Of a stretch of 64,000 bases of DNA, positions 1 to 64,000 are shown piece by piece. A model generated the notes under the pieces. That model worked only from the letters and a program-made list of their open reading frames with translations, did no database searches and was not told where the DNA came from. Location: the IMG/VR virus record IMGVR_UViG_3300010354_000069, positions 1 through 64,000 of that record; one strand, given 5' to 3'. The DNA comes from a virus. Made by a program: the position numbers and the translations under genes. The number at the start of each line of letters is the position of its first letter. The first letter of the stretch is position 1.

Positions 1-1
1 C

Positions 2-853
2 ACTGCAAGCACATCACCAACAAATGCTTTGGTCGCACCCGCTTCTCTTCCAGCAGGTACGCAGACAAAAGCTACCGGCTTCTTTATGGCTGGTTCTGGC
101 GTGCTCAAGATGTTTTCTGGGTCTGCCGAGCGTATTCGAGTAGACTCTTCTGGTCGCGTAGGTATCGGTGAATCCGCCCCTTCGGCAAGACTGCATCTGT
201 CTGCAGGTACAACCACCGTTGCTCCGCTTAAGTTGAGCACCGGAACTAACCTTACAACCCCCGCAGCAGGATCTTTTGAATTTGATGGTAATAACCTGTA
301 CTTTACGCCGGCTAGTACACGTAAGAGTATTGCTTACCTAGACAGTAGTATTACTGGTACAGCAGCTAATATTAGTGGAACACTTGCCATTGCTAATGGC
401 GGAACAGGGCTAACTTCTGCTGGTTCGGCTAATAGTATCTTGGGTGTCGTATCCGGTGGATCCACCCTAGAGTACAAAACTCTTTTAGCTGGTACAGGTA
501 TCAGCATCACGAACAGCGGTTCTACAATCACCATCGAAAATACCGGATCAGGTACTGGAGGCGGGGGTGGTAGCAGCGGGGCTGTTACTTTTACTACTTA
601 CCAAGTAACGTTGACAAGCACCACTACTGCGCAGCGTATTGACGATGCTCAGAACCTGGCTAGCCGTATCTACGCAGTTGAAAACATCGGGTACTTTGGG
701 GTATATATTGGGTCAGATAGTAGCGTAACTGCCTCTACAGGTTTCAAGCTAGAACCTGGTGACATCTTCGAAACTGAACTCACGAGCACTGGTTCGATCT
801 GGGGTGTTACAGAGTTCGGTAACGTACGTCTATCTGTCATGCGAGGCCAGTAA
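2..853 (+). CDS. Tail fibre / virion adhesin, C-terminal part (5'-truncated at window edge)
   Basis: Frame is open from base 2. Contains the 'ERIRVDSSGRVGIG..PSARLHL' beta-repeat and the 'GTLAIANGGTG' motif typical of phage tail fibres; Gly/Thr/Ser-rich. Confidence 0.75.
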   Translation, partial: TASTSPTNALVAPASLPAGTQTKATGFFMAGSGVLKMFSGSAERIRVDSSGRVGIGESAPSARLHLSAGTTTVAPLKLSTGTNLTTPAAGSFEFDGNNLYFTPASTRKSIAYLDSSITGTAANISGTLAIANGGTGLTSAGSANSILGVVSGGSTLEYKTLLAGTGISITNSGSTITIENTGSGTGGGGGSSGAVTFTTYQVTLTSTTTAQRIDDAQNLASRIYAVENIGYFGVYIGSDSSVTASTGFKLEPGDIFETELTSTGSIWGVTEFGNVRLSVMRGQ

Positions 854-1008
854 TGAAGTACACTGTCACTACAACGGATCAGTACCACGAAGTGCTGTTT
901 GATCTAGACAGTTACAAGATTTTGCAGCAGTTTGCAAAAAGTCTTACTGCTGAACAGCTTGAAGAAGAAATTAAAGTCTTTCAGCAAAACTTGATGGGTA
1001 ATGAGTAA
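853..1008 (+). CDS. Small hypothetical protein (51 aa, MKYTVTTTDQ...)
   Basis: Not in the ORF track. TAATG stop/start overlaps at both ends (851-855 and 1006-1010) indicate translational coupling. Confidence 0.7.
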   Translation: MKYTVTTTDQYHEVLFDLDSYKILQQFAKSLTAEQLEEEIKVFQQNLMGNE

Positions 1009-1898
1009 TGCCTGTCGCTACAGCAAAAATTGTTTGGAACCAAAGTACGTCAAATAAAACGTACACTCGGTTTCTGCAGTTAATTCGAGACTTTCTTACT
1101 GGTAACGGTTGGACAGTACTAACAGACAAAACTGCAGACGTTGCTGCTTATTACTTTGTAGTTACGTATAACCGTAATACTGGCTATACAGGCGACAATC
1201 CAATTGTACAAATTGCTCTATCTACAACAGGTACACCTGCAAATCCAAGAATCATACAAACTGCCTATGAGTCTTGGAATACAGGTACGGCAACAGGTAC
1301 AAACGCTTCAGTAAATGCAGATAGATATGCCCCCGGGTTAAGCTTGACAGATAACTTCACATTTTATATTTCGTGTGACAGTACTTTCATTCTTACGTCT
1401 TCTTCAGTTCGTACAGCAGTATCTTCCGCATTTACCTATAAAGCGGCTTACGGGCTCGTATGTCTAGAACGCAGAGCAGGTGATGCTGACACAGGTACAT
1501 TCTACGGAATAGTAACAGATGAGGCGTGGACTAATACACAAAGAATATACGTACCAAAACTTTGGAATGGCTCTACAGGGGCTACAGCTTACTTCGAAAC
1601 AAGAACAAAACTAGGTAACCCTACTACTGCTACTTCAACTTACCTTACAGGTCTATATGACTTAGATGAATCGAATAAGCACGTTGTTTTTAATCTCTAC
1701 GCTAGTCGTGCTGCAAGTGGTAAACTTAAAGGAAAAGTTTATGGATTTGGAGTTACTACCTTCAATCGACGCTTAGGGCATTTTACTCTTTTACCGAGTA
1801 GCAGCTCACCCGAGTGGTTAGCAACAAAGAATATTAGTTACGACATTAGGTATACAGTAGCCATGCAAGTAGCTAATTCTATTAGTACGCTGAGTTAA
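1008..1898 (+). CDS. Putative virion structural protein, paralog 1 of 3
   Basis: Thr/Ser/Gly-rich. Shares QLIRDF..NGWT, VTYNRNTGYTGDNP, YESWNT and C.ER..GD.D motifs with 1910-2809 and 3014-3871. Confidence 0.6.
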   Translation: MPVATAKIVWNQSTSNKTYTRFLQLIRDFLTGNGWTVLTDKTADVAAYYFVVTYNRNTGYTGDNPIVQIALSTTGTPANPRIIQTAYESWNTGTATGTNASVNADRYAPGLSLTDNFTFYISCDSTFILTSSSVRTAVSSAFTYKAAYGLVCLERRAGDADTGTFYGIVTDEAWTNTQRIYVPKLWNGSTGATAYFETRTKLGNPTTATSTYLTGLYDLDESNKHVVFNLYASRAASGKLKGKVYGFGVTTFNRRLGHFTLLPSSSSPEWLATKNISYDIRYTVAMQVANSISTLS

Positions 1899-1909
1899 GG
1901 AAAAGTACT

Positions 1910-2809
1910 ATGCCAGTTGCTACCGCAAAAATATATTGGCCAACTTACGTTGCCAATCGAACAGTAACAAGACTGTTTCAGCTGATTAGAGATTTCGTTA
2001 CTCTAAACGGCTGGACTCTACTTACTGATGATTCAGGAGCAGCAACACCAGCTATTACCGTAACTTACAATAGAGACACTGGCTATACTGGTGACAACCC
2101 TATTGTTCAGCTAATTAGCGGAACGAGTGGGTCAAACTACACTATTACTGCGCGTGCTTATGAGTCTTGGAATACAGGCACTAAAACAGGAACAAACCTG
2201 GCTTATTCAAACGGTTTGGTTACATATAGCCTTACGTACGACAGTGAAATTTGGATATCCTGCGCGCCCGAATTTATACTTCTTTCTGCTTTGTACCAAG
2301 ATGGTGCAGGTAGCGGAAATTCAATGCTAGCCGGAGTAACTTGTATTGAGCGTTTGGTAGGAGACACAGATAGTGGAACCTTCTTTGGCGCTGTGAGCAG
2401 CGCACTTCAGTATGACAGTGCAGCCGGAACAATAGCAGGTCCTAAACTTTGGGTTCCTAAGCTATGGAACGGCTCTACAGGAATCAATGCTTACTACAAT
2501 GTGTACAGCGAACTTGGGCTCTCTACCGTCAATTCAAACTTTTTAAGTGGAGGTCTAGCGTTTCCTGATGAAAATGAGCGTCACGTCATCTTCAAGCTTG
2601 GTGCACACTTCCAGAGTTACGGCAGACTTAAAGGACAACTTTACGGCTTAGCTACTACAACGGGCGCAGGAGATTCAATTCCTGCAGAACTTCCTGTTGG
2701 TGTTTATCTACCAAACGCTACAAACCCTGAATGGCTCCTCGCTAGAACAAGCTACAACGCCTACTCATTTTTGATGCAAGTGTCGTCGCCAGTTACGAGT
2801 TTGACTTAA
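1910..2809 (+). CDS. Putative virion structural protein, paralog 2 of 3
   Basis: Same motifs as 1008-1898 and an identical N-terminus (MPVATAKI). AAGGA RBS. Confidence 0.6.
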   Translation: MPVATAKIYWPTYVANRTVTRLFQLIRDFVTLNGWTLLTDDSGAATPAITVTYNRDTGYTGDNPIVQLISGTSGSNYTITARAYESWNTGTKTGTNLAYSNGLVTYSLTYDSEIWISCAPEFILLSALYQDGAGSGNSMLAGVTCIERLVGDTDSGTFFGAVSSALQYDSAAGTIAGPKLWVPKLWNGSTGINAYYNVYSELGLSTVNSNFLSGGLAFPDENERHVIFKLGAHFQSYGRLKGQLYGLATTTGAGDSIPAELPVGVYLPNATNPEWLLARTSYNAYSFLMQVSSPVTSLT

Positions 2810-2819
2810 GGAGCAGTAC

Positions 2820-3014
2820 ATGCCATTTACTGCTGCACCTTCTAACAGCACCCACGCAAACTTTTCGGATAACTTCAACACCACAACTGTTCAGGTTCAG
2901 TCCGCCGGGTATGAAAAGTTGAACGATACTCAAACGAGTTTCAATACAAAAATCTACTATGGTCCAGGTATTGCCCGTACTCCCAAAGTCATAACTTTCA
3001 AGAATCAATCATAA
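2820..3014 (+). CDS. Small hypothetical protein (64 aa)
   Basis: AAGGAG RBS. TAATG overlap with the next gene. Confidence 0.6.
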   Translation: MPFTAAPSNSTHANFSDNFNTTTVQVQSAGYEKLNDTQTSFNTKIYYGPGIARTPKVITFKNQS

Positions 3015-3871
3015 TGGCTGTAAGTACTTTACTCGTACAGTGGACCGCTTCTACTACCACACGTACTGCTACAAAGCTTACGCAGGTCATTCGAGATTTC
3101 CTTCAAACAAACGGTTGGACAATCGTTGATGATATGTCTTCAACCGCTTGGAACTACGGCGGTCAAAATAGACCAAGTATCGTAGTTACCTACAATAGAA
3201 ATACTGGTTTTACTGGAGATAACCCTTTAATTCTAATCAGTACTTATGTGCAGTCTAGTGTAAATTACTTGTACTTCTACGCTATTGAATCTTGGAATAC
3301 AAGTACAAAAACCTTTACAGGGATGACTTCAAGTCCCTACGCTTTTACAGTTATTAGCTACACTTCAAATATGGACTTGCTAATTTCTTGTGACAGTACG
3401 TTCATTGTAGCTACTTGCAAAGTAGGTGGCGTCCGGCAGTCAAACCAGCTGTTTGGGGTTTGTTGCTACGAACGTTATAGCGGTGACCAAGATTTAGGGT
3501 CATTCTACGGTAGTGTTGTCTTTACTACAAGTGGAATAGGTATACCAAGAATCTGGCATAACACTACTGCCTTTGGAAGTAACTCTACTAGCTCTGCACA
3601 AATGAATATAGGAACTATTGTAGGTAACAACTGGTCAGCACTTAGCACAGTTGACGAAGGCGGAAATGATGTAATCTTCCCGGTCTATGTACACAACTAC
3701 GCATATGGTAGGCACAAGGGGCTTCTATATGGTATGAGAGTTACTACAAACAGTGCTACTGTTACAGATGGTACAATAACAGGAGCTGTAGACGGTAACG
3801 CTTGGTATATCGTGAAGTCCGGTACAGCAAGCGGTTGCATGCCTTATGCAACGCCTACTGTAGTAACTTAG
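3014..3871 (+). CDS. Putative virion structural protein, paralog 3 of 3
   Basis: QVIRDFLQTNGWT, VTYNRNTGFTGDNP, ESWNT, ISCDSTFI and CYERYSGDQD are shared with the two upstream paralogs. Confidence 0.6.
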   Translation: MAVSTLLVQWTASTTTRTATKLTQVIRDFLQTNGWTIVDDMSSTAWNYGGQNRPSIVVTYNRNTGFTGDNPLILISTYVQSSVNYLYFYAIESWNTSTKTFTGMTSSPYAFTVISYTSNMDLLISCDSTFIVATCKVGGVRQSNQLFGVCCYERYSGDQDLGSFYGSVVFTTSGIGIPRIWHNTTAFGSNSTSSAQMNIGTIVGNNWSALSTVDEGGNDVIFPVYVHNYAYGRHKGLLYGMRVTTNSATVTDGTITGAVDGNAWYIVKSGTASGCMPYATPTVVT

Positions 3872-3883
3872 GGTAAGTAACTC

Positions 3884-4234
3884 ATGGACTCTGAAAAAGA
3901 AACTCCTGAGACCTTCAACAAAAAACTTCTTCTGCTATTTGCAACGATCACGGCCGTCATCACAACTCTGCTCGCATCAATTGTTGTACTTCTTGAGTGG
4001 CATTGGAGCATTGCCTTGGGTATTGGGCTTCTGGTTGGTATAACAATGTCTCGAGCCCATAACTGGCTCATTGAAAAGCTTGCTTTCAAGTACAAGTTTG
4101 ACGTTGCTCCAAACCCACTTGAGCGCTTGTTCAAACCAGAACCAAAACCAAGAACAGACCTGATTGTCTATGTAGAGCCAGAGCCGGATAAGGACCCTTG
4201 GATCCATAAGGACAACCCTGAAGACTTCAAATAG
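3884..4234 (+). CDS. Small membrane protein (two predicted TM helices)
   Basis: Two adjacent hydrophobic stretches (LLLLFATITAVITTLLASIVVLL; WSIALGIGLLVGITM) followed by a charged tail. Confidence 0.6.
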   Translation: MDSEKETPETFNKKLLLLFATITAVITTLLASIVVLLEWHWSIALGIGLLVGITMSRAHNWLIEKLAFKYKFDVAPNPLERLFKPEPKPRTDLIVYVEPEPDKDPWIHKDNPEDFK

Positions 4235-4260
4235 ACAGAAGCGCAAAAAGTAAGTAGTAT
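4232..4260 (+). promoter_or_regulatory. Sigma70-type promoter, probably giving a leaderless dUTPase mRNA
   Basis: TAGACA(4232-37)-17 nt-TAGTAT(4255-60), then 6 nt and ATG 4267. No SD sequence. Confidence 0.55.
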
Positions 4261-4266
4261 GCTTCT

Positions 4267-4785
4267 ATGAACGACGAACTCAAGCAACTGAGCATGGTCT
4301 TGTCTTCAGGAACAACCGTGCCCACAGTTACTCTCGGTGTGTACAAGCACCCTGATTACCCGTATGCGCAGCTTCCCACGCAGCAGCACGAGGGTGATAT
4401 TGGGTTTGACCTGTACGCCTGTGAAGACAGCAAGGTTCCTCTGAACCGCTCGGCTATCATCGAGACTGGTCTGATCCTTGATATTCCACGAGGCTACGGT
4501 GTGCTCATGAGCGGCCGCTCTTCTTCATTTGCAAAGCGTGGAATCCTCGTGCACGAAGGTTGGATTGACCAACAGTACGGAGAGACCATCAAGGTTCTCG
4601 CCTACGGACTTCAAGGTTCTCTTGAAAACTACTACTTCGACCGTGGCATGGGTTACTACCAACTGGTAAAAGCGGGTGAGCGTATTGCCCAGCTGCGCGT
4701 AGTTCGAACTCTACCTACTCAAATCGTTGGGTTGGATAATCGCCCTGACAAGAAGCGACAGGGTATAGGGTCTACAGGAGTCTGA
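4267..4785 (+). CDS. dut: Trimeric dUTPase
   Basis: Motifs GDIGFDL, GRSS, GWIDQQYGE, GERIAQL and C-terminal RQGIGSTG. Confidence 0.92.
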   Translation: MNDELKQLSMVLSSGTTVPTVTLGVYKHPDYPYAQLPTQQHEGDIGFDLYACEDSKVPLNRSAIIETGLILDIPRGYGVLMSGRSSSFAKRGILVHEGWIDQQYGETIKVLAYGLQGSLENYYFDRGMGYYQLVKAGERIAQLRVVRTLPTQIVGLDNRPDKKRQGIGSTGV

Positions 4786-4786
4786 C

Positions 4787-5218
4787 ATGCACAATATCTT
4801 CATCCGCCTGCACGTGCAGGCTGACAGCGCAAAGTTTGACAAGGCAGCGCACCCAGGTGCAGTCTGTCTGGAAGCTCTACGCAGTCTGCTGAAGAGCATG
4901 CCCGGTGTAGCGGTTCCTGCAGCTTCTTGGGGTATTACCGAGCGTGATGCAGATTCGCAGGAAGTAAAAGAGCTGCGCCACACGGTACGCAAGCTTGAGG
5001 AGCGTGTGAAGGAGCTTACGCAGCTACTGACACCGCCCGCGCCTGTTGAAGAACCCCCCGCTATCGAAGAGCCCAACAATGAAACTGTTCTTGAAGAAGT
5101 CGTGGCTGAAGCTGAAGTTGTTGCTGACGCTGAGCAATTTGATGGAGCACCTGAACCAGATATTGCTGAATCCGAAGCGGGTGAAGCAAAGCAGCGTAAC
5201 CGCCGTCGAGTGCGATAA
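4787..5218 (+). CDS. Hypothetical protein (coiled coil + acidic tail)
   Basis: GGAG RBS. Follows dut with a 1-nt gap. Confidence 0.6.
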   Translation: MHNIFIRLHVQADSAKFDKAAHPGAVCLEALRSLLKSMPGVAVPAASWGITERDADSQEVKELRHTVRKLEERVKELTQLLTPPAPVEEPPAIEEPNNETVLEEVVAEAEVVADAEQFDGAPEPDIAESEAGEAKQRNRRRVR

Positions 5219-5293
5219 CTGCCTCAAACTTGAAGCTCAACTAGAAGAAAGCCTGAGAGAGTGGACACGACTGCAGAGCTGCGAGGACGTGCT

Positions 5294-5581
5294 GTGAACG
5301 TAGAAGCGCCTTACAAGTTCATTGCTGAAGAAGTAGCGCGACTAGTAGAGCAGAAGAATGCAGCTTACGGCAGCGCTTTTGCCAAGTCCGGTGAAATTCT
5401 CAAGCATCTCTATCCAGACGGAGTCAAGCCTGGACAGTACACAGACATGCTGGCCGTGATCAGGATTCTGGACAAGCTGTTTCGCATTGCTTCGCAAAAG
5501 GAAGCCTTTGAAGAATCACCTTATCGAGACATCATTGGCTATGGAATTTTGGGCGTGGCCAAGGACGAATATGGTGAATAA
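5294..5581 (+). CDS. Nucleotide-modification-associated domain 1 (Nmad1/DUF1599-like) protein
   Basis: KNAAYG...IRILDKLFRI...EESPYRDIIGYGIL pattern. GTG start at 5294 after GAGG (alternative start 5261). Confidence 0.7.
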   Translation: MNVEAPYKFIAEEVARLVEQKNAAYGSAFAKSGEILKHLYPDGVKPGQYTDMLAVIRILDKLFRIASQKEAFEESPYRDIIGYGILGVAKDEYGE

Positions 5582-5756
5582 CAACAGGATGGACTCTTCT
5601 GAACACTTCCTTATGGAAGTTGTCAAACAACAAGCTGACAGAGTTCGCTGGCTTGAACGGCTACAAAGCTACGTACGTCACAGAGAGCACTGTGAGCCGT
5701 CTGATGACGGCAGCACATGCTCTTGTGGTCTTCTTCGACTATTGAACGACGAGTAG
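5571..5756 (+). CDS. Small hypothetical protein with H/C motif
   Basis: AAGGA RBS and ATG 5571. HREHC...CSCG motif. Confidence 0.5.
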   Translation: MVNNNRMDSSEHFLMEVVKQQADRVRWLERLQSYVRHREHCEPSDDGSTCSCGLLRLLNDE

Positions 5757-6113
5757 CTACTGCCCAGCAAATTGGACTACAAGGTCTACGTTTGCTGTAC
5801 CGGCAGCCGCTACGGTAATGTTGGTAGGTCGGCTATTCAAGTTGAGCAGCAGAAGGTCTTCCAAAGTCATGATGCTGCCATCATCAATCTGCACAGTAAA
5901 CGGGTTTGGTGTGTAAGGATCAGCCGATGCTGCAGTGCTAGTCATGAACATCATGAAAGAGCCAACAGCAAAAGCTTGAGTAAGATCCAGAACCTTAGGT
6001 GAGCCCGGTTGTAGAGCAATGTGCATTGTCACGTGGTGCGGGTACGACTTGGGCTTTTCATAAGCTTCACGCGCCCGGTCAAAGTGCAGCTGAACGCCCT
6101 GGAAGTGGAACAT
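5757..6113 (-). CDS. Hypothetical protein (probable virion-associated)
   Basis: Likely start at ATG 6113 (MFHFQG...) after GAGG. Last gene of the minus-strand PAAR module. Confidence 0.55.
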   Translation of the reverse strand: MFHFQGVQLHFDRAREAYEKPKSYPHHVTMHIALQPGSPKVLDLTQAFAVGSFMMFMTSTAASADPYTPNPFTVQIDDGSIMTLEDLLLLNLNSRPTNITVAAAGTANVDLVVQFAGQ

Positions 6114-6120
6114 GTTTGCC

Positions 6121-6462
6121 TCAACAGAATGTGTTCGGTGAACCGAATGGGAGTACTTGGCCTTTGGAGCCAAACGGTGGCGCTGAGCCGCAATGGTTGG
6201 TGGGATCGCCAATACGAACGACCTTGTAGTCTTCAGCATAGACTTTGGATTGGCCAGATTCTAGGGTGAATTTGTTTTCATCCGGACAAGCCACGTGCGT
6301 GTGCTTGGTGCTGTCAGCAATCGCGGTTTCCAAGTCGTTAGTAAAAACTGTTCCAGCACCAGATTCAATTACACCCGAGACTGGCACAACTACCTGCCCG
6401 TTGAAATGAGCATCAGTCGCATTGAAGACCGGTGTGCCCTTGAAAGCGATATTCTTGCTCAT
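6121..6462 (-). CDS. PAAR-like spike tip protein (T4 gp5.4-like)
   Basis: Three repeats of the 'SG..TVF.N' / 'SG.SKVY...VVRIGD' / 'GSPNTF' type, with His/Cys metal ligands (DAH, HTHVAC, HCG). Confidence 0.75.
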   Translation of the reverse strand: MSKNIAFKGTPVFNATDAHFNGQVVVPVSGVIESGAGTVFTNDLETAIADSTKHTHVACPDENKFTLESGQSKVYAEDYKVVRIGDPTNHCGSAPPFGSKGQVLPFGSPNTFC

Positions 6463-7553
6463 GAATACGCGGGGCCCATGGAATAGGCATACTCTACAAC
6501 AACAGAACTACCGGCCGCAAAAGGCTTGTTTACAAGCAACCTACTGCGTCCGTCGGCCGTTTGTACATTAAAGTCATTCTGGCCCAAAAGCGTCGTAGTG
6601 GTTCCCGTGAATTCATAGCTAGCTCCGGCAGATATCCCAGCGGGTGGTGTGACGCTTGTTGCATAGACAGCGTAGTCGTCCGGCGAAATGAAATTCCACG
6701 ATTTGCTGTCCTTGGTGCCCACTACCGACGTTGACTGAAGTATATCTTGGTAACCTACTGGCAGATTGTCTGTGGTTCCCGCGCCTCTAGTGACATCAAC
6801 AACAGTAAGTTGGGTGTAAGACAAGCTGTAAGTAAACGGCTCCGTAGTGCCGGAAGCAATAAGCTCCCCCGTTAGAGGACGTTGGGCTTCCGGAATCAAC
6901 CAAGTAAAGACGCCAGCAACTATGTCCCAATCAGTACCCTTGGTGTAGCTCTTGCCCGTGGGTGTGTCATCCGGGAGCTTTGTAATCAAAGTAGCAACTC
7001 TGGTTGTAGGTGGTCGCAGCGCCGTAGTCCACTTGACCTTGTTGTTGACGCTGTAGACGATGCCGTCAGACACAGAGGTATCCGAAGTCACCATCCACTC
7101 ACCTACTTCTTGGTTGTTGATTACTGCGGTCCTGCGGTAGGTAGTAACCGAGACTGTAGGCAGAGTCGGGTGGGCTACCGGAAGATTCGTAAACGTGTAG
7201 CTCTGTACCTGATCCGTGTACAGCGCACTCAGGTTGTTGCCGGTAAAAGTATCTTCATCGCTCCCACCTCGATTGACTACAGTAGTAGCAGTGCGTTCCA
7301 GCACAACTTTATATGTACCCTGCGGCTGGTTACCCACCCACTCGATAACCCAACCACCCAGATTGAAACTGGAGTTCATGGGTTTGCAGGTCACAGTATC
7401 TGTTGCACCCGCTCCTCTTACCAACGTCTCGGCCAAGTCAAGTTTCATGGTCACCTTTTTGACCTGCTCTTTGGTTGTTTCGTACTCAAGCTGAAGCTCC
7501 GCGGCCGCCTGTATAACTTCTATTGTCACCGCATCCAGTGTTGGCTTAGCCAT
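6459..7553 (-). CDS. Putative baseplate/tail structural protein (beta-rich, repeated 'V.RGAG.TD' units)
   Basis: Thr/Val-rich. Repeats LVRGAGATD, VNRGGSDED and VTRGAGTTD. Adjacent to PAAR. Confidence 0.5.
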   Translation of the reverse strand: MAKPTLDAVTIEVIQAAAELQLEYETTKEQVKKVTMKLDLAETLVRGAGATDTVTCKPMNSSFNLGGWVIEWVGNQPQGTYKVVLERTATTVVNRGGSDEDTFTGNNLSALYTDQVQSYTFTNLPVAHPTLPTVSVTTYRRTAVINNQEVGEWMVTSDTSVSDGIVYSVNNKVKWTTALRPPTTRVATLITKLPDDTPTGKSYTKGTDWDIVAGVFTWLIPEAQRPLTGELIASGTTEPFTYSLSYTQLTVVDVTRGAGTTDNLPVGYQDILQSTSVVGTKDSKSWNFISPDDYAVYATSVTPPAGISAGASYEFTGTTTTLLGQNDFNVQTADGRSRLLVNKPFAAGSSVVVEYAYSMGPAYS

Positions 7554-8163
7554 CTTGGTTCTCTTGTGATGTAGCAGGAACCACGTTTGCCGAAATGATT
7601 ATCTTGCCCTGCGGGCCGGTGTCGGACTTTAGGGGAATCACTGTTTTGTGCAGTCCGGTAACCCCAGTAGGTACGACAATAAACTGCAGCTTGTACTGAG
7701 ACCCCGGTGTAGAAAAGCAGTCCAACACCGTGGTGGGAATACTGGTAAACATCGTACCCATGCCTGGTGGCGGCAAGCCGACTACTCGAGCAGCGCCAAT
7801 TACTGTTACTCCTTTGGTTGCCGCAAGTGCAATATCAGCAACGGCTGGCAGGAATATCAGACCCAAACCCGGAGGTGGTGGAAAAGGTAGGTAAGGTAAA
7901 CCGGTTTCCATGGGGATGGGCATCATCAAACCACTTTTCATGGTTGTACCCAGCACCAGCATGGTGATGCTGGCCCAGCCCGGATTGGTCGTGGTTATAC
8001 CGCCAAGATCCAAAGCCAGATTCATTATTGGTGGCATTCCTGCCTGCATGATACTGACGCTCTGGCTTACGGGTTTTGGAATGATAACCGTGCCCAAATG
8101 CAGGGTACCGACATTGTCGCTGCCTGGTACCATAGGACTGAGTTTAAGTATGCCGTTCGGCAT
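7546..8163 (-). CDS. Pro/Gly/Met-rich hypothetical protein
   Basis: 205-aa ORF overlapping both neighbours in the minus-strand module; very few charged residues. Confidence 0.55.
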   Translation of the reverse strand: MPNGILKLSPMVPGSDNVGTLHLGTVIIPKPVSQSVSIMQAGMPPIMNLALDLGGITTTNPGWASITMLVLGTTMKSGLMMPIPMETGLPYLPFPPPPGLGLIFLPAVADIALAATKGVTVIGAARVVGLPPPGMGTMFTSIPTTVLDCFSTPGSQYKLQFIVVPTGVTGLHKTVIPLKSDTGPQGKIIISANVVPATSQENQDG

Positions 8164-8452
8164 GAACGTGTCTTTCTACTGATGACATGCGATCAAAGTT
8201 ATCAGAACAGTTCATGAGAATGTGCTCACGTGTCCGTTGGTTGAGGTTGCGTGCAGCATAGACGTCAACATTGCCGTCGGCGCGATACCGCACGTAAGTG
8301 CCAGTTTGTCTGTGCGTGACAGTAACCGTACCGTCGCTATCAACTTGGTAGAACATGTACTTCAAAGAGCGTACAAAATTGACGAAGTTCTGTACCAGCA
8401 GAAACCATTCCGGAACTGCGCTGCGGACTAAAGGTTTTGCGTTATCCAGCAT
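8144..8452 (-). CDS. Small gp5/spike beta-helix-like protein
   Basis: 'DGTVTVTHRQTGTYVRYRADGNVDVYAARN' resembles T4 gp5/VgrG C-terminal strands. Start placed at ATG 8452. Confidence 0.45.
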   Translation of the reverse strand: MLDNAKPLVRSAVPEWFLLVQNFVNFVRSLKYMFYQVDSDGTVTVTHRQTGTYVRYRADGNVDVYAARNLNQRTREHILMNCSDNFDRMSSVERHVHAERHT

Positions 8453-8458
8453 AAAGCG

Positions 8459-8486
8459 AGTATAGCACTCTGCACAGATTTTCAAA
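8459..8486 (-). promoter_or_regulatory. Extended -10 promoter for the PAAR module (probably leaderless)
   Basis: Minus strand reads TTTGAAA...TGcTATACT (8464-8459), then 6 nt and ATG 8452. Confidence 0.5.
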
Positions 8487-8541
8487 TACTACATACGCAC
8501 ACTGATAAAAGCGCCGCGCCAAGAAAGGTTGGTTTTTGTCC

Positions 8542-8721
8542 GTGAGTGAGCAGCCTGAAAAGCAGCAGTTTGAAGATCGTGCCCTGAAGTGCCGTGACTG
8601 CAAAGTTGAGTTCAAGTTTGGAGTAAAGGATCAGGAGTTTTACCAGAAAATGGGGTTCAAGGAGCCAAAGCGTTGCCGCCCCTGCCGTGAAGCTCTGAAA
8701 GCTGTACGCGAAGGCAAGTAA
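8542..8721 (+). CDS. CxxC-x~25-CxxC zinc-ribbon protein (zf-trcl-like)
   Basis: FEDRALKCRDCKVEFKF...QEFY.KMGF.EPKRCRPCR is the typical family pattern. Confidence 0.85.
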   Translation: MSEQPEKQQFEDRALKCRDCKVEFKFGVKDQEFYQKMGFKEPKRCRPCREALKAVREGK

Positions 8722-8739
8722 CCAATCGAGTAGTCCCCC

Positions 8740-8768
8740 GAGCCGGTGCCCCACAAGGGTGCCGGCTC
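8740..8768 (+). terminator. GC-rich stem-loop (terminator or processing/stability hairpin)
   Basis: GAGCCGGTGCCC-CACAA-GGGTGCCGGCTC, 12 bp with two G-U pairs. No U-tract. Confidence 0.45.
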
Positions 8769-8785
8769 AAAGCGTTTGGTAGGAT

Positions 8786-10048
8786 ATGACTGTGAAAGCA
8801 GTAGAACTAAAAAACCAAGCTGTCCTTACACTGCTTCGCCGGCAACCCTTCATGTTTCACCTGATCACTCAGCTACGCTATGAAGAGACTGACAGTGTAC
8901 CTACGGCTGCCGTCGTGTTTGACGGCCTGAATAACGAGAGCTGGTTGAAGGTAAACCCAGACTTTGTAGAAAAGTTGTCTGCTCTCGAGCTTGAGGGCTT
9001 GCTGGCCCATGAACTCTTGCACGTGATGCACGAGCACACCCACTCACCGCACGTCCGTGAATGGGCTTGGAACATTGCAACTGATCTTGCAGTAAACACG
9101 GTTTTGCTCAAGCAGGGTTACGTGTTGCCGAGCGGTGGGCTTACCCCGCAAGGTGTTGCAGACAAACTCGCAGAGGATTCGGGACACCCGGTGGAAACCC
9201 CGCCCGAGCTGATGTCGGCTTACTGGTACTATCGCTGGCTTCAAGAGAATGCCAAGACCAACGAAGATAGCAAGGATAGTTGCGGTGGCGGCAAGTCAGA
9301 AACAGACGATACGCGGGACAACCAAGAGCAGGGTAACAATCAGTCTGGATCTTCACTGCAAGACCAAGCTGACCCACACGGTCACTGGTCTGACAGTGAA
9401 GGACAGCAGTCGCCCGAAGCTCGGGAACTTACCAAGCGCATGGTTGCCCAGCATGTGCAAAAGGCTAGCGAGAGCACTGCAGGTCGTCTTCCCGGTTATC
9501 TGGATTCTTTGGTCAATGAACTTTTGCGGGTGTTGGAAGAACCGTCCATGCGGTGGAACCAAGCCCTCAAGAAGTTCGTGGGTTTTAGAGCTGGCGTAAG
9601 TCTGAAGGCTAGCTGTGCCCGTACAAACAAGTACGGACAGATTCCCAAGATCCTGTTCAAGCCGTCTACCAAGTTCATGGTGTTCATTGATGTATCGGGT
9701 TCAGTTGACGACCAGCTGGCAGCAAAGTTCTTCAGTGAACTGGAAGGCTTGGCAAAGCAAGGCAATGAATTTGACTTGGCACAGTTTTCGATAGATGTCG
9801 TACCAATGGGAAGGTTTACCAAAAAACCTTATTACTCTCGCTTCATGAAAGGCGGCACTGACTTCAGTGCGCCATTCAAATTCATGCTGAAGAACAGGTT
9901 GTATAACAAGTACGACGGTGTAATAGTACTTACGGACGGAGAAGCTCCATGGCCAATGCCGGACGAACTTCTGCTACCATCCCTGTGGGTACTGAGCGCA
10001 GAACAGACTACCCCTGCACACATCAACACTATCGTCATCAAGGACTGA
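8786..10048 (+). CDS. Metallopeptidase-VWA protein (DUF2201-like)
   Basis: HELLH zincin motif, WNIATDLAVN, VWA MIDAS DVSGS, GGTDF and LTDGE. Confidence 0.88.
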   Translation: MTVKAVELKNQAVLTLLRRQPFMFHLITQLRYEETDSVPTAAVVFDGLNNESWLKVNPDFVEKLSALELEGLLAHELLHVMHEHTHSPHVREWAWNIATDLAVNTVLLKQGYVLPSGGLTPQGVADKLAEDSGHPVETPPELMSAYWYYRWLQENAKTNEDSKDSCGGGKSETDDTRDNQEQGNNQSGSSLQDQADPHGHWSDSEGQQSPEARELTKRMVAQHVQKASESTAGRLPGYLDSLVNELLRVLEEPSMRWNQALKKFVGFRAGVSLKASCARTNKYGQIPKILFKPSTKFMVFIDVSGSVDDQLAAKFFSELEGLAKQGNEFDLAQFSIDVVPMGRFTKKPYYSRFMKGGTDFSAPFKFMLKNRLYNKYDGVIVLTDGEAPWPMPDELLLPSLWVLSAEQTTPAHINTIVIKD

Positions 10049-10059
10049 CAAATAACACC

Positions 10060-10323
10060 ATGCGGCGCTACACATTTGAATACGAAGTAACCACCGGTAT
10101 CGATGACAGTTTTTTGTCTGGCGGTACGGTAATTGTAGAAGCAACAAACCAAAACAACGCCGAGGTTCTTGGTCGCCGCAGAGTCCAAGAAACGGACAGG
10201 TATTGCGACTCGAGCATGGACCCTGTAATCACACTTACTCTGGAATCGGTAGAGGAAACGATAGATGTCTCAGCAGAGCCCGGCTCGAGTCTGCAAGCAA
10301 GCCAAGGAGTTGTATCCTACTGA
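10060..10323 (+). CDS. Hypothetical protein
   Basis: ATG 10060 (MRRYTFEYEV...). Fills the gap between the VWA and ATPase genes. Confidence 0.5.
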   Translation: MRRYTFEYEVTTGIDDSFLSGGTVIVEATNQNNAEVLGRRRVQETDRYCDSSMDPVITLTLESVEETIDVSAEPGSSLQASQGVVSY

Positions 10324-11434
10324 TACGCTCCTAAGGACGCTGCTTTACAGCAGAGCCTGCACCATAAAGAACCTGGATAATCCGGCAATCAACCCGGCCA
10401 GTATTGTAGTCAATGTCCAAGGTCACGCCGGCGTCGGCAAGACTGCCATGATTCAGCAGTTAGCGCGAGACCTCAGAATTGGTTACGAAATTCTAAATGT
10501 CGGCGGCGTCACTGACGTCGCCGAAATCTTTGGTATCAGCCACGTGAACCAGCTCACCGGGCGAACCGAAGCTACTCCGCCAGCTTGGTGGCCTCTGGAC
10601 GAGCACAGCGAAGGTATCATCAACATCGATGACCTGACTCGTGCGCTTCCCCACGTCATTCAAGCGCTGCAGCAGTTCATCAACACGAGAAAGTTTCACA
10701 ATCTGGTGCTGCCCAAGGGTTGGACCATTGCGGTCACCACCAACCCGGACGACGGCGACTACAACGTGACGTCGGTGGACAACGCCTACGAGACGCGACT
10801 GGTCACCCTCGTCTACAACAGACCAGAAGAAGTGTTTCTCGAGCAACTCGAGAAGCAGGGCGTAGACGACATGGTCGCCAACTTCTGGCAGGTGCACCGT
10901 GAGCAACTCCGCATGCCCAGGTTGGAGCAAAAAGCACCGAAGGCCAACGACCGTACGCGCATGATCTTCAACCACCTGTACCCGTATTTGGCTAACGACC
11001 AAGATGCGCTGATTGCTACGGGTTCTGCGCTATTTGGCTACGAGTGGACTCAGGTGTTTCTGAGCTTTCAGAAGAACGATGACCAGCCGTTGAACCCCGA
11101 CGAGATTCTGGAAATCTATGTCAATGACAGCAGCCTGAAGCAAACCACCGAAAGGTACTTTGCTCAGGGCCGAAACGATTTGCTCAAGGTAAGTACTGAA
11201 AGATTGGTCCACCGCATGCGACAGGTCGTTGCTCTTACCAGTAACAACTGGAAGAATATCTCTGCATTTCTGACAGATTTGCCACAGGATCTAGGATTTC
11301 ATATGTATATGTCTTTGGTTCAGACAGGACAGCCGTCAGCTGATTTGTTCAGAGCCAAGCTTATGGAATTCCCCGAACTTGCCACAAACTTTGTCAAACT
11401 TGCTGAAAGTATTCCAAAGGTAAGAAAGGAATAG
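10265..11434 (+). CDS. MoxR-type AAA+ ATPase
   Basis: Walker A GHAGVGKT, Walker B IINIDD, sensor VTTNP, D.A..TR arginine finger. Next to a VWA partner. Confidence 0.85.
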   Translation: MSQQSPARVCKQAKELYPTDTLLRTLLYSRACTIKNLDNPAINPASIVVNVQGHAGVGKTAMIQQLARDLRIGYEILNVGGVTDVAEIFGISHVNQLTGRTEATPPAWWPLDEHSEGIINIDDLTRALPHVIQALQQFINTRKFHNLVLPKGWTIAVTTNPDDGDYNVTSVDNAYETRLVTLVYNRPEEVFLEQLEKQGVDDMVANFWQVHREQLRMPRLEQKAPKANDRTRMIFNHLYPYLANDQDALIATGSALFGYEWTQVFLSFQKNDDQPLNPDEILEIYVNDSSLKQTTERYFAQGRNDLLKVSTERLVHRMRQVVALTSNNWKNISAFLTDLPQDLGFHMYMSLVQTGQPSADLFRAKLMEFPELATNFVKLAESIPKVRKE

Positions 11435-11444
11435 GAGACCAGTC

Positions 11445-11666
11445 GTGTCTGAGTGGAACCGTAATCGTTATGAGATGCAGCCTCATAATTTCAACGAAAA
11501 GTTCGGACCAAAGACCGCCGGCCACCCTACAGTAGGGCATCCCTGTGCCAAGTGCCGAGTACCGCTGGAATCCGGTGACTACACTACGCTGAACCCGGTG
11601 GACAACTACTCTGTAGAAGTCCACTGGGACTGCATCAACCCGAAGATGAAAAAGAAGAAGCAATGA
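11445..11666 (+). CDS. Small Zn-finger protein
   Basis: CAKC...HWDC motif. AGGAG RBS. Confidence 0.6.
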   Translation: MSEWNRNRYEMQPHNFNEKFGPKTAGHPTVGHPCAKCRVPLESGDYTTLNPVDNYSVEVHWDCINPKMKKKKQ

Positions 11667-11839
11667 CTCTGTTCGAAGACCTTTGTGAGCAACCAGATCC
11701 AATAGGTGTTTTGGCACGGGCTTGCAGTACCCTTGAAGAGCTTTATGAGCACTTGGACATACTGCTTATCAACGAGCCCAATCATCCACACTACATCGAA
11801 CTGCTTATGCTCAAGACTGACATCGAGCGGACCTTGTAG
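11663..11839 (+). CDS. Small hypothetical protein (58 aa, MTLFEDLCEQ...)
   Basis: Not in the ORF track. ATGA overlap with the upstream stop; ends TAG 11837-39. Confidence 0.6.
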   Translation: MTLFEDLCEQPDPIGVLARACSTLEELYEHLDILLINEPNHPHYIELLMLKTDIERTL

Positions 11840-12103
11840 CGTCCTCGCGCGCACGCGCGCGGTCCAGCTATTGGTGAACTTCCCCCTAACTACTGCGTCC
11901 CCTCTCCCTCCTCTCCCCCAAAGCGGCGTTTCATAGGCAAGTAGCCATGCAGCGGCCAACCTTGGCGCACTTTACGTGCACGGAACAAGGGTAGAGGGGA
12001 CGCAGAGCCGGTGCGGCCGCACCGGGGAGGAGTTGGATTTCCAGCTATTGGAGCCACTTCCACTACTGCGTTCTCTGCGTCCCCACGCCTTAACGCAGCA
12101 GCA
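11840..12103 (-). ncRNA. Putative structured non-coding RNA (~260 nt) / candidate replication-origin transcript
   Basis: Lies downstream of the promoter at 12110-12137. 13-bp perfect inverted repeat (11893-11905/11993-12005), 18-bp palindrome 12008-12025, and stems with G-U pairs only on the minus strand. Confidence 0.5.
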
Positions 12104-12109
12104 TGCATG

Positions 12110-12137
12110 ACAATAGCATGCTCATTGCTCCTGTCAA
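12110..12137 (-). promoter_or_regulatory. Sigma70-type promoter P2
   Basis: Minus strand TTGACA(12137-32)-16 nt-TATTGT(12115-10) with extended TG. Embedded in a TGACA...TGTCA inverted repeat. Confidence 0.65.
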
Positions 12138-12140
12138 GTC

Positions 12141-12258
12141 AAAAAAAAAAGAAGCCGGAAGCTCAACCAATGTGGGGACACAGAGCTGGTAGTTATTAGA
12201 CCACCAGAGCGGGGAGCTTCCGACTTCTCTTGTTGGAACCTTGTGAGGGCGTCCAACA
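12141..12258 (-). ncRNA. Putative small RNA (~118 nt)
   Basis: Bounded by promoter P1 and a 15-bp stem followed by a ten-U tract. Has a 5' hairpin and an internal hairpin; G-U pairs favour the minus strand. No ORF. Confidence 0.65.
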
Positions 12259-12263
12259 ACTAA

Positions 12264-12292
12264 ATCCTACACAGTAGCCTAGAGTCTGTCAA
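12264..12292 (-). promoter_or_regulatory. Sigma70-type promoter P1
   Basis: Minus strand TTGACA(12292-87)-17 nt-TAGGAT(12269-64) with extended TG. Confidence 0.75.
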
Positions 12293-12363
12293 CGCGTCTC
12301 GGTCGGTCATGGTTGCAGGTGGTTGGGAATGTTGCCGCCGTTGCTTGAAAAGGAGTCCAGCTA

Positions 12364-12681
12364 GTGGGTGGTGAAGAGTTGGGTGAGGCGGTTGGCAAAG
12401 TGCTGGACCAACTGGCTTCCGTTCTGGCAGACTATCTGCATGTTGAAAGCAAGCTTCAGGTGCACGCCCTCACGTGGACACCGGAAGCAACGTCAATTTA
12501 CATTGACGATCCTCAGTTGGCCGGACACATCACACGTCGAGTCACTACCGAACTTGGTGACATTCAGGTAGTTGTGGACCACGCAACCCGCGGCCCCGTA
12601 TCAGTGGAACTTATCCAATGCCCAATATCGAATACACGCTCGTCAGCGATAACGACATTGAAGACGTTGTCCAGTACCTGA
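12364..12681 (+). CDS. Hypothetical protein
   Basis: AAGGAG RBS before GTG 12364. Confidence 0.55.
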   Translation: MGGEELGEAVGKVLDQLASVLADYLHVESKLQVHALTWTPEATSIYIDDPQLAGHITRRVTTELGDIQVVVDHATRGPVSVELIQCPISNTRSSAITTLKTLSST

Positions 12682-14642
12682 GCGGGGAATCGCTGCTGGC
12701 GCTGGATACGGAAACGTACAGAACGACCAAACCCTATCCCAGAGCCTACGACCTGAAGACGGAAAACCGCTTGTGGATTTCCGATCCTTTCATCAACAAC
12801 ATTCGGCTGGTACAGATTCGGTCACGTGACAGCGAAAGCTTCATCTTTGACCTGATGGAGCTTTCTGGCGCAAGCACTGAACGGCTTCAGTGGTTGCTGG
12901 GGCAAAAGCACATTACTTGGTTGGGGCACAACCTCAAATTCGATTGGCGCATGATTGCCGTCAACCTGGAAGTCGAACTTGAGAAGGTTTGGGACACCAT
13001 GCTGGCAGCGATCACCATCGGCTACGCAATTGGCGACGGTGCCATGTGGTCAAGAGGTGTTGGCCTCAAAGATGTCTGTCGCGACTTTCTTGACGTCAAA
13101 CTGGACAAGACGGAGCAGAACAGTAACTGGGGCGCCAAGGAACTGACAGCAAATCAGTACCAGTACGCAGCAAACGACTTGCTTTACCTGTTCAAGCTCT
13201 ATGACGTACTGATCAAGGCAATCGAAGAAGAGTATGACATGCTTGGTGGAGTGCAGTTGGAAATGGAGCTGCTTCCGGCAGTAGCAGCAATGGAAATTGC
13301 CGGAATCGATTTTGATCTTGATCTGTACTACCGAGTGCAGAAAGCTGCCAAAGCTTATATTCCCAAGCTGGAAGAAGAGCTTTGCAAGTTTATCGGATGG
13401 CCCATGATTGCAGTACCGCCTCTTGAGCGGATAAAGACTGGGCGTAACTGGAAACCAAACCCAAAAAGCTTTGACGGTGAAGCAAAGAGTCCTCTGGATT
13501 CAAACCCTTTCATGCTCAAAGCGTTTCGGGATAAAGGTGTGGAAGTCGAGAACTTGCAGGGAAAGCACTTGGAAGAGTTGTCGGACAAGTACCCAATCCT
13601 GAAAAAGTTCAGTGACTACAAGGATCTTACCAAGCAGCTTGGGATAGCCTACGATGCTTGGGTACACCCACTTACGGGCCGTATTCATCCCGAATTCAAC
13701 CAGTCAGGCGCCGCCACCGGTCGTTTCAGCTGCAATAACCCCAACTTGCAGCAGGTTCCAAAAACGGAAATCACGGACCCTCAGACGGGTGACAAACTCT
13801 GCTACCGCTACTGCTTCATTGCTCCTGATGGCCAAGAACTGGCTTCAGCCGACTACTCGGGACAAGAGCTACGCGTCATGGCAGTACTGTCCGGCGATCC
13901 CAACCTGATTCACATCCACAAGAACGAACCCGACTACGTCGAGGATCCAACGGGCAAGCTGGATGAATATGGCAAACCGGCCATGGTGAAGAACATGGGT
14001 GCAGATGTCCACGCAATGAGTTGCGAGCTGGTGTATGGTTCAGCAGGTATTACCAGATGGAATGCAAAGACTACGCCCTACCCGGGACTATCGGGCAAGA
14101 CGTACAGAGACGTCATCAAGACCGTTGTCTACGGGCTGGCCTACGGCAAGACTGCACCTGGTCTGTCAAAAGACATGGGTATCAGCATCGATGAAGCGGA
14201 AAACATCATCGAGTCCTTTTTCAGACCCTACCGTGTCCTTCACCAGTGGTTGGAAAAGGTCGGCAAAGCTGCCGACGATACGAGATTAAGCCGATACGGT
14301 ATACCAGAAGCTGGTATTACTCGTTGGCGAATGGTAAACTCGGACAGGCACGAAGACAAAGGTGCTTTGAATCGAGCCGGCAAGAACACCCCCATTCAAG
14401 GATGCAGCGCACTCATGATGAAGAAAGCTTTGTGCAGCCTGAGAACGGTTGTACGAGAAGCTGGTGGAACAGTATGCGCTACGATTCACGACGAAGTTCT
14501 CGTCAGATATCCTATCGAACTACGGGACCAAGTGATGGCAGCAATCGACAAGGGCATGACCGAAGGATCCAACGTATTCCTCCGAAATGTTGTCAACGAT
14601 AAGTACGGTGTCGGCTGCGCCAAACACTGGTCAAAGGATTAA
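12618..14642 (+). CDS. polA: DNA polymerase family A (3'-5' exonuclease + polymerase, no 5'-3' exonuclease)
   Basis: ExoI LDTET, ExoII HNLKFD, ExoIII YAAND, TGRFSC.NPNLQQ, motif A ADYSGQELR, motif B K...YGLAYG, motif C IHDE. Confidence 0.95.
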   Translation: MPNIEYTLVSDNDIEDVVQYLSGESLLALDTETYRTTKPYPRAYDLKTENRLWISDPFINNIRLVQIRSRDSESFIFDLMELSGASTERLQWLLGQKHITWLGHNLKFDWRMIAVNLEVELEKVWDTMLAAITIGYAIGDGAMWSRGVGLKDVCRDFLDVKLDKTEQNSNWGAKELTANQYQYAANDLLYLFKLYDVLIKAIEEEYDMLGGVQLEMELLPAVAAMEIAGIDFDLDLYYRVQKAAKAYIPKLEEELCKFIGWPMIAVPPLERIKTGRNWKPNPKSFDGEAKSPLDSNPFMLKAFRDKGVEVENLQGKHLEELSDKYPILKKFSDYKDLTKQLGIAYDAWVHPLTGRIHPEFNQSGAATGRFSCNNPNLQQVPKTEITDPQTGDKLCYRYCFIAPDGQELASADYSGQELRVMAVLSGDPNLIHIHKNEPDYVEDPTGKLDEYGKPAMVKNMGADVHAMSCELVYGSAGITRWNAKTTPYPGLSGKTYRDVIKTVVYGLAYGKTAPGLSKDMGISIDEAENIIESFFRPYRVLHQWLEKVGKAADDTRLSRYGIPEAGITRWRMVNSDRHEDKGALNRAGKNTPIQGCSALMMKKALCSLRTVVREAGGTVCATIHDEVLVRYPIELRDQVMAAIDKGMTEGSNVFLRNVVNDKYGVGCAKHWSKD

Positions 14643-14654
14643 GGAACAAAACCG

Positions 14655-15767
14655 ATGTACATCAATGTAGCCAGCGCCAGTGCTTTCGGAAAGAAGCTGG
14701 CGCTGGCCAACGCTTCGCTGAACGCAAAAGGCGAAACCAATCCCATCTGCGGAAGCATGATGCTGTCTACCGGTGCTGATGGCTTGGCGGTTACAGTTGC
14801 AAACACCAGCTCGCATCAGCTGAAACTGCACGCTCCAGCCCACGTCAACATTCCGGGTTCGGTGCTTATTCCTGGCGATCACTTCACCAAAATCATCAAC
14901 CGGCTTGGGGATCGTAGCGCGTCTTTAAAGGTCGAGAACAACCAGCTGGTTGCCATCACGTCTGACAACGACGTCTACAAGTTCGACCTGTTCCAAGGCG
15001 AAGCTGAAGACTTTCCGGTGGACAGTGACATTCCGCCGGTAGGTGCCGTAGTGGACGCAGACGGTTTCTCGGAAGCCTTGAAATCCGTACTCACAGCGGC
15101 GCTGGACGCCGAGCAGGACATCATCTTCAAGGCCGAGAACAACACGCTGTCCATCTACACCTCGGATTATCTGACTACTAAAAGCCGCACTCAACTGGTA
15201 AGTCAGAACTTTCCTTTCAGCTTCAGCGTACCGCGCAGTACTGTGGCAGCCGGGCGCATTCCTGACTGGTCCGGACCGGTTCAGATTCACGTGCGGTCTG
15301 ATAAGGTGGTGCTTTCCCAAGGCGAAGAACATCTGATGATTCGTCGCGTGGGTCAGGCGGGGGACATCCAAACGATTGAAGAAGTACTTGGAGTTCAAGC
15401 TATTGGCCGTCTTGTTGTCAGTAGGCAGCAGCTTCAGTCAAAAGTCCACATCGTGGCCATTGGCAAGCAAACGTGTACGCTACAAGTCAAAGGCAAGAGC
15501 GAGAAGAACCTTCTGATTGAAGCGGAAAACGCCGGTGTTGGTGGGCACAAACAGGTAATTGCCATTCAAGGCAGCATTACTGGTGTGACAAGCAGCGTCA
15601 AAGTCGATGTCTCGCTGCTTGAAAAGGCGCTTAAGACTGTAGATGGCGATGACTTGCTAGTCGACTATGTAGACTACACGGGAGATGGCAGCAGCATCAG
15701 CTTGCGGTTGGCTAATGACGCCAATCCTGAAAAGAAGCAAACGTTGTTGTTGCCTCTTCAGAGCTAG
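14655..15767 (+). CDS. dnaN: DNA polymerase III beta sliding clamp-like protein
   Basis: 370 aa. N-terminal 'TNPICGSMML...PGSVLIPG', 'AEDFP' and a three-domain spacing like DnaN; divergent. Confidence 0.75.
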   Translation: MYINVASASAFGKKLALANASLNAKGETNPICGSMMLSTGADGLAVTVANTSSHQLKLHAPAHVNIPGSVLIPGDHFTKIINRLGDRSASLKVENNQLVAITSDNDVYKFDLFQGEAEDFPVDSDIPPVGAVVDADGFSEALKSVLTAALDAEQDIIFKAENNTLSIYTSDYLTTKSRTQLVSQNFPFSFSVPRSTVAAGRIPDWSGPVQIHVRSDKVVLSQGEEHLMIRRVGQAGDIQTIEEVLGVQAIGRLVVSRQQLQSKVHIVAIGKQTCTLQVKGKSEKNLLIEAENAGVGGHKQVIAIQGSITGVTSSVKVDVSLLEKALKTVDGDDLLVDYVDYTGDGSSISLRLANDANPEKKQTLLLPLQS

Positions 15768-15780
15768 GAGGTAACCGGCT

Positions 15781-17166
15781 GTGTTGCCGGACAACTGGTT
15801 GGTAAACCCACGTGTCAGAAAGCTTCGACAGAAGTTTCTGACCGTACCAAGGACGAGATTCCTTGACCTTGCCGAGCACATGTTCGGTACGGTAGACTTG
15901 GATCGACAGCAGCTGGGCGCACTCGTCCAGCTGCTCACCGACTCGGAACATTGGCCCTCCATCCAGAGGGCCCAAATGACCACCAGCAGTATCGAACAAG
16001 CAGAACTTGGCGAAGCACTGCTTGATGCGCCAAAAGATGAGTGGCTTCCAGAAATATTGCCGCTACTGCTGGAGCTGCAGCCAGGTTCCAGCATGCTGGA
16101 CTTAGGTTGTCATCAGGGACACGGTGCACAAGTACTGACCGGAGTCAGTTTCTACGAAGGTCACGACCTGAACGCCAAGCGGGTTCAAGTTGCCAAGCGC
16201 CTGTTTCCGGAGCAGCAGTTCCAAGTCACGGATGTAGCCCGGTGGCTGGCTTACGAACCAAGATCCAGCTATTCGCTGGTTTTGGTCCATCTGCCGGCAG
16301 ATCACTACACAGTGCATGGACCTTGTCTGGAAACCCAGCGTGGTCCGGACATCACCTTGGACACCGCAATGCTCGAGTGGGGTGCAAAGTGTTGCACGCG
16401 TGGCGGCATTCTGGTGGGGCTGGTCAGCCGCGAAAGCAACTTGGAGCCTATCAGCCAGTGGTTACGGAACAACGGCACTCCGCTGATGGTTTCTGCTGTA
16501 GGAAACACCACGCTTGTTGTCTACAGGCACGGTATTCGCATGCGCGACTACCCGACTATAGATAATGCGTTTGCCAACTACGAAGAACTTACTGAATTTC
16601 TCATGGCCAAAGGATACCTAGCAAGAACACCTGTTTGCGCTGATGATCCTCGACCTTTGGAAATCTCTGACTGGGGTATCGAACTCGTAGCACAAAGTAC
16701 CGAAGAGTTTTCTGGTACAGCAGAGACATTGCTCTATAAGAGCAAGCATGCTGCCCGCATTCGTTGGCAGAATGACCGAGCTGCGCTCGGCTGGGCTATG
16801 CATCAAGCTTTCAAAGCTACGCGCGAAGAGAGCTGGAATAAAACCGTTGAACGCTTTAACCAACGTTTGGGCATCAACGACTATCTGCAGTATCGGTCAA
16901 ACAGTCTTCACGACTTGCTCAACCTATCCCAAGAGTTTGCAGTAGCGGAAACCCCGGAGTTGAAGGGCCATGCCAGCAAATTGACCAAGCGGTATCACAG
17001 GTTACGGACACCGTACCCGGAGCGGGCTACTGTAGAAAATCGCTACTATAGTTTGGGCCCTGGCGACAAACTACAGCGTAATCAAGAACTCTGGTCGGTG
17101 CAGTTTTCGGAACCAGACTTCTCGGGCAAGAACCCGCCAAAGCTTCATCTCAGTAAGGTCGAATAA
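15781..17166 (+). CDS. SAM-methyltransferase-like protein (degenerate motif IV)
   Basis: Motif I MLDLGCHQG. The expected NPPF/Y position reads VHLPA. Confidence 0.55.
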   Translation: MLPDNWLVNPRVRKLRQKFLTVPRTRFLDLAEHMFGTVDLDRQQLGALVQLLTDSEHWPSIQRAQMTTSSIEQAELGEALLDAPKDEWLPEILPLLLELQPGSSMLDLGCHQGHGAQVLTGVSFYEGHDLNAKRVQVAKRLFPEQQFQVTDVARWLAYEPRSSYSLVLVHLPADHYTVHGPCLETQRGPDITLDTAMLEWGAKCCTRGGILVGLVSRESNLEPISQWLRNNGTPLMVSAVGNTTLVVYRHGIRMRDYPTIDNAFANYEELTEFLMAKGYLARTPVCADDPRPLEISDWGIELVAQSTEEFSGTAETLLYKSKHAARIRWQNDRAALGWAMHQAFKATREESWNKTVERFNQRLGINDYLQYRSNSLHDLLNLSQEFAVAETPELKGHASKLTKRYHRLRTPYPERATVENRYYSLGPGDKLQRNQELWSVQFSEPDFSGKNPPKLHLSKVE

Positions 17167-17789
17167 TGGACAGGAACTGCAAAGCCTGCAAGTTGGGGTG
17201 TGGAAGGGCTGTGCCTAGTCACGGTCCTTCTACCCCCAAGCTGTTGGTCATATCTGATTATCCCGGTGCAAAAGAGACCGAGCTGGGTCTGAACATGATG
17301 GGGCGCGCGGGGCAGCTACTTCGAGATGCTCTGCAAAACATTGTAGGGTTGGATCCAGAGCGGGATGTGTACTATGCAAACGTCATCAGATGTGAGCCCA
17401 CCGACGGTGCCAAGAGCATCGGCAAGGCTGAGATCAATGCCTGCAAGAAGTTCACTCTTGAAGACATTCGCACGGTCAATCCCGCTGCAATTCTGATTGC
17501 CGGTAACTTGGCTTTTCAGACAGTACTGTCTCAGATCTACGCCATGGAAAAAGACAGCGAGTCAGGCTTTAGCCTTAGTAAAGCCCACGGTTCGGTCTAT
17601 GAGTACCTCGGCAAGAAGTACTTGGTTACTTGGAACCCGGCGCACGTTGAGCAGTACAAGTTCAAGCAGAGAGTAGGCGGAACTGATCGCCGACCTCTTT
17701 ACGAGGACTGGTATCCTACTGGGTCAGAGCCTTGGATGTTCATACGGGACATGCAAAAACTGAAGGCTCTACTGGATGCAGAAACGTGA
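17166..17789 (+). CDS. Uracil-DNA glycosylase family 4-like
   Basis: CKACKL, YPGAKE...G..MMGRAGQLL, YYANVIRCEP and EINAC ([4Fe-4S] cysteines). Confidence 0.85.
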   Translation: MDRNCKACKLGCGRAVPSHGPSTPKLLVISDYPGAKETELGLNMMGRAGQLLRDALQNIVGLDPERDVYYANVIRCEPTDGAKSIGKAEINACKKFTLEDIRTVNPAAILIAGNLAFQTVLSQIYAMEKDSESGFSLSKAHGSVYEYLGKKYLVTWNPAHVEQYKFKQRVGGTDRRPLYEDWYPTGSEPWMFIRDMQKLKALLDAET

Positions 17790-18100
17790 AGGGGTATCAA
17801 GGGTGGAGTGGGCGGCCCAGAGAGTACAAGACAATCCGGGTCAGTCAGCTTCCCGAGCACATCTATAAAAAGTGCAAGCAGTACTTAAACGGTCGTAGGT
17901 GGACTACTGAAGAAGAAATCAACCGACTGCTTGCCCTAGAGAAGTTCGAAAGGAACGATCATGTCACAAAGTACCGATCTTCCTCTGGAACTGTTTCCAG
18001 AGAAGATTCACCAGCTCCGTACGGAGATGATGCAAGTAGAAAGGGAACTGAGTCAGCTGAAAGGGATTCGAGCGGAACGCAAGAATACACTGAAGAGTAG
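17786..18100 (+). CDS. Hypothetical protein
   Basis: GTGA overlap with the UDG stop. Its 3' part overlaps the next gene by 140 nt. Confidence 0.35.
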   Translation: MKGYQGWSGRPREYKTIRVSQLPEHIYKKCKQYLNGRRWTTEEEINRLLALEKFERNDHVTKYRSSSGTVSREDSPAPYGDDASRKGTESAERDSSGTQEYTEE

Positions 18101-18419
18101 TGAATGGCAAAGTCTTGGTAGCAACGACAAGATTCGTGACGCTAACTTCGAGCTGATACTTGTAAAAGACGAAGTCTACAAGACTACTAACCAGGATATA
18201 GAAAAGCTGGAGTGGGACTTGAACGAAGCCCAGTTCAACCTTGAAAAGTATGAAAACCTTTTCTCGGTAAAAAAGTTACGCCTTAGAGAACACATTGCTG
18301 GTATGGAGCTACAAGCTGCTACGGGTATCAAACAAGTAACTCCGGAACCAGCTGAAGTCGGTCTGCCTGCGGTACCCCCGGCGCCCCCACCACTCAAAGC
18401 AGGTAAGTTTCCATTCTGA
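17961..18419 (+). CDS. Coiled-coil hypothetical protein
   Basis: AAGGA RBS; heptad pattern; 'LGSNDKIRDA' motif. Confidence 0.65.
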   Translation: MSQSTDLPLELFPEKIHQLRTEMMQVERELSQLKGIRAERKNTLKSSEWQSLGSNDKIRDANFELILVKDEVYKTTNQDIEKLEWDLNEAQFNLEKYENLFSVKKLRLREHIAGMELQAATGIKQVTPEPAEVGLPAVPPAPPPLKAGKFPF

Positions 18420-18423
18420 AGGA

Positions 18424-20244
18424 ATGCACATGGAGAAGTTGATTCTGACGTCACCTGCCGAGTTGCAGGAAGAAGGATTTGAGGTAGTTCCTGCAGAAAC
18501 TCTGCTGGACACTCAGTTGTTCAAAGCCGCACGCAGTCGTATCGAACGAATTATTGACGGTACGCCTGAGCTAGCCCGGCGGGAAAAGCGTGAGTATCAG
18601 CTTCGCTATGCTGCCATGGGCTATTGTCGTGATCGTAATCTGTGGGCACACGAGCAGGGTTTGGGAAAGACCTATGAAACGATCCTGCTGATTCTGCTGA
18701 AGTACGGCGAGCAGCTCAAGGGCCGCGGTCACAAACCGCTGCGTCGGGGCACAATTCAAATTGTCGCCCCTAGGCACACTCTCAAGTTGGCTTGGTTGCA
18801 GGAGTTGAAAACCTGTGGCTTGGGTGACATGGTTGATGTCGTCCTTAACGAGCAAGACGCAGATCGCGCAACAAAGCCTATTTGGCTTCTGTACTTTGAC
18901 CTGTTCAAACAGCAGAGCAAGCACGGTCAAAACCTCAAGAAAAAGGGCAAGATGCGCAAGCGCTGGCTCAAGAACAAGGAGACCGAGCTATATTTTCTTG
19001 GCCGGCCAATGTGGCGCAAGCTGCGGCAGAAGGCCAAACCGCACATGCTGGTACTTGACGAAGTACACAACCTGAGGGAAGGTTCCGAGCGTACGGAAAC
19101 CATGCTGCGTTACGCACGCGGTATTCGTAACATCTTGGCGCTGACAGGCACACCGATTGACGGTTGGGTCAGCCACCTAGCCACGATTCTGGGGTTGGTG
19201 TACGGCGACAACTCGCAGGTCTTTCCTTGGTCAAGTACCGCTTTCACCAAGCGTTTTACCAGAGAACGCGTAGTTGACATGGACTATGCTACCGGTGAAG
19301 TCGGCGCCGACGCCAAGAAACGTGCCGCACCCGGCATCAATCCAGATCAAATTCCGGAATTCAGGCGGGCTACGATTCATCTAATGCACCGATTGATCAT
19401 TAGAGATCCGGAAGTAACTGGCGTGAAGTTCCCTCCCGTAAACTACCACTTGGTCAGCTGTCCCATGGACCCCGACCACATGGAGTATTACTACCGAGCG
19501 CAAACCAATGCACTGGTTGACATTCAGAACAACCTCAACGCTATGGGCAACAACCGAAATTCGTTTCGCTTGCGGCAGAATGTGCTTGGTAGCATTCAAA
19601 CCCTGAGACGGGCGGCTAGTTGCCCTTGGTCCATTGAAATGGCTCCCTACGGTTCTCGAGAAACTGCAAAGATTACTGAGACCGTAAACATATGCAGGCA
19701 GATGGCCGAGCAAGGCCGTAAGGTCATTGTCTTCACCAACTTCATAGGAACGGGGAAACCCCTTGTAGATGCATTGCGCATCGCCGGACTGGAAGTAACC
19801 CGTATCTATGCCGAAGACAAAGCCGAACGACCTGCTCTGCTTACGCAGGAAGCTCGGGAAGAGCGTATTGAGGACTTTCTTGAAGATCCTCGGATCAACG
19901 TATTGGTGGGGAACCTCACGCTGCTGTCCACTGGCTTGACCATGGTGCAAGCATCAGTAATCATCAACCACGACCATGACTGGCGGGCAAATACCTACAG
20001 ACAGGGTATCTCGCGTGTCGTTCGCCCTGGGCAGGTTCATAGTCATGTAGATGTGTACGACCTAGTTACCGAACGCTCGGTAGATGTCTACATTCATGCA
20101 GCACTCATGCGCAAGCTCGAAGCCACGGCGCAGGTGGTTGACGGCCAGTTTGTACTGGCAGATGATCCTGACAAGCTTGACGTTGATCCACTGTCCGTAG
20201 CCAAAGCCCTGATATCCGGAGATTTTGCAATTGAGTCACGATGA
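18424..20244 (+). CDS. SNF2-family helicase
   Basis: HEQGLGKT, LDEVH, LTGTP, TGLTM..AS and QGISRVVRPGQ. Confidence 0.9.
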   Translation: MHMEKLILTSPAELQEEGFEVVPAETLLDTQLFKAARSRIERIIDGTPELARREKREYQLRYAAMGYCRDRNLWAHEQGLGKTYETILLILLKYGEQLKGRGHKPLRRGTIQIVAPRHTLKLAWLQELKTCGLGDMVDVVLNEQDADRATKPIWLLYFDLFKQQSKHGQNLKKKGKMRKRWLKNKETELYFLGRPMWRKLRQKAKPHMLVLDEVHNLREGSERTETMLRYARGIRNILALTGTPIDGWVSHLATILGLVYGDNSQVFPWSSTAFTKRFTRERVVDMDYATGEVGADAKKRAAPGINPDQIPEFRRATIHLMHRLIIRDPEVTGVKFPPVNYHLVSCPMDPDHMEYYYRAQTNALVDIQNNLNAMGNNRNSFRLRQNVLGSIQTLRRAASCPWSIEMAPYGSRETAKITETVNICRQMAEQGRKVIVFTNFIGTGKPLVDALRIAGLEVTRIYAEDKAERPALLTQEAREERIEDFLEDPRINVLVGNLTLLSTGLTMVQASVIINHDHDWRANTYRQGISRVVRPGQVHSHVDVYDLVTERSVDVYIHAALMRKLEATAQVVDGQFVLADDPDKLDVDPLSVAKALISGDFAIESR

Positions 20245-20515
20245 ATACGATGAGCTAAGCTACAACACCGACTTTTCTCTGGATGAGCAAGAAGCCGAAG
20301 AGCGAAGCATTTCAGCAAAGCTACAGGACGAAGCAGATCTTGATGAAGAGTTTGCAGACGCGCTAGCCAGAAGTATCCTCAAGGACATCCTGATCAAGTT
20401 CCGTCCGGACTTGTTCAGCACGTTCTCCGTCTGCCTAGTCTGCAACTGCTACTGGAACGGCACCCCTGATATCTGCGGCAACTGCGGCAAACGCCCGCAG
20501 CCCGCTATGCCCTGA
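20225..20515 (+). CDS. Hypothetical protein with C-terminal Zn ribbon
   Basis: CLVC...CGNCG; acidic N-terminus. Confidence 0.55.
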   Translation: MQLSHDEYDELSYNTDFSLDEQEAEERSISAKLQDEADLDEEFADALARSILKDILIKFRPDLFSTFSVCLVCNCYWNGTPDICGNCGKRPQPAMP

Positions 20516-20519
20516 GACC

Positions 20520-21608
20520 ATGACATCAACACTAGCCCTTGAAAGCCGACCAGTCAGCTGGTCAACTCTGGTTGGACAAGACATTCCTCGCAAGGTCTTG
20601 TCCAACTCCATCATCAGCAATGACATTAAACCCGGCTACTTGTTTAAGGGGGCAAGCGGCTGCGGCAAAACGTCAGCAGCCTTGCTGTTTGCAAAACGGC
20701 TGAATTGCCTGCAGCCAGATGGCGCGGACCCCTGCAACGCGTGTACTTCGTGTGCGAGCATCGACAAAAACCTGAGTCATGACGTGAAGTACGTAGACGG
20801 AGCTGCCGACCGCTCAGTGATGTTTGTTAGAGATGTGCTTAGACCATTCCTGACAACGACACCAATCGGCGGCAAGCACAGAATCGCTATAATCGATGAG
20901 GCGCACTTGTACAAGCAGGATTCCATCAGTGCATTTCTGACACTGCTGGAACAACTGCCAAAAATGGCACCAAAATCATTGGTAATTCTCTGCACTACCG
21001 AAGGTGACCAGATTCCCGTTGCGATTCAAAACCGCTGTCTCTCACTGAACTTTGCTCCCATCAGCACAGAGACCTTGGTTGATGCCATGCACAAGTTTAC
21101 CGGTGAAGACAAAGCGGCACTAAAGGAACTGGCGGCTGCCTCTTGTGGCAGCTTTAGGACCATGTGGTCTTTCATGGAAGTCTGGGAACATACCGGTGAA
21201 CCCTTGACCGAAGATCTTGTTATGCGAATGCTTGGTGGAATTACCAAGTCAGAGCGTAACAACCTTTGGCGTTTGCTGAAAAACCGAAGGCTAGACCAAA
21301 TACTCAGTCTGTGGCAAGCCTGGATGAAGCGAGGAGTAAATCCTACGGTTCTTGGTGCTTATATGTTGAAGGACCTTATTCACATGGCAGCAGCAGCGCC
21401 TGAAGCTGCAAACTGGTCTACAGCAATAGGAGCACTGAGTGCTGTACAAGTAAGTGGCACAGAATCCGCGTGGTTGCCCGCACTATACACATTATGCGGG
21501 CTGCCACTGGACTGCGAGAATGCCCAAAGGGTTGCACCAGAGGAACGGCAGCCCGTTTCACAAAGTACTGACAAGTTGCTGACCCGCTTGGCCTTCTTTG
21601 GTGCTTGA
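20520..21608 (+). CDS. dnaX: DNA polymerase III gamma/tau clamp-loader subunit
   Basis: RP.SW..LVGQ, YLFKGASGCGKTS, AKRLNC..PCNAC.SC, IIDEAH, LCTTE and IQNRC. Confidence 0.92.
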   Translation: MTSTLALESRPVSWSTLVGQDIPRKVLSNSIISNDIKPGYLFKGASGCGKTSAALLFAKRLNCLQPDGADPCNACTSCASIDKNLSHDVKYVDGAADRSVMFVRDVLRPFLTTTPIGGKHRIAIIDEAHLYKQDSISAFLTLLEQLPKMAPKSLVILCTTEGDQIPVAIQNRCLSLNFAPISTETLVDAMHKFTGEDKAALKELAAASCGSFRTMWSFMEVWEHTGEPLTEDLVMRMLGGITKSERNNLWRLLKNRRLDQILSLWQAWMKRGVNPTVLGAYMLKDLIHMAAAAPEAANWSTAIGALSAVQVSGTESAWLPALYTLCGLPLDCENAQRVAPEERQPVSQSTDKLLTRLAFFGA

Positions 21609-21649
21609 CACTCCCATCATTCAGAAGGATGATGGGAGTGCTTTTCTTT
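21605..21649 (+). terminator. Rho-independent terminator overlapping a possible promoter
   Basis: Stem CACTCCCATCAT(TC)/(GG)ATGATGGGAGTG (21609-21640) followed by CTTTTCTTT. TTGACA at 21605-10. Confidence 0.7.
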
Positions 21650-21659
21650 GGAGGCTACC

Positions 21660-21854
21660 GTGGCACAGCTACAGACAATTCTGACCAACTGGAAGAATGC
21701 CGCAACCCCGGTTTCGATTGTTCTTGCAGGTAATGTCGGCGTTTATGGAACTATCACGGATGACGGCGTTGGGCAGGATAGCATCGTGGTAAATCACGCT
21801 AATGCAGATACCGTCATTCCAAAGGCAGCAATTGCTTACCTAGCTAAGCGCTGA
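21660..21854 (+). CDS. hfq: Hfq-like Sm/LSm RNA-binding protein
   Basis: GGAGG RBS + GTG. LQ..L..W....PVSIVL.G...GTI (Sm1) and VIPKAAIAYL (Sm2, resembling cyanobacterial IWKQAIAY). Confidence 0.7.
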   Translation: MAQLQTILTNWKNAATPVSIVLAGNVGVYGTITDDGVGQDSIVVNHANADTVIPKAAIAYLAKR

Positions 21855-22081
21855 TGTCTCAGGGCTTCAACTTTCAGCGGCGCAAGCGTACCGCCGTCAG
21901 TTGTAGAAAGTGCGGTGAACACGTATGGATTTTTATCACAGACTCGGAACTGTATAGAGACCGGTTCAGGCAGTGCGCCACCTGTGGAAAGATCTATCGA
22001 ATGGACATGACGCCGTTAGACTTGAACTATGCTTGGCGGGACGGCATACCAATGCCGTTTGAAGTGAGGGAAGACCAGTGA
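21854..22081 (+). CDS. Zn-ribbon hypothetical protein
   Basis: CRKCG...CATCG. Confidence 0.6.
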   Translation: MSQGFNFQRRKRTAVSCRKCGEHVWIFITDSELYRDRFRQCATCGKIYRMDMTPLDLNYAWRDGIPMPFEVREDQ

Positions 22082-22410
22082 CTGTAGTAACCAATGAACT
22101 GATGGCTGCCTATGCAAATGAGCTGGTCATCGACCTTGAGCGTATTTCGCGCTACAGGTTTGCTGCCTATTTGGTTTCGCCCCTGCGCACTACAGTTGCA
22201 GCTCACTTCGTTCGTCTTTATCAGCAAGAAAAGATCGAGTTCGAGCAAGCGCTCAACTACGTCGACATCCTTGAAGGCGAAACATCCTCTATTTCCATTC
22301 AACTGCGTCTGCCCAACCGCGCCGCAGTTACTAGCATCATTGCAAGCGCACTGATCAAGAGCGGATTCCGCCAAGCTGAAAGCGGCGACACGCTTGTGCT
22401 CGTTCTATGA
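22078..22410 (+). CDS. Hypothetical protein
   Basis: GTGA overlap and GAGG RBS. Confidence 0.6.
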   Translation: MTVVTNELMAAYANELVIDLERISRYRFAAYLVSPLRTTVAAHFVRLYQQEKIEFEQALNYVDILEGETSSISIQLRLPNRAAVTSIIASALIKSGFRQAESGDTLVLVL

Positions 22411-22523
22411 AGATTGACGAGGACCACGTTGAAGTAAGTATTACTGAAGAAGTAGTACTCGTTCTATTTGGTCTTTTACTTGCAAGTACTCTTGTACTAT
22501 ACTTGACAGTATATGGGGCTTGA
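22407..22523 (+). CDS. 38-aa single-pass membrane peptide
   Basis: Not in the ORF track. ATGA overlap; MKIDEDHVEVSITEE-VVLVLFGLLLASTLVLYLTVYGA. Confidence 0.5.
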   Translation: MKIDEDHVEVSITEEVVLVLFGLLLASTLVLYLTVYGA

Positions 22524-23235
22524 CCTTAGTAACTGGCGGCAATACCTAGGTGTGCTGCACGTGGGCACATTGTGGAATATTCAGCGCCGTGGTGCTGGTG
22601 GCAGCTCTAAGTACCCTGGAAACTTCGTTCCTGAAATTCCGCGCAACCTCATGCTGCGCTTTACAGAGGAACAAGACACGGTAGTAGATCTGTTTGCCGG
22701 ATCGGAAACCACGGCTGATGTCTGTGCCGAGTTGAACAGGCACTACGAAGGATGCGACCTACGGCCGTATAGTCCTCGTACAGCGCAAGGCGATGCCAGA
22801 TCTTGGCAGCCTCAGCAGAAAGCACAGCTTGTAATTCTGCATCCGCCATACGCCAATATCATCAACTACAACGATAAGCTGCAACCCAACAGCATGGATT
22901 TGTCATTGGAGCCGGAAGACTTTCTTGACGCGTTTAGCCATGTTGTCTACAACGCAGTCAGCATGACTAAACCCGGTGGTTACATTGCCCTTGTCATGGG
23001 AGACCTGTACAAAAGCGGCGAGTACTACCCACTTGGTTTCAAGTCCATGGAATTGCTACGACTACACCCAGAACTACTGTTGAAGGGTACGGTCGTAAAA
23101 AACTTTGGTGACGAAGTAAAGAACAAAGGTCGCTTCAAAAACCTTTGGTTCTACCGAGCGCTAAAAAACCGCTTGTTCGTTCTCGAGCACGAATACGTGT
23201 TCGTATTCAAGAAGAAAGACTACAAACGCAAGTGA
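22513..23235 (+). CDS. DNA amino-methyltransferase (N4-C/N6-A)
   Basis: YPGNFVPEI, VVDLFAGSET, HPPY and HEYVFVFKK. Confidence 0.88.
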   Translation: MGLDLSNWRQYLGVLHVGTLWNIQRRGAGGSSKYPGNFVPEIPRNLMLRFTEEQDTVVDLFAGSETTADVCAELNRHYEGCDLRPYSPRTAQGDARSWQPQQKAQLVILHPPYANIINYNDKLQPNSMDLSLEPEDFLDAFSHVVYNAVSMTKPGGYIALVMGDLYKSGEYYPLGFKSMELLRLHPELLLKGTVVKNFGDEVKNKGRFKNLWFYRALKNRLFVLEHEYVFVFKKKDYKRK

Positions 23236-24044
23236 CCCAAATGCTTCACGGTAATCGTGAGCTGATGGTTGCAAGCACGGGCGGCGCAAAGCTGCTGGTT
23301 ATGTCAGACGGTGAAATTCCGGAAACGGAGTTCATCGGCCTGTGGCATCGACGCAAGCTAAAACCCGAACCTATTGCAATCCTCAACCCACCCACCAAAC
23401 CCTCCAAGGATTTCAAACCTGTTGCTGGTCATTTCCTGCTGTTTGATCAGGAACACAAACCGTACAAGGACGGCCTTACCAAGGAATGGTCAGCTTGGGC
23501 TCGCTCTAACAAAGTAGTTGTAACTACACTGCGAGAAGTACGCCCTGAACTGATCTATCAGTCTTTGATCGGCGGCGTTTTTGACATCACGTTCAGCGAA
23601 GAAGCAGCTGAATGGTACGTCCGCGTAGTAGGCACCAGCCTGATGCGGCAGCAGTGCGAAATGGACAAGCTGCAAATGTGCGGTATTGACCAAGTTGACC
23701 TTGAAACTGCAGTGCGCGTTATCGGCGGTGCCGAAGACGTCAAAGCCGAGCGCATTCTCAAAGCACTGGGTACGGCAAAAGCCTGTGCGCTGGTGCTGGA
23801 TGTGACGGCAAACAACGCCTACAGGTTGTTTACCTACTTAGAGATTCCTCTGCGCAACCGCAAGAGTCCATGGCTGATCGCCTTGCTGGCCTTGCGGCGC
23901 GCAATGGAAATCAAGACTCTGGATTCGCAAAGTGCGCTGCAACTGTTTGTACAGTACTGCTACCAAGCAAAGCGCAAAGGAGATGACTTAGGCCCTATGA
24001 CAGACATACTGCGAATCGCCCGCTTGGATACTAGCCGTGGATAA
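23232..24044 (+). CDS. DNA polymerase III delta (HolA)-like clamp-loader subunit
   Basis: 'FSEEAAEW....VGTSLMRQQCEMDKL...I..VDLETAVRVI' resembles the delta lid. Near dnaX and dnaN. Confidence 0.55.
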   Translation: MTQMLHGNRELMVASTGGAKLLVMSDGEIPETEFIGLWHRRKLKPEPIAILNPPTKPSKDFKPVAGHFLLFDQEHKPYKDGLTKEWSAWARSNKVVVTTLREVRPELIYQSLIGGVFDITFSEEAAEWYVRVVGTSLMRQQCEMDKLQMCGIDQVDLETAVRVIGGAEDVKAERILKALGTAKACALVLDVTANNAYRLFTYLEIPLRNRKSPWLIALLALRRAMEIKTLDSQSALQLFVQYCYQAKRKGDDLGPMTDILRIARLDTSRG

Positions 24045-24516
24045 TATTGAACTTGACCTTGAAGGTGGGATTATCACCTTTCACGGTACGTACAAGCCTA
24101 CTGCAGGACCACTGCCAACCCTGACTTACACTTTGCGTGGGCTTTGGTTGCACGAAGAGATGCCAATCAGCATTGTCTTTGAAGCAACCAAAGTACCCAC
24201 TCATGGGGGTGAGTTGATTTTCCACAAGTACGAGGGGGCATCCGTTGTACATCCCGGTCAAGCCAAGTACCGCTACTTTACGGTTGCTGGACTGGCGGGT
24301 ATGATACTCTCACCGGAACACCTCAAACAAGCAGGTAACATCGACATGTTCTGGTACTTGGCTCCCGGCGCCAACCAACGGTTGGTAGCGGAAAAGTATC
24401 CGAACCACCCCTGGGTAGACGTTTCCGACGTCTTGAACAACTACCCACCCATGACGCTGGTACTCGCGTCTCCTGACCCCCTACCCGATGATTCACAAGG
24501 AGTCTCCACCCCGTGA
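24037..24516 (+). CDS. Hypothetical protein
   Basis: 159-aa ORF overlapping both neighbours in the operon. Confidence 0.55.
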   Translation: MDNIELDLEGGIITFHGTYKPTAGPLPTLTYTLRGLWLHEEMPISIVFEATKVPTHGGELIFHKYEGASVVHPGQAKYRYFTVAGLAGMILSPEHLKQAGNIDMFWYLAPGANQRLVAEKYPNHPWVDVSDVLNNYPPMTLVLASPDPLPDDSQGVSTP

Positions 24517-25475
24517 GCAATGAAAACGCTCTCACGACCAATGGCGGTAACGTACCGCTCGACGTTGTAACCAGCAAGAGGGTTGACCTCAGCCGCATTT
24601 ACGCACAGATGCAGGCCATGGAAGCCGCCAGCCGCGGCGGTGGCGGCGGTGGCGGCGGTCAGTACAGCATGGTCGGCAAGACCAAAATCGAAGTCAACAA
24701 GAACGGCTCGTTCCTGTTTACCGACCCCTTCAGCGGCCGTAGCGTGGGGCACAAGAACATCACCATCGTCCCGGTCGAAGTAAAGTTCCAGCTGCAGCGC
24801 TGGCTTGCCGACGGTGAAGAGATTCCCGGCATTAACCCGGATAATATCAAGGGACCACTTTGCCGCACTGCCAGCTTTACGGATCCAGTCGAAAAGACTA
24901 CGAACACCGAAGGTTGGTTCCCGTTTCCGGCAATGTCACCTTTCCACGCGACGAAGATGCTACCGGACATCAGCGGCACCAACGGTCCCGACGGCCAGTC
25001 CGGCGAGACCAAGTGCTCCACCTGCCAGTACGCCCGCCAAGGCGTCAAAGGCGAGGAAGCTCGGTGCAAGCCCACCGGCATGCTGGAGTGCGTGGTGTTC
25101 AAGGTTGGTGACGACTGGCTGGTCGACGCCGAGGGCAACCCGCAGCCTATCTACGGTGTGGTCAAGCTGTCGCAGGTCAACATCATCTCCTTCAGTGAGT
25201 ATCTTGATCAGCTGAAGAAGGTGCACAAGGTGAACCTGCCGCAGATTGCCATTTGCATGATGGAGTCCAACAAGGTCAGCCAGGGTGGTAGGACTTACGC
25301 TCGCGTGAACTTCCACCCCGTTGGCCGTGTCACGGAAGAGATTACGGCTATGGTTGACAAGGCCATCGAGAAGACCGAGGCCATTCTCAACGAAGCTCGC
25401 AACAAGGAAGACGACAACGACGGCGCAATCGTCGAAGCCTCTGCCTCGTCGCGGAAGTCCGGCAACCCCTTCTAA
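24513..25475 (+). CDS. Putative phage single-stranded DNA-binding protein
   Basis: PLC...CSTCQYA...CK cysteines, acidic tail ending NPF, strong codon bias, AAGGAG RBS. Confidence 0.55.
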   Translation: MSNENALTTNGGNVPLDVVTSKRVDLSRIYAQMQAMEAASRGGGGGGGGQYSMVGKTKIEVNKNGSFLFTDPFSGRSVGHKNITIVPVEVKFQLQRWLADGEEIPGINPDNIKGPLCRTASFTDPVEKTTNTEGWFPFPAMSPFHATKMLPDISGTNGPDGQSGETKCSTCQYARQGVKGEEARCKPTGMLECVVFKVGDDWLVDAEGNPQPIYGVVKLSQVNIISFSEYLDQLKKVHKVNLPQIAICMMESNKVSQGGRTYARVNFHPVGRVTEEITAMVDKAIEKTEAILNEARNKEDDNDGAIVEASASSRKSGNPF

Positions 25476-25486
25476 GGAGATCAGGA

Positions 25487-25512
25487 CAGGGCAGGTAGCA
25501 ATACCTGCCCTG
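25487..25512 (+). terminator. GNRA-tetraloop hairpin after the SSB gene
   Basis: CAGGGCAGGTA-GCAA-TACCTGCCCTG, perfect 11 bp. Weak U-tract. Confidence 0.55.
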
Positions 25513-25526
25513 CTTGCTACAACACC

Positions 25527-26156
25527 ATGAACATCGTCTACTTCGATCACGAAACGTCTGGTCTCAGCCCTCTTGAAGGAGCTGAGCCCATCGAAATCGC
25601 CGCTATCATGTTGGACCCGGATCTAACTGAGATCAGCCGATTTGGTCCCCGCCTCATGCGCTGCAACAAGCCCGAGCTAGCCAACCACAAGGCCATTGCT
25701 GTCAGTGGACACACGCTGGACGAGATTCAAGCGATTGGCGAAGACCCCGCGCTAGTGTACGTCGAGTTCGTGACTTGGGTAATCGAGAACAGTAATGGTG
25801 CCAAAGTGTTGCCGGCGGGACACAATGTTCAGTTTGACATCCAGTTCCTTCGCTGGGCTTTCAAGGAGTACCTGCCTGATCTGGATTACGAAAAGGTCTT
25901 TGACTACCACAGCATCTGCACGTTCGTAGTCAGTTACTTCAAGAAGGTAATTTGCGAGCGCACCACCAAATCGGACGGTAGCAAGCTGAAGTGCAATCTT
26001 ACAGCACTTGGCAAGTACTACCGTCTTGAGCATGACGCACACCAAGCCATGGGCGACGTTGAAGTCGGCGTGCAATTGATGCGTATCCTCAAAGATGAAA
26101 TGCTCGGTTTGTCTGGCGTTCAGGTTGCTGGCAGCTTGCCTTCCAACTCAATGTAA
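25527..26156 (+). CDS. DEDDh 3'-5' exonuclease (DnaQ/epsilon-like)
   Basis: FDHETSGL, GHNVQFD and HQAMGD. Confidence 0.88.
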   Translation: MNIVYFDHETSGLSPLEGAEPIEIAAIMLDPDLTEISRFGPRLMRCNKPELANHKAIAVSGHTLDEIQAIGEDPALVYVEFVTWVIENSNGAKVLPAGHNVQFDIQFLRWAFKEYLPDLDYEKVFDYHSICTFVVSYFKKVICERTTKSDGSKLKCNLTALGKYYRLEHDAHQAMGDVEVGVQLMRILKDEMLGLSGVQVAGSLPSNSM

Positions 26157-26168
26157 TGAGGTACCTAC

Positions 26169-27686
26169 ATGTATACGGTCCGTTACGACGGGCACGTAGC
26201 CGAGATTGTTCCTAAGCTTCCGGATATTATTGCGGAAGCTCTCAGCAACAAGCTTTGCTATGAACCCAAAGGGGCGGAGTTTTCGCCCAATCACAAGTCT
26301 CGTCGTTGGCGTATGGTCAACGGCAAACGGGTCTTCAACAATCGCGCCACCTGGGACGGCAAAATTCGCTTGTTCAAGAAGGGTCAGCGCAACAATAGCT
26401 TTCCCAGCGGTCTGCTGGTCGAAGCGTTGACTACACTTGGCCCTCTCAAGCTGAACATGAACGTCGTAATGCAGCAACTGACCGCACCCGCGGCACAGAC
26501 TCTGGACGGTCGTCAAATCACGCTAAAGGGCAAAAGTTTTGCAATTCAACTGCGCGACTACCAAAAGGAAGTAGTAGACGCTTTGATCAACGCCCCGTTC
26601 GGCCGCGCTATGGCTGAGTCACCTACGGGATCTGGCAAAAGTGTAATCATTGGGGAGCTCTGCACAAAGTTTCCGGCCATGCACACTCTGATCACTGTGC
26701 CTAGCAAAAGCCTGATGTACCAGACCTCAAGCGATCTGGAAGCCATGCTGGGTGAACCTGTTGGTCGTTATGGCGACGGCATTTTTGAGCTTCACCGTGT
26801 GACCGTAGCCATCATCGACAGTTTGCGCGAAGGGGCAGATACCCCCAAAGCCAAGAGCTGGCTTGAAAGCATCGGTTTGTGGATCATTGATGAAAGCCAT
26901 ATGTCCGCTGCTGACAGCTATTTGCACGTGTCAGGCTTTCTACCCAACACTGAGCGTCGCTTCGGAGTTTCGGCAACAATCTACCGCGAAGACGGTGCCG
27001 AGATGGTGTTTCACGGATTGGTAGGCCCGCTTGCTATCAAGATAGATCCAATGCGCTTGATTGATGCTGGTTATTTGGCACGACCAAATATTGAGATGCA
27101 CATCATCGATCACGACACACAGTCGAGTAGCAGGACCAAGCCAAAGTACGACACCGTATACAAGAATCAGGTAGTCAACAACAGTGACCGTAACGACCTG
27201 ATCTTTGCCCAAGCCCAGCGTTGTCTGGAAGAGAATCTGACTCCGTGTCTGATTCTTATCAAAGACTTGGAACACGGACAGACACTACAAGACATGATTT
27301 CCCACTTGGGTCCTACAGCTTATCTGCAGGGACAGGATTCGCAAACCACGCGGGAAACGGTTGTTCACCAGTTTCAGTCCGGGACCATTCCGTTCTTGGT
27401 TGCCAGCACCATCTTTGACGTTGGTGTGGACCTTCCGGAAGTTCGCTCCGTCATTCTTGCCGGTGCGGGCAAATCAGCTGCGCGTGCAATTCAGCGGGTA
27501 GGGCGTGGTCTTCGCAAGACCAGTCAGAAGAGTGAAGTACTCGTCGTTGACTTCGAAGATCGAGAAGCACATTTTCTGCTGATGCACAGCAATGAGCGTA
27601 TGTGGTGGTATCGTGAGTATTACCCCGGCTGTGTCACTCGCGTACGCAATGGCGTACCGCTAAGGGATCTTGGCCTAGGTTTCTGA
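26169..27686 (+). CDS. SF2 DExH helicase (UvsW/RadD-like)
   Basis: LRDYQ, PTGSGKS, IDESH, SAT, GVDLP and QRVGRGLR. Confidence 0.92.
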   Translation: MYTVRYDGHVAEIVPKLPDIIAEALSNKLCYEPKGAEFSPNHKSRRWRMVNGKRVFNNRATWDGKIRLFKKGQRNNSFPSGLLVEALTTLGPLKLNMNVVMQQLTAPAAQTLDGRQITLKGKSFAIQLRDYQKEVVDALINAPFGRAMAESPTGSGKSVIIGELCTKFPAMHTLITVPSKSLMYQTSSDLEAMLGEPVGRYGDGIFELHRVTVAIIDSLREGADTPKAKSWLESIGLWIIDESHMSAADSYLHVSGFLPNTERRFGVSATIYREDGAEMVFHGLVGPLAIKIDPMRLIDAGYLARPNIEMHIIDHDTQSSSRTKPKYDTVYKNQVVNNSDRNDLIFAQAQRCLEENLTPCLILIKDLEHGQTLQDMISHLGPTAYLQGQDSQTTRETVVHQFQSGTIPFLVASTIFDVGVDLPEVRSVILAGAGKSAARAIQRVGRGLRKTSQKSEVLVVDFEDREAHFLLMHSNERMWWYREYYPGCVTRVRNGVPLRDLGLGF

Positions 27687-27695
27687 GGTAGAGAC

Positions 27696-28943
27696 ATGGA
27701 AAGCGTATGGAAAGACCTGCGCGATGAAATTGAGTCCAGCATCAGCATCGGTATGCTGGCCAAAACGAACCGTACGCGAATTCCTTGCCCTTTCCACAAT
27801 AGCGTTGCACCAGACATGCAAATCCTGCACCACGAGAACAAGTGGCGGTGTTGGGGCAAGTGCTCGTCTACGCATCCTGGAAAGCGCAGTATCTTTGATT
27901 GGGTGATGCTGGAACAAGGAGTAGACTTTGGTGCTGCTTTCAAAATTCTTGCTGAAGAAGCTGGAATCTCAGTAGCACCGAACAAAGAGCGCACCAAGAT
28001 TCTGTCAGAGGTGCAGGACTTTTACTACGAGGAGCTACAAACCAACGACAAGGCAAAGGCATACCTTACACGAAGGGGCTTTGGTGACCAGCTGATCTTT
28101 CAGCGACGTCTGGGGTTTGCCAGCTCTGACTCCATGCCCCCAGTAAGTATTCGTGATCTGGACCGAGTGGGTTTAATGGTCCCGGGAATGTATGGCCCAT
28201 ACCTGCATTTTCAGGACCGTCTGGTCTACCCGGTCTACGACATGAAGTACAACCTGGTTCAGATGCAAGGTAGGCTTATTGCACCGGCGCGCAACGAGAG
28301 TACACCCAAGTACAAGGCTCTGCCTGAAGACAAGGTGGAGTTGCGCGGTCGCAGCATTTACCAGTGTCTTGCCGGGGAAGAGCTACTCAAGCGCACGGAC
28401 ATCAAAGACATCATTCTTTGTGAAGGGTGGCCTGACAGGGAAACCTTATTTGCTTGGGGTTTCAACAGCGTATCCCTATTTGGCAACAAAGGTATTAGCA
28501 GGCACGCGCACAAATTCAAGAATGTGGAGCGTATTCACGTAATTCTTGATCCTGATGAGGCCAGCCAAAGCCATGTCTTGAACGAGCTTTACACATTGCA
28601 GTGTCGCCTCCCTGAAGTTGATATTCGCAATGTGAAGTTGGATACCGATGGCATGGACCTGAATGACTGGGCCGTTTCCGGCAGAGTAGGCCAACCATTG
28701 GGACGCTTTGGCAATACGGACAAGATCGAACAGCTGCAGATAATGCTGAACAACAGCAAACCGTTGCTGGAAGATCTTGTCGATACTTGGGCAAGTAACA
28801 GGAGTTACTGGCAGATGCTGCTGTCCGCCATCAGCTGTAGCCCTGACAGCGAACGATATGTTGCGCAGTTTGCCACAGCGGTAAATGAAAGCACGCATAC
28901 TGTAAAGTTTGCCATGAACATGGTCGCGGGAGACAATCAATGA
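27696..28943 (+). CDS. dnaG: DnaG-type DNA primase
   Basis: CPFH...C..C zinc finger, F.DRLVYP, PKY, Toprim CEGWPD and LDPDEA. Confidence 0.88.
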   Translation: MESVWKDLRDEIESSISIGMLAKTNRTRIPCPFHNSVAPDMQILHHENKWRCWGKCSSTHPGKRSIFDWVMLEQGVDFGAAFKILAEEAGISVAPNKERTKILSEVQDFYYEELQTNDKAKAYLTRRGFGDQLIFQRRLGFASSDSMPPVSIRDLDRVGLMVPGMYGPYLHFQDRLVYPVYDMKYNLVQMQGRLIAPARNESTPKYKALPEDKVELRGRSIYQCLAGEELLKRTDIKDIILCEGWPDRETLFAWGFNSVSLFGNKGISRHAHKFKNVERIHVILDPDEASQSHVLNELYTLQCRLPEVDIRNVKLDTDGMDLNDWAVSGRVGQPLGRFGNTDKIEQLQIMLNNSKPLLEDLVDTWASNRSYWQMLLSAISCSPDSERYVAQFATAVNESTHTVKFAMNMVAGDNQ

Positions 28944-29209
28944 TCATTCGCCCTGGACAAGGTCCTGCACCAGACCCCTTTCGGGCGACGGTGGACCCTC
29001 TCAACGGTACTACTCGAATTGAACATGACTCTGGAGTGGAAGTCATGATCACGTCAAAAGGTACTGTCCACCTGCGGGATGGTCAGGGTGTGGTAATACA
29101 GACCAAACCCGGAGCAATCTTGGAGATTGCAGCCAAGGAATTGCATTTCTATACTGAAGAACAGCCAAAGTTCTTCAAGGTAGAAACAGTGAAACAGAAT
29201 GAGCAGTAA
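28940..29209 (+). CDS. Small beta-strand-rich protein (spike-repeat-like)
   Basis: TRIEHDSGVEVMITSKGTVHL pattern; GGAG RBS. Confidence 0.5.
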   Translation: MIIRPGQGPAPDPFRATVDPLNGTTRIEHDSGVEVMITSKGTVHLRDGQGVVIQTKPGAILEIAAKELHFYTEEQPKFFKVETVKQNEQ

Positions 29210-29855
29210 CTACAAGACCAATGCCAAGCTCTTGGGAGCGGGTGCACTGGTTAGTGCAGTAGTAGTAGCGGTCACGCTGTTGTATGCAAAAAGTTGCGGG
29301 CACGAACAAGCTTTTGTGCCTGTGGCAACACCGCAACCACGGGTAACCACTACTTCAACTGCTACTGCTAGTACGGCAGTTGCACAGACCGTCACCGTAC
29401 GAATAAAAAGACCAAAGAAGGTTATCGCTAAAAGCAGTGCTGATACCAAACCGGAGCCCGCGGAGGGGCTATCAGAAGAAGAGATAGTGGTAGAGGTGAC
29501 GCAGCACGCCACTGCTTCGGCAATGGCTGCTGCCACCTCTTCTGTTACGCAAGAGCCCGAGGAGACCTCAGTAGCTTCAGGAAGACAAGACAGTGACCTG
29601 ACCGATGCCAGTCGATGGGGCTTTGGAGCAGGTTTGGTACAGGGCACCGTGTTTGTTGACTATCAGCTGATCAGACAGCGCATATTGAACCAAGAACTTT
29701 CTCTGGATGTTCAAGCAAACCACGTACAGGCCGGCGCTGGTCTGGCAATTACAGTGACCGGCCCAGTGTTCGTGGAAACTGGTTTGAGTTTCCCATACAC
29801 AAGTACGGCGCAACCTGTTCCCTATTTGGGAGCAGGTCTTCGGCTGAGGTTTTGA
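29199..29855 (+). CDS. Membrane-anchored protein with C-terminal amphipathic beta-strands (spanin-like?)
   Basis: N-terminal TM followed by Cys, a Thr/Ala/Glu linker, and a C-terminus YLGAGLRLRF. Confidence 0.5.
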   Translation: MSSNYKTNAKLLGAGALVSAVVVAVTLLYAKSCGHEQAFVPVATPQPRVTTTSTATASTAVAQTVTVRIKRPKKVIAKSSADTKPEPAEGLSEEEIVVEVTQHATASAMAAATSSVTQEPEETSVASGRQDSDLTDASRWGFGAGLVQGTVFVDYQLIRQRILNQELSLDVQANHVQAGAGLAITVTGPVFVETGLSFPYTSTAQPVPYLGAGLRLRF

Positions 29856-30046
29856 TTGTGACAGAAAACGAGTACTGGCAACCTGCCAGACGCGGTGAGG
29901 TAGCGTGTACTCACGGTGTAGGACACCCACTACCAAGGCAACGCGATCCAGTACACGGCTGTGACGGTTGTTGCAGCCGTGAAGATTTTCCGGGACGAAG
30001 AGATGAGCAACCCACCAAAAACAAAGAAACTGATAGGTCTGGATGA
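29852..30046 (+). CDS. Small Cys/His-rich hypothetical protein
   Basis: CTHGVGHP...HGCDGCC; TTGA overlap. Confidence 0.5.
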   Translation: MIVTENEYWQPARRGEVACTHGVGHPLPRQRDPVHGCDGCCSREDFPGRRDEQPTKNKETDRSG

Positions 30047-30761
30047 AGTAGGTTGGGGTGCCGTAGCGGGTCCGATGGTAATCTGTGCTACCTACGTTCC
30101 TACTGAGCATTGGGACCTTCTTCGGTCTTGGGGCTTTCGAGACACAAAAAGACTTGGCAGCAAGCTGAAGTTTACAAACCACAAGCGTCTGCGCGTGTCC
30201 GATCACATAGGCGAAGCCTTGGCACACCGCCTGGACGACACGGAAGAAAGCCTGGCAAGCTGGTGCATTGTGCCGGTTGACCCAATTACCATTGATTTGC
30301 TAACACCAGCCGTTGCCAAGAACCGCGCGTACAGACGAGCAGTAATGATGATGCTGGCTGCAAATGGTTGGGGCATGGATGAAGTTGAAGTCTTGGTTGA
30401 CGGCAAGTTTCCTGCAAAGTTACTGCCTAAAGAAATAGAGCAGGACACTATCCCTACGGCCGATGCGCTAGTACTGCCCGCAGCGGTAGCCAGCGTGCTA
30501 GCCAAAGCTTATCGAGACCCGTACATGCGCAAGCTCGGCACACTGTACCCCGCGTTTGGTTTTGACAAGAACAAAGGCTACCCCACCAAGGAACACATGG
30601 ATATCTTGCTCAGGCATGGTCCAATCAAGGGAATTCACCGAACCCACTACCTCAAGAAATGGCTGATGAACTACTATGCTCGTACAGCCCCTAGCAAGAA
30701 ACCCCCACTACCCCGTTGGCTGCACGAGTCCGGATTTCTGTCCGAAGGCTATGGCGCCTGA
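30003..30761 (+). CDS. rnhB: Ribonuclease HII
   Basis: GLDEVGWGAVAGPM, RDTK, VDG, ASVLAKAYRD, NKGYPT and HR. Confidence 0.92.
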   Translation: MSNPPKTKKLIGLDEVGWGAVAGPMVICATYVPTEHWDLLRSWGFRDTKRLGSKLKFTNHKRLRVSDHIGEALAHRLDDTEESLASWCIVPVDPITIDLLTPAVAKNRAYRRAVMMMLAANGWGMDEVEVLVDGKFPAKLLPKEIEQDTIPTADALVLPAAVASVLAKAYRDPYMRKLGTLYPAFGFDKNKGYPTKEHMDILLRHGPIKGIHRTHYLKKWLMNYYARTAPSKKPPLPRWLHESGFLSEGYGA

Positions 30762-30770
30762 TCATAAGGA

Positions 30771-32771
30771 TTGATACGCATGACGCTACAGGAAGGCTTT
30801 GGTATTGGGGCTTTCAAGAACAAGCCGACCCAAGTAACGCTGGCTGACGGATTTGCCGGCATTGCAACCAACATCCCCTCATTTCTCAACGATCAGCAGC
30901 GTGCTGTTGTAGAGTCTTCGATTGATGGAGTGAAACTGGTAATTGCCGGTGCCGGCACTGGCAAAACTACCGGCTGTATTCTTGCGCGAGCCGATTACCT
31001 GTATGCCAAGCGTCCGGGCAAGATCGCGATTCTGGCTTTCAACAAAAGCGTGCAGCTTGAGCTTGAAGACAAGGTACAGACTGCGCTATCACCTATTGCC
31101 GCTGCCAACACAAGTGTCTTTACCAACCACAGCATTGCTTACCGGCTAGTCATGAAGAATCTTGGTGTTCTGAAACTTCCAGCCAAGACCGAAGTCGTGG
31201 ACAAAGACTGGAAGATGATTGCTTGGCTAAAAGAGCAGCGCACGGCAGAAATGGGCAAGAGTCCGAGTGAGCGACTGCCTGGATTCGAGCCAGCATTTCT
31301 CAAGTTCACCGACCCGCAGATGCGCGCCTTGCTCATGTGCGAAGAGTTGAGCAGTGCTAGAGGGTTGCCGTCGGGTTTGGCCAAGAACGAGTTTCGTGTA
31401 CTGCGAGACACCACTACCGAATACGTGGATGGTTTTCTTCGCTGGGCAAGACTCAATCGCTGTCTCTACGGCAAACTGATGTTTCGCGACCTACTGCCAT
31501 TGGCGGCAAGGTTGCCCATCGAGGCTTACGAAAGCTTTGGGTTCAAGCACGTACTGGTAGATGAAGCACAGGACTTGAACACCGACCAACACGAAGTAGT
31601 TGGTAAATTTGCCGAAGTGGTGGAAAGCCTGCTGCTCGTAGGTGACCCTTCCCAGTGCATCTACAAGTTCAACGGCTCACGACCGGACATGTTCACTGGT
31701 ATTGCAACCAGGTACAAGAACGTTGAGACGTTTCATCTCAGCATCAACTACCGCTCAAATGAACCAATCCTCAACATGGCAAACAGTCTTCTGGAAAACC
31801 AGCTGCGTAGTCCGATCAGACTGCAGCCAAGTACCAGCAAGCCTGGAACTCCAGTAGTCAATCTCTCAGATCCCAAGAGCCTGGTACCTTGGATTCGTTC
31901 AGCATTGAACAGCGGCACCAAGCCGTCAGAAATTGCTGTACTGTACCGAGTGAACGCCCACTCACTAAAAGTAGAAATAGCTCTGACGCAGGCAGGTATT
32001 CCCTACCAGTCTCGCTCAGGTTCATTTTTTGAGCACCAAGCCGTGCAGGACATCTTTGCCTATCTACGCTTCCTTCACCCAGCGTCTCAGCGGGAGCAGG
32101 AGGATTGGGAAACGATTGTCAGTCACGCCAAGTACTTGGGGCAGAAGACAGCCGATGCCGCTTGGGCAGAGTCCAAAGGCAAGCCTCTGTCGTTGCGGCT
32201 GCCCCCAAGCTCTATCAAGACACGTGGGCAGAAAGAGGCGTGGCACCAGCTGGTCCACAATTGCGAAGTCATCTGTGACTCCATGCTGGGCAGTAGAAAC
32301 AACCCCAGCGTCGATATCGACAACCTCGTCACCCGTTACGTGAAACCTGCGTGGGAAGACCGTTGGGCAGACGACCCAGAAAGACTGGGCGAAGCGGAAA
32401 TGATTGCTGGCGCGCTCATTGAGTGGGCAGCCGGTTACAAAGACATTCCTGAACTACTCAAGTTTGCCAAGGAAATGTCCGTGCAGGACCCTCACGGTGT
32501 AGTGCTCAGTACAGTGCACAAAGCCAAAGGTCTTGAGTGGCCAGTGGTCGCACTGTGGAACCTTGGTGATGGCACCTTTCCCTTGTCGCACAGTCGTGTC
32601 GACTACGAGGAAGAAATGTGCATTCTCTACGTGGCAGTAACTCGAGCCAAAACCAACCTAGTCTTGGTCAAGTCCGAGAACACCAGCCACAACAGCAGCC
32701 TGCTGCACAGATTGTCCGAAGAGCAAAGCAAGCAGTTCCAAGAATTGCTTGACTTGTTTGATGGATTCTGA
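30771..32771 (+). CDS. UvrD/PcrA/Rep SF1 helicase
   Basis: AGAGTGKT, VDEAQD, VGDPSQCIY.F, NYRS, TVHKAKGLEW and YVAVTRAK. Confidence 0.93.
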   Translation: MIRMTLQEGFGIGAFKNKPTQVTLADGFAGIATNIPSFLNDQQRAVVESSIDGVKLVIAGAGTGKTTGCILARADYLYAKRPGKIAILAFNKSVQLELEDKVQTALSPIAAANTSVFTNHSIAYRLVMKNLGVLKLPAKTEVVDKDWKMIAWLKEQRTAEMGKSPSERLPGFEPAFLKFTDPQMRALLMCEELSSARGLPSGLAKNEFRVLRDTTTEYVDGFLRWARLNRCLYGKLMFRDLLPLAARLPIEAYESFGFKHVLVDEAQDLNTDQHEVVGKFAEVVESLLLVGDPSQCIYKFNGSRPDMFTGIATRYKNVETFHLSINYRSNEPILNMANSLLENQLRSPIRLQPSTSKPGTPVVNLSDPKSLVPWIRSALNSGTKPSEIAVLYRVNAHSLKVEIALTQAGIPYQSRSGSFFEHQAVQDIFAYLRFLHPASQREQEDWETIVSHAKYLGQKTADAAWAESKGKPLSLRLPPSSIKTRGQKEAWHQLVHNCEVICDSMLGSRNNPSVDIDNLVTRYVKPAWEDRWADDPERLGEAEMIAGALIEWAAGYKDIPELLKFAKEMSVQDPHGVVLSTVHKAKGLEWPVVALWNLGDGTFPLSHSRVDYEEEMCILYVAVTRAKTNLVLVKSENTSHNSSLLHRLSEEQSKQFQELLDLFDGF

Positions 32772-32793
32772 CGAGCAGGGGTAAACAATCAGA

Positions 32794-32816
32794 GGGCGGG
32801 TCGCAGAGACCCGCCC
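32794..32816 (+). terminator. Intergenic hairpin
   Basis: GGGCGGGTC-GCAGA-GACCCGCCC. No U-tract. Confidence 0.4.
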
Positions 32817-32829
32817 CAAGGAGTTTGTC

Positions 32830-33213
32830 ATGCAAATCAATCCGGATGCACGCGTGCATGCTATTATGCTCTCCTACATGAAAAGCTCCGACGGGCTAAA
32901 CAGTGTAGAGGCTCTGAAGCAAATTGATGCTCAGACCGTGCCAGTGTTGATGGATACTCTGGGAATCCTACCAGTGACCAGACAGACAATGGACAGGTTC
33001 ATAGAGTTCATGGAAGCACTTGACAGAGAGTTGGCAAACCAAGGACTTGCTGAATTCAAGGACCACCCTAGACTTAAAGCTGCGGTTGCATACTTCAAGG
33101 AAACCAACCCAGCGGAAGTCACTTGGCGGGGCGAGGCAAATCAAGAGTCACCCTTGGATTTGTACGCAACAGTGCGCAGAGATATTTGGAACTCCCTTTC
33201 AGGAAAGGAATAA
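32830..33213 (+). CDS. Hypothetical protein
   Basis: AAGGAG RBS; 127 aa. Confidence 0.6.
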   Translation: MQINPDARVHAIMLSYMKSSDGLNSVEALKQIDAQTVPVLMDTLGILPVTRQTMDRFIEFMEALDRELANQGLAEFKDHPRLKAAVAYFKETNPAEVTWRGEANQESPLDLYATVRRDIWNSLSGKE

Positions 33214-33215
33214 TC

Positions 33216-35738
33216 ATGCAGACCTTACCGGGTCACATTGCTGAACTTGCAGCCACTTTGCCGGCTCTGTCCGCAAACGCTACCACAGTGCTTCAGAAGC
33301 GCTACCTTGACCGTGACGAGCGGGGCAACCCGCACGAGACCGTGGACGGCTTGTTCTGGCGCGTAGCCAGCACTCTTGCTGCCGTCGATGCTAAGTACGG
33401 CAACGAAGACGAGCAGCACGTCAGTGCTGAAGAGTTCTTCAGTATGATGCGGGGCAGCGAGTTTCTCCCGAACAGCCCGACCTTGGCAAATGCGGGTACT
33501 CGAACCGGACAGCTCTCTGCTTGCTTCGTTCTGCCAGTTGCTGACGCACTTAGCAACGGTGTAAACGGTATCTACGATACCCTGCGTGAAGCGCAGTTGA
33601 TCTTTCAGACCGGCGGCGGCGTTGGCTACAGCTTCAGCCGCTTGCGCGGTAAGGGCAAGATTGTAGAAACCACACGCGGGTTCAGCTCCGGACCTGTTAG
33701 CTTCATGGACGTCTACAACACGTCTTGCGGCTCGATTGCGCAAGGCGGAATTCGTCGCGGTGCGCAGATGGGCATCCTTCGCGTCGATCATCCGGATATC
33801 ATGGAGTTCATTCGGTACAAGGAAGACTTGACCAAGCTGACCAACTTCAACGTGTCAGTTGCTGTAACCGAAGAGTTTCTCAAAGCGCTGAAGAACAGTG
33901 AGCAGTATCAACTGGTTGATCCCAACAGCGGACCTACCGGTGAGTTTCTTGAAGCCCGTGAAGTCTGGAATGAAATTATTCAGCGTGCTTGGTCTACTGG
34001 TGAGCCTGGCCTGTTCTTCATTGATCGGGCTAATGCTGAGCACCCTACTCCAAAGCTCGGCGCCTATGAAGCTACAAACCCATGCGGTGAACAGCCTCTG
34101 GCACCCTACGAGTCTTGCAACTTGGGATCTCTCACTCTGGATACCTTCGTAGAAAACGGCAAGCTTGACTGGAAGCGGCTCGAAAGAGCCACCCACCGGG
34201 CTATTCACCTGATGGACAACGTGGTTGATGCCAACGCCTACGTTCCCGCTCGTGGTGAAAACCCCGGTGTTCCCAAGATTCGGGAAATCACGCTTCAGAC
34301 GCGTAAGCTCGGTCTTGGTGTCATGGGTTTGGCTCGTATGCTGTTCAAGCTGGGCCTTGGCTACGACACGGAAGAAGGCCGTGACGTAGCTGCGCGTGTC
34401 TACGCGTTTATCGATGCTCACAGCAAGATTGCTTCCTGCAACCTGGCTGCCAAGCGCGGTGCTTTCCCGTACTTCCAGGCAAACAAAGCAGAGGCAGAAA
34501 CGTTCTTCAAGCGTTACTGGACCAAGCGAGCAGAAACCGCGAGATACGAGGGCTGGGAAGACATTGCCAGTCTTTACGAGAAGGCTGTGCAGCTGATGCA
34601 AACGCACGGTGTTCGCAACAGCACGACAACCACCGTAGCGCCTACCGGCACGCTATCTATTCTGCACGATACCTCTGGCGGCTGTGAGCCGGAGTTTGCG
34701 CTCGTAATCAGTCGTTGGCAAGCCGATACCGAAATGTTCGAGGCAAACCCCGTGTTTGCTGCAGAGCTGAAAAGCGCGGGCCTCACCTCAGAAGAAGTGG
34801 AAGCTGTCTACAAGGCACTCGGTGGAAGTCGTGGATCCCTTCAGGAGGCTCTTGCCAAGGGCAAGCTAGACAGTCTCATGGAACCCGCACTAAGCGTTCT
34901 CAAGCGGCTCAGTAATACGTACGCCGTTGCCGGTGACATTGCTCCACGGGATCACGTGCTTATGCAGGCAGCCCTGCAGAAGCACTGTGACAGCGCAATC
35001 AGCAAGACCATCAACTTCCCCAACGAAGCTACCGTTGAGGAAGTCGAGGCCGCTTACTGGCTGGCAATCGAAGCCGGCTGCAAGGGCATCACGGTGTATC
35101 GTGACGGCTCGCGTATGTTCCAGCCACTGACTGCAGGGGACAAGAAAACCGAGAAGAAAGATAAGCAGGCTACAAAAGAGGTAGAAACTCTAGTTAGCCA
35201 GCCCAGACCTCGTCCGGACACCCTTATCGGTTTGACAAAGATGCAGCACACCGGCGACGGCAAACTGTACGTCACCATGAACTATGACGAGGAAGGCTTG
35301 CGTGAAGTATTTCCTGTGGTAGGACGTTCCGGTGGCACGATCTTCTCGCTGACCGAGGCCATTGGCAGGTTGATTAGCTTGGCTCTGCAGTACCACGTAC
35401 CCGTTAGGGAAATCGTACACAAGCTGATCGGCATCCGCTCGGCTAATGTCTTTGGTATTGGACCCAAGCAGGTACTTAGCATTCCTGATGCGATTGGCAA
35501 GGTCATGAACCAGAGTCAGAACGGGAGTCTCAAATCCGAGATTACCAGTATCGAGCAGTACATTCCGGAAGCAGTGACAGCGCTGACGGAGACTTCGCAA
35601 GAAGTATCCTCTAGGTTGCAGGCTTTGGAGCACGGCGAAAGTCCTGAGTGCCCTAACTGCGGGGCACCCATGAAGTTCGGCGAAGGTTGCCGCGGCGGTA
35701 GCTGTACTAATCTTGAGTGCGGCTACGCAAAGTGCTGA
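33216..35738 (+). CDS. nrdJ: Class II (B12-dependent) ribonucleotide reductase
   Basis: PNSPTL.NAG, LSACFV, NPCGEQ, TVAPTGT, SKTIN, TVYRDGSR, plus a C-terminal TSCPD-like domain and CPNC Zn ribbon. Start ATG 33216 after AAGGA. Confidence 0.93.
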   Translation: MQTLPGHIAELAATLPALSANATTVLQKRYLDRDERGNPHETVDGLFWRVASTLAAVDAKYGNEDEQHVSAEEFFSMMRGSEFLPNSPTLANAGTRTGQLSACFVLPVADALSNGVNGIYDTLREAQLIFQTGGGVGYSFSRLRGKGKIVETTRGFSSGPVSFMDVYNTSCGSIAQGGIRRGAQMGILRVDHPDIMEFIRYKEDLTKLTNFNVSVAVTEEFLKALKNSEQYQLVDPNSGPTGEFLEAREVWNEIIQRAWSTGEPGLFFIDRANAEHPTPKLGAYEATNPCGEQPLAPYESCNLGSLTLDTFVENGKLDWKRLERATHRAIHLMDNVVDANAYVPARGENPGVPKIREITLQTRKLGLGVMGLARMLFKLGLGYDTEEGRDVAARVYAFIDAHSKIASCNLAAKRGAFPYFQANKAEAETFFKRYWTKRAETARYEGWEDIASLYEKAVQLMQTHGVRNSTTTTVAPTGTLSILHDTSGGCEPEFALVISRWQADTEMFEANPVFAAELKSAGLTSEEVEAVYKALGGSRGSLQEALAKGKLDSLMEPALSVLKRLSNTYAVAGDIAPRDHVLMQAALQKHCDSAISKTINFPNEATVEEVEAAYWLAIEAGCKGITVYRDGSRMFQPLTAGDKKTEKKDKQATKEVETLVSQPRPRPDTLIGLTKMQHTGDGKLYVTMNYDEEGLREVFPVVGRSGGTIFSLTEAIGRLISLALQYHVPVREIVHKLIGIRSANVFGIGPKQVLSIPDAIGKVMNQSQNGSLKSEITSIEQYIPEAVTALTETSQEVSSRLQALEHGESPECPNCGAPMKFGEGCRGGSCTNLECGYAKC

Positions 35739-35748
35739 GGTAGAAACG

Positions 35749-35782
35749 GGGGAGTCCGGCAAATGCCGGACTCCCCTTTTTT
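35749..35782 (+). terminator. Rho-independent terminator
   Basis: GGGGAGTCCGGC-AAAT-GCCGGACTCCCC-TTTTTT. Confidence 0.9.
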
Positions 35783-35853
35783 ATTGCGTCACGCCGTAGT
35801 ACGTACAGCCAACTTGGGGTACACTCAAAGCACCGAAAGGATGAGTGTAGCCC

Positions 35854-36306
35854 GTGGAACCCGTTTACATCTTTACCGTCGAACAATTCAAGGAAGAGCT
35901 TGAGGAAAAACTCAAGAACGTAACACACGTAGCGGTCATGCCCGCGCGTAGTGAAATCTATGGTGTGGGTGAAGGGCTGTCTTTTGACGGTTTTACCATG
36001 CCTATCGTCGGTCTTACACTTAACACTGTTGCAGGGCTGAATGGCATGATTTCCCACATGCTCAGGCAAAGTGACAATCAGTTTGAACCGTACTGCGCAG
36101 ATGAAAAGTTCATTGAAGCAGCACAGAAGCGTCTTGACGCAGAGCGGGCAGCGCTAGAAAATCGTCAAGCAGCTGAGCAAGCTAGAAATGCTGAGCTTGC
36201 TTCAATTGCCAGCAAGCTAGCTTCCCCATACATTGATGCGGGACACCAGCTTGAGAGCGCGCTCCCCCTGATTCTGGAGGCCATCGAACAACATGAAAAT
36301 CGCTGA
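35854..36306 (+). CDS. Hypothetical protein
   Basis: 150-aa ORF; N-terminus loosely similar to that of the next gene. Confidence 0.6.
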   Translation: MEPVYIFTVEQFKEELEEKLKNVTHVAVMPARSEIYGVGEGLSFDGFTMPIVGLTLNTVAGLNGMISHMLRQSDNQFEPYCADEKFIEAAQKRLDAERAALENRQAAEQARNAELASIASKLASPYIDAGHQLESALPLILEAIEQHENR

Positions 36307-36691
36307 TTCCGAAATGAAAATTGACGGACCGGATGAGATTATGGTCATGAGCATGGAACGCTTTTTGCAGACCGTGAAGCTTCAGTTCGGAAACATGCCG
36401 TTTGTTGCACTGAACGTAACTCGTAGCTGTACTAGCGACGACGAAGTTCGCGATCATGGCCCGCGTGGTCTTGTAGCAATGGTTGCTGTGGGGTTTGAAC
36501 CTGAGTACACCGACATGTTTCCCGCTGTCATGACAGCCGTCACAAATGAAGGCAACATGCGTGTAGTCACTGACGAAGAAGCTGTAGCTGCCTTGCTGAG
36601 GGATAACCTCACAGTGGAAGAAGAAGAAGAAGAACCCACAAGCAAAACCGTTACGGTAGCCAAAAACGAAGAGAGTGCACTGGAGTTCTAA
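36293..36691 (+). CDS. Acidic hypothetical protein
   Basis: 132-aa ORF followed by a terminator. Confidence 0.6.
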   Translation: MKIADSEMKIDGPDEIMVMSMERFLQTVKLQFGNMPFVALNVTRSCTSDDEVRDHGPRGLVAMVAVGFEPEYTDMFPAVMTAVTNEGNMRVVTDEEAVAALLRDNLTVEEEEEEPTSKTVTVAKNEESALEF

Positions 36692-36699
36692 GACAAAAT

Positions 36700-36737
36700 A
36701 AAGAGCGGGTACCCTCGGGTGCCCGCTTTTGCTTTTA
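36700..36737 (+). terminator. Rho-independent terminator
   Basis: AAGAGCGGGTACC-CTCG-GGTGCCCGCTTTT followed by GCTTTTA. Confidence 0.75.
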
Positions 36738-36773
36738 TTGACGCTATCGGCTTTATATGGCAATTATGGAGCA

Positions 36774-37469
36774 ATGGCACACAAGACTCCCTCCGGTAAG
36801 ACCAGCGGTGCATGGCGCGACCTAGAACGTCGTGTTGAAGCGCTCTTTCGTGCTGCCGGATTCACGAGTGCCAAACGAATCACCCGTGCTAGCGACTTTG
36901 GTGAAGAACGCCCTGACGTAGACGTTCCGGAAATCAAAGGTCTAGCCGTTGATACAAAGTACAGAAACGGTGGATTTTCCCACCACAGCTTGTTCCTTAC
37001 CGAAGTAGACAAGTACGTTGGCGTAAAACGAATGGGCGAAGACCAAGCGTATGACTGGTCCATAATGCCCACCCGCGCCGGGGGTTCCAAAGACATTCTT
37101 GTCACGCTGCGCTTGGACAAGTTCCTTGAAGTTCTGGCACAGGCCTTCCTTCGCAAAGGACATCAATCAAACGGAGGTTGGTCGTGTCCGCGTTGTCCAG
37201 GAAGTCTGTCAAAGGTGGGTGAGCTACTTGGATTGCATCAGTACACTTGCCAGACCTGTAGTCTGGTACTACTATCACAGGAGGAAGCGATCGAAGTAGA
37301 ACAACCAGAGCCGGTAAGGAAGAAACGCACTCGAGAGCAAGTGGTCAAAGACCAGAGTTCCGATTCGTTCCAACCACTCCCAGGACAGATGAAACTTCGC
37401 GACTTGATCGCTCAAAAGACAGCCCCATCCTCAGGGCGAAAGAAACGCTTACCAAAGGGTACCAAATGA
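36774..37469 (+). CDS. Hjc-like Holliday junction resolvase with C-terminal Zn ribbon
   Basis: G....ERRV...F...GF...R......PD.....AVDTK (PD-(D/E)xK) and CPRC...CQTC. Confidence 0.7.
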   Translation: MAHKTPSGKTSGAWRDLERRVEALFRAAGFTSAKRITRASDFGEERPDVDVPEIKGLAVDTKYRNGGFSHHSLFLTEVDKYVGVKRMGEDQAYDWSIMPTRAGGSKDILVTLRLDKFLEVLAQAFLRKGHQSNGGWSCPRCPGSLSKVGELLGLHQYTCQTCSLVLLSQEEAIEVEQPEPVRKKRTREQVVKDQSSDSFQPLPGQMKLRDLIAQKTAPSSGRKKRLPKGTK

Positions 37470-38539
37470 ATCTGAACGAAATCGAAACCACGTCGCACTC
37501 GCGGCTGGGCGTTTTCGAGAAGTGCGGAAAGATGTACGAGTTTCAGTACATCAAAAAGGAAGCGGTCTTCGAAAACGCGGATCACTTCATTATCGGTGAA
37601 ATCTGCCACGGTACTCTTGAAGACTACTATAACGATGTCTACAAGACGGTAGATGAAGCCTTGGCTAATCGTTGGCAGGCGTGGCTAGCGGAGCGCAATT
37701 TGATTCCTCTACTTGGTGAGTTGCAGGATTATGCAAGGGATGTACAGCATCTGTACCGACGGGCCAGCGCAAGTTATACCGGCAAGGACAAAATCCGCAA
37801 GCGGGACGGTAGCGTGGCGGACAATCCGCAACTTACCACTGACTGGAAGCGCTCGGTAGAGGAGCTGCAGCTGGGTGATCGTGCACACAATATTGACCTA
37901 GCCGGAGTCACCACACTCGGCCCTTCGCACGCTTCTGTGTCGTTGAGCAACTGCTACAGCGAGACATTGGAAATCATGCGAGACTACCGTGAACCCTCTG
38001 CTCTGCAGTCTGTTGATTGGTTGGAGTTTCCTATTAGCCACCGCGTGAGGGAAAACAACGAGGTCAAAGACCTCTGGAACCCTGTGAAGCTGCCTCGCAC
38101 CGGCGTCTACCTCAACGGCTACATAGACTTGGTAGGTCGTATGCGCGAAGAGCACGGCGGTGGTGTTGTTCTGCTGGATCACAAAACCACTCAAGGTGGA
38201 CCACCCAGCGACCTTGAGGTCAGTCATCATGAGCAGCTACTCAAGTATGCTTGGGCTTGGCATCAACTTACGGGTGAGTGGCCCACGCATATTGGTGTAA
38301 ACCATCTTCGTAGTAAGTCAGCGGTAATTGTTTCACTTGACCCAGAAGAAGCACTTGCAGCAATCGATCGCACGGAACAGCTGATCGAAGCTCAGCGGTT
38401 GGGTAACTACATCAAGAAAGATCCGTTTGCCTACGGATCTCCGTGCATCCGTATGCGAGACCACCAAGTAGAGCGACATTGTCCGTATCTGGCGAAGTGC
38501 CACCCCAGTGTGGCAAAGAAACTGGGCTTGGAAGTCTAA
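37466..38539 (+). CDS. PD-(D/E)xK exonuclease, Cas4/AddB-like
   Basis: SHSRL..FEKC, G...H, GYIDLV, LDHKT, QL..YA and three C-terminal cysteines. Confidence 0.82.
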   Translation: MNLNEIETTSHSRLGVFEKCGKMYEFQYIKKEAVFENADHFIIGEICHGTLEDYYNDVYKTVDEALANRWQAWLAERNLIPLLGELQDYARDVQHLYRRASASYTGKDKIRKRDGSVADNPQLTTDWKRSVEELQLGDRAHNIDLAGVTTLGPSHASVSLSNCYSETLEIMRDYREPSALQSVDWLEFPISHRVRENNEVKDLWNPVKLPRTGVYLNGYIDLVGRMREEHGGGVVLLDHKTTQGGPPSDLEVSHHEQLLKYAWAWHQLTGEWPTHIGVNHLRSKSAVIVSLDPEEALAAIDRTEQLIEAQRLGNYIKKDPFAYGSPCIRMRDHQVERHCPYLAKCHPSVAKKLGLEV

Positions 38540-38546
38540 CAGCCCA

Positions 38547-38575
38547 TTGACCACCCACCACGCTGCTTATAGAAT
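38547..38575 (+). promoter_or_regulatory. Sigma70-type promoter for HU
   Basis: TTGACC-17 nt-TAGAAT. Confidence 0.75.
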
Positions 38576-38610
38576 AAGAGCGTGTACTAAACACAGGAGA
38601 AACTCGAAAC

Positions 38611-38901
38611 ATGAACGGTTCCGATCTTGTACTTGAAGTCCGTAAGAACATGCCTTCACTTACAGCGGCTGAGGCTGCTGGTGCGGTTGATGCCGTATTT
38701 GATGCTATCCGCAAGGAACTGCTATCCGGCGGTAACGTGGTAATTCGCGGCTTCGGTCGTTTTGGTTCCAAGGTTGTTGATGCTCGTGAATATCGCAACC
38801 CGCTTAACGGTGCCAAGATTCTCAAGCCGGCCCGGCGTCGCCCTGACTTTGACTTTGCAAAGTCTCTGCAGGACGAAGTCTCTGCAACGCCTCTGAATTA
38901 A
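38611..38901 (+). CDS. hup: HU/IHF-family DNA-binding protein
   Basis: V.IRGFGRF...AREYRNPLNG...I...P.F. Confidence 0.92.
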   Translation: MNGSDLVLEVRKNMPSLTAAEAAGAVDAVFDAIRKELLSGGNVVIRGFGRFGSKVVDAREYRNPLNGAKILKPARRRPDFDFAKSLQDEVSATPLN

Positions 38902-38909
38902 GCTGCTAA

Positions 38910-39224
38910 ATGCCAAAGCCACACCCAATTCGGGACAAGTTCCTGAAGTACTTGCGCTCAGACATGGCTCACGACAAGCCATGGGTAGACGCTTCGGGTG
39001 TGTACACTTCCAATGAAGTGCGAGATGCGGTGAAGCGAATTTCCAAAACGGATCCTCTGCTTCACCGCATCATCGACTACTACATTCGCACCCGCATGCC
39101 TCGCATGAGAATTGCTGAGGCGGTTCACTACGATAGCAGCACTGTAAAGCGCAAACTCGACGACGCGGTCGATATCGTACTGCAACAACTCAAGCTGGGT
39201 GTCACCGGTGAACAAGAAGCCTAG
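38910..39224 (+). CDS. HTH protein (sigma region-4-like)
   Basis: RMRIAEAVHYDSSTVKRKL helix-turn-helix. Confidence 0.65.
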   Translation: MPKPHPIRDKFLKYLRSDMAHDKPWVDASGVYTSNEVRDAVKRISKTDPLLHRIIDYYIRTRMPRMRIAEAVHYDSSTVKRKLDDAVDIVLQQLKLGVTGEQEA

Positions 39225-39807
39225 AAGACTGCGGGTAAAAGGATTCTTCAAGAATCGCCGCAACCGGCTGCCAAAATCTGACGGCCACACCATCGCTGCA
39301 GCGCTGAACGAGCTGGAAATGCCGGATCGCGTACCAACAGGCTTGGTGGAAAAACTTGGGCTGGGTCCCGAAATCGTGCGCATGCGCAAGTCAGGCCTTA
39401 CCTACCAAGAAATTGCTACACAGCTGTCGCTGGACGTAAACCACGTGAGCAACTTTGCCGCCCGCTACAGAAACATGACTGAAGCTCAGCGGGTAGACGT
39501 GCATAAACGCTCGGTCTTCGATGTAGCGCAACGACTGCAAGAAGTTTTTGAAGACGTCACCGAGGTGCTGTCTCGTGTACGCAGCAACAACGCCGACCTT
39601 GAAATCAAAGCAGCAGACAAACTGCTGAAGTGTCTGGCCATGGCAGGGGATCTCATGGAAAAGGTGCAGATCTACGAAGAGAACAAGCGTTTTCGAGAGA
39701 TCGTGCTGGACCTCTTGGATCAAGAAGCACCGGGTATCAAAGCAAAAGCATTGCGCAGGTTAGCGGAGTACAAGTCGGAGCATCTCTCGCTGCTGAGGCC
39801 CCTGTAG
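39199..39807 (+). CDS. HTH protein, possible terminase small subunit
   Basis: MRKSGLTYQEIATQL HTH followed by helical coiled segments. Confidence 0.5.
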   Translation: MSPVNKKPRRLRVKGFFKNRRNRLPKSDGHTIAAALNELEMPDRVPTGLVEKLGLGPEIVRMRKSGLTYQEIATQLSLDVNHVSNFAARYRNMTEAQRVDVHKRSVFDVAQRLQEVFEDVTEVLSRVRSNNADLEIKAADKLLKCLAMAGDLMEKVQIYEENKRFREIVLDLLDQEAPGIKAKALRRLAEYKSEHLSLLRPL

Positions 39808-40064
39808 TGCGGGGTAGAGTAGACCGGCTGATTGCACTGTCTAGGTTTGTAGCAGCAGCACTTCTAGACTACCGCACTCGAATGGCTTGGACAAAAACCG
39901 CATTGAGTGTGCCTGGTATACCCGAATCGTATCGCAAAAACATTGTAAAAGTACTGGACATGCAGCTACTTAAACTTCAAGAAGTACTGCAAGAAATGGC
40001 CAAACACGTAGACGCCGAATCCGAAGAGCTTGAAGAGCAACTGGGTTTGACAAAGAAGGATTGA
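39807..40064 (+). CDS. Hypothetical protein
   Basis: TAGTG overlap with the upstream stop; helical. Confidence 0.5.
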   Translation: MRGRVDRLIALSRFVAAALLDYRTRMAWTKTALSVPGIPESYRKNIVKVLDMQLLKLQEVLQEMAKHVDAESEELEEQLGLTKKD

Positions 40065-40556
40065 ATGCAGTTTTACGTCAGCGCTTTAGGACCTATAGAC
40101 ACAGGCCGCCCGCTTCACGCCGACGCCGGCAAAACCTTCAACCACGTAGGCATTCCTATCTGGTTTACTAGGGGTAGTTTGCACCGTGCTGTACACGTTC
40201 TAAATGGACCCTACCACGAACCTACTGGACTTTTCGTGGTGCAACCTAACGAAGTGCTGGTGTACTTTGAGGTAAAGCAGCCCCCAGCAGGTTCTTTGCA
40301 AGAGCAGACCATGGGACTGCGCCCGGTTACCTACGCAATTCTTAGTGTCGACCGCAACTTCGTGCATAGCAACAGTTTGCTGTATCAATCAGTAGATCCT
40401 GATGCAGACTTTGAAAAAGACGACGATATCGCCGTCTGGTTTGGAATGACCTTTCCGGCAACTATAGTAGGTAGATTCAGAAAGCCAACGGATACTTTTC
40501 AGCCTCCTAAAGAAACTCGTGGCCACATGTTGAAGGACTCCAACCTCTACAACTAG
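40065..40556 (+). CDS. Hypothetical protein
   Basis: AAGGA RBS. Last plus-strand gene, convergent with the giant ORF. Confidence 0.55.
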   Translation: MQFYVSALGPIDTGRPLHADAGKTFNHVGIPIWFTRGSLHRAVHVLNGPYHEPTGLFVVQPNEVLVYFEVKQPPAGSLQEQTMGLRPVTYAILSVDRNFVHSNSLLYQSVDPDADFEKDDDIAVWFGMTFPATIVGRFRKPTDTFQPPKETRGHMLKDSNLYN

Positions 40557-43500
40557 TTGGCTCGCTTTCGAGCAGCACTAGGAATATCTCTACTACCGCT
40601 GCGACCCTGTCTGTGATAGTCACGGTCCAGCGTGTCATCCTTGCCCTTCTTGCCAGCATGCTCTTGATGGATGACCACCTTCTTGCCCTGTGGGTCAACC
40701 TCTACCTTAGAAGTACGGCGCTGAGAGTGGTCTTTAGTGCTACCCGTCGGCACATCCTTTGCCCCGCTCTTGACACCACCGTGATTAGCCTTGGTATCGA
40801 CAACAACAGTTGCATTCTTTGACTTGGCGGGGGCTTCTTTACCATAGAACACGTTTTGAATGAACTCATCAACGTTTTCAATAACGTCATCGAGCACGTT
40901 ACGTTCATACTTGTCGGATACCACCGCTTCGACTTCGATTGAACCGCTTGAAGAAACGGTACCAGGTAGCGCTTGTTTGCTTGTGCTTGAAACACGTGCA
41001 AGCTCTTTAGTGCTACGAACGCTTAGTTCAGCAGCGGATTTTCCAACACGATACTTGGCGTCAATATGAGCATCAACAGATTTTACAAGGTGCTCGTTAA
41101 TTTTTCCGTAAGCCCAAATATTTGCAAGAACAATACCAATACCTGCAAAGGTTCCTGCGATAGCTCCAGGAAGAGCACCAACACCCCCAGCTAGTGTACC
41201 GGCGGCAGCGCCTGTCAAAGCCGTCTTTACAACGAAACCAGCAGCGGCACTAGCCAAGCCAAGAATGCCTATAGTGCTAAGACCGGCCACACCGTGCCCC
41301 AAAGCACGCTCTCTAGCAACTCTGTCAGTACCCGCCTCCCTGTATTCAACAAAGGTCTTGGATGACTCTACGACCACCATCAAAGGCAACGCAGCTTTGC
41401 TAGCTACTGCGGCAAGTTTCGGTGCCCACGTTGTAGCACCAAATCGCTTTGTAACAAGAGGAACCATGCGTCCGTAGCCTTCAAGTGCTGCTTGTACAGC
41501 AAACAATCCAGTGCTTGCCTTAAAGAAGACTTCCTGCTCAAAAGGCATTTCGTACCCTTGTTTATGCAGCTTTGCCTTTTGGTCTTCAAAATCCATCCAA
41601 CTTTTTACAGACATGGCAAGCATGAATAGAGGATTGCCAAGCTGTTGGCTGAACTCATAACTCTTCATGATCGATGTGTTGGCTAGCCGTTGTTGGTAGA
41701 TATCTCTGCGGATTCGAGCCTCTGCCTGTTCTTGGCGCGCCATAGGACGCTCTCTGGAAGTCTTGTCCAACCTTGAACGAATCTCTTCCTTGCGCTCCAC
41801 TGTACGTTGAATTCGCTCTTCAGCCTCCTGCAACCGCTCAAGAGGTTTGCCGGCAGTACCCAAGCGTGCCCAAATATCTTGCTTCAATTGTTTTTGACGG
41901 TTTATTTCTTCCTCACGCTCAATCAGGGTTTGCAAAGGACGCTCACCCCGTGTTGCCTCCGTACGGCTACGAACTTCTTCGCGTCTAGCTTCTGCTACCG
42001 ACTCGACTGCTCTGCGCTGCTTACGGGCGGCAATGAGCTCGCGCTGCCTATTTGCCAGAGTTTCTTGGTCAAGGCTATTCAAGCTGCGAGGCGTGGGGTT
42101 CTTGCGGAAGTCCCTGACAGCCCTACCCAGAACTAAGCGGCTTTCTTCATCCGCGGGTACGAAAGTACGCTTGGTGTAGCTAAAAGCTTGTGGAGTCTTT
42201 ACTGGCTCGTCCGTCACGCTACGCTGAGCGCTCACAACGGGATTGATGCTTGAAGCAGCAATGTCTTTTGATAGACGTGCTACTACTGCAACAAGCGATC
42301 TACCAGCTTTCAAGTATCTGTGTACGGCTTTTTCAACCAACTCGTCTGGATTTACAACGATTAGCTGGTCTACGTTACGCTCAACAGCACGCCAGCCTCT
42401 ACCCAGTAACATAGAATAGCCGGCATAACCAAGACTGGCAATTGTGCGTGCAAACAATCTGTCAGTAAAGAGGTAAATGTCCCTAGCACCTGTAGATGCA
42501 GCCCTGTAAGCAGCTTCTCTAGCTACGATGTATGTCCTACCGTCACGTTCAATAGTGGTATTGCCAAGGTGCTTAAGAGCGTCACCGTTATCAAACATGC
42601 TAGGCTTGTTATACTTGTCGACAAGCAATTCAGCCGCTATGCCCGCAAATAGCTCTCTAATACCTGTGGACATGAGCTCATGAATAGTAAAAGAAGTAAT
42701 ACCTGGTTTTTCTGATCTACGTCGTACTTCCTCAAGAGTACGCTCTGCGTTAGAGCGCAGTTCTAGGTAGGTCTGCTCTGCAAGTTTTCCGTTAGGGTCT
42801 TGAACACCCATTTCCCTGTACATGGACTTGATGATTTCTCGCCACTCCTGCTCATAAACTTCAGGAGCTGCCCTGAAATCCATGATTCTTGCGCCTGGCT
42901 TAAAACCGAAAGTCTGAACGTAGTGTGCGCTGCTGTAGTGCCCCCAACCGCTAGGTTTAATTCCTCGAACACCAGAGTAATCTGTGGCATCGTTTCTGGA
43001 AGGTGTCACGTAGAACCCGGCCCCTTCGGCCCAAGTGCCAGATACGTCCAACTCTGGAATTCCGTAAGGACGATAGTCCTGACCGTGGTAGTAAGCCCTG
43101 CTTGTAAGCCTGTCGGATATAGCTTGCTTTTCCGCAGTAAAATCAACTACACCAGAGCGGGTTGTGTGTGCATCGCGCGCAAGTGTTGAAGTTTCTGGCG
43201 CCGCTGTACGAAGCTCCATGTCAAGTAGTTCGTGCGGTAGCAGATTTGAAGCACTTTCAGTCTTTGGCAAAGACCTCCACTCGTATTTGGCCCTCTGTTC
43301 AGCCGCTCGAGTATCTGCCCGCATTTTCAGCATCAGCCTTAGCATGCGAGCTTCTTTTTGAGCAAACCTGATGAGACTGCTGATAGCTCCAGGTTGACTG
43401 CTTGCTCTTTGCAACCGGTCTCTGTACGTCTGGTAAGCAAGACGGCCAAGAACCGGTGCGGTTGCAAGTAGACTAGTGGCCAGAGTAGCAAAGTGCTCGG

Positions 43501-46500
43501 GCGTAATCAGAGTGCCAAAACCACTGGAAGCTTCTGCGGGCATTGTAGCGGCTGCAACCAAACCCAAGCCAGTAAAAGCAATGGACATTAGTCGTCCGGA
43601 GCGCCCGCCAAGAATGCCTTTACGCTCTGCCGCTCGTTTAGCCAAACGGCTTACACGGTCTGCGGTACTAGCAGCAACGTGTGAGTAAGGCTCTATATTC
43701 CTTGAATACTCGGCGGGTATTACTTCTGGTAGGCTGGTCTCAGAAATATTGAGAACCTTCGCTATCTTAGTTTTATAGATGTTTATAAGCTCTACAGCTT
43801 TGTCCATCTCAACAGAATCTTGTTTAGGAGCAAATTCTTGAACTAACCGCTTGGTATAAAAGTCAAGTCGTAAATCCATATCTCTGGTAATGTTACCAGC
43901 TGCATGCTTGCGTAGAATAGCATTTTTAATAAGGTCAACGCGCCTGTCTGTAAAGTATATCTGTTCGTCAGTAAGTCCAGCTGCATCCCTGAGGAAGTTG
44001 TACATAGTACGCTGTTCTGGATAAGCAGAGAAAACACTAGTAGTAGAGTTTACGTTAATACGCAACCTGCGGATAAGCTCTGGCATTACATTTATTGCTC
44101 TAGTTTCTACAGCAGCTTCTTCAAGGGCTAGTTCAGGCGCCGTAGCGTAATGCCCTTTTATATCGTAATCAAAGCCGAATCTAGCTAGAGCGCGCCTACG
44201 CGGGCTGTACTCGTGATGCACTTCGTGAGAAAGGATATGAAGAGTCGTTAACAAGCGTTCCAAAGACTTTTCTCTATATTCAAATGAAGCTACGCCAAGT
44301 TTATTTCTACTCTGACGTGCGATATCTAGTAGATACGGAGTATACTTATTTCTAACATTGATGTAAGCCATCATACCGCGCGGAGTGTGCATACCATCCC
44401 AGCTAAAAGGCATATTGGTCACTCCAATATCATTCAGCAGAATAACAGGAAGGGGTAGGATTCCTCTTCTTTGTTCTCTAGGTAAAGTACTTCTAACAGC
44501 CTTTGCAGTTTCGTACAAAGCAAATTGCATAGCAGTAAGTTGTTTTGCAGTATCAACAAAGTGTCTTAGGCTTGCAACCGATCTTGCACTTATAGTTTTC
44601 AAAAAATCTATTGTTTGTCTAGGTTTCAACACAAGGCTCGCAGTAAGCGCAGTAGCGGTAGCCCCAAAAACACCAGCTGCAGCAAATTTCAGGTAAGGTA
44701 CTAAAGTGTTAATCAGACTAGGGTAATGCGTAGTAATTTTACTAAGGTCGGGCTCCACCACAGTTTCAATCCTGAAGTGGGTTGCCGCTTCTGCAGGCAT
44801 TCCAGCGGCTAGTGCAAGGCCTACACCAAGTAACCCTAGTGCCAAAGGCTTGGCACCACGCTTGAGGCTTTGACGAGCCTTCTCAAGAAGCTTTGGTTGT
44901 AGAGCTTTGAGTGTGCTGCGAACGTAAGTGAAACCTCTTGCTACACTGACAGAAGATTTGTCTATGGTAGTAGTAAACAAATGGTGCGGTTTACGAGCAG
45001 AAGCAATAATGTCAGAAGAAGCTCTGTACCTGAGTAGCTGTACTGTGTATTCACTTAAATTTGCTAAGTTCAAAGCCCCCAACCGCTTTATACGTTTACC
45101 TGGAACAACAGCATAAACAGTTGTTTCTCTCGCTTCTTTGGAGTCCATTAATACAAGCTGACCATTTTCGTTGAAAATGGTATTACGTACTCCCGCGTAT
45201 CCTTGGCTTACAATACTGTCTCTAAGAGCTGTATGAACTGCAACCTCAGAGTTGAAGTTTGGTGGTAGACCTTCAGCAGCAGTAAAACGAGATGTCATAA
45301 ACTCTACTGCGCTCTTATAAAAGTATTCTACATTGTGTTTGTTGTCGGGAGTATCAAGAGCGTTAAGCAGACGCAGGAGCTCCGCATTGAACTTACTGCT
45401 AGTTTTTTCACTATCATTTACGTGAAGCAGCATAGTCTCAAAAGTGTGCTGCAACATTGTGCGTACTTCAGTCTTGTACACTTCAGCAGGCTGAGCAAAG
45501 TCTATAAACTGTGCAGTAGGGTTTAGCCTTACTTTTTGAACGATACCAAACTGCTTTTTGGCCTTTGTTACAAGGGCTCGTACAGTCTTGCCTGCTGAGT
45601 TTACAGTAAGACCCGCGTAGTCAAGGGCTTGGCCAACCGTTTCAGCCATGTAGTAACCACGGCCGCCCCACCAAGAGCCGTGTAAAGAGGCTTCAGGAAT
45701 ACCAGAAGGTGCATGAGTTTGACCGTGGTAGTACGTACGGTTGGTAATCTGCCTTGAGATATCTTTCTTCAAAGTGGTGAAATCCAAAGCGGTGCGCGTA
45801 GGCTCGGCCTCGGAAGCGGGAACAACACTGGACAGAGGTTGATTCTTATTGTTACCCCCAAAAAGCTTCTTGACTCCTTCCCAGCCAAGAATTCCGGCTG
45901 CAGAGAAACCAAGCTGACTCATCAGCAAAGCGTTGTCTGCGAGCGATGTGACGTGATGCCCAAACGGTAGCGTAGCTGCTTCAGCGGGCATTCCAGCGGC
46001 TAGAGCCAGACCTGTTCCTACCAGCAGGCCGAAGATACCGGAAGTGCGCTGCCCCCGCTCCCGCCTAGCTTTCTCTAGCTCAGCATCAATAACCGTCACC
46101 ATAGAACTATCGTTTAAAATTTCGAAAGAAGGTAAGTCACGTCGTGCAATAGAGCTCAAAGACCTGTGTAGCCTATCAAGAGCTTTTAAACTTTGTTTAT
46201 AGCTGCCTACAGGACGTCTAATGCTAAATCTGCTGCTATAGGAAGAAGGTACAAACACGTTTACAGCGTAGTTATTGATAACCTTTCTTATTCTTGTAGC
46301 TTGGCTCCGGTTAAGGCGAAACTTCTCTGCAATTTTTTCACTTAGTAGTTTTACACGATCCTCTTCGACATACAAAGTATCGCTTGTAATATCTGTAAGT
46401 GAAAGCAAGGCCCTTGTAAACATTCTTTGAAACTTATAGGTAGCGACTAAAGGAGCGGTACTTACAGTATGTCCAGTTAGCCTTCCTACAAATTCCCTAA

Positions 46501-55500: not shown

Positions 55501-58153
55501 CTGCCATACCAGCGCCAAAACCCAGCAGCGACGCAATCTTCGCGGAAGTGCCCTGATGCTGGAAGACTTGCATTGGGTAGCCAATACCCAAAGAGAAGTA
55601 TCCTAGAGCTGAGCTTGTGACTTCACCCAGGCTCTGAGGCAAGAGATAGCTAGGAGTGAGATAGGAGACCTCTCTTTTGTAAGTCTTTCCTTCATTGATT
55701 ACACGCTCTGCTGCAATCTGGTCACTAAGAAGAAGAGGCTTACTAGCTAGCATGTCGCCAATAAAACCACTTATGACCGTAGTAGCCGCAAAAGCTCGTA
55801 CAGCATTGCGGATGCCAACACGCTCGGGACTTACAGTACTGTAGCCGTAAGCACTTGCCCTAGCATTTGCAAAATACTGGTTGGCCTTTCTGAAGGAGTT
55901 AGCAGCCTGACGAAACCTGCCAGAAACCAAATGTTTTACAGCAAGAGTATTCTCGACTTGTCCTGCTCTGACGTACACATCATCGTGTACTGTAATGTCT
56001 TCCACAAACAGATTCATTAGCGGGATCTTGGAGCTTAGCTTCGAGTACGCTTGTGTTACTTTACTCAAGCTCATTCGGGCTGTAAGTTCTACGGCATCCG
56101 GTTTAGCCATTCGCGCCGCTCTGAGGGAAGGCTCGTCAAGAGCTTCCATTACAGCGTTGTAGTATGGTCTAGCCTCCTTGAGCCCGGTAAGGCTTTCGAC
56201 CATAGGATAAACCGTGTGCTGGAAAGTAAACCTGGCGACGGACATGGAAAGCTGTTTGAGCTTGCCAAAAGCCGACATTGTCCCGCTTACACCGCTCGCA
56301 TACAGCTTGTATCCCACACTGTTTGAAGTAGCGGCATTTGCCATTACCTTTGCCTGATACTGACGCGCGCTTGAGACAATGTAGTCTTCAGCACTTGCAC
56401 TAATCGAGTGCAGAAAGTGCGTCGAGTAGTACAGCATAAGAAACGAGCCCAAATTGCTGCCGGCATCAACCAAGTAACGGGCCATCTCTGCGTAGGGCTC
56501 GGTTTTCATGCTGGGAGCTTGAGGGCTGTAACCACCTGAATAGAGGAATGATTCCAACCCGGTCATGTAGCGGTGGTGGTCTAAGTAACGACCGGCATTC
56601 ACGATGGCGCTACCAAGAAGCCCGCGATTACCGCGCTGCTCGACCATATAGCTGGCCTCGGCGCCGTAAACTTTACCCACGTAAGCTTTGAGCATGTAGC
56701 CCGCTGTAGGAGCTTGCATCAGGTAGTCAAGAGCCCGCACCTCAAGAGGCATGGTGCTGTAGTCCATGCGTTCACCTGTAGAACGCTCATAGTTGCTTGC
56801 GTACAAGTGCGACAGAATGCCACCGCGGTCGCGCTTAGGTGAGTAAGTAACTCGCCCGCCATACCCAATGACGTCGTAATCAGTGTTACGCCGAGTCTTG
56901 ACCATGTCCCCGTAAAACTGACTGGTCGCCATGTACATGGCAAAGTGCATGAAATTTGCGTCGTACAGAACACGTGGGTCAATCGTGTATTGCCAGCGCT
57001 GACCGGCGCCCGGTTTGGGCATATCCGCTGCTCTGGGCATCAGCGCGTCAACCATGAAGTCGTAACGCCTAGAACTGGGTGGCCTGACGCCGCGCACCGC
57101 TTTGGACCGATCAGGTCTTGCTGCGAACTTCTTGAACTCGCCGTCTTTAGCAATTAGCTCGTGCACGTACTCGGCGTAGCCAGCATCCTCAAGCTTGGTT
57201 GAAATCATCGTGGAGTAGCCCCTAGGGTTACCCATACTCATGCTTTTGGAAGCTCGGGCATCGCCAAGAAAACTGACGGCGTTCTTGCCGTGACCGACAG
57301 CCATCTGATTACGGTGAGAAGGGTTTCTGGTAATTGCCACTTCCAACGAGGGATACTTTTTGGAAGCTTCTGTAAGCTGTTCTATGACGCGGGCTTGGGT
57401 ATTGATGTCGCTGTCGGCTGTACCACCTATGAGTACGTGCGTGCGAGCACCCAAACGGCTTCTGTTGATGATCCTGTTGACGACACCCTCGTCGCTCAGT
57501 GTCGTGTAGGTAAGCGAGATGTCCTCAGTAGTTTCCAGTTGACGGTAGATCTCGTTGAAGTAAGTTGAGCGGTCACCCGCAGAGATGACCTTGAAGTGCT
57601 TGGTAGAAACCAGCGGCAGAGCCCTTTGCTCGCTTAGAGCTCTCTCATTCGCATAACCCGGAATTCCTGCACGAGTAGCAAGAAATTTCCACTCGCGGAT
57701 CATTTCTTTGTTGTCCGTCAAGTAGTACTCGTTCTGCTGCAGTTGTCTGCCCGTTCCAAATAACTTGGATCCTTTTAGGCGGCTGCTGGCTTTTTCACCC
57801 ATGCCGCTGGCTGTCATGTTAGCCGTGCCGCCGTAAACCCACTCGTGCCCCTGCTGGTCTACAAGGATACCTTGCTTGTAGTGGGTAAAGTCCTCGTTGG
57901 CTTTCATGTCCAACTCGATAACTTGCCCAGGGTACCTGCGTACGGCCTCTGCAGTATTTGCAGAGTTGCTGGAACGACCCCTAGGAGCTACGTATAGTTT
58001 GCGCTCACCAGGTCCGCTGAGAAAGCTCTGCAACGTCTTGGAATCAGGATCTACGTCAAACGAAGTTCGTACGAACGAACGAGCAGTAGCAGCAAGCCTG
58101 CTGTGGCTTTGCTGGTTTTCCTGCCCGTAGTGCAGTAACGAGCTGCGATCCAA
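40553..58153 (-). CDS. Giant (5,866 aa) multidomain virion/ejection protein: PLD-like, tape-measure-like, lytic transglycosylase, M23 peptidase, 2x zincin, 2x ART-like
   Basis: HYK....GGTANMT (PLD); IMQAETGG..S.KNARGLMQ...AYNAG (SLT, ~50050-50450); HQGVDI..YGHL..GSTGHSTGPHVHYE (M23, ~49360-49730); HELRH and HEVHH; two YYHGQ..G.G(Y/F)Y domains. AAGGA RBS before TTG. Confidence 0.88.
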   Translation of the reverse strand: MDRSSLLHYGQENQQSHSRLAATARSFVRTSFDVDPDSKTLQSFLSGPGERKLYVAPRGRSSNSANTAEAVRRYPGQVIELDMKANEDFTHYKQGILVDQQGHEWVYGGTANMTASGMGEKASSRLKGSKLFGTGRQLQQNEYYLTDNKEMIREWKFLATRAGIPGYANERALSEQRALPLVSTKHFKVISAGDRSTYFNEIYRQLETTEDISLTYTTLSDEGVVNRIINRSRLGARTHVLIGGTADSDINTQARVIEQLTEASKKYPSLEVAITRNPSHRNQMAVGHGKNAVSFLGDARASKSMSMGNPRGYSTMISTKLEDAGYAEYVHELIAKDGEFKKFAARPDRSKAVRGVRPPSSRRYDFMVDALMPRAADMPKPGAGQRWQYTIDPRVLYDANFMHFAMYMATSQFYGDMVKTRRNTDYDVIGYGGRVTYSPKRDRGGILSHLYASNYERSTGERMDYSTMPLEVRALDYLMQAPTAGYMLKAYVGKVYGAEASYMVEQRGNRGLLGSAIVNAGRYLDHHRYMTGLESFLYSGGYSPQAPSMKTEPYAEMARYLVDAGSNLGSFLMLYYSTHFLHSISASAEDYIVSSARQYQAKVMANAATSNSVGYKLYASGVSGTMSAFGKLKQLSMSVARFTFQHTVYPMVESLTGLKEARPYYNAVMEALDEPSLRAARMAKPDAVELTARMSLSKVTQAYSKLSSKIPLMNLFVEDITVHDDVYVRAGQVENTLAVKHLVSGRFRQAANSFRKANQYFANARASAYGYSTVSPERVGIRNAVRAFAATTVISGFIGDMLASKPLLLSDQIAAERVINEGKTYKREVSYLTPSYLLPQSLGEVTSSALGYFSLGIGYPMQVFQHQGTSAKIASLLGFGAGMAVTRGRGFGTFLAGIVGGSVAGGLTELLSGRGFTSFRQANKMFNVPRNVVVTKADGTQEEVGALTFMYSQGFRQFNSVRGALKSVTEFIANTPTALYRNTVKMIQADRDNFSWKVVTQQQAAAMTASDRMRQLDNEGFRGQITGDPGAVQGTIQKTLDIFRNFSVTAYKSEINQMSIDGLRIGWMGGPALFLSAATQGGRTSYAISFITPLPLQGSGTMSMPFYRMEKRGYKQLEYWLRGVKESNNYFDRLLYDAVSNKENSASSFASKIALNIMSLGYKPSTLVEAVAQLNVGAAAIAGPTLTALAVGTTFALANLAAKKHYQARELLLTGVKPPASSLFERVTGYLKYGQDTRVSLDPLTNIGNILTSETTSGASGISARRVVGTLLRGPGVAMRALMRVVTLPVTAPVGVLTGTASKVLGGSFSSGFMAPVRAGQSLATIGLSLMVFEAGRIVYNLHQRNYEGTPGSYIQSQINRYKIDYNDPNTPLGAVTSTFNKFMESGFRVLVNANSGERKISDVQPIIISRPTDSFAIEMNPIVGKFPVTPKGLAQRINWSIRKVLSAFSSESVIQGPEIVAMQHGYAAAQQTERDEDTTGFTRIKGRFSMGFGNLFTVASNKIAAVRPQNPQNKVLGGTSLAMATYGDYTMLTGFAPARKPAFMGRMFSSESPVYNLSPGLKLALRNRQALARTALVAWPAEMNDYLGGEKAYVGGYSRLSKQAYYTHYAMGRYDTQNNLVQGVRPLIVNPLRTAPGMKPYDSYDVAALAKEYAGYANRFYEKAKEVELFKLPDGIDQEFLATLEQSPTYRGIMAYIEGHKAAQQAAGMPITEMEDDSDTFDTLPFGMNKKILRPLSRNSSPEEFLLNFSNSEVNSNQQTRIGAIWLGFALGTAAMFAGHGIAAARTLLTISRDPALRAAYNVTKNLKADDPLKGFDIRRLMRAVEVTSAGKVLDPLTLEYNPSDASVLRMPRPGGGFSMLGAANGEPFGEGILPRGSVISGRARALGYQQIARAVIETYGDIKALAETKDVTRTLGTIRRLEIILESFAGHGPGSPAPPPGWSPGKRYLTAMNELQGIRTRLTAGGDFAKEINLFERTVFGVFRDFDDVMGLKPVDMPGFLNRAGLRASTFVGSIRKTFTFWKLRSVGAHVPEPQLGGTPPPPPPAVGIHEVRAGSIGTADPSHHTASTAQEERIASKNIQSATRITRFSSFMTGLGYGFRATALLASLALLSKSLLDTTESYENSVTFGLYGIGLGAFALGGISGIMKIADKAIVRPMLLSGAYGAVSNIAIAADPTISREARQTFREEGASELWKTFVLGGTLLATKKTSELAAAGAIALGAAKGGRVAGFAGLLVGGLVGWASFSLSSAVGKSQYEEALTKEKEGKELNWGDRVNKFFIGGLIDSIGWVQEHADKVDALKQLNTGVSAIFRTFNVGAAGYLNQSADYLLSMTLNKEYKKVSDKPLKFAAGLLNYWADTFVNTQIKAGLLESGDAGETSFSARHALWRSYSPIFYGVASERAWMSTAAKLEIAEQVRFTKRGIGASLLTVVAPEVLQSFSNTGLMSSSNDNLLNMSFASMYMARPRTGGGNVSAKRAFKFAPVPSVDQIIMGELHRRALMYETAVLGGANAMYNYMFTGGWSGFEVRSRTSAAERAEGAVPGRRTILSTLAEVTGGPVRTGSAGPVPEKYSAFITEASKRSGEAESFIRSIMQAETGGDYNERMVSPKNARGLMQIVPEAHDPTGKLNLFDPRTSIVTGANILAQFRRELVKKLGRAPTDLEVAAAYNAGVTGFMRSLRPGGKLPLETQRYIKQVEYYKYINEHFGSLKGIENTTDLAAYISKNLKMPKAEARDVAQRVRTQMARGGQYLPYDDPETYNQVSHFLGYAPTRKQRAELLHTAILRSTPSLTGFPVATERGISYNVTSPYLRDRGTHLHQGVDIQFYDTKTGSTNVPVVAFVGGRVIEKGVKGGYGNVVIVRTELKVKGKPVDILYGHLADDAANEVGVSVGDILVRGQRIGIQGSTGHSTGPHVHYEVRAGGTVLDPMHTPTATPTGSTQVPTAAQIEEYLSKNKDAAHSLPGAYTKMWKSFGFAENIAKSAETLYNQEFTRRGALLPGSTEPLRITLNPNAYTDTGERNEKRNYQDINKNANEDGKHRYDEDDDNDTTYGTISGLISGAFTAFMVWRIWKKVRKPSSVLDVPKPEDHDAVKGVDSLVKSFNSTLEKLAAGPDSVASRILLEDSAGSVSLHLAGHTLAAETADRTISPLSVVGVVATGAKNPTTAVLVSPEFIEAYDNIRTYDETTGRKEILRTLELIRKKLERKLEKDTENFTPEDTARLHEVTEQISLIEEERTKDIGTDLNKINNSVIQALEHLLSSTFLLDKESGGILDFAKHRHTKDGKTFTSAAPSVETLVKASILRSAALNMRARVMRGASQLNFLRLPFGFGEDRTGLAEGRLQQGVAAMQHLAKVAEHINRRFDQDPDTGRKRINYGERRANLLARLASHQGSATDQLQFLAEALIEGTGLKEGVDRTAIVNQVTEELVQMFTDIVKFGSGGPVQAPRNVKPGRRRGRGLLAKTNKIGDRVTIGRKGSSQEVNIDVEKTTQDLVNRTLENIFFLVNTPSPRGTAPSGRNGQQSLPFGQGGTGSDGLSGGTGDSGELGGSQAGSRGTGELTSSRTSPLNPSTGNLTPPSFTGGLNPNVYGKKTGKLPLPPGILPKLSHLYYKVKSTALKLAKRSILPAITLGSIALLGAPAEAATRIAHHAASGGGLSVFATMVAGTLGAGLLFLVDRRLRVVANRKLSGPQALENAYNKELIALSSDPNFIDRQNLLRKAKTTLAQMFPGAATSGAQYLLTPEEAQRLHYTRLGSASGAYYTRYPRRDRGFIVLSHKAIKDLERSFNKQPKVLSASESDSYSTLLHELRHSASNTIATQYNPSVAKDYYMKKVRSAIKRAGLLGALVHAPSIVKAYYYGSKQNKLMLYALEEATVEIGSVEHLREFVGRLTGHTVSTAPLVATYKFQRMFTRALLSLTDITSDTLYVEEDRVKLLSEKIAEKFRLNRSQATRIRKVINNYAVNVFVPSSYSSRFSIRRPVGSYKQSLKALDRLHRSLSSIARRDLPSFEILNDSSMVTVIDAELEKARRERGQRTSGIFGLLVGTGLALAAGMPAEAATLPFGHHVTSLADNALLMSQLGFSAAGILGWEGVKKLFGGNNKNQPLSSVVPASEAEPTRTALDFTTLKKDISRQITNRTYYHGQTHAPSGIPEASLHGSWWGGRGYYMAETVGQALDYAGLTVNSAGKTVRALVTKAKKQFGIVQKVRLNPTAQFIDFAQPAEVYKTEVRTMLQHTFETMLLHVNDSEKTSSKFNAELLRLLNALDTPDNKHNVEYFYKSAVEFMTSRFTAAEGLPPNFNSEVAVHTALRDSIVSQGYAGVRNTIFNENGQLVLMDSKEARETTVYAVVPGKRIKRLGALNLANLSEYTVQLLRYRASSDIIASARKPHHLFTTTIDKSSVSVARGFTYVRSTLKALQPKLLEKARQSLKRGAKPLALGLLGVGLALAAGMPAEAATHFRIETVVEPDLSKITTHYPSLINTLVPYLKFAAAGVFGATATALTASLVLKPRQTIDFLKTISARSVASLRHFVDTAKQLTAMQFALYETAKAVRSTLPREQRRGILPLPVILLNDIGVTNMPFSWDGMHTPRGMMAYINVRNKYTPYLLDIARQSRNKLGVASFEYREKSLERLLTTLHILSHEVHHEYSPRRRALARFGFDYDIKGHYATAPELALEEAAVETRAINVMPELIRRLRINVNSTTSVFSAYPEQRTMYNFLRDAAGLTDEQIYFTDRRVDLIKNAILRKHAAGNITRDMDLRLDFYTKRLVQEFAPKQDSVEMDKAVELINIYKTKIAKVLNISETSLPEVIPAEYSRNIEPYSHVAASTADRVSRLAKRAAERKGILGGRSGRLMSIAFTGLGLVAAATMPAEASSGFGTLITPEHFATLATSLLATAPVLGRLAYQTYRDRLQRASSQPGAISSLIRFAQKEARMLRLMLKMRADTRAAEQRAKYEWRSLPKTESASNLLPHELLDMELRTAAPETSTLARDAHTTRSGVVDFTAEKQAISDRLTSRAYYHGQDYRPYGIPELDVSGTWAEGAGFYVTPSRNDATDYSGVRGIKPSGWGHYSSAHYVQTFGFKPGARIMDFRAAPEVYEQEWREIIKSMYREMGVQDPNGKLAEQTYLELRSNAERTLEEVRRRSEKPGITSFTIHELMSTGIRELFAGIAAELLVDKYNKPSMFDNGDALKHLGNTTIERDGRTYIVAREAAYRAASTGARDIYLFTDRLFARTIASLGYAGYSMLLGRGWRAVERNVDQLIVVNPDELVEKAVHRYLKAGRSLVAVVARLSKDIAASSINPVVSAQRSVTDEPVKTPQAFSYTKRTFVPADEESRLVLGRAVRDFRKNPTPRSLNSLDQETLANRQRELIAARKQRRAVESVAEARREEVRSRTEATRGERPLQTLIEREEEINRQKQLKQDIWARLGTAGKPLERLQEAEERIQRTVERKEEIRSRLDKTSRERPMARQEQAEARIRRDIYQQRLANTSIMKSYEFSQQLGNPLFMLAMSVKSWMDFEDQKAKLHKQGYEMPFEQEVFFKASTGLFAVQAALEGYGRMVPLVTKRFGATTWAPKLAAVASKAALPLMVVVESSKTFVEYREAGTDRVARERALGHGVAGLSTIGILGLASAAAGFVVKTALTGAAAGTLAGGVGALPGAIAGTFAGIGIVLANIWAYGKINEHLVKSVDAHIDAKYRVGKSAAELSVRSTKELARVSSTSKQALPGTVSSSGSIEVEAVVSDKYERNVLDDVIENVDEFIQNVFYGKEAPAKSKNATVVVDTKANHGGVKSGAKDVPTGSTKDHSQRRTSKVEVDPQGKKVVIHQEHAGKKGKDDTLDRDYHRQGRSGSRDIPSAARKRAN
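43523..47290 (-). repeat. Four internal signal-peptide-like repeats (~47216-47290, 45971-46065, 44780-44863, 43523-43603)
   Basis: Protein repeats LLGAPAEAAT, LALAAGMPAEAAT (twice) and LVAAATMPAEASS. The 17-bp GGCATTCCAGCGGCTAG is identical in copies 2 and 3. Confidence 0.85.
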
Positions 58154-60133
58154 CTACCAGTCCTTCTGCGTAATCCTTGTATTACGCATTGAACCAGTGT
58201 CGGTGTTGCTACTTCTGCGCGGATCAACCAGTTTTGCACGATCTGCTAGCTGACGCTCCTCAGCAAAGAGATCGTTGATAGCGCGTGCGGTGTGAATCTG
58301 TCCGGAAGTCCTGATATTGTTGGAGCCGGTTTCAAAATAGCGGAACCTACGCTCATCCTGAGAAATTCTGTAGACAACGCAAGCCAAGCAGTCTGACAGA
58401 TCTTTCGAGCCCTTTGGTTTGGGGTGGTCGATACGACGCCCATTCATCAATTTGATTTCAGACAGTTCCTTGTGGAGCTTGGCTGCAGCAGGACTTTGGT
58501 CAGGTGGTGGAATGCGTACGCGGTCCTGATCAATCCACTCGCGCAGTACTTGGTATATCTTGCGCTGCTCGGTCTGGCTAAAGCTGGACTTCCACAGCTC
58601 GGTCGAAATGCCGGCAGAGTAGATACGCTGAATCATCATTGCACTATTCCAATGGTCGAAAGTCAGCTTCTTCAGGTGGATGGACTTGGATAACTTGATA
58701 ATCTCGTCGCAGACGTTTTCGTAGTCTACCAGGTAGATGTCGCCTCGACCCTTATCCACCGGACGCCACTCCAGCACAGCATTTACCTGTACGATCACGT
58801 TGCCCGTCAGCGGGTCTACGACAGGATGTGCCGAGAGAAAACCAAAGCTGTCGTGCTTGAGACCAGGATCGCAGTGACCAAAGCTGAACATCGCACCTTT
58901 AACGACTTCCTGTGGAGCAATGACTTCAATAGACGAAAACTTTCGCGGGCCGTCTGGTCCTTGCTGTACCGAGATCTTTGGAATGTAGTCGACCTGCAAC
59001 GGGTACTTCGAAGCGCGAGCCAGTGCGTGCTTGTGGAAGAAATTCTCTTCCGACCCAGGTCGTACGCCCGCGTAGTCTCGCATTGCCTCAACACCGCGAG
59101 TCAGGTATTCGGCCTTGATGCTGGGATGTTCCTCCTTGAGCAGAGCAAACTCCGGGTTCATATCCCAAGTTGCCAACCTGAATGCCAGAATGTGACTAGC
59201 TTCACCCTCAGCGTTGATGAACAGTCTATCCGTCAGGTCGCCCTCGCACCAAGCAGAGCTGATGACAATCTTTTTTGAGCCGAAGCGGGACAGCGTCAGG
59301 GTACCCTTGCCGACGTTGGCATAGAGATCGACGCCAGATTGACCAGAGCCGCCTTCAATACCAAAGCGGTTAGCCTCGTCCATCGCAAAGATCATCAACG
59401 TACGACCGACCAATCCCGAGCTGTTGCTATGACCGGCCCAGATCGTGATGTTCTTGGAAGGGTACTGAATATCCAGCGTGTTGATGATCAGCTTGCCTTG
59501 CTGCCGCAAGCCCTGAAAGTAAGGTGCCTGCTCAAGTCGGCCCTTGATGTTGGCAAACAGAGTATCCTTGGACTGCACTTCAGTTGTAGCAAGAACCAGC
59601 AAGTGAATGGGTGATCCGGCCATCAGACCAAATTCCTTGGCGGGATCCGGGTGCTGAATCAACTTGAAGTACTCGTAAGCACAGACAACGGAGATGATTG
59701 CGGTCTTCGAGCTTCTCATCCCCGCCTCAAGGCTGAGTTCTTGGTAGTGCTGGCCCTCAACCCAAGTGGTCTTGCCCTCGATGGCCCAGTTTTGCAGAAT
59801 CTCGCGCTCGTCCCAGTAGTCAGTAGCCTTCTTGCCGTACTTGGCGAGCTTGCCCTGAACCTCTTCCGGCCGTCCTTTGAACAGCGAACCCCACGTACCA
59901 CGCTCCAGCGGTAGTTGGTAGAGTGCTTTAAGAATGGCTCGCTGGCTAGGCCACAGTTCAATCTCAAGGATATCCGTCGCAAACTCGACAATATCCATCT
60001 CGAGCTTGGCCCGCTGCATCCCTTCGGAGATCAGCTCCGAGAGCAGCAGGTCGCTGGCGTTTACTGGTTTGCGGTTGCCTGGTGGCACTTGATTAATCCG
60101 TAAGAACGCCTCTGTACTGGAACTTGGCAGCAC
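58154..60133 (-). CDS. terL: Terminase large subunit
   Basis: LWPSQ, Walker A AGMRSSKT, Walker B FAMDE, ISS coupling motif, RNase H-like HCDPG, TFDHWNS and DHPK.GSKDLSD. Exact start uncertain. Confidence 0.9.
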   Translation of the reverse strand: MLPSSSTEAFLRINQVPPGNRKPVNASDLLLSELISEGMQRAKLEMDIVEFATDILEIELWPSQRAILKALYQLPLERGTWGSLFKGRPEEVQGKLAKYGKKATDYWDEREILQNWAIEGKTTWVEGQHYQELSLEAGMRSSKTAIISVVCAYEYFKLIQHPDPAKEFGLMAGSPIHLLVLATTEVQSKDTLFANIKGRLEQAPYFQGLRQQGKLIINTLDIQYPSKNITIWAGHSNSSGLVGRTLMIFAMDEANRFGIEGGSGQSGVDLYANVGKGTLTLSRFGSKKIVISSAWCEGDLTDRLFINAEGEASHILAFRLATWDMNPEFALLKEEHPSIKAEYLTRGVEAMRDYAGVRPGSEENFFHKHALARASKYPLQVDYIPKISVQQGPDGPRKFSSIEVIAPQEVVKGAMFSFGHCDPGLKHDSFGFLSAHPVVDPLTGNVIVQVNAVLEWRPVDKGRGDIYLVDYENVCDEIIKLSKSIHLKKLTFDHWNSAMMIQRIYSAGISTELWKSSFSQTEQRKIYQVLREWIDQDRVRIPPPDQSPAAAKLHKELSEIKLMNGRRIDHPKPKGSKDLSDCLACVVYRISQDERRFRYFETGSNNIRTSGQIHTARAINDLFAEERQLADRAKLVDPRRSSNTDTGSMRNTRITQKDW

Positions 60134-60665
60134 CAGACTTCAGGGCGTTGTACTTGACTTCAAGGAGCGCCTTGAATTCCTTCCAGTAGATCTTGATGTC
60201 CTGCTTTTCACTGCGGCCAACCTCAATGTCTACGTGGTAGTGGTCGGTAACCGCTTCAAGCGGCAGCTTGTGCCAAGCAACAAACTCGGCAACAAACTGG
60301 GCAGCAACTTCCAACTGGGCCTTTGTAATAGGTGCCTCGCCAAGATTGCTGGGCACGGCATTACGCATGCCGCAGAGACTTATCCCTACAGTGCCCGTGT
60401 TGGCTTTGAACGCATGACGGCCCTTCTCGGTAAGCTTCAGCAGTTTGACTACGTGCGCTTTGTCCTTGAGTTTATCGTAGGGAACGCAGTAGTGATAAAC
60501 GTCGTGTACCATACGGTAGGAACCACCGGTCCAGTGCATGATGATACGCTTTATCTTGCCTAGCTTCATGCTGCGCTGATCATTTTCTACCTCAAGCACA
60601 ACGTTCAGGCCATCTACATCGTGGTTGCCGTCACTGTGCTCGTCGGAAAGGTCAATGTAACCCAT
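60093..60665 (-). CDS. N-acetylmuramoyl-L-alanine amidase (Amidase_2) endolysin
   Basis: IIMHWT, YHY, HA..ANTG.VGISLC and TDH. Start ATG 60665 after GGAG. Confidence 0.82.
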   Translation of the reverse strand: MGYIDLSDEHSDGNHDVDGLNVVLEVENDQRSMKLGKIKRIIMHWTGGSYRMVHDVYHYCVPYDKLKDKAHVVKLLKLTEKGRHAFKANTGTVGISLCGMRNAVPSNLGEAPITKAQLEVAAQFVAEFVAWHKLPLEAVTDHYHVDIEVGRSEKQDIKIYWKEFKALLEVKYNALKSGAAKFQYRGVLTD

Positions 60666-60666
60666 T

Positions 60667-61128
60667 TCAGATGTCTCCCGTAACTGCAGGATGCAGTACA
60701 ACTACCAAGTAGAGTGTTGGAAGTAGTGTATCAGAGCTGTACCCGATATAAAAGAAGTCGCCGTGCTTGAGCTGCTGTAGCCACAAATTATCGTAGATGT
60801 GCGCGCCAAAGGTCATAGGGCGCAGATGCGGTACTGTGAGGTCGTCGTCAGGGTTGTCCACAAAATCTACCGAGACCGTGTAAACGGGCGTGAAGGTCTT
60901 GTCGTAGACCGTGTAGCCTTCAATATCAACGTTGTTCAGTCTTACGTAAAAATTAGCGGGTTCTACTATAACCACACTGTGCGGGTGCGTGATCATCTTT
61001 TCAATCAGTTCAGGCTCAAGTGCAGCAAGACTCCTGATGCCCTGTGGAGCTTTGCGTATGATTGGATTCAGGACGTCTAGAAGCTCAGGATCGTGTAGGT
61101 ATACTTGAGTAATACCATTAATTTTCAT
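60667..61128 (-). CDS. Hypothetical protein
   Basis: 153-aa ORF coupled to its neighbours. Confidence 0.55.
   Translation of the reverse strand: MKINGITQVYLHDPELLDVLNPIIRKAPQGIRSLAALEPELIEKMITHPHSVVIVEPANFYVRLNNVDIEGYTVYDKTFTPVYTVSVDFVDNPDDDLTVPHLRPMTFGAHIYDNLWLQQLKHGDFFYIGYSSDTLLPTLYLVVVLHPAVTGDI

Positions 61129-64000: not shown

Follow-up and report, generated by a model that had tools for sequence, protein, structure and literature searches.

A switch-like candidate non-coding RNA, partnered with a short terminated RNA, directly upstream of the DNA polymerase gene of an uncultivated freshwater phage

The stretch between positions 11840 and 12137 of a 72,243-nt (72 kb) contig from an uncultivated freshwater phage contains a candidate non-coding RNA gene situated directly upstream of the gene for DNA polymerase. 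Its sequence points to a real, previously unclassified (no Rfam match), switch-like phage ncRNA that is partnered with an upstream terminated RNA of 117 nt. The best explanation, whose chances we consider to be about even, is that the stretch represents a structured minus-strand ncRNA gene of approximately 260 nt, the second of a two-gene RNA cassette, whose product would act as a refolding riboregulator. This explanation is carried by the sequence anatomy of the locus, its conservation, its covariation and its strand asymmetry, all of which can be read directly from the genomes. The initial annotation, made from the letters alone, had predicted a second structured minus-strand transcript behind the terminator of a first RNA, and this prediction is upheld, with the alternative pairings being kept through compensatory changes in relatives.

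The stretch lies inside a 525-nt non-coding gap that is bounded on one side by a small plus-strand ORF and on the other by the replication module (ORF105-PolA-clamp), with the PolA gene 481 nt away. An RNase HII gene is found on the same contig (29961-30761), and the phage itself encodes a primase and helicases. Both predicted RNAs are oriented against both flanking operons and are positioned directly upstream of the replication module. The GC content of the stretch is 62%, that of the contig about 0.5. Relatives of the phage are approximately 200 kb in size. No tRNA or tmRNA genes were recovered by ARAGORN in the window, i.e. the 64-kb stretch of DNA (64,000 nt) that was analysed as a whole, and among the 24 listed runs in which the stretch occurs none is on record as RNA; parts of it recur in 18 studies.

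Conservation was assessed by means of a full alignment of two sequences, namely the window and the relative L081 (79% DNA identity; 95% for PolA), with three further relatives, X2, X3 and X10, entering through a table that lists all but 10 of their differences. The flanking plus-strand ORFs differ from L081 with a clear third-position bias (differences by codon position 3/2/25, 17/7/32 and 7/4/24), and the ORFs inside the gap show no bias (16/17/23 and 12/8/17); when the window is compared with L081, no small ORF in the gap of at least 10 aa retains both its frame and its length. On these two grounds a coding role for the gap was ruled out. In searches for homologues, Rfam 15 at gathering thresholds gave 0 matches in the 64 kb, and at E<=10 the region 11700-12450 gave four, all to eukaryotic miRNA or snoRNA models with 16-20 bits against thresholds of 35-96. 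There was no match by blastn to 50,697 phage records, nor in IMG/VR with the single PolA protein as the query; a PolA alignment as the query recovered one true relative from IMG/VR (L002/G001, 53% amino acid identity), from which the element is absent (0 matches to the motif; nhmmer E of at least 0.85). A scan of IMG/VR with the motif yielded 10 loci, each judged unrelated by context, and two exact 23-mers from the conserved blocks described below had 0 matches in GTDB genomes.

The features recognized in the gap, in the order in which minus-strand transcription would meet them, are the following:

12292-12264, minus strand: promoter P1, TTGACA-17-TAGGAT
12257-12141, minus strand: predicted RNA 1, about 117 nt, with a terminator stem (12234-12214 / 12164-12144) and then ten U (12141-12150)
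12186-12207, minus strand: inner hairpin of RNA 1, with an invariant loop
12172-12185, minus strand: element Q of RNA 1, a look-alike of M, in an open loop
12110-12137, minus strand: promoter P2, with the -35 TTGACA at 12137-12132, a 16-nt spacer and an extended -10 TGnTATTGT (hexamer 12115-12110)
11844-12103, minus strand: predicted ncRNA 2, about 260 nt, its putative start placed 6-8 nt after the -10 and its 3' end where conservation stops
12062-12102, minus strand: SL1, the 5' stem-loop, with an 11-bp outer stem, a 4-bp inner stem and element R in the loop
12073-12086, minus strand: element R, RNA GUGGGGACGCAGAG, with two possible partners, M in cis and Q on RNA 1
12026-12066, minus strand: block B, a nearly invariant linker holding CCAAUAGCUGGA and an anti-SD-like CUCCUCC
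12008-12025, minus strand: GC-rich palindromic hairpin (inverted repeat) closing module 2
11990-12007, minus strand: element M, the switch arm, RNA CUCUGCGUCCCCUCUACC, which pairs with R (12 bp) or L (16 nt)
11909-11989, minus strand: variable interior of the long M:L hairpin, including part of the G-rich tract
11893-11908, minus strand: element L, RNA GGGAGAGGGGACGCAG, to which M is paired in the final fold
11844-11902, minus strand: block A, a nearly invariant paralogue of block B, with CCAAUAGCUGGA and a terminal CGCGCG hairpin (11846-11861)

A strict sigma-70 pattern (TTGAC[AT]-N16-18-TANNNT, searched on both strands of the 72,243-nt contig), which may not be the consensus of the host, has two matches in the whole contig, and both of these lie here on the minus strand. 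As had been proposed, the promoter-like site P2 (TTGACA-16-TGnTATTGT, minus strand, 12137-12110) begins 3 nt past the U run of RNA 1. L081 retains the hexamers of P1 and P2 although the spacers diverge: at P1 both hexamers are intact and the diverged spacer measures 18 nt, and at P2 the -35 is identical, the -10 reads TGnTATGTT and the spacer has diverged without indels. The four hexamers are untouched by the listed differences of X2 and X3, which at P2 affect one spacer position (12126) and one position downstream (12106); X10 has TGTCAAG at its loose end. On the plus strand, no promoter-like site was found in 11840-12137 and no sigma-70-like promoter in the gap, the only plus-strand sites being those at 11270 and 12475.

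Comparison of the two strands indicates that the predicted RNA strand is the minus strand. Conserved G.U pairs, which would be C.A on the plus strand, are seen in SL1 (two), in the terminator of RNA 1 (one), among the 13 contiguous minus-strand pairs of the M:R helix of L081 (two), and in the M:R helix of X2/X3 (one), where 11999 G>A creates a U.G pair that exists for the minus strand alone. When duplex energies were compared for L:M, M:R and R:Q, each in two genomes, the minus strand had the lower value in 6/6 cases; for L:M it reaches -39.9 kcal/mol, as opposed to -36.3 for the plus strand. Likewise, the RNAalifold consensus with L081 comprises 73 minus-strand pairs at -85.2 kcal/mol, as opposed to 63 plus-strand pairs at -64.7. 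The minimum free energy (MFE) of RNA 2 is -132.9 kcal/mol with a z-score of -5.23, the plus-strand z-score being -4.14; in L081 the z-score is equal on both strands (-2.81). When the MFE is adjusted for GC content, the stretch ranks first among 360 contig windows on the minus strand, with the one containing RNA 1 ranking second, and on the plus strand it falls outside the top 6 of 360.

All the motifs that the initial annotation had listed proved to be present. The sequence CTGCGTCCCC occurs at 11893 and 12075 and its complement at 11996-12005, and these are the only exact copies in the 64 kb (3/3 within this region); a fourth copy with one mismatch lies on the complementary strand at 12174-12183, and with up to one mismatch allowed this region accounts for 4/7 matches, 3.27 matches being expected. 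The two exact copies of TCCAGCTATTGG in the window are both found here (11863 and 12040), with a one-mismatch copy at 12356 that is not kept in relatives, and ACTACTGCGT is repeated at 11889 and 12062. Also present are a perfect 18-bp palindrome (12008-12025), a CGCGCG-CACG-CGCGCG hairpin (11846-11861), and a G-rich tract on the minus strand comprising GGGGGAGAGGAGGGAGAGGGG (complement of 11899-11920) and GGGGG (complement of 11881-11885). The 298-nt stretch holds 5 direct and 12 inverted 10-mer pairs, where dinucleotide shuffles average 0.059 and 0.549, with 0/1000 shuffles reaching either count.

Several other roles were rejected. A general phage promoter motif was set aside on the ground that the window offers no more exact copies of TCCAGCTATTGG and that its near copies lie inside genes. 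The start codon of ORF 12364, where the motif recurs a third time, was considered as a target for the RNA and dropped, this copy not being kept in L081, X2 or X3, and the best trans target site in the contig outside the locus is a 13-mer, about the chance level. A CsrA sponge was discarded, as the approximately 10 GGA motifs in 260 nt, roughly twice the expectation, lie outside loops, and so was a sigma-54 site in the conserved block 12309-12336, in which the spacing is off by one on hand inspection.

The predicted RNA 2 is a tandem of two paralogous modules, each comprising a stem-loop, a nearly invariant CCAAUAGCUGGA linker and a GC-rich hairpin. The ancient duplication is clear, with a unit of about 180 nt, and the two blocks form direct repeats 177 nt apart, the repeats D1-D3 tying block A to block B. 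Positions 11837-11902 are identical to L081, and windows covering 12030-12059 show 100% identity, as opposed to 79% overall; block B has none of the differences listed for X2 or X3, and X3 has a 7-nt insertion behind 11840. Identity of 100% can also be produced by recent recombination in mosaic phage genomes. The G-rich tract sits in the part that is most variable among relatives, and the polypurine tract is shorter in L081. The interior of the M:L hairpin has 47-70% identity to L081 in 30-nt windows, the L081 fold still making a long hairpin, and in X10 117 nt are swapped for 115 other letters. No U-tract follows the CGCGCG hairpin, leaving RNA 2 without an intrinsic terminator, and there is no minus-strand terminator of note within 3.4 kb downstream.

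Covariation in relatives, which had been put forward as a check, was followed in the L081 alignment and in the differences listed for X2, X3 and X10, and compensated pairs were found. The consensus of RNA 2 with L081, built from the same two sequences in which the pairs were counted, has 73 pairs, with 7 changed on both sides and 0 broken; slid controls gave 0-1 pairs changed on both sides, with 37-47% of cells paired. Across RNA 1 and RNA 2 together, both partners have changed in 12 pairs, and no pair is broken. In SL1, the pairs 12064/12100, 12068/12096 and 12077/12088 are changed on both sides in L081, and 12099 C>T in X2 and X10 converts one G.U pair to A-U. The palindromic hairpin is retained in L081 with inner pairs altered from C-G to A-T and from G-C to C-G, and with one mismatch.

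The substitution 12077 G>C, which occurs in L081, X2, X3 and X10, is compensated in the M:R helix by 12003 C>G (X2 and X3) and in the inner stem of SL1 by 12088 C>G (L081 and X2), and is matched in the Q:R helix by 12181 C>A, giving U.G (L081). This position covaries with two or three alternative partners, an unusually clear indication that alternative pairing is maintained. The earlier claim that the middle copy of the repeat could pair with either flank holds: with the left copy it matches over 16 nt (94%, of which 13 contiguous), and with the right copy in 12/12 positions. Folds of 5' truncations, in the window and L081 alike, predict SL1, then M:R, then SL1 together with M:L.

The upstream partner, RNA 1, has a terminator stem of 15 bp followed by its ten U, and five of its pairs are changed on both sides in L081. 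In both genomes the Q:R helix of 14 bp is the longest that RNA 1 and RNA 2 can form; it is mildly unusual, 14 bp being reached by 20 and 30 of 500 shuffles, and among the differences listed it acquires one mismatch in X3 and two in X2. The whole-length RNA 1:RNA 2 duplex energy is uninformative because shuffles reach equal values (140 and 167 of 300).

Under the preferred explanation, host RNA polymerase would read RNA 2 off the minus strand, against the flanking phage genes, and the 5' stem-loop SL1 would fold first. The C-rich element M, on emerging, would capture the G-rich element R in the loop of SL1, which would thereby open; once the G-rich element L is made, M would shift to L to form the long hairpin, and SL1 would re-form. 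The linkers of both modules, nearly invariant and mostly unpaired in the predicted folds, would bind a partner in trans, either RNA or protein, or the complementary plus-strand leader of the replication operon. RNA 1 could tune the switch through pairing of Q with R. We infer that RNA 2 is transcribed, that it refolds in vivo and that its regulatory output is that of a riboregulator.

Certain known RNAs offer partial parallels. Classical trans-acting sRNAs of the Hfq type carry an intrinsic terminator hairpin and a U tail at the 3' end, and RNA 2 has GC hairpins at its end without a U-tract. The hok mRNA resembles it in the sequential, mutually exclusive long-range pairings during transcription, which are here predicted, and differs in that neither strand of the gap has a conserved toxin ORF, on which ground a type I toxin-antitoxin locus was also rejected. 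OOP, sar, aQ, PreS and VpdS are presented in a published account as short phage RNAs acting by base pairing (PMC12197685). Going by the same account, the locus shares with lambda OOP and other phage small RNAs the host-type promoters and the orientation against genes near replication or regulatory genes (PMC12197685). RNA 2 differs from the OOP type in being much longer, in having two modules and no U-tract terminator, in that its conserved part overlaps no coding sequence, and in showing no sequence or Rfam similarity.

Of the alternatives to a refolding riboregulator, a cis-acting countertranscript is possible but unlikely. RNA 1 and RNA 2 would in this case act solely by perfect complementarity to plus-strand transcripts spanning the gap, or by head-on transcription, and thereby throttle or insulate the ORF105-PolA-clamp operon, much as rep genes are controlled by plasmid countertranscripts. 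R1 CopA and pT181 RNA I act on a defined rep mRNA leader, with strong constitutive promoters facing the replication gene; the present locus resembles them in its recognition-loop stem-loops and in alternative pairings of four elements that would decide the outcome, and its orientation and its position upstream of a replication operon fit plasmid and phage countertranscripts. The RNAs oppose both flanking operons, and the size of RNA 1, its stem-loops, its U-turn-like loop (CUAA) and its terminator are classical. Furthermore, since the gap has no sigma-70-like plus-strand promoter, plus-strand transcription may have to cross it. However, in contrast to the plasmid systems, selection is visible here on the minus-strand fold, with no plus-strand leader or attenuator terminator demonstrable; the conserved G.U pairs in particular concern the minus-strand RNA's own fold. 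Moreover, the two blocks are 100% identical to L081, yet an RNA acting purely as a cis-antisense has no need of invariant blocks, as any change in one strand is mirrored in the other. The P4 CI and P1 C4 RNAs are cut out of a transcript that also carries their targets, and they share the direction of the genes under their control; the likeness to them lies in short, mutually complementary sequences on one strand, upstream of replication or antirepressor genes, and in a small RNA that pairs with repeated targets, whereas the RNAs here run opposite to the genes from their own predicted promoters.

It is improbable that RNA 2 is an origin primer or R-loop RNA, whose G-rich 3' half would hybridize with the C-rich template, be processed by RNase H and be extended by PolA, with the M:R / M:L switch, and perhaps RNA 1 as well, gating the formation of the hybrid. 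In ColE1 the RNA-DNA hybrid of the primer persists, is processed by RNase H and is extended by DNA polymerase I. The T4 oriF and oriG R-loop origins have a promoter followed by an AT-rich DNA unwinding element, and no such element is seen here, the 266 nt downstream of P2 having a GC content of 0.62 in a contig of about 0.5. The PolA gene about 0.5 kb away and the RNase HII gene, to which the initial annotation had drawn attention, are both found and are circumstantial for an origin. Also in its favour are the host-type promoter beside the replication module and, within L and block A, a G-rich tract of the RNA and conserved runs of G. According to the literature on ColE1, RNA II controls hybrid formation through stepwise refolding during its synthesis (PMC5043065), and the conserved sequential refolding predicted here would be the same means. 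The likeness to RNA II/RNA I as described there (PMC5043065) extends to an ncRNA made by host polymerase beside replication functions and decisive stepwise refolding (both here predicted), a second small terminated RNA that can pair with the 5' stem-loop, a G-rich segment, and the presence of RNase H and PolA genes. The differences are that RNA 1 lies upstream on the same strand with partial complementarity (the 14-bp Q:R) as opposed to full antisense of about 110 nt, that RNA 2 measures about 260 nt as opposed to about 550 nt for RNA II, and that 11840-12137 has no promoter-like site on the opposite strand from which an RNA I of full complementarity could be made. In L081 the polypurine tract has become shorter, and X10 has other sequence in place of the region that holds it. 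Cumulative GC skew, which had been suggested as a test of an origin, gave it no backing, showing only a small local dip at 10-12 kb and tracking gene orientation; a primase and helicases are also encoded by the phage itself. For lambda OOP RNA a primer role had once been put forward, before it turned out to be an antisense regulator (PMC12197685).

A more elaborate version, to which we give little credence, is that the two same-strand RNAs form a replication-control circuit, in which RNA 2 would be an R-loop primer for PolA, the M:R / M:L switch would free or hide L, and RNA 1, a mimic of M acting in trans, would set the switch by kissing the SL1 loop. If true, a large phage of the lytic type would have reinvented the logic of ColE1 and wired it differently.

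Quite improbable too is a DNA-level element, with the blocks being sites for phage proteins (iteron-like sites, or plus-strand promoters of a phage polymerase), the palindromes being protein sites or cruciforms, and the folds being incidental. The blocks are indeed direct repeats 177 nt apart that are conserved beyond coding sequence, and the self-complementarity of the palindrome extends right across its centre (almost so in L081), more than an RNA hairpin would call for. Against this, the motif is found nowhere else in the 72 kb and is thus not a general promoter, and two copies alone at a spacing of 177 nt are unlike iterons; this alternative also leaves unexplained the G.U-specific conservation, the compensated stems, and the conserved minus-strand promoters and terminator. 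That the locus is a functionless remnant, i.e. a decaying tandem duplication or a mobile-element scar with promoter-like sites arising by chance, is highly improbable, for despite the clear ancient duplication of about 180 nt and the lack of a homologue outside close relatives, the blocks are invariant in a genome pair that differs by 21% overall, the 12 pairs changed on both sides in RNA 1 and RNA 2 stand beside 0 broken ones, and the promoter hexamers are kept while their spacers have diverged.

To our knowledge, the phage ncRNAs described so far come mostly from model phages, with few from other phages and hardly any from uncultivated ones in the environment. The locus offers an RNA family that is definable by sequence and has conserved host-type promoters, at the entrance to the replication module, and represents a concrete, cheap target for in vitro transcription and structure probing. 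Should a host factor prove to be its binding partner, the RNA would be a new kind of host-takeover RNA; if it regulates the replication genes or primes replication, it would show a phage coupling host transcription to its own DNA synthesis.

The 72,243-nt viral contig, of which the window forms the first 64 kb, is estimated to be 35% complete (CheckV). Between two plus-strand ORFs it contains a 525-nt gap (11840-12363) with the following neighbors:

11663-11839, plus strand: 58-aa ORF, left border of the gap
12364-12681, plus strand: 105-aa ORF, right border, overlapping the PolA gene start
12618-14642: PolA, a family A DNA polymerase (Pfam DNA_pol_A, 4.4e-55)
downstream of PolA: sliding clamp, UDG-family protein, SNF2 helicase and clamp loader
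beyond the clamp loader: helicases, primase and ribonucleotide reductase
29961-30761: RNase HII (PF01351, 3.4e-25)
upstream of the gap: VWA/metallopeptidase protein and MoxR-type ATPase

Relative to L081, a related 5,336-nt metagenome contig (PolA 95%, DNA 79% identical), changes by codon position in the flanking plus-strand ORFs are mostly in the third (3/2/25, 17/7/32 and 7/4/24), and those in gap-internal ORFs show no third-position bias (16/17/23 and 12/8/17). As none of the small ORFs within the gap is conserved in L081 either, the gap is non-coding. It is predicted to contain two RNA genes:

12292-12264, minus strand: promoter P1
12257-12141, minus strand: RNA 1, ~117 nt (gene 12141-12292 including the promoter)
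12137-12110, minus strand: promoter P2
about 12103-11844, minus strand: RNA 2, ~260 nt, its start placed about 6-8 nt after the -10 element

Four lines of evidence, namely the promoters, the conservation of their hexamers, G.U pairs and folding energies, point to the minus strand as the RNA strand, and a genuine structured non-coding RNA is probably encoded there. A strict promoter pattern (TTGAC[AT]-N16-18-TANNNT), scanned over both strands of the whole contig, matches only P1 and P2. With ~3 matches expected in 144 kb by a rough calculation, their number is ordinary; what stands out is that both lie in this 525-nt gap and face the same way. In L081 the spacers are heavily substituted (one is 18 nt rather than 17), both -35 hexamers are unchanged, and the -10 elements remain -10-like (TAGGAT unchanged; TGnTATTGT replaced by TGnTATGTT). 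Likewise, in two closer relatives, from sequencing runs X2 and X3, the listed differences lie in the spacers and just downstream, with none in the four hexamers. Conserved G.U pairs of the minus strand, each a C.A mismatch when read from the plus strand, occur in the 5' stem-loop of RNA 2 (SL1; two), the RNA 1 terminator stem (one) and the M:R pairing described below (two in L081, one in X2/X3); a single case points the other way (12182 A>G, X2). Duplexes between the L, M, R and Q elements (L:M, M:R and R:Q in two genomes) have lower energy on the minus strand in all six comparisons, and the consensus fold reaches -85.2 kcal/mol with 73 pairs on this strand versus -64.7 with 63 on the other. 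Among 360 GC-adjusted folding windows of the contig, the minus-strand window from 11840 ranks first (-3.5 sd) and the next, containing RNA 1, second (-3.0 sd); both fall outside the top six of the plus strand. Shuffle z-scores run counter to this preference, being similar for the two strands (window: minus -5.23, plus -4.14; L081: -2.81 for each). The strongest-folding plus-strand window of the contig (35640-35905, -4.0 sd after GC adjustment) includes a 115-nt gap, which could hold another RNA, and a canonical intrinsic terminator that follows the ribonucleotide reductase gene.

The consensus structure, predicted from the same two sequences on which its pairs were counted, has 73 pairs in the alignment of window and L081, with seven changed on both sides, nine on one and none broken; sliding the 3' partners by 1-3 columns as a control gave 0-1 double changes with 37-47% of cells paired. 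The best single cases are all within SL1: 12064/12100 (U-A to C-G), 12068/12096 (G-C to A-U), 12077/12088 (G-C to C-G) and, in X2 and X10, 12099 C>T, which converts a G.U pair to A-U.

RNA 2 is composed of two paralogous modules, each with a stem-loop (ACGCAG at the end of its 3' arm), a UAGU..GGAAGU..CCAAUAGCUGGA linker (blocks B and A) and a GC-rich hairpin:

12102-12062, minus strand: SL1, with R in the loop
about 12066-12026, minus strand: block B
12025-12008, minus strand: GC palindrome hairpin
12007-11990, minus strand: M
11989-11909, minus strand: variable interior
11908-11893, minus strand: L
next in reading order, minus strand: block A
11861-11846, minus strand: CGCGCG hairpin

Identity to L081 is 100% across 11837-11902 and 12030-12059 and only 47-70% in the hairpin interiors. 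In run X10, 117 nt of the interior are exchanged for 115 unrelated letters between flanks that align at ~90%. In run X2 the interior (11894-12033) was assembled as several short alternative contigs of 37-112 nt with differing letters, suggesting strain-level microdiversity exactly in the variable interior. Conservation stops near 11844, and X3 has a 7-nt insertion behind 11840. RNA 2 is not followed by a U-tract terminator, and none of note was found along the next 3.4 kb of the minus strand; its 3' end might be produced by Rho-dependent termination or through processing at the GC hairpin.

The repeats, palindrome and hairpin described in the initial annotation were all recovered in place. The 298-nt stretch contains five direct and 12 inverted 10-mer pairs, compared with means of 0.059 and 0.549 in dinucleotide shuffles, none of 1000 of which reaches either observed count. 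The direct repeats are spaced 173-182 nt apart, and the region is an old tandem duplication with a unit of ~180 nt. The 10-mer was found a fourth time, as a one-mismatch copy on the complementary strand (12174-12183), which extends the pattern to L (11893), M (11996, complement), R (12075) and Q (12174, complement). The block motif recurs in degenerate form (TCCAGGTATTGC, 2963-2974) in intergenic DNA upstream of ORF 3014-3871, probably by chance.

Q lies in an open loop of RNA 1, where it resembles the switch arm M of RNA 2. RNA 1 has a conserved promoter (TTGACA-17/18-TAGGAT), five pairs changed on both sides, a terminator with a 15-bp stem and ten U behind it, and an inner hairpin whose stem covaries while its apical loop region of 11 nt (plus strand AGTTATTAGAC) is invariant.

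At position 12077, in R, the window has G and the relatives L081, X2, X3 and X10 have C. The window has C at each possible partner position: 12003 in M, where X2 and X3 carry G; 12088 in the inner stem of SL1, where L081 and X2 carry G and X3 and X10 carry T, losing the pair; and 12181 in Q, where L081 carries A and a minus-strand U.G pair results. In L081, CUCCU replaces the CUCUG of the window in M as well as in Q, matching the change in R, and on its minus strand M:R reaches 13 contiguous pairs and Q:R reaches 14. By a difference table that omits ten differences, so that the tally may be incomplete, X3 has a single Q:R mismatch and X2 has two. The possible partners of 12077 change with it, and the alternative pairings are maintained. 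Folds of 5' truncations, a thermodynamic rather than kinetic prediction, pass through matching stages in both genomes:

45 and about 100 nt: SL1 and the GC hairpin
114-160 nt in the window, 118-200 nt in L081: M:R, with SL1 opened
from 200 nt (window) or 215 nt (L081), once L is present: SL1 and a long M:L hairpin

These predictions do show that the mutually exclusive folds proposed by the initial annotation are conserved.

No match to an Rfam family and no deposited phage with similar DNA was found, and full-text literature searches, aimed at mechanisms rather than this sequence and so no proof of novelty, returned no description of the RNA. Close relatives are present in freshwater metagenome assemblies, with the four runs compared coming from four studies. 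The sole IMG/VR relative found, G001 (L002, L171-L181; complete, 205,180 nt, 63% GC, direct terminal repeats), has a PolA 53% identical and replication genes syntenic in the same order, but it lacks the RNA cassette; between its MoxR ATPase and PolA lie other genes spanning ~14 kb.

Elsewhere near P1, a non-coding block with repeated TGGTTG / GTTGC (12309-12345), between P1 and the RBS of ORF 12364, is nearly identical in L081; as a promoter it is not of the sigma-70 type, and sigma-54 is ruled out by spacing. A regulator of P1 or of the replication operon might bind there. The first codons of ORF 12364-12681 include ~40 nt (12383-12420) 100% identical to L081, third positions included, which hints at an additional constraint on the mRNA. 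Far downstream, one open minus-strand frame (40553-58153) encodes 5,866 aa, with no match in the first 2,000 aa and PHROG matches to transglycosylase or endolysin and metallo-endopeptidase domains in the middle third.

Invariant, largely unpaired linkers are usually kept constant by a binding partner. No such partner was found for RNA 2: complementarity to sites in the 72 kb did not exceed chance, a search of 185,579 prokaryote genomes gave no exact copy of the blocks, and a near motif copy at the ORF 12364 start codon is not conserved. That RNA 2, lying opposite in direction to the flanking ORFs, is purely a cis-antisense countertranscript appears unlikely. The initial annotation's proposal that it may serve as the primer or R-loop RNA of an origin draws on PolA and RNase HII, both indeed encoded in this genome. 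Sequential refolding is also employed by ColE1 RNA II (section 10 of PMC5043065). However, ColE1 has RNA I, a full antisense from the opposite strand, which has no counterpart here; the stretch has 62% GC instead of an unwinding element, the polypurine tract is its least conserved part, and the GC skew of this partial genome shows no sign of an origin. The history of lambda OOP RNA, taken for a primer at first and then demonstrated to act as an antisense regulator (section 2 of PMC12197685), also counsels caution, and we regard a priming role as improbable. An element acting as DNA rather than through a transcript is slightly less likely still, and a functionless remnant very unlikely.

The locus is classed as a phage-encoded small or antisense RNA, in the form of a two-gene cassette with a four-element switch. 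The findings fit a riboregulator acting through its invariant linkers, the leading reading of RNA 2, to which an even chance is given. Such a riboregulator would be synthesized by the host polymerase from the conserved promoters, and its design would combine a protective 5' stem-loop, two invariant, largely unpaired linkers and a built-in refolding step.

Follow-up and report, generated by a model that had tools for sequence, protein, structure and literature searches.

The stretch of DNA analysed here (hereafter the window, 64 kb) is the first part of a 72,243-base IMG/VR virus record, which was rated as about 35% complete by CheckV. The family-A DNA polymerase (PolA) encoded in it shares an identity of only 27% with the polymerases of the nearest isolated phages, the Microcoleus and Pseudanabaena phages. 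The closest complete relative (L002; PolA identity 53%) is a 205,180-base contig with terminal repeats. Judged from the low PolA identity to isolates and the 205-kb size of this relative, the record appears to belong to an uncultured freshwater giant-phage lineage. All of the 23 runs containing parts of the locus described below were labelled as aquatic metagenomes, mostly from freshwater or lake water; this count leaves out X1, the possible source, and most of the runs carry only small shares of the locus. Among 24 sequencing runs, none was listed as an RNA data set.

The plus-strand genes around the locus constitute a DNA replication and nucleotide-metabolism module. They encode a DUF2201 metallopeptidase/VWA protein (8786-10048), an AAA_5 ATPase (10265-11434) and PolA with a 3'-5' exonuclease (12618-14642), as well as a sliding clamp, UDG, an SNF2 helicase, a clamp loader, a DnaG-type primase, a UvrD helicase and ribonucleotide reductase, all on the same strand. 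The minus-strand unit that we call sRNA1 lies directly upstream of the replication genes and opposite to them, so that it is divergent from the polymerase operon. At 12141-12262, it overlaps neither of the flanking plus-strand coding frames, the nearest of which ends at 11839 and the next of which begins at 12364. The frames orf73, orf58 and orf105 show the third-position bias of coding sequences in the comparison with L031 (see below), with 3/2/25, 15/6/30 and 7/2/23 changes at the three codon positions, respectively. Elsewhere in the window, the segment 21609-22512 was considered as a second non-coding locus and rejected, as it reads as small coding frames.

Transcription of sRNA1 is expected to begin from a promoter, P1 (12264-12292, minus strand), composed of the -35 sequence TTGACA (12292-12287), a 17-nt spacer and the -10 sequence TAGGAT (12269-12264). 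P1 agrees with the sigma-70 consensus at 10 of the 12 positions. It ties for the best sigma-70-like score within 5000-22000. The position of the -10 sequence places the putative start near G12257. The other end of the unit is marked by the U-run of a predicted intrinsic terminator, encoded by ten T (12141-12150, minus strand), the first of which doubles as the last base of the terminator stem; the transcript would end inside this run. With both ends placed in this manner, the predicted sRNA1 transcript (12141-12257, minus strand) has a length of about 115 nt (110-117). The pattern TTGACA-N16-18-TAnnnT occurs at just two sites in the 72,243-base record, where about 1.5 (1.5 +/- 1.2) are expected, and both sites are found in this spacer, on the same strand and 155 nt apart. 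T-runs of at least eight were counted on both strands of the whole record, and the single one found is the terminator of sRNA1. The presence here of the sole pair of a sigma-70-consensus promoter and a terminator in 72 kb hints that the sRNA1 locus may be one of the few units that the host polymerase reads directly.

The minus-strand RNA of this region is predicted to fold with an energy of -52.2 kcal/mol, as compared with -29.6 +/- 3.4 kcal/mol for 200 shuffled sequences (z -6.6), none of which (0/200) folded as well. The plus strand folds worse (-47.7 kcal/mol, z -5.1). The predicted structure starts with a 5'-terminal hairpin (12230-12259), in which 12259-12252 pair with 12237-12230 to form 8 bp, followed by a 3-bp inner stem. 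The closing stem (12149-12229), which is at the same time the terminator stem, is formed between 12229-12214 and 12164-12149; it has 15 bp when counted as 12228-12214 with 12164-12150, and 16 pairs in the minimum-energy fold. It encloses a predicted three-way junction, with an inner hairpin (12186-12207) of 8 bp (12207-12200 with 12193-12186) and the loop CUAAUA, as well as a C-rich sequence, box A (CUCUGUGUCCCCAC, 12172-12185), having the invariant core UGUCCCCA (12180-12173). The 11-nt sequence GUCUAAUAACU (12201-12191) in the inner hairpin is also invariant across the variants compared. In this structural model, the terminator stem closes a three-way junction that would display two invariant unpaired motifs, the CUAAUA loop and UGUCCCCA. 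A first-pass annotation of the window had already placed the promoter TTGACA-17-TAGGAT, the 5' hairpin, the 15-bp closing stem, the CUAAUA hairpin and the ten U on the minus strand, and we found every one of them there. It had further remarked that the closing stem and the inner hairpin each contain a single wobble pair, and these are indeed the two non-Watson-Crick pairs of the structure, U12223-G12155 and G12202-U12191; the plus strand would have A-C at both places, where the minus strand has G-U.

Conservation in a close relative and in contig variants

The only close relative with enough flanking sequence obtained from the PolA alignment is L031, a 5.3-kb metagenome contig. Its PolA is 95% identical to that of the window at the amino acid level, while the nucleotide identity of the pol genes is 84%, with differences at 267 of the 674 third codon positions (40%). 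L031 has a homologue of sRNA1 with the same architecture (fold z -6.8). Both hexamers of P1, -35 and -10, are identical in L031, separated by an unrelated spacer of 18 nt, and the T-run consists of ten T in both sequences. In the closing stem, a C-G pair has been swapped to G-C and the U-G pair is retained; an insertion of UUU/AAA, one in each arm, adds three pairs, giving a stem of 19 bp in L031 versus 16 in the window. The inner hairpin has two swaps from U-A to C-G and one change from G-U to A-U, with an identical loop and identical closing pairs. GUCUAAUAACU and UGUCCCCA are both unchanged. The 5' end of the L031 homologue differs in sequence, yet it again forms a hairpin (5+3 bp, loop GCAA).

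Alignment folding of the window and L031 by RNAalifold yielded 25 pairs, of which five were changed on both sides and none was broken. In a trimmed structure of 22 pairs, double changes had occurred at three pairs and single changes at another three. All 44 of its 44 cells were able to pair, as against 39-66% when the partner was slid by 1-3 columns. A shuffle control was not significant with the two rows of this alignment, 72 of the 500 shuffles reaching the observed values.

Contigs of four freshwater runs were then compared with the window on 11830-12400, which provided two further variants, X2 and X3/X4 (41-kb contig); X5 stops short of sRNA1. The changes were read position by position, and the variant sequences were not rebuilt. 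The closing stem, the CUAAUA hairpin, UGUCCCCA and the promoter hexamers are all unaltered in X2, X3 and X4, and the changes within P1 are confined to the spacer (12272, 12279 and 12281). X3/X4 has six substitutions in sRNA1. Three of them affect paired positions of the 5' hairpin, and all three positions are still paired (12233 as U-G, 12252 as G-U and 12250 as A-U); two of these three pair as G-U, which is possible on the minus strand only. The T-run of X3/X4 is one base shorter than that of the window. X2 has three substitutions in sRNA1, one of which retains its pair as G-U. Another, at 12258, leaves C opposite A at the open end of the 5' hairpin, a position that may precede the first base of the transcript. 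The third, at 12182, breaks a predicted pair of a weak 4-bp UGUG/CACA hairpin, which was therefore dropped from the sRNA1 structure. In X2, the T-run is interrupted by a 12-nt insertion, and T-runs remain on either side of it.

The homologous loci of L031, X2 and X3/X4 keep the closing stem and the inner hairpin; the first-pass annotation had named the retention of the stems as a test beforehand. Its proposal that the structure is under selection as RNA is supported by the compensated stems of L031 and by the three changes in the 5' hairpin of X3/X4 that maintain pairing. The compensatory stem changes, taken together with the strand-specific wobble pairs, suggest that selection acts on the pairing of the minus-strand RNA at the sRNA1 locus. 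The architecture kept in L031 and in the two variants is consistent with a self-contained phage non-coding RNA gene divergent from the polymerase operon, as that annotation had put forward.

The absence of an open reading frame, which had also been claimed, holds in the sense that no frame is conserved. It does not hold literally, because a mechanical call produces a 41-codon frame with a TTG start (12259-12134) that overlaps sRNA1. This frame is not conserved, since indels in L031 shift the shared core into a different frame. In L031, a 72-codon frame at 12108-11890 is cut short by a stop after 29 codons, and its changes are not biased among the codon positions (7/8/10); X2, X3 and X4 lack one base at 12106, inside its ATG. 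Because there is no conserved frame at the locus, unlike the biased plus-strand frames in the neighbourhood, the sRNA1 locus appears to be without a toxin partner and without a leader peptide. An antitoxin function, one of the roles suggested in the first pass, is disfavoured by the lack of both a conserved toxin frame nearby and tandem RNA copies.

A search of the 64-kb window with Rfam 15 (4227 models) at the gathering thresholds gave no match. At E <=10 over 11400-12700, five matches were obtained with 15-20 bits, versus gathering thresholds of 35-96, and none of them covers 12141-12262. The family, described at the outset as unrecognised, thus has no credible match in either of these searches. 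ARAGORN detected no tRNA and no tmRNA genes in the window. We built a covariance model from the two sequences, window and L031; it found a single copy in the record, with no tandem copies, and had no match in the complete 205-kb relative L002 or among the pattern-scan loci tested. A BLAST comparison with the L002 record gave no E value better than 0.09. No match was found by a DNA search of 50,697 phage records with 11800-12700, by an exact 20-mer scan of viral contigs, or in viral contigs by using PolA as a single query. The search with the PolA alignment returned 29 viral and 80 metagenome loci, among which only L031 (95%) and L002 (53%) were close. We consider that sRNA1 is probably a phage sRNA gene and represents a new family with a narrow distribution.

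Several candidate loci from pattern scans were rejected. Three viral loci from the motif-pattern scan were chance matches in AT-rich coding sequence, and two viral loci matching the R-repeat pattern were coding sequence. Eight viral loci matching the H1 motif were coding as well, a number close to the chance expectation for 17 specified bases. Twenty loci found by a pattern scan of 185,579 species genomes, mostly from Poribacteria, included none that fits the RNA model. Separately, the proteins P0001-P0012, with PolA identities of 48-91%, mark further relatives.

A second predicted non-coding unit

Two non-coding units lie here in tandem; sRNA1 is the first, and the second had been missed in the first-pass annotation. 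A second promoter, P2 (12110-12137, minus strand; TTGACA, 16 nt, TGnTATTGT), begins 3 nt past the U-run. It matches the consensus at 10 of 12 positions and has a TG extension, and its counterpart in L031 is TTGACA-16-TGnTATGTT. The second predicted RNA, extending from ~12103 towards ~11840, is strongly structured (z -5.4). It has at its 5' end a hairpin, H1 (12062-12102, minus strand), which bears compensatory changes and carries box B at its tip. In the 11-bp stem of H1, formed by 12102-12092 and 12072-12062, we counted two compensatory changes along with two G-U pairs that are conserved; the inner stem of 4 bp adds one compensatory change. A further change, at 12099 in X2, converts a G-U pair of H1 to A-U.

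The rest of the second predicted RNA (11840-12061, minus strand) comprises the repeat R1, a GC hairpin, boxes C and D, the repeat R2 and a GC palindrome. R1 and R2 (TCCAGCTATTGG...ACTTCC) have the form CCA-N5-TGG, a partial dyad. The segment 11840-11908, which includes the GC palindrome, R2 and box D, is identical to L031 at 64 of the 64 aligned bases, and R1 together with box B is 92% identical. No other part of the locus is as constrained as these two stretches.

Box B, GUGGGGAC (12086-12079, minus strand), is the exact complement of the invariant GUCCCCAC in sRNA1. Box C (12007-11996, minus strand) has the same sense as box A, and box D (11908-11893, minus strand) the same sense as box B; the A-C and B-D distances are both 178 nt. 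The sequence GGGGAC(G/A)CAG is present at the locus in four copies of alternating orientation, and the 8-mer GTCCCCAC occurs at two places in the 72-kb record, in box A and on the opposite strand at 12079-12086. The stretch of box A complementary to 12073-12086 is 14 nt long in the window, as against 13 nt in L031. By our own estimate, 14 consecutive pairs between RNAs of these sizes would be expected by chance about 0.03 times. This A:B complementarity covers the invariant core of sRNA1 and sits at a hairpin tip, and we graded its support as moderate.

Boxes B and C can also pair with each other. The B:C helix of 12 bp is retained in four variants, with changes on both sides: the G-C found at 12003/12077 in the window is replaced by C-G in X2, X3 and X4 and by U-G in L031, and the pair 12004/12076 is U-A in the window and C-G in L031. 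Single-sided changes in this helix yield only G-U pairs of the minus strand. The change at 12077 in the X variants is matched at 12003 in box C and unmatched at 12181 in box A or in box D. In these variants, a 9-nt core and 3-4 additional pairs are what is left of the A:B complementarity, and a mismatch arises in C:D.

Proposed mode of action and alternatives

We think it quite probable, from the sequence comparisons, that sRNA1 is a real, expressed small RNA. Our favoured reading overall is that the locus is an independently transcribed phage sRNA gene whose product is a stable base-pairing RNA, and we assign it a probability of roughly 0.45. According to this reading, a host RNA polymerase of the sigma-70 type would start at P1, near G12257, and the hairpin at the very 5' end would protect the RNA. 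The stem of 15-19 bp and the 9-10 U would serve as an intrinsic terminator, leaving a stable RNA of ~115 nt. As a base-pairing regulator of the antisense type, the RNA may act through the CUAAUA loop and UGUCCCCA. We favour such a regulator on account of the resemblance to seed regions: short unpaired motifs stay invariant, and the scaffold displaying them varies with compensation. We put base pairing as the mode of action at slightly less than an even chance.

The most concrete candidate for a partner is the G-rich H1 tip GUGGGGAC of the second RNA, which would be launched from P2. We propose the neighbouring RNA in this role tentatively and regard the assignment as doubtful. Alternative targets might be G-rich, Shine-Dalgarno-like sites in mRNAs of the host or in phage mRNAs that have not been sequenced. 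Nested co-folding of sRNA1 with H1, which cannot model loop-loop contacts, showed no net binding, with 0.0 kcal/mol for the window and -0.6 kcal/mol for L031, values no better than those with shuffled partners. In a sliding duplex scan of the record, the energies of which are dominated by long-loop artefacts, the box B window took the ninth place among 14,440. Of those with better scores, six are from the plus strand of the same locus, and a plus-strand site at 11991-12040 outscores box B. No other extended target of sRNA1 was found in the 72 kb. Two further elements were rejected on account of their absence from L031: a 13-nt match to sRNA1 at 12676-12688, in the orf105/pol overlap, and a boxA-like CGCUCU before the inner hairpin, considered as a nut-type site.

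The arrangement of the boxes raises the idea of a two-RNA switch, in which the CCCC of box A in sRNA1 would compete with box C for the GGGG tip of box B. The boxes would then be read as two 178-nt units with the pairings A:B, B:C or C:D. This idea does not strike us as likely. If the switch operates, re-pairing would alter the fold of the second RNA around the invariant 64-nt element and, through it, early gene expression or a replication step. Phage RNA-RNA control by such a circuit, situated in a replication module and built of non-coding parts only, would be new in kind. If there is no such circuit, sRNA1 would be an orphan sRNA family of narrow distribution, mainly a new candidate for Rfam. 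Phage sRNAs are a known class, but few members have been characterised, and hardly any are from uncultured giant phages of fresh water. The locus offers a clean comparative example, with a promoter, a 5' hairpin, a junction scaffold, a terminator, a candidate partner and a pair of invariant motifs accessible to mutation.

The alternatives to a base-pairing sRNA assign the function to transcription, to the DNA, to protein binding or to nothing at all. As a cis-antisense RNA or a source of transcriptional interference, the unit might throttle or time the replication operon in the manner of lambda pO/oop. The operon AAA ATPase-orf73-orf58 would read through the 520-nt spacer into orf105-PolA, and P1 and P2 would fire head-on against it, their RNAs being perfect antisense to the read-through leader. 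The location of the unit, upstream of the replication genes and opposite to them as in lambda pO/oop, agrees with this scheme, and read-through on the plus strand is plausible because no T-run follows the plus-strand GC hairpin at 11843-11862. No sigma-70-like promoter was seen on the plus strand in 11840-12363, but the phage may use promoters that are not recognisable. The read-through is itself only postulated, however, and sRNA1 overlaps no coding sequence. Moreover, interference alone leaves the invariant loop, the C-rich motif and the compensatory stems unexplained, and these features point to selection on the RNA; we judge this explanation unlikely. A role in replication control, which the first-pass annotation had listed, would be compatible with the position of sRNA1 only. 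The compensatory changes in the stems of sRNA1 and H1 and the strand-specific wobbles are likewise not predicted by a DNA site, and hence speak against a DNA-level control region, such as a replication origin or an operator cluster, where the boxes and R repeats would bind a phage protein, P1 and P2 would supply transcriptional activation, and the RNA would be a by-product. This explanation could draw on the position at the head of the replication module (PolA, clamp, clamp loader, primase, helicases), on the alternating orientation of the four boxes with their 178-nt periodicity, on the partial dyad CCA-N5-TGG of R1/R2, and on the identity of the 64-nt block 11840-11908 with L031 despite the 40% third-position difference in pol; UGUCCCCA could be a conserved DNA site as well. 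We found no AT-rich unwinding element and no origin-type skew signal, and the R copies are only two to three and far apart, so that a DNA-level function seems quite improbable.

The short invariant motifs displayed on a rigid scaffold could also be protein contacts, with sRNA1 serving as a decoy or sponge for an RNA chaperone, a nuclease or a host defence sensor, or as a mimic of a CRISPR repeat. A long U tail of the kind bound by Hfq and the lack of an extended RNA target in the 72 kb would suit such a role. On the other side, the gene is present in a single copy and not organised as a repeat array, and nothing positive speaks in favour of a decoy, which we therefore count as an outside chance. 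Finally, the locus might be a non-functional coincidence of a promoter-like site beside a terminator-like palindrome, given that two promoter-like matches in the record are about the number expected by chance (1.5 +/- 1.2). A coincidence would hardly leave hexamers that are kept across a scrambled spacer, stems that are compensated, motifs that are invariant in four variants and z values of -6.6 and -6.8 in two sequences, and we consider it highly improbable.

Comparison with known phage RNAs

The oop RNA of lambda is 77 nt long and overlaps cII. It resembles sRNA1, at the sequence level, in its short length, in having a sigma-70 promoter and an intrinsic terminator to itself, and in being encoded immediately upstream of replication genes and opposite to them. 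By position, lambda pO/oop would be the closest functional analogue of the sRNA1 unit. The two differ in that oop is antisense to the end of cII, whereas sRNA1 lies wholly inside a non-coding spacer. They have no similarity in sequence or structure, the terminator stem of sRNA1 containing a three-way junction, and sRNA1 is followed by a second non-coding unit. Convergent transcription from lambda pO modulates transcription from pR and replication (PMC3985674).

Intergenic non-coding RNAs, mostly of unknown function, have been described for the Pseudomonas phages PAK_P3 and phiKZ and for the cyanophage S-CREM1 (PMC4933390, PMC8244752, PMC9964418). Those RNAs were detected by RNA-seq, in contrast to sRNA1, which is predicted from sequence and comparison, and sRNA1 shows no homology to them in the Rfam searches or in the DNA search of 50,697 phage records. 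In the PeSL cassettes of T4-type phages, a stem-loop that terminates efficiently directly adjoins a strong promoter of the sigma-70 type (PMC2839356). A comparable junction exists here, where the U-run of sRNA1 ends at 12141 and the -35 sequence of P2 starts at 12137. PeSLs exist in many copies; they lie beside small protein genes in hyperplastic regions, where they promote recombination. The present case differs from them in being a single locus, with two promoter sites and one long T-run in 72 kb, that encloses a non-coding RNA.

The CI RNA of P4 (seqA/seqC) and the c4 RNA of P1/P7 arise by processing of the very transcript under their control, and what they regulate are protein genes located downstream in temperate elements. 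sRNA1 is similar to them in having an exposed box complementary to boxes in a same-strand neighbour, box A facing boxes B and D in this case. It differs in having a promoter and a terminator of its own and in that the neighbouring transcript has no conserved frame. An intrinsic terminator with a long 3' U tail is characteristic of Hfq-dependent sRNAs, and in both the window and L031 the sRNA1 sequence likewise has ten T following a stem of 15-19 bp.

A second non-coding unit behind the sRNA terminator

Three nucleotides past the terminator of the sRNA (the predicted non-coding RNA of about 115 nt at 12257-12141, minus strand), sequence matching located a second minus-strand promoter, P2 (TTGACA-16-TGnTATTGT; within 12137-11840). 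The RNA predicted to start from P2 would be about 260 nt long and structured (fold z of -5.4), and no conserved reading frame was found in it. Its 5' hairpin (12102-12062) carries three compensatory changes between the window and L031, a metagenome contig from a close relative, and a 12-bp helix pairing 12086-12073 with 12007-11996 is retained in all four variants of the locus.

We rejected as a gene an ATG frame of 72 codons at 12108-11890 (-). This frame meets a stop after 29 codons in L031, and its substitutions (7, 8 and 10 by codon position) show no codon bias. The ATG lies 1 nt downstream of the P2 -10 hexamer, and a base within it (12106) is missing in three contig variants.

Promoter and terminator signals in the record

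Matches to the sigma-70 consensus promoter occur only twice in all 72,243 bases of the record, both at the sRNA locus, which also holds the record's single T-run of 8 or more. The remaining genome may be transcribed from another kind of signal. One freshwater contig variant, X2, has a 12-nt insertion at 12148, inside the terminator T-run, which apparently duplicates the run together with the bases flanking it.

Repeated boxes and an invariant block

The motif GGGGAC(G/A)CAG is present four times within 11893-12185, in alternating orientation (boxes A, 12185-12172; B, 12086-12079; C, 12007-11996; D, 11908-11893). A and C are spaced by 178 nt, as are B and D. Between C and D there is also a degenerate version of the P2 -10 region. 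This arrangement suggests that a unit of about 178 bp was duplicated in tandem long ago.

Within the block 11840-11908, 64 of 64 aligned bases are the same in the window and L031, whereas 40% of the pol third codon positions differ between them; set against this divergence, the constraint on the block is extreme. The block contains a GC palindrome (11843-11862), box D and the repeat R2 (TCCAGCTATTGG...ACTTCC), of which a second copy, R1, lies at 12039-12062.

Other features of the window

No Pfam or PHROG match was obtained for orf105 (12364-12681). Its 64-nt overlap with the PolA start (within 12600-12720) is 96% identical to L031, compared with 84% over the entire pol gene. Elsewhere, GC content is about 44% at 1-4000 against about 51-52% over the remaining window, and one open frame of 5866 codons spans 40553-58153 (-).
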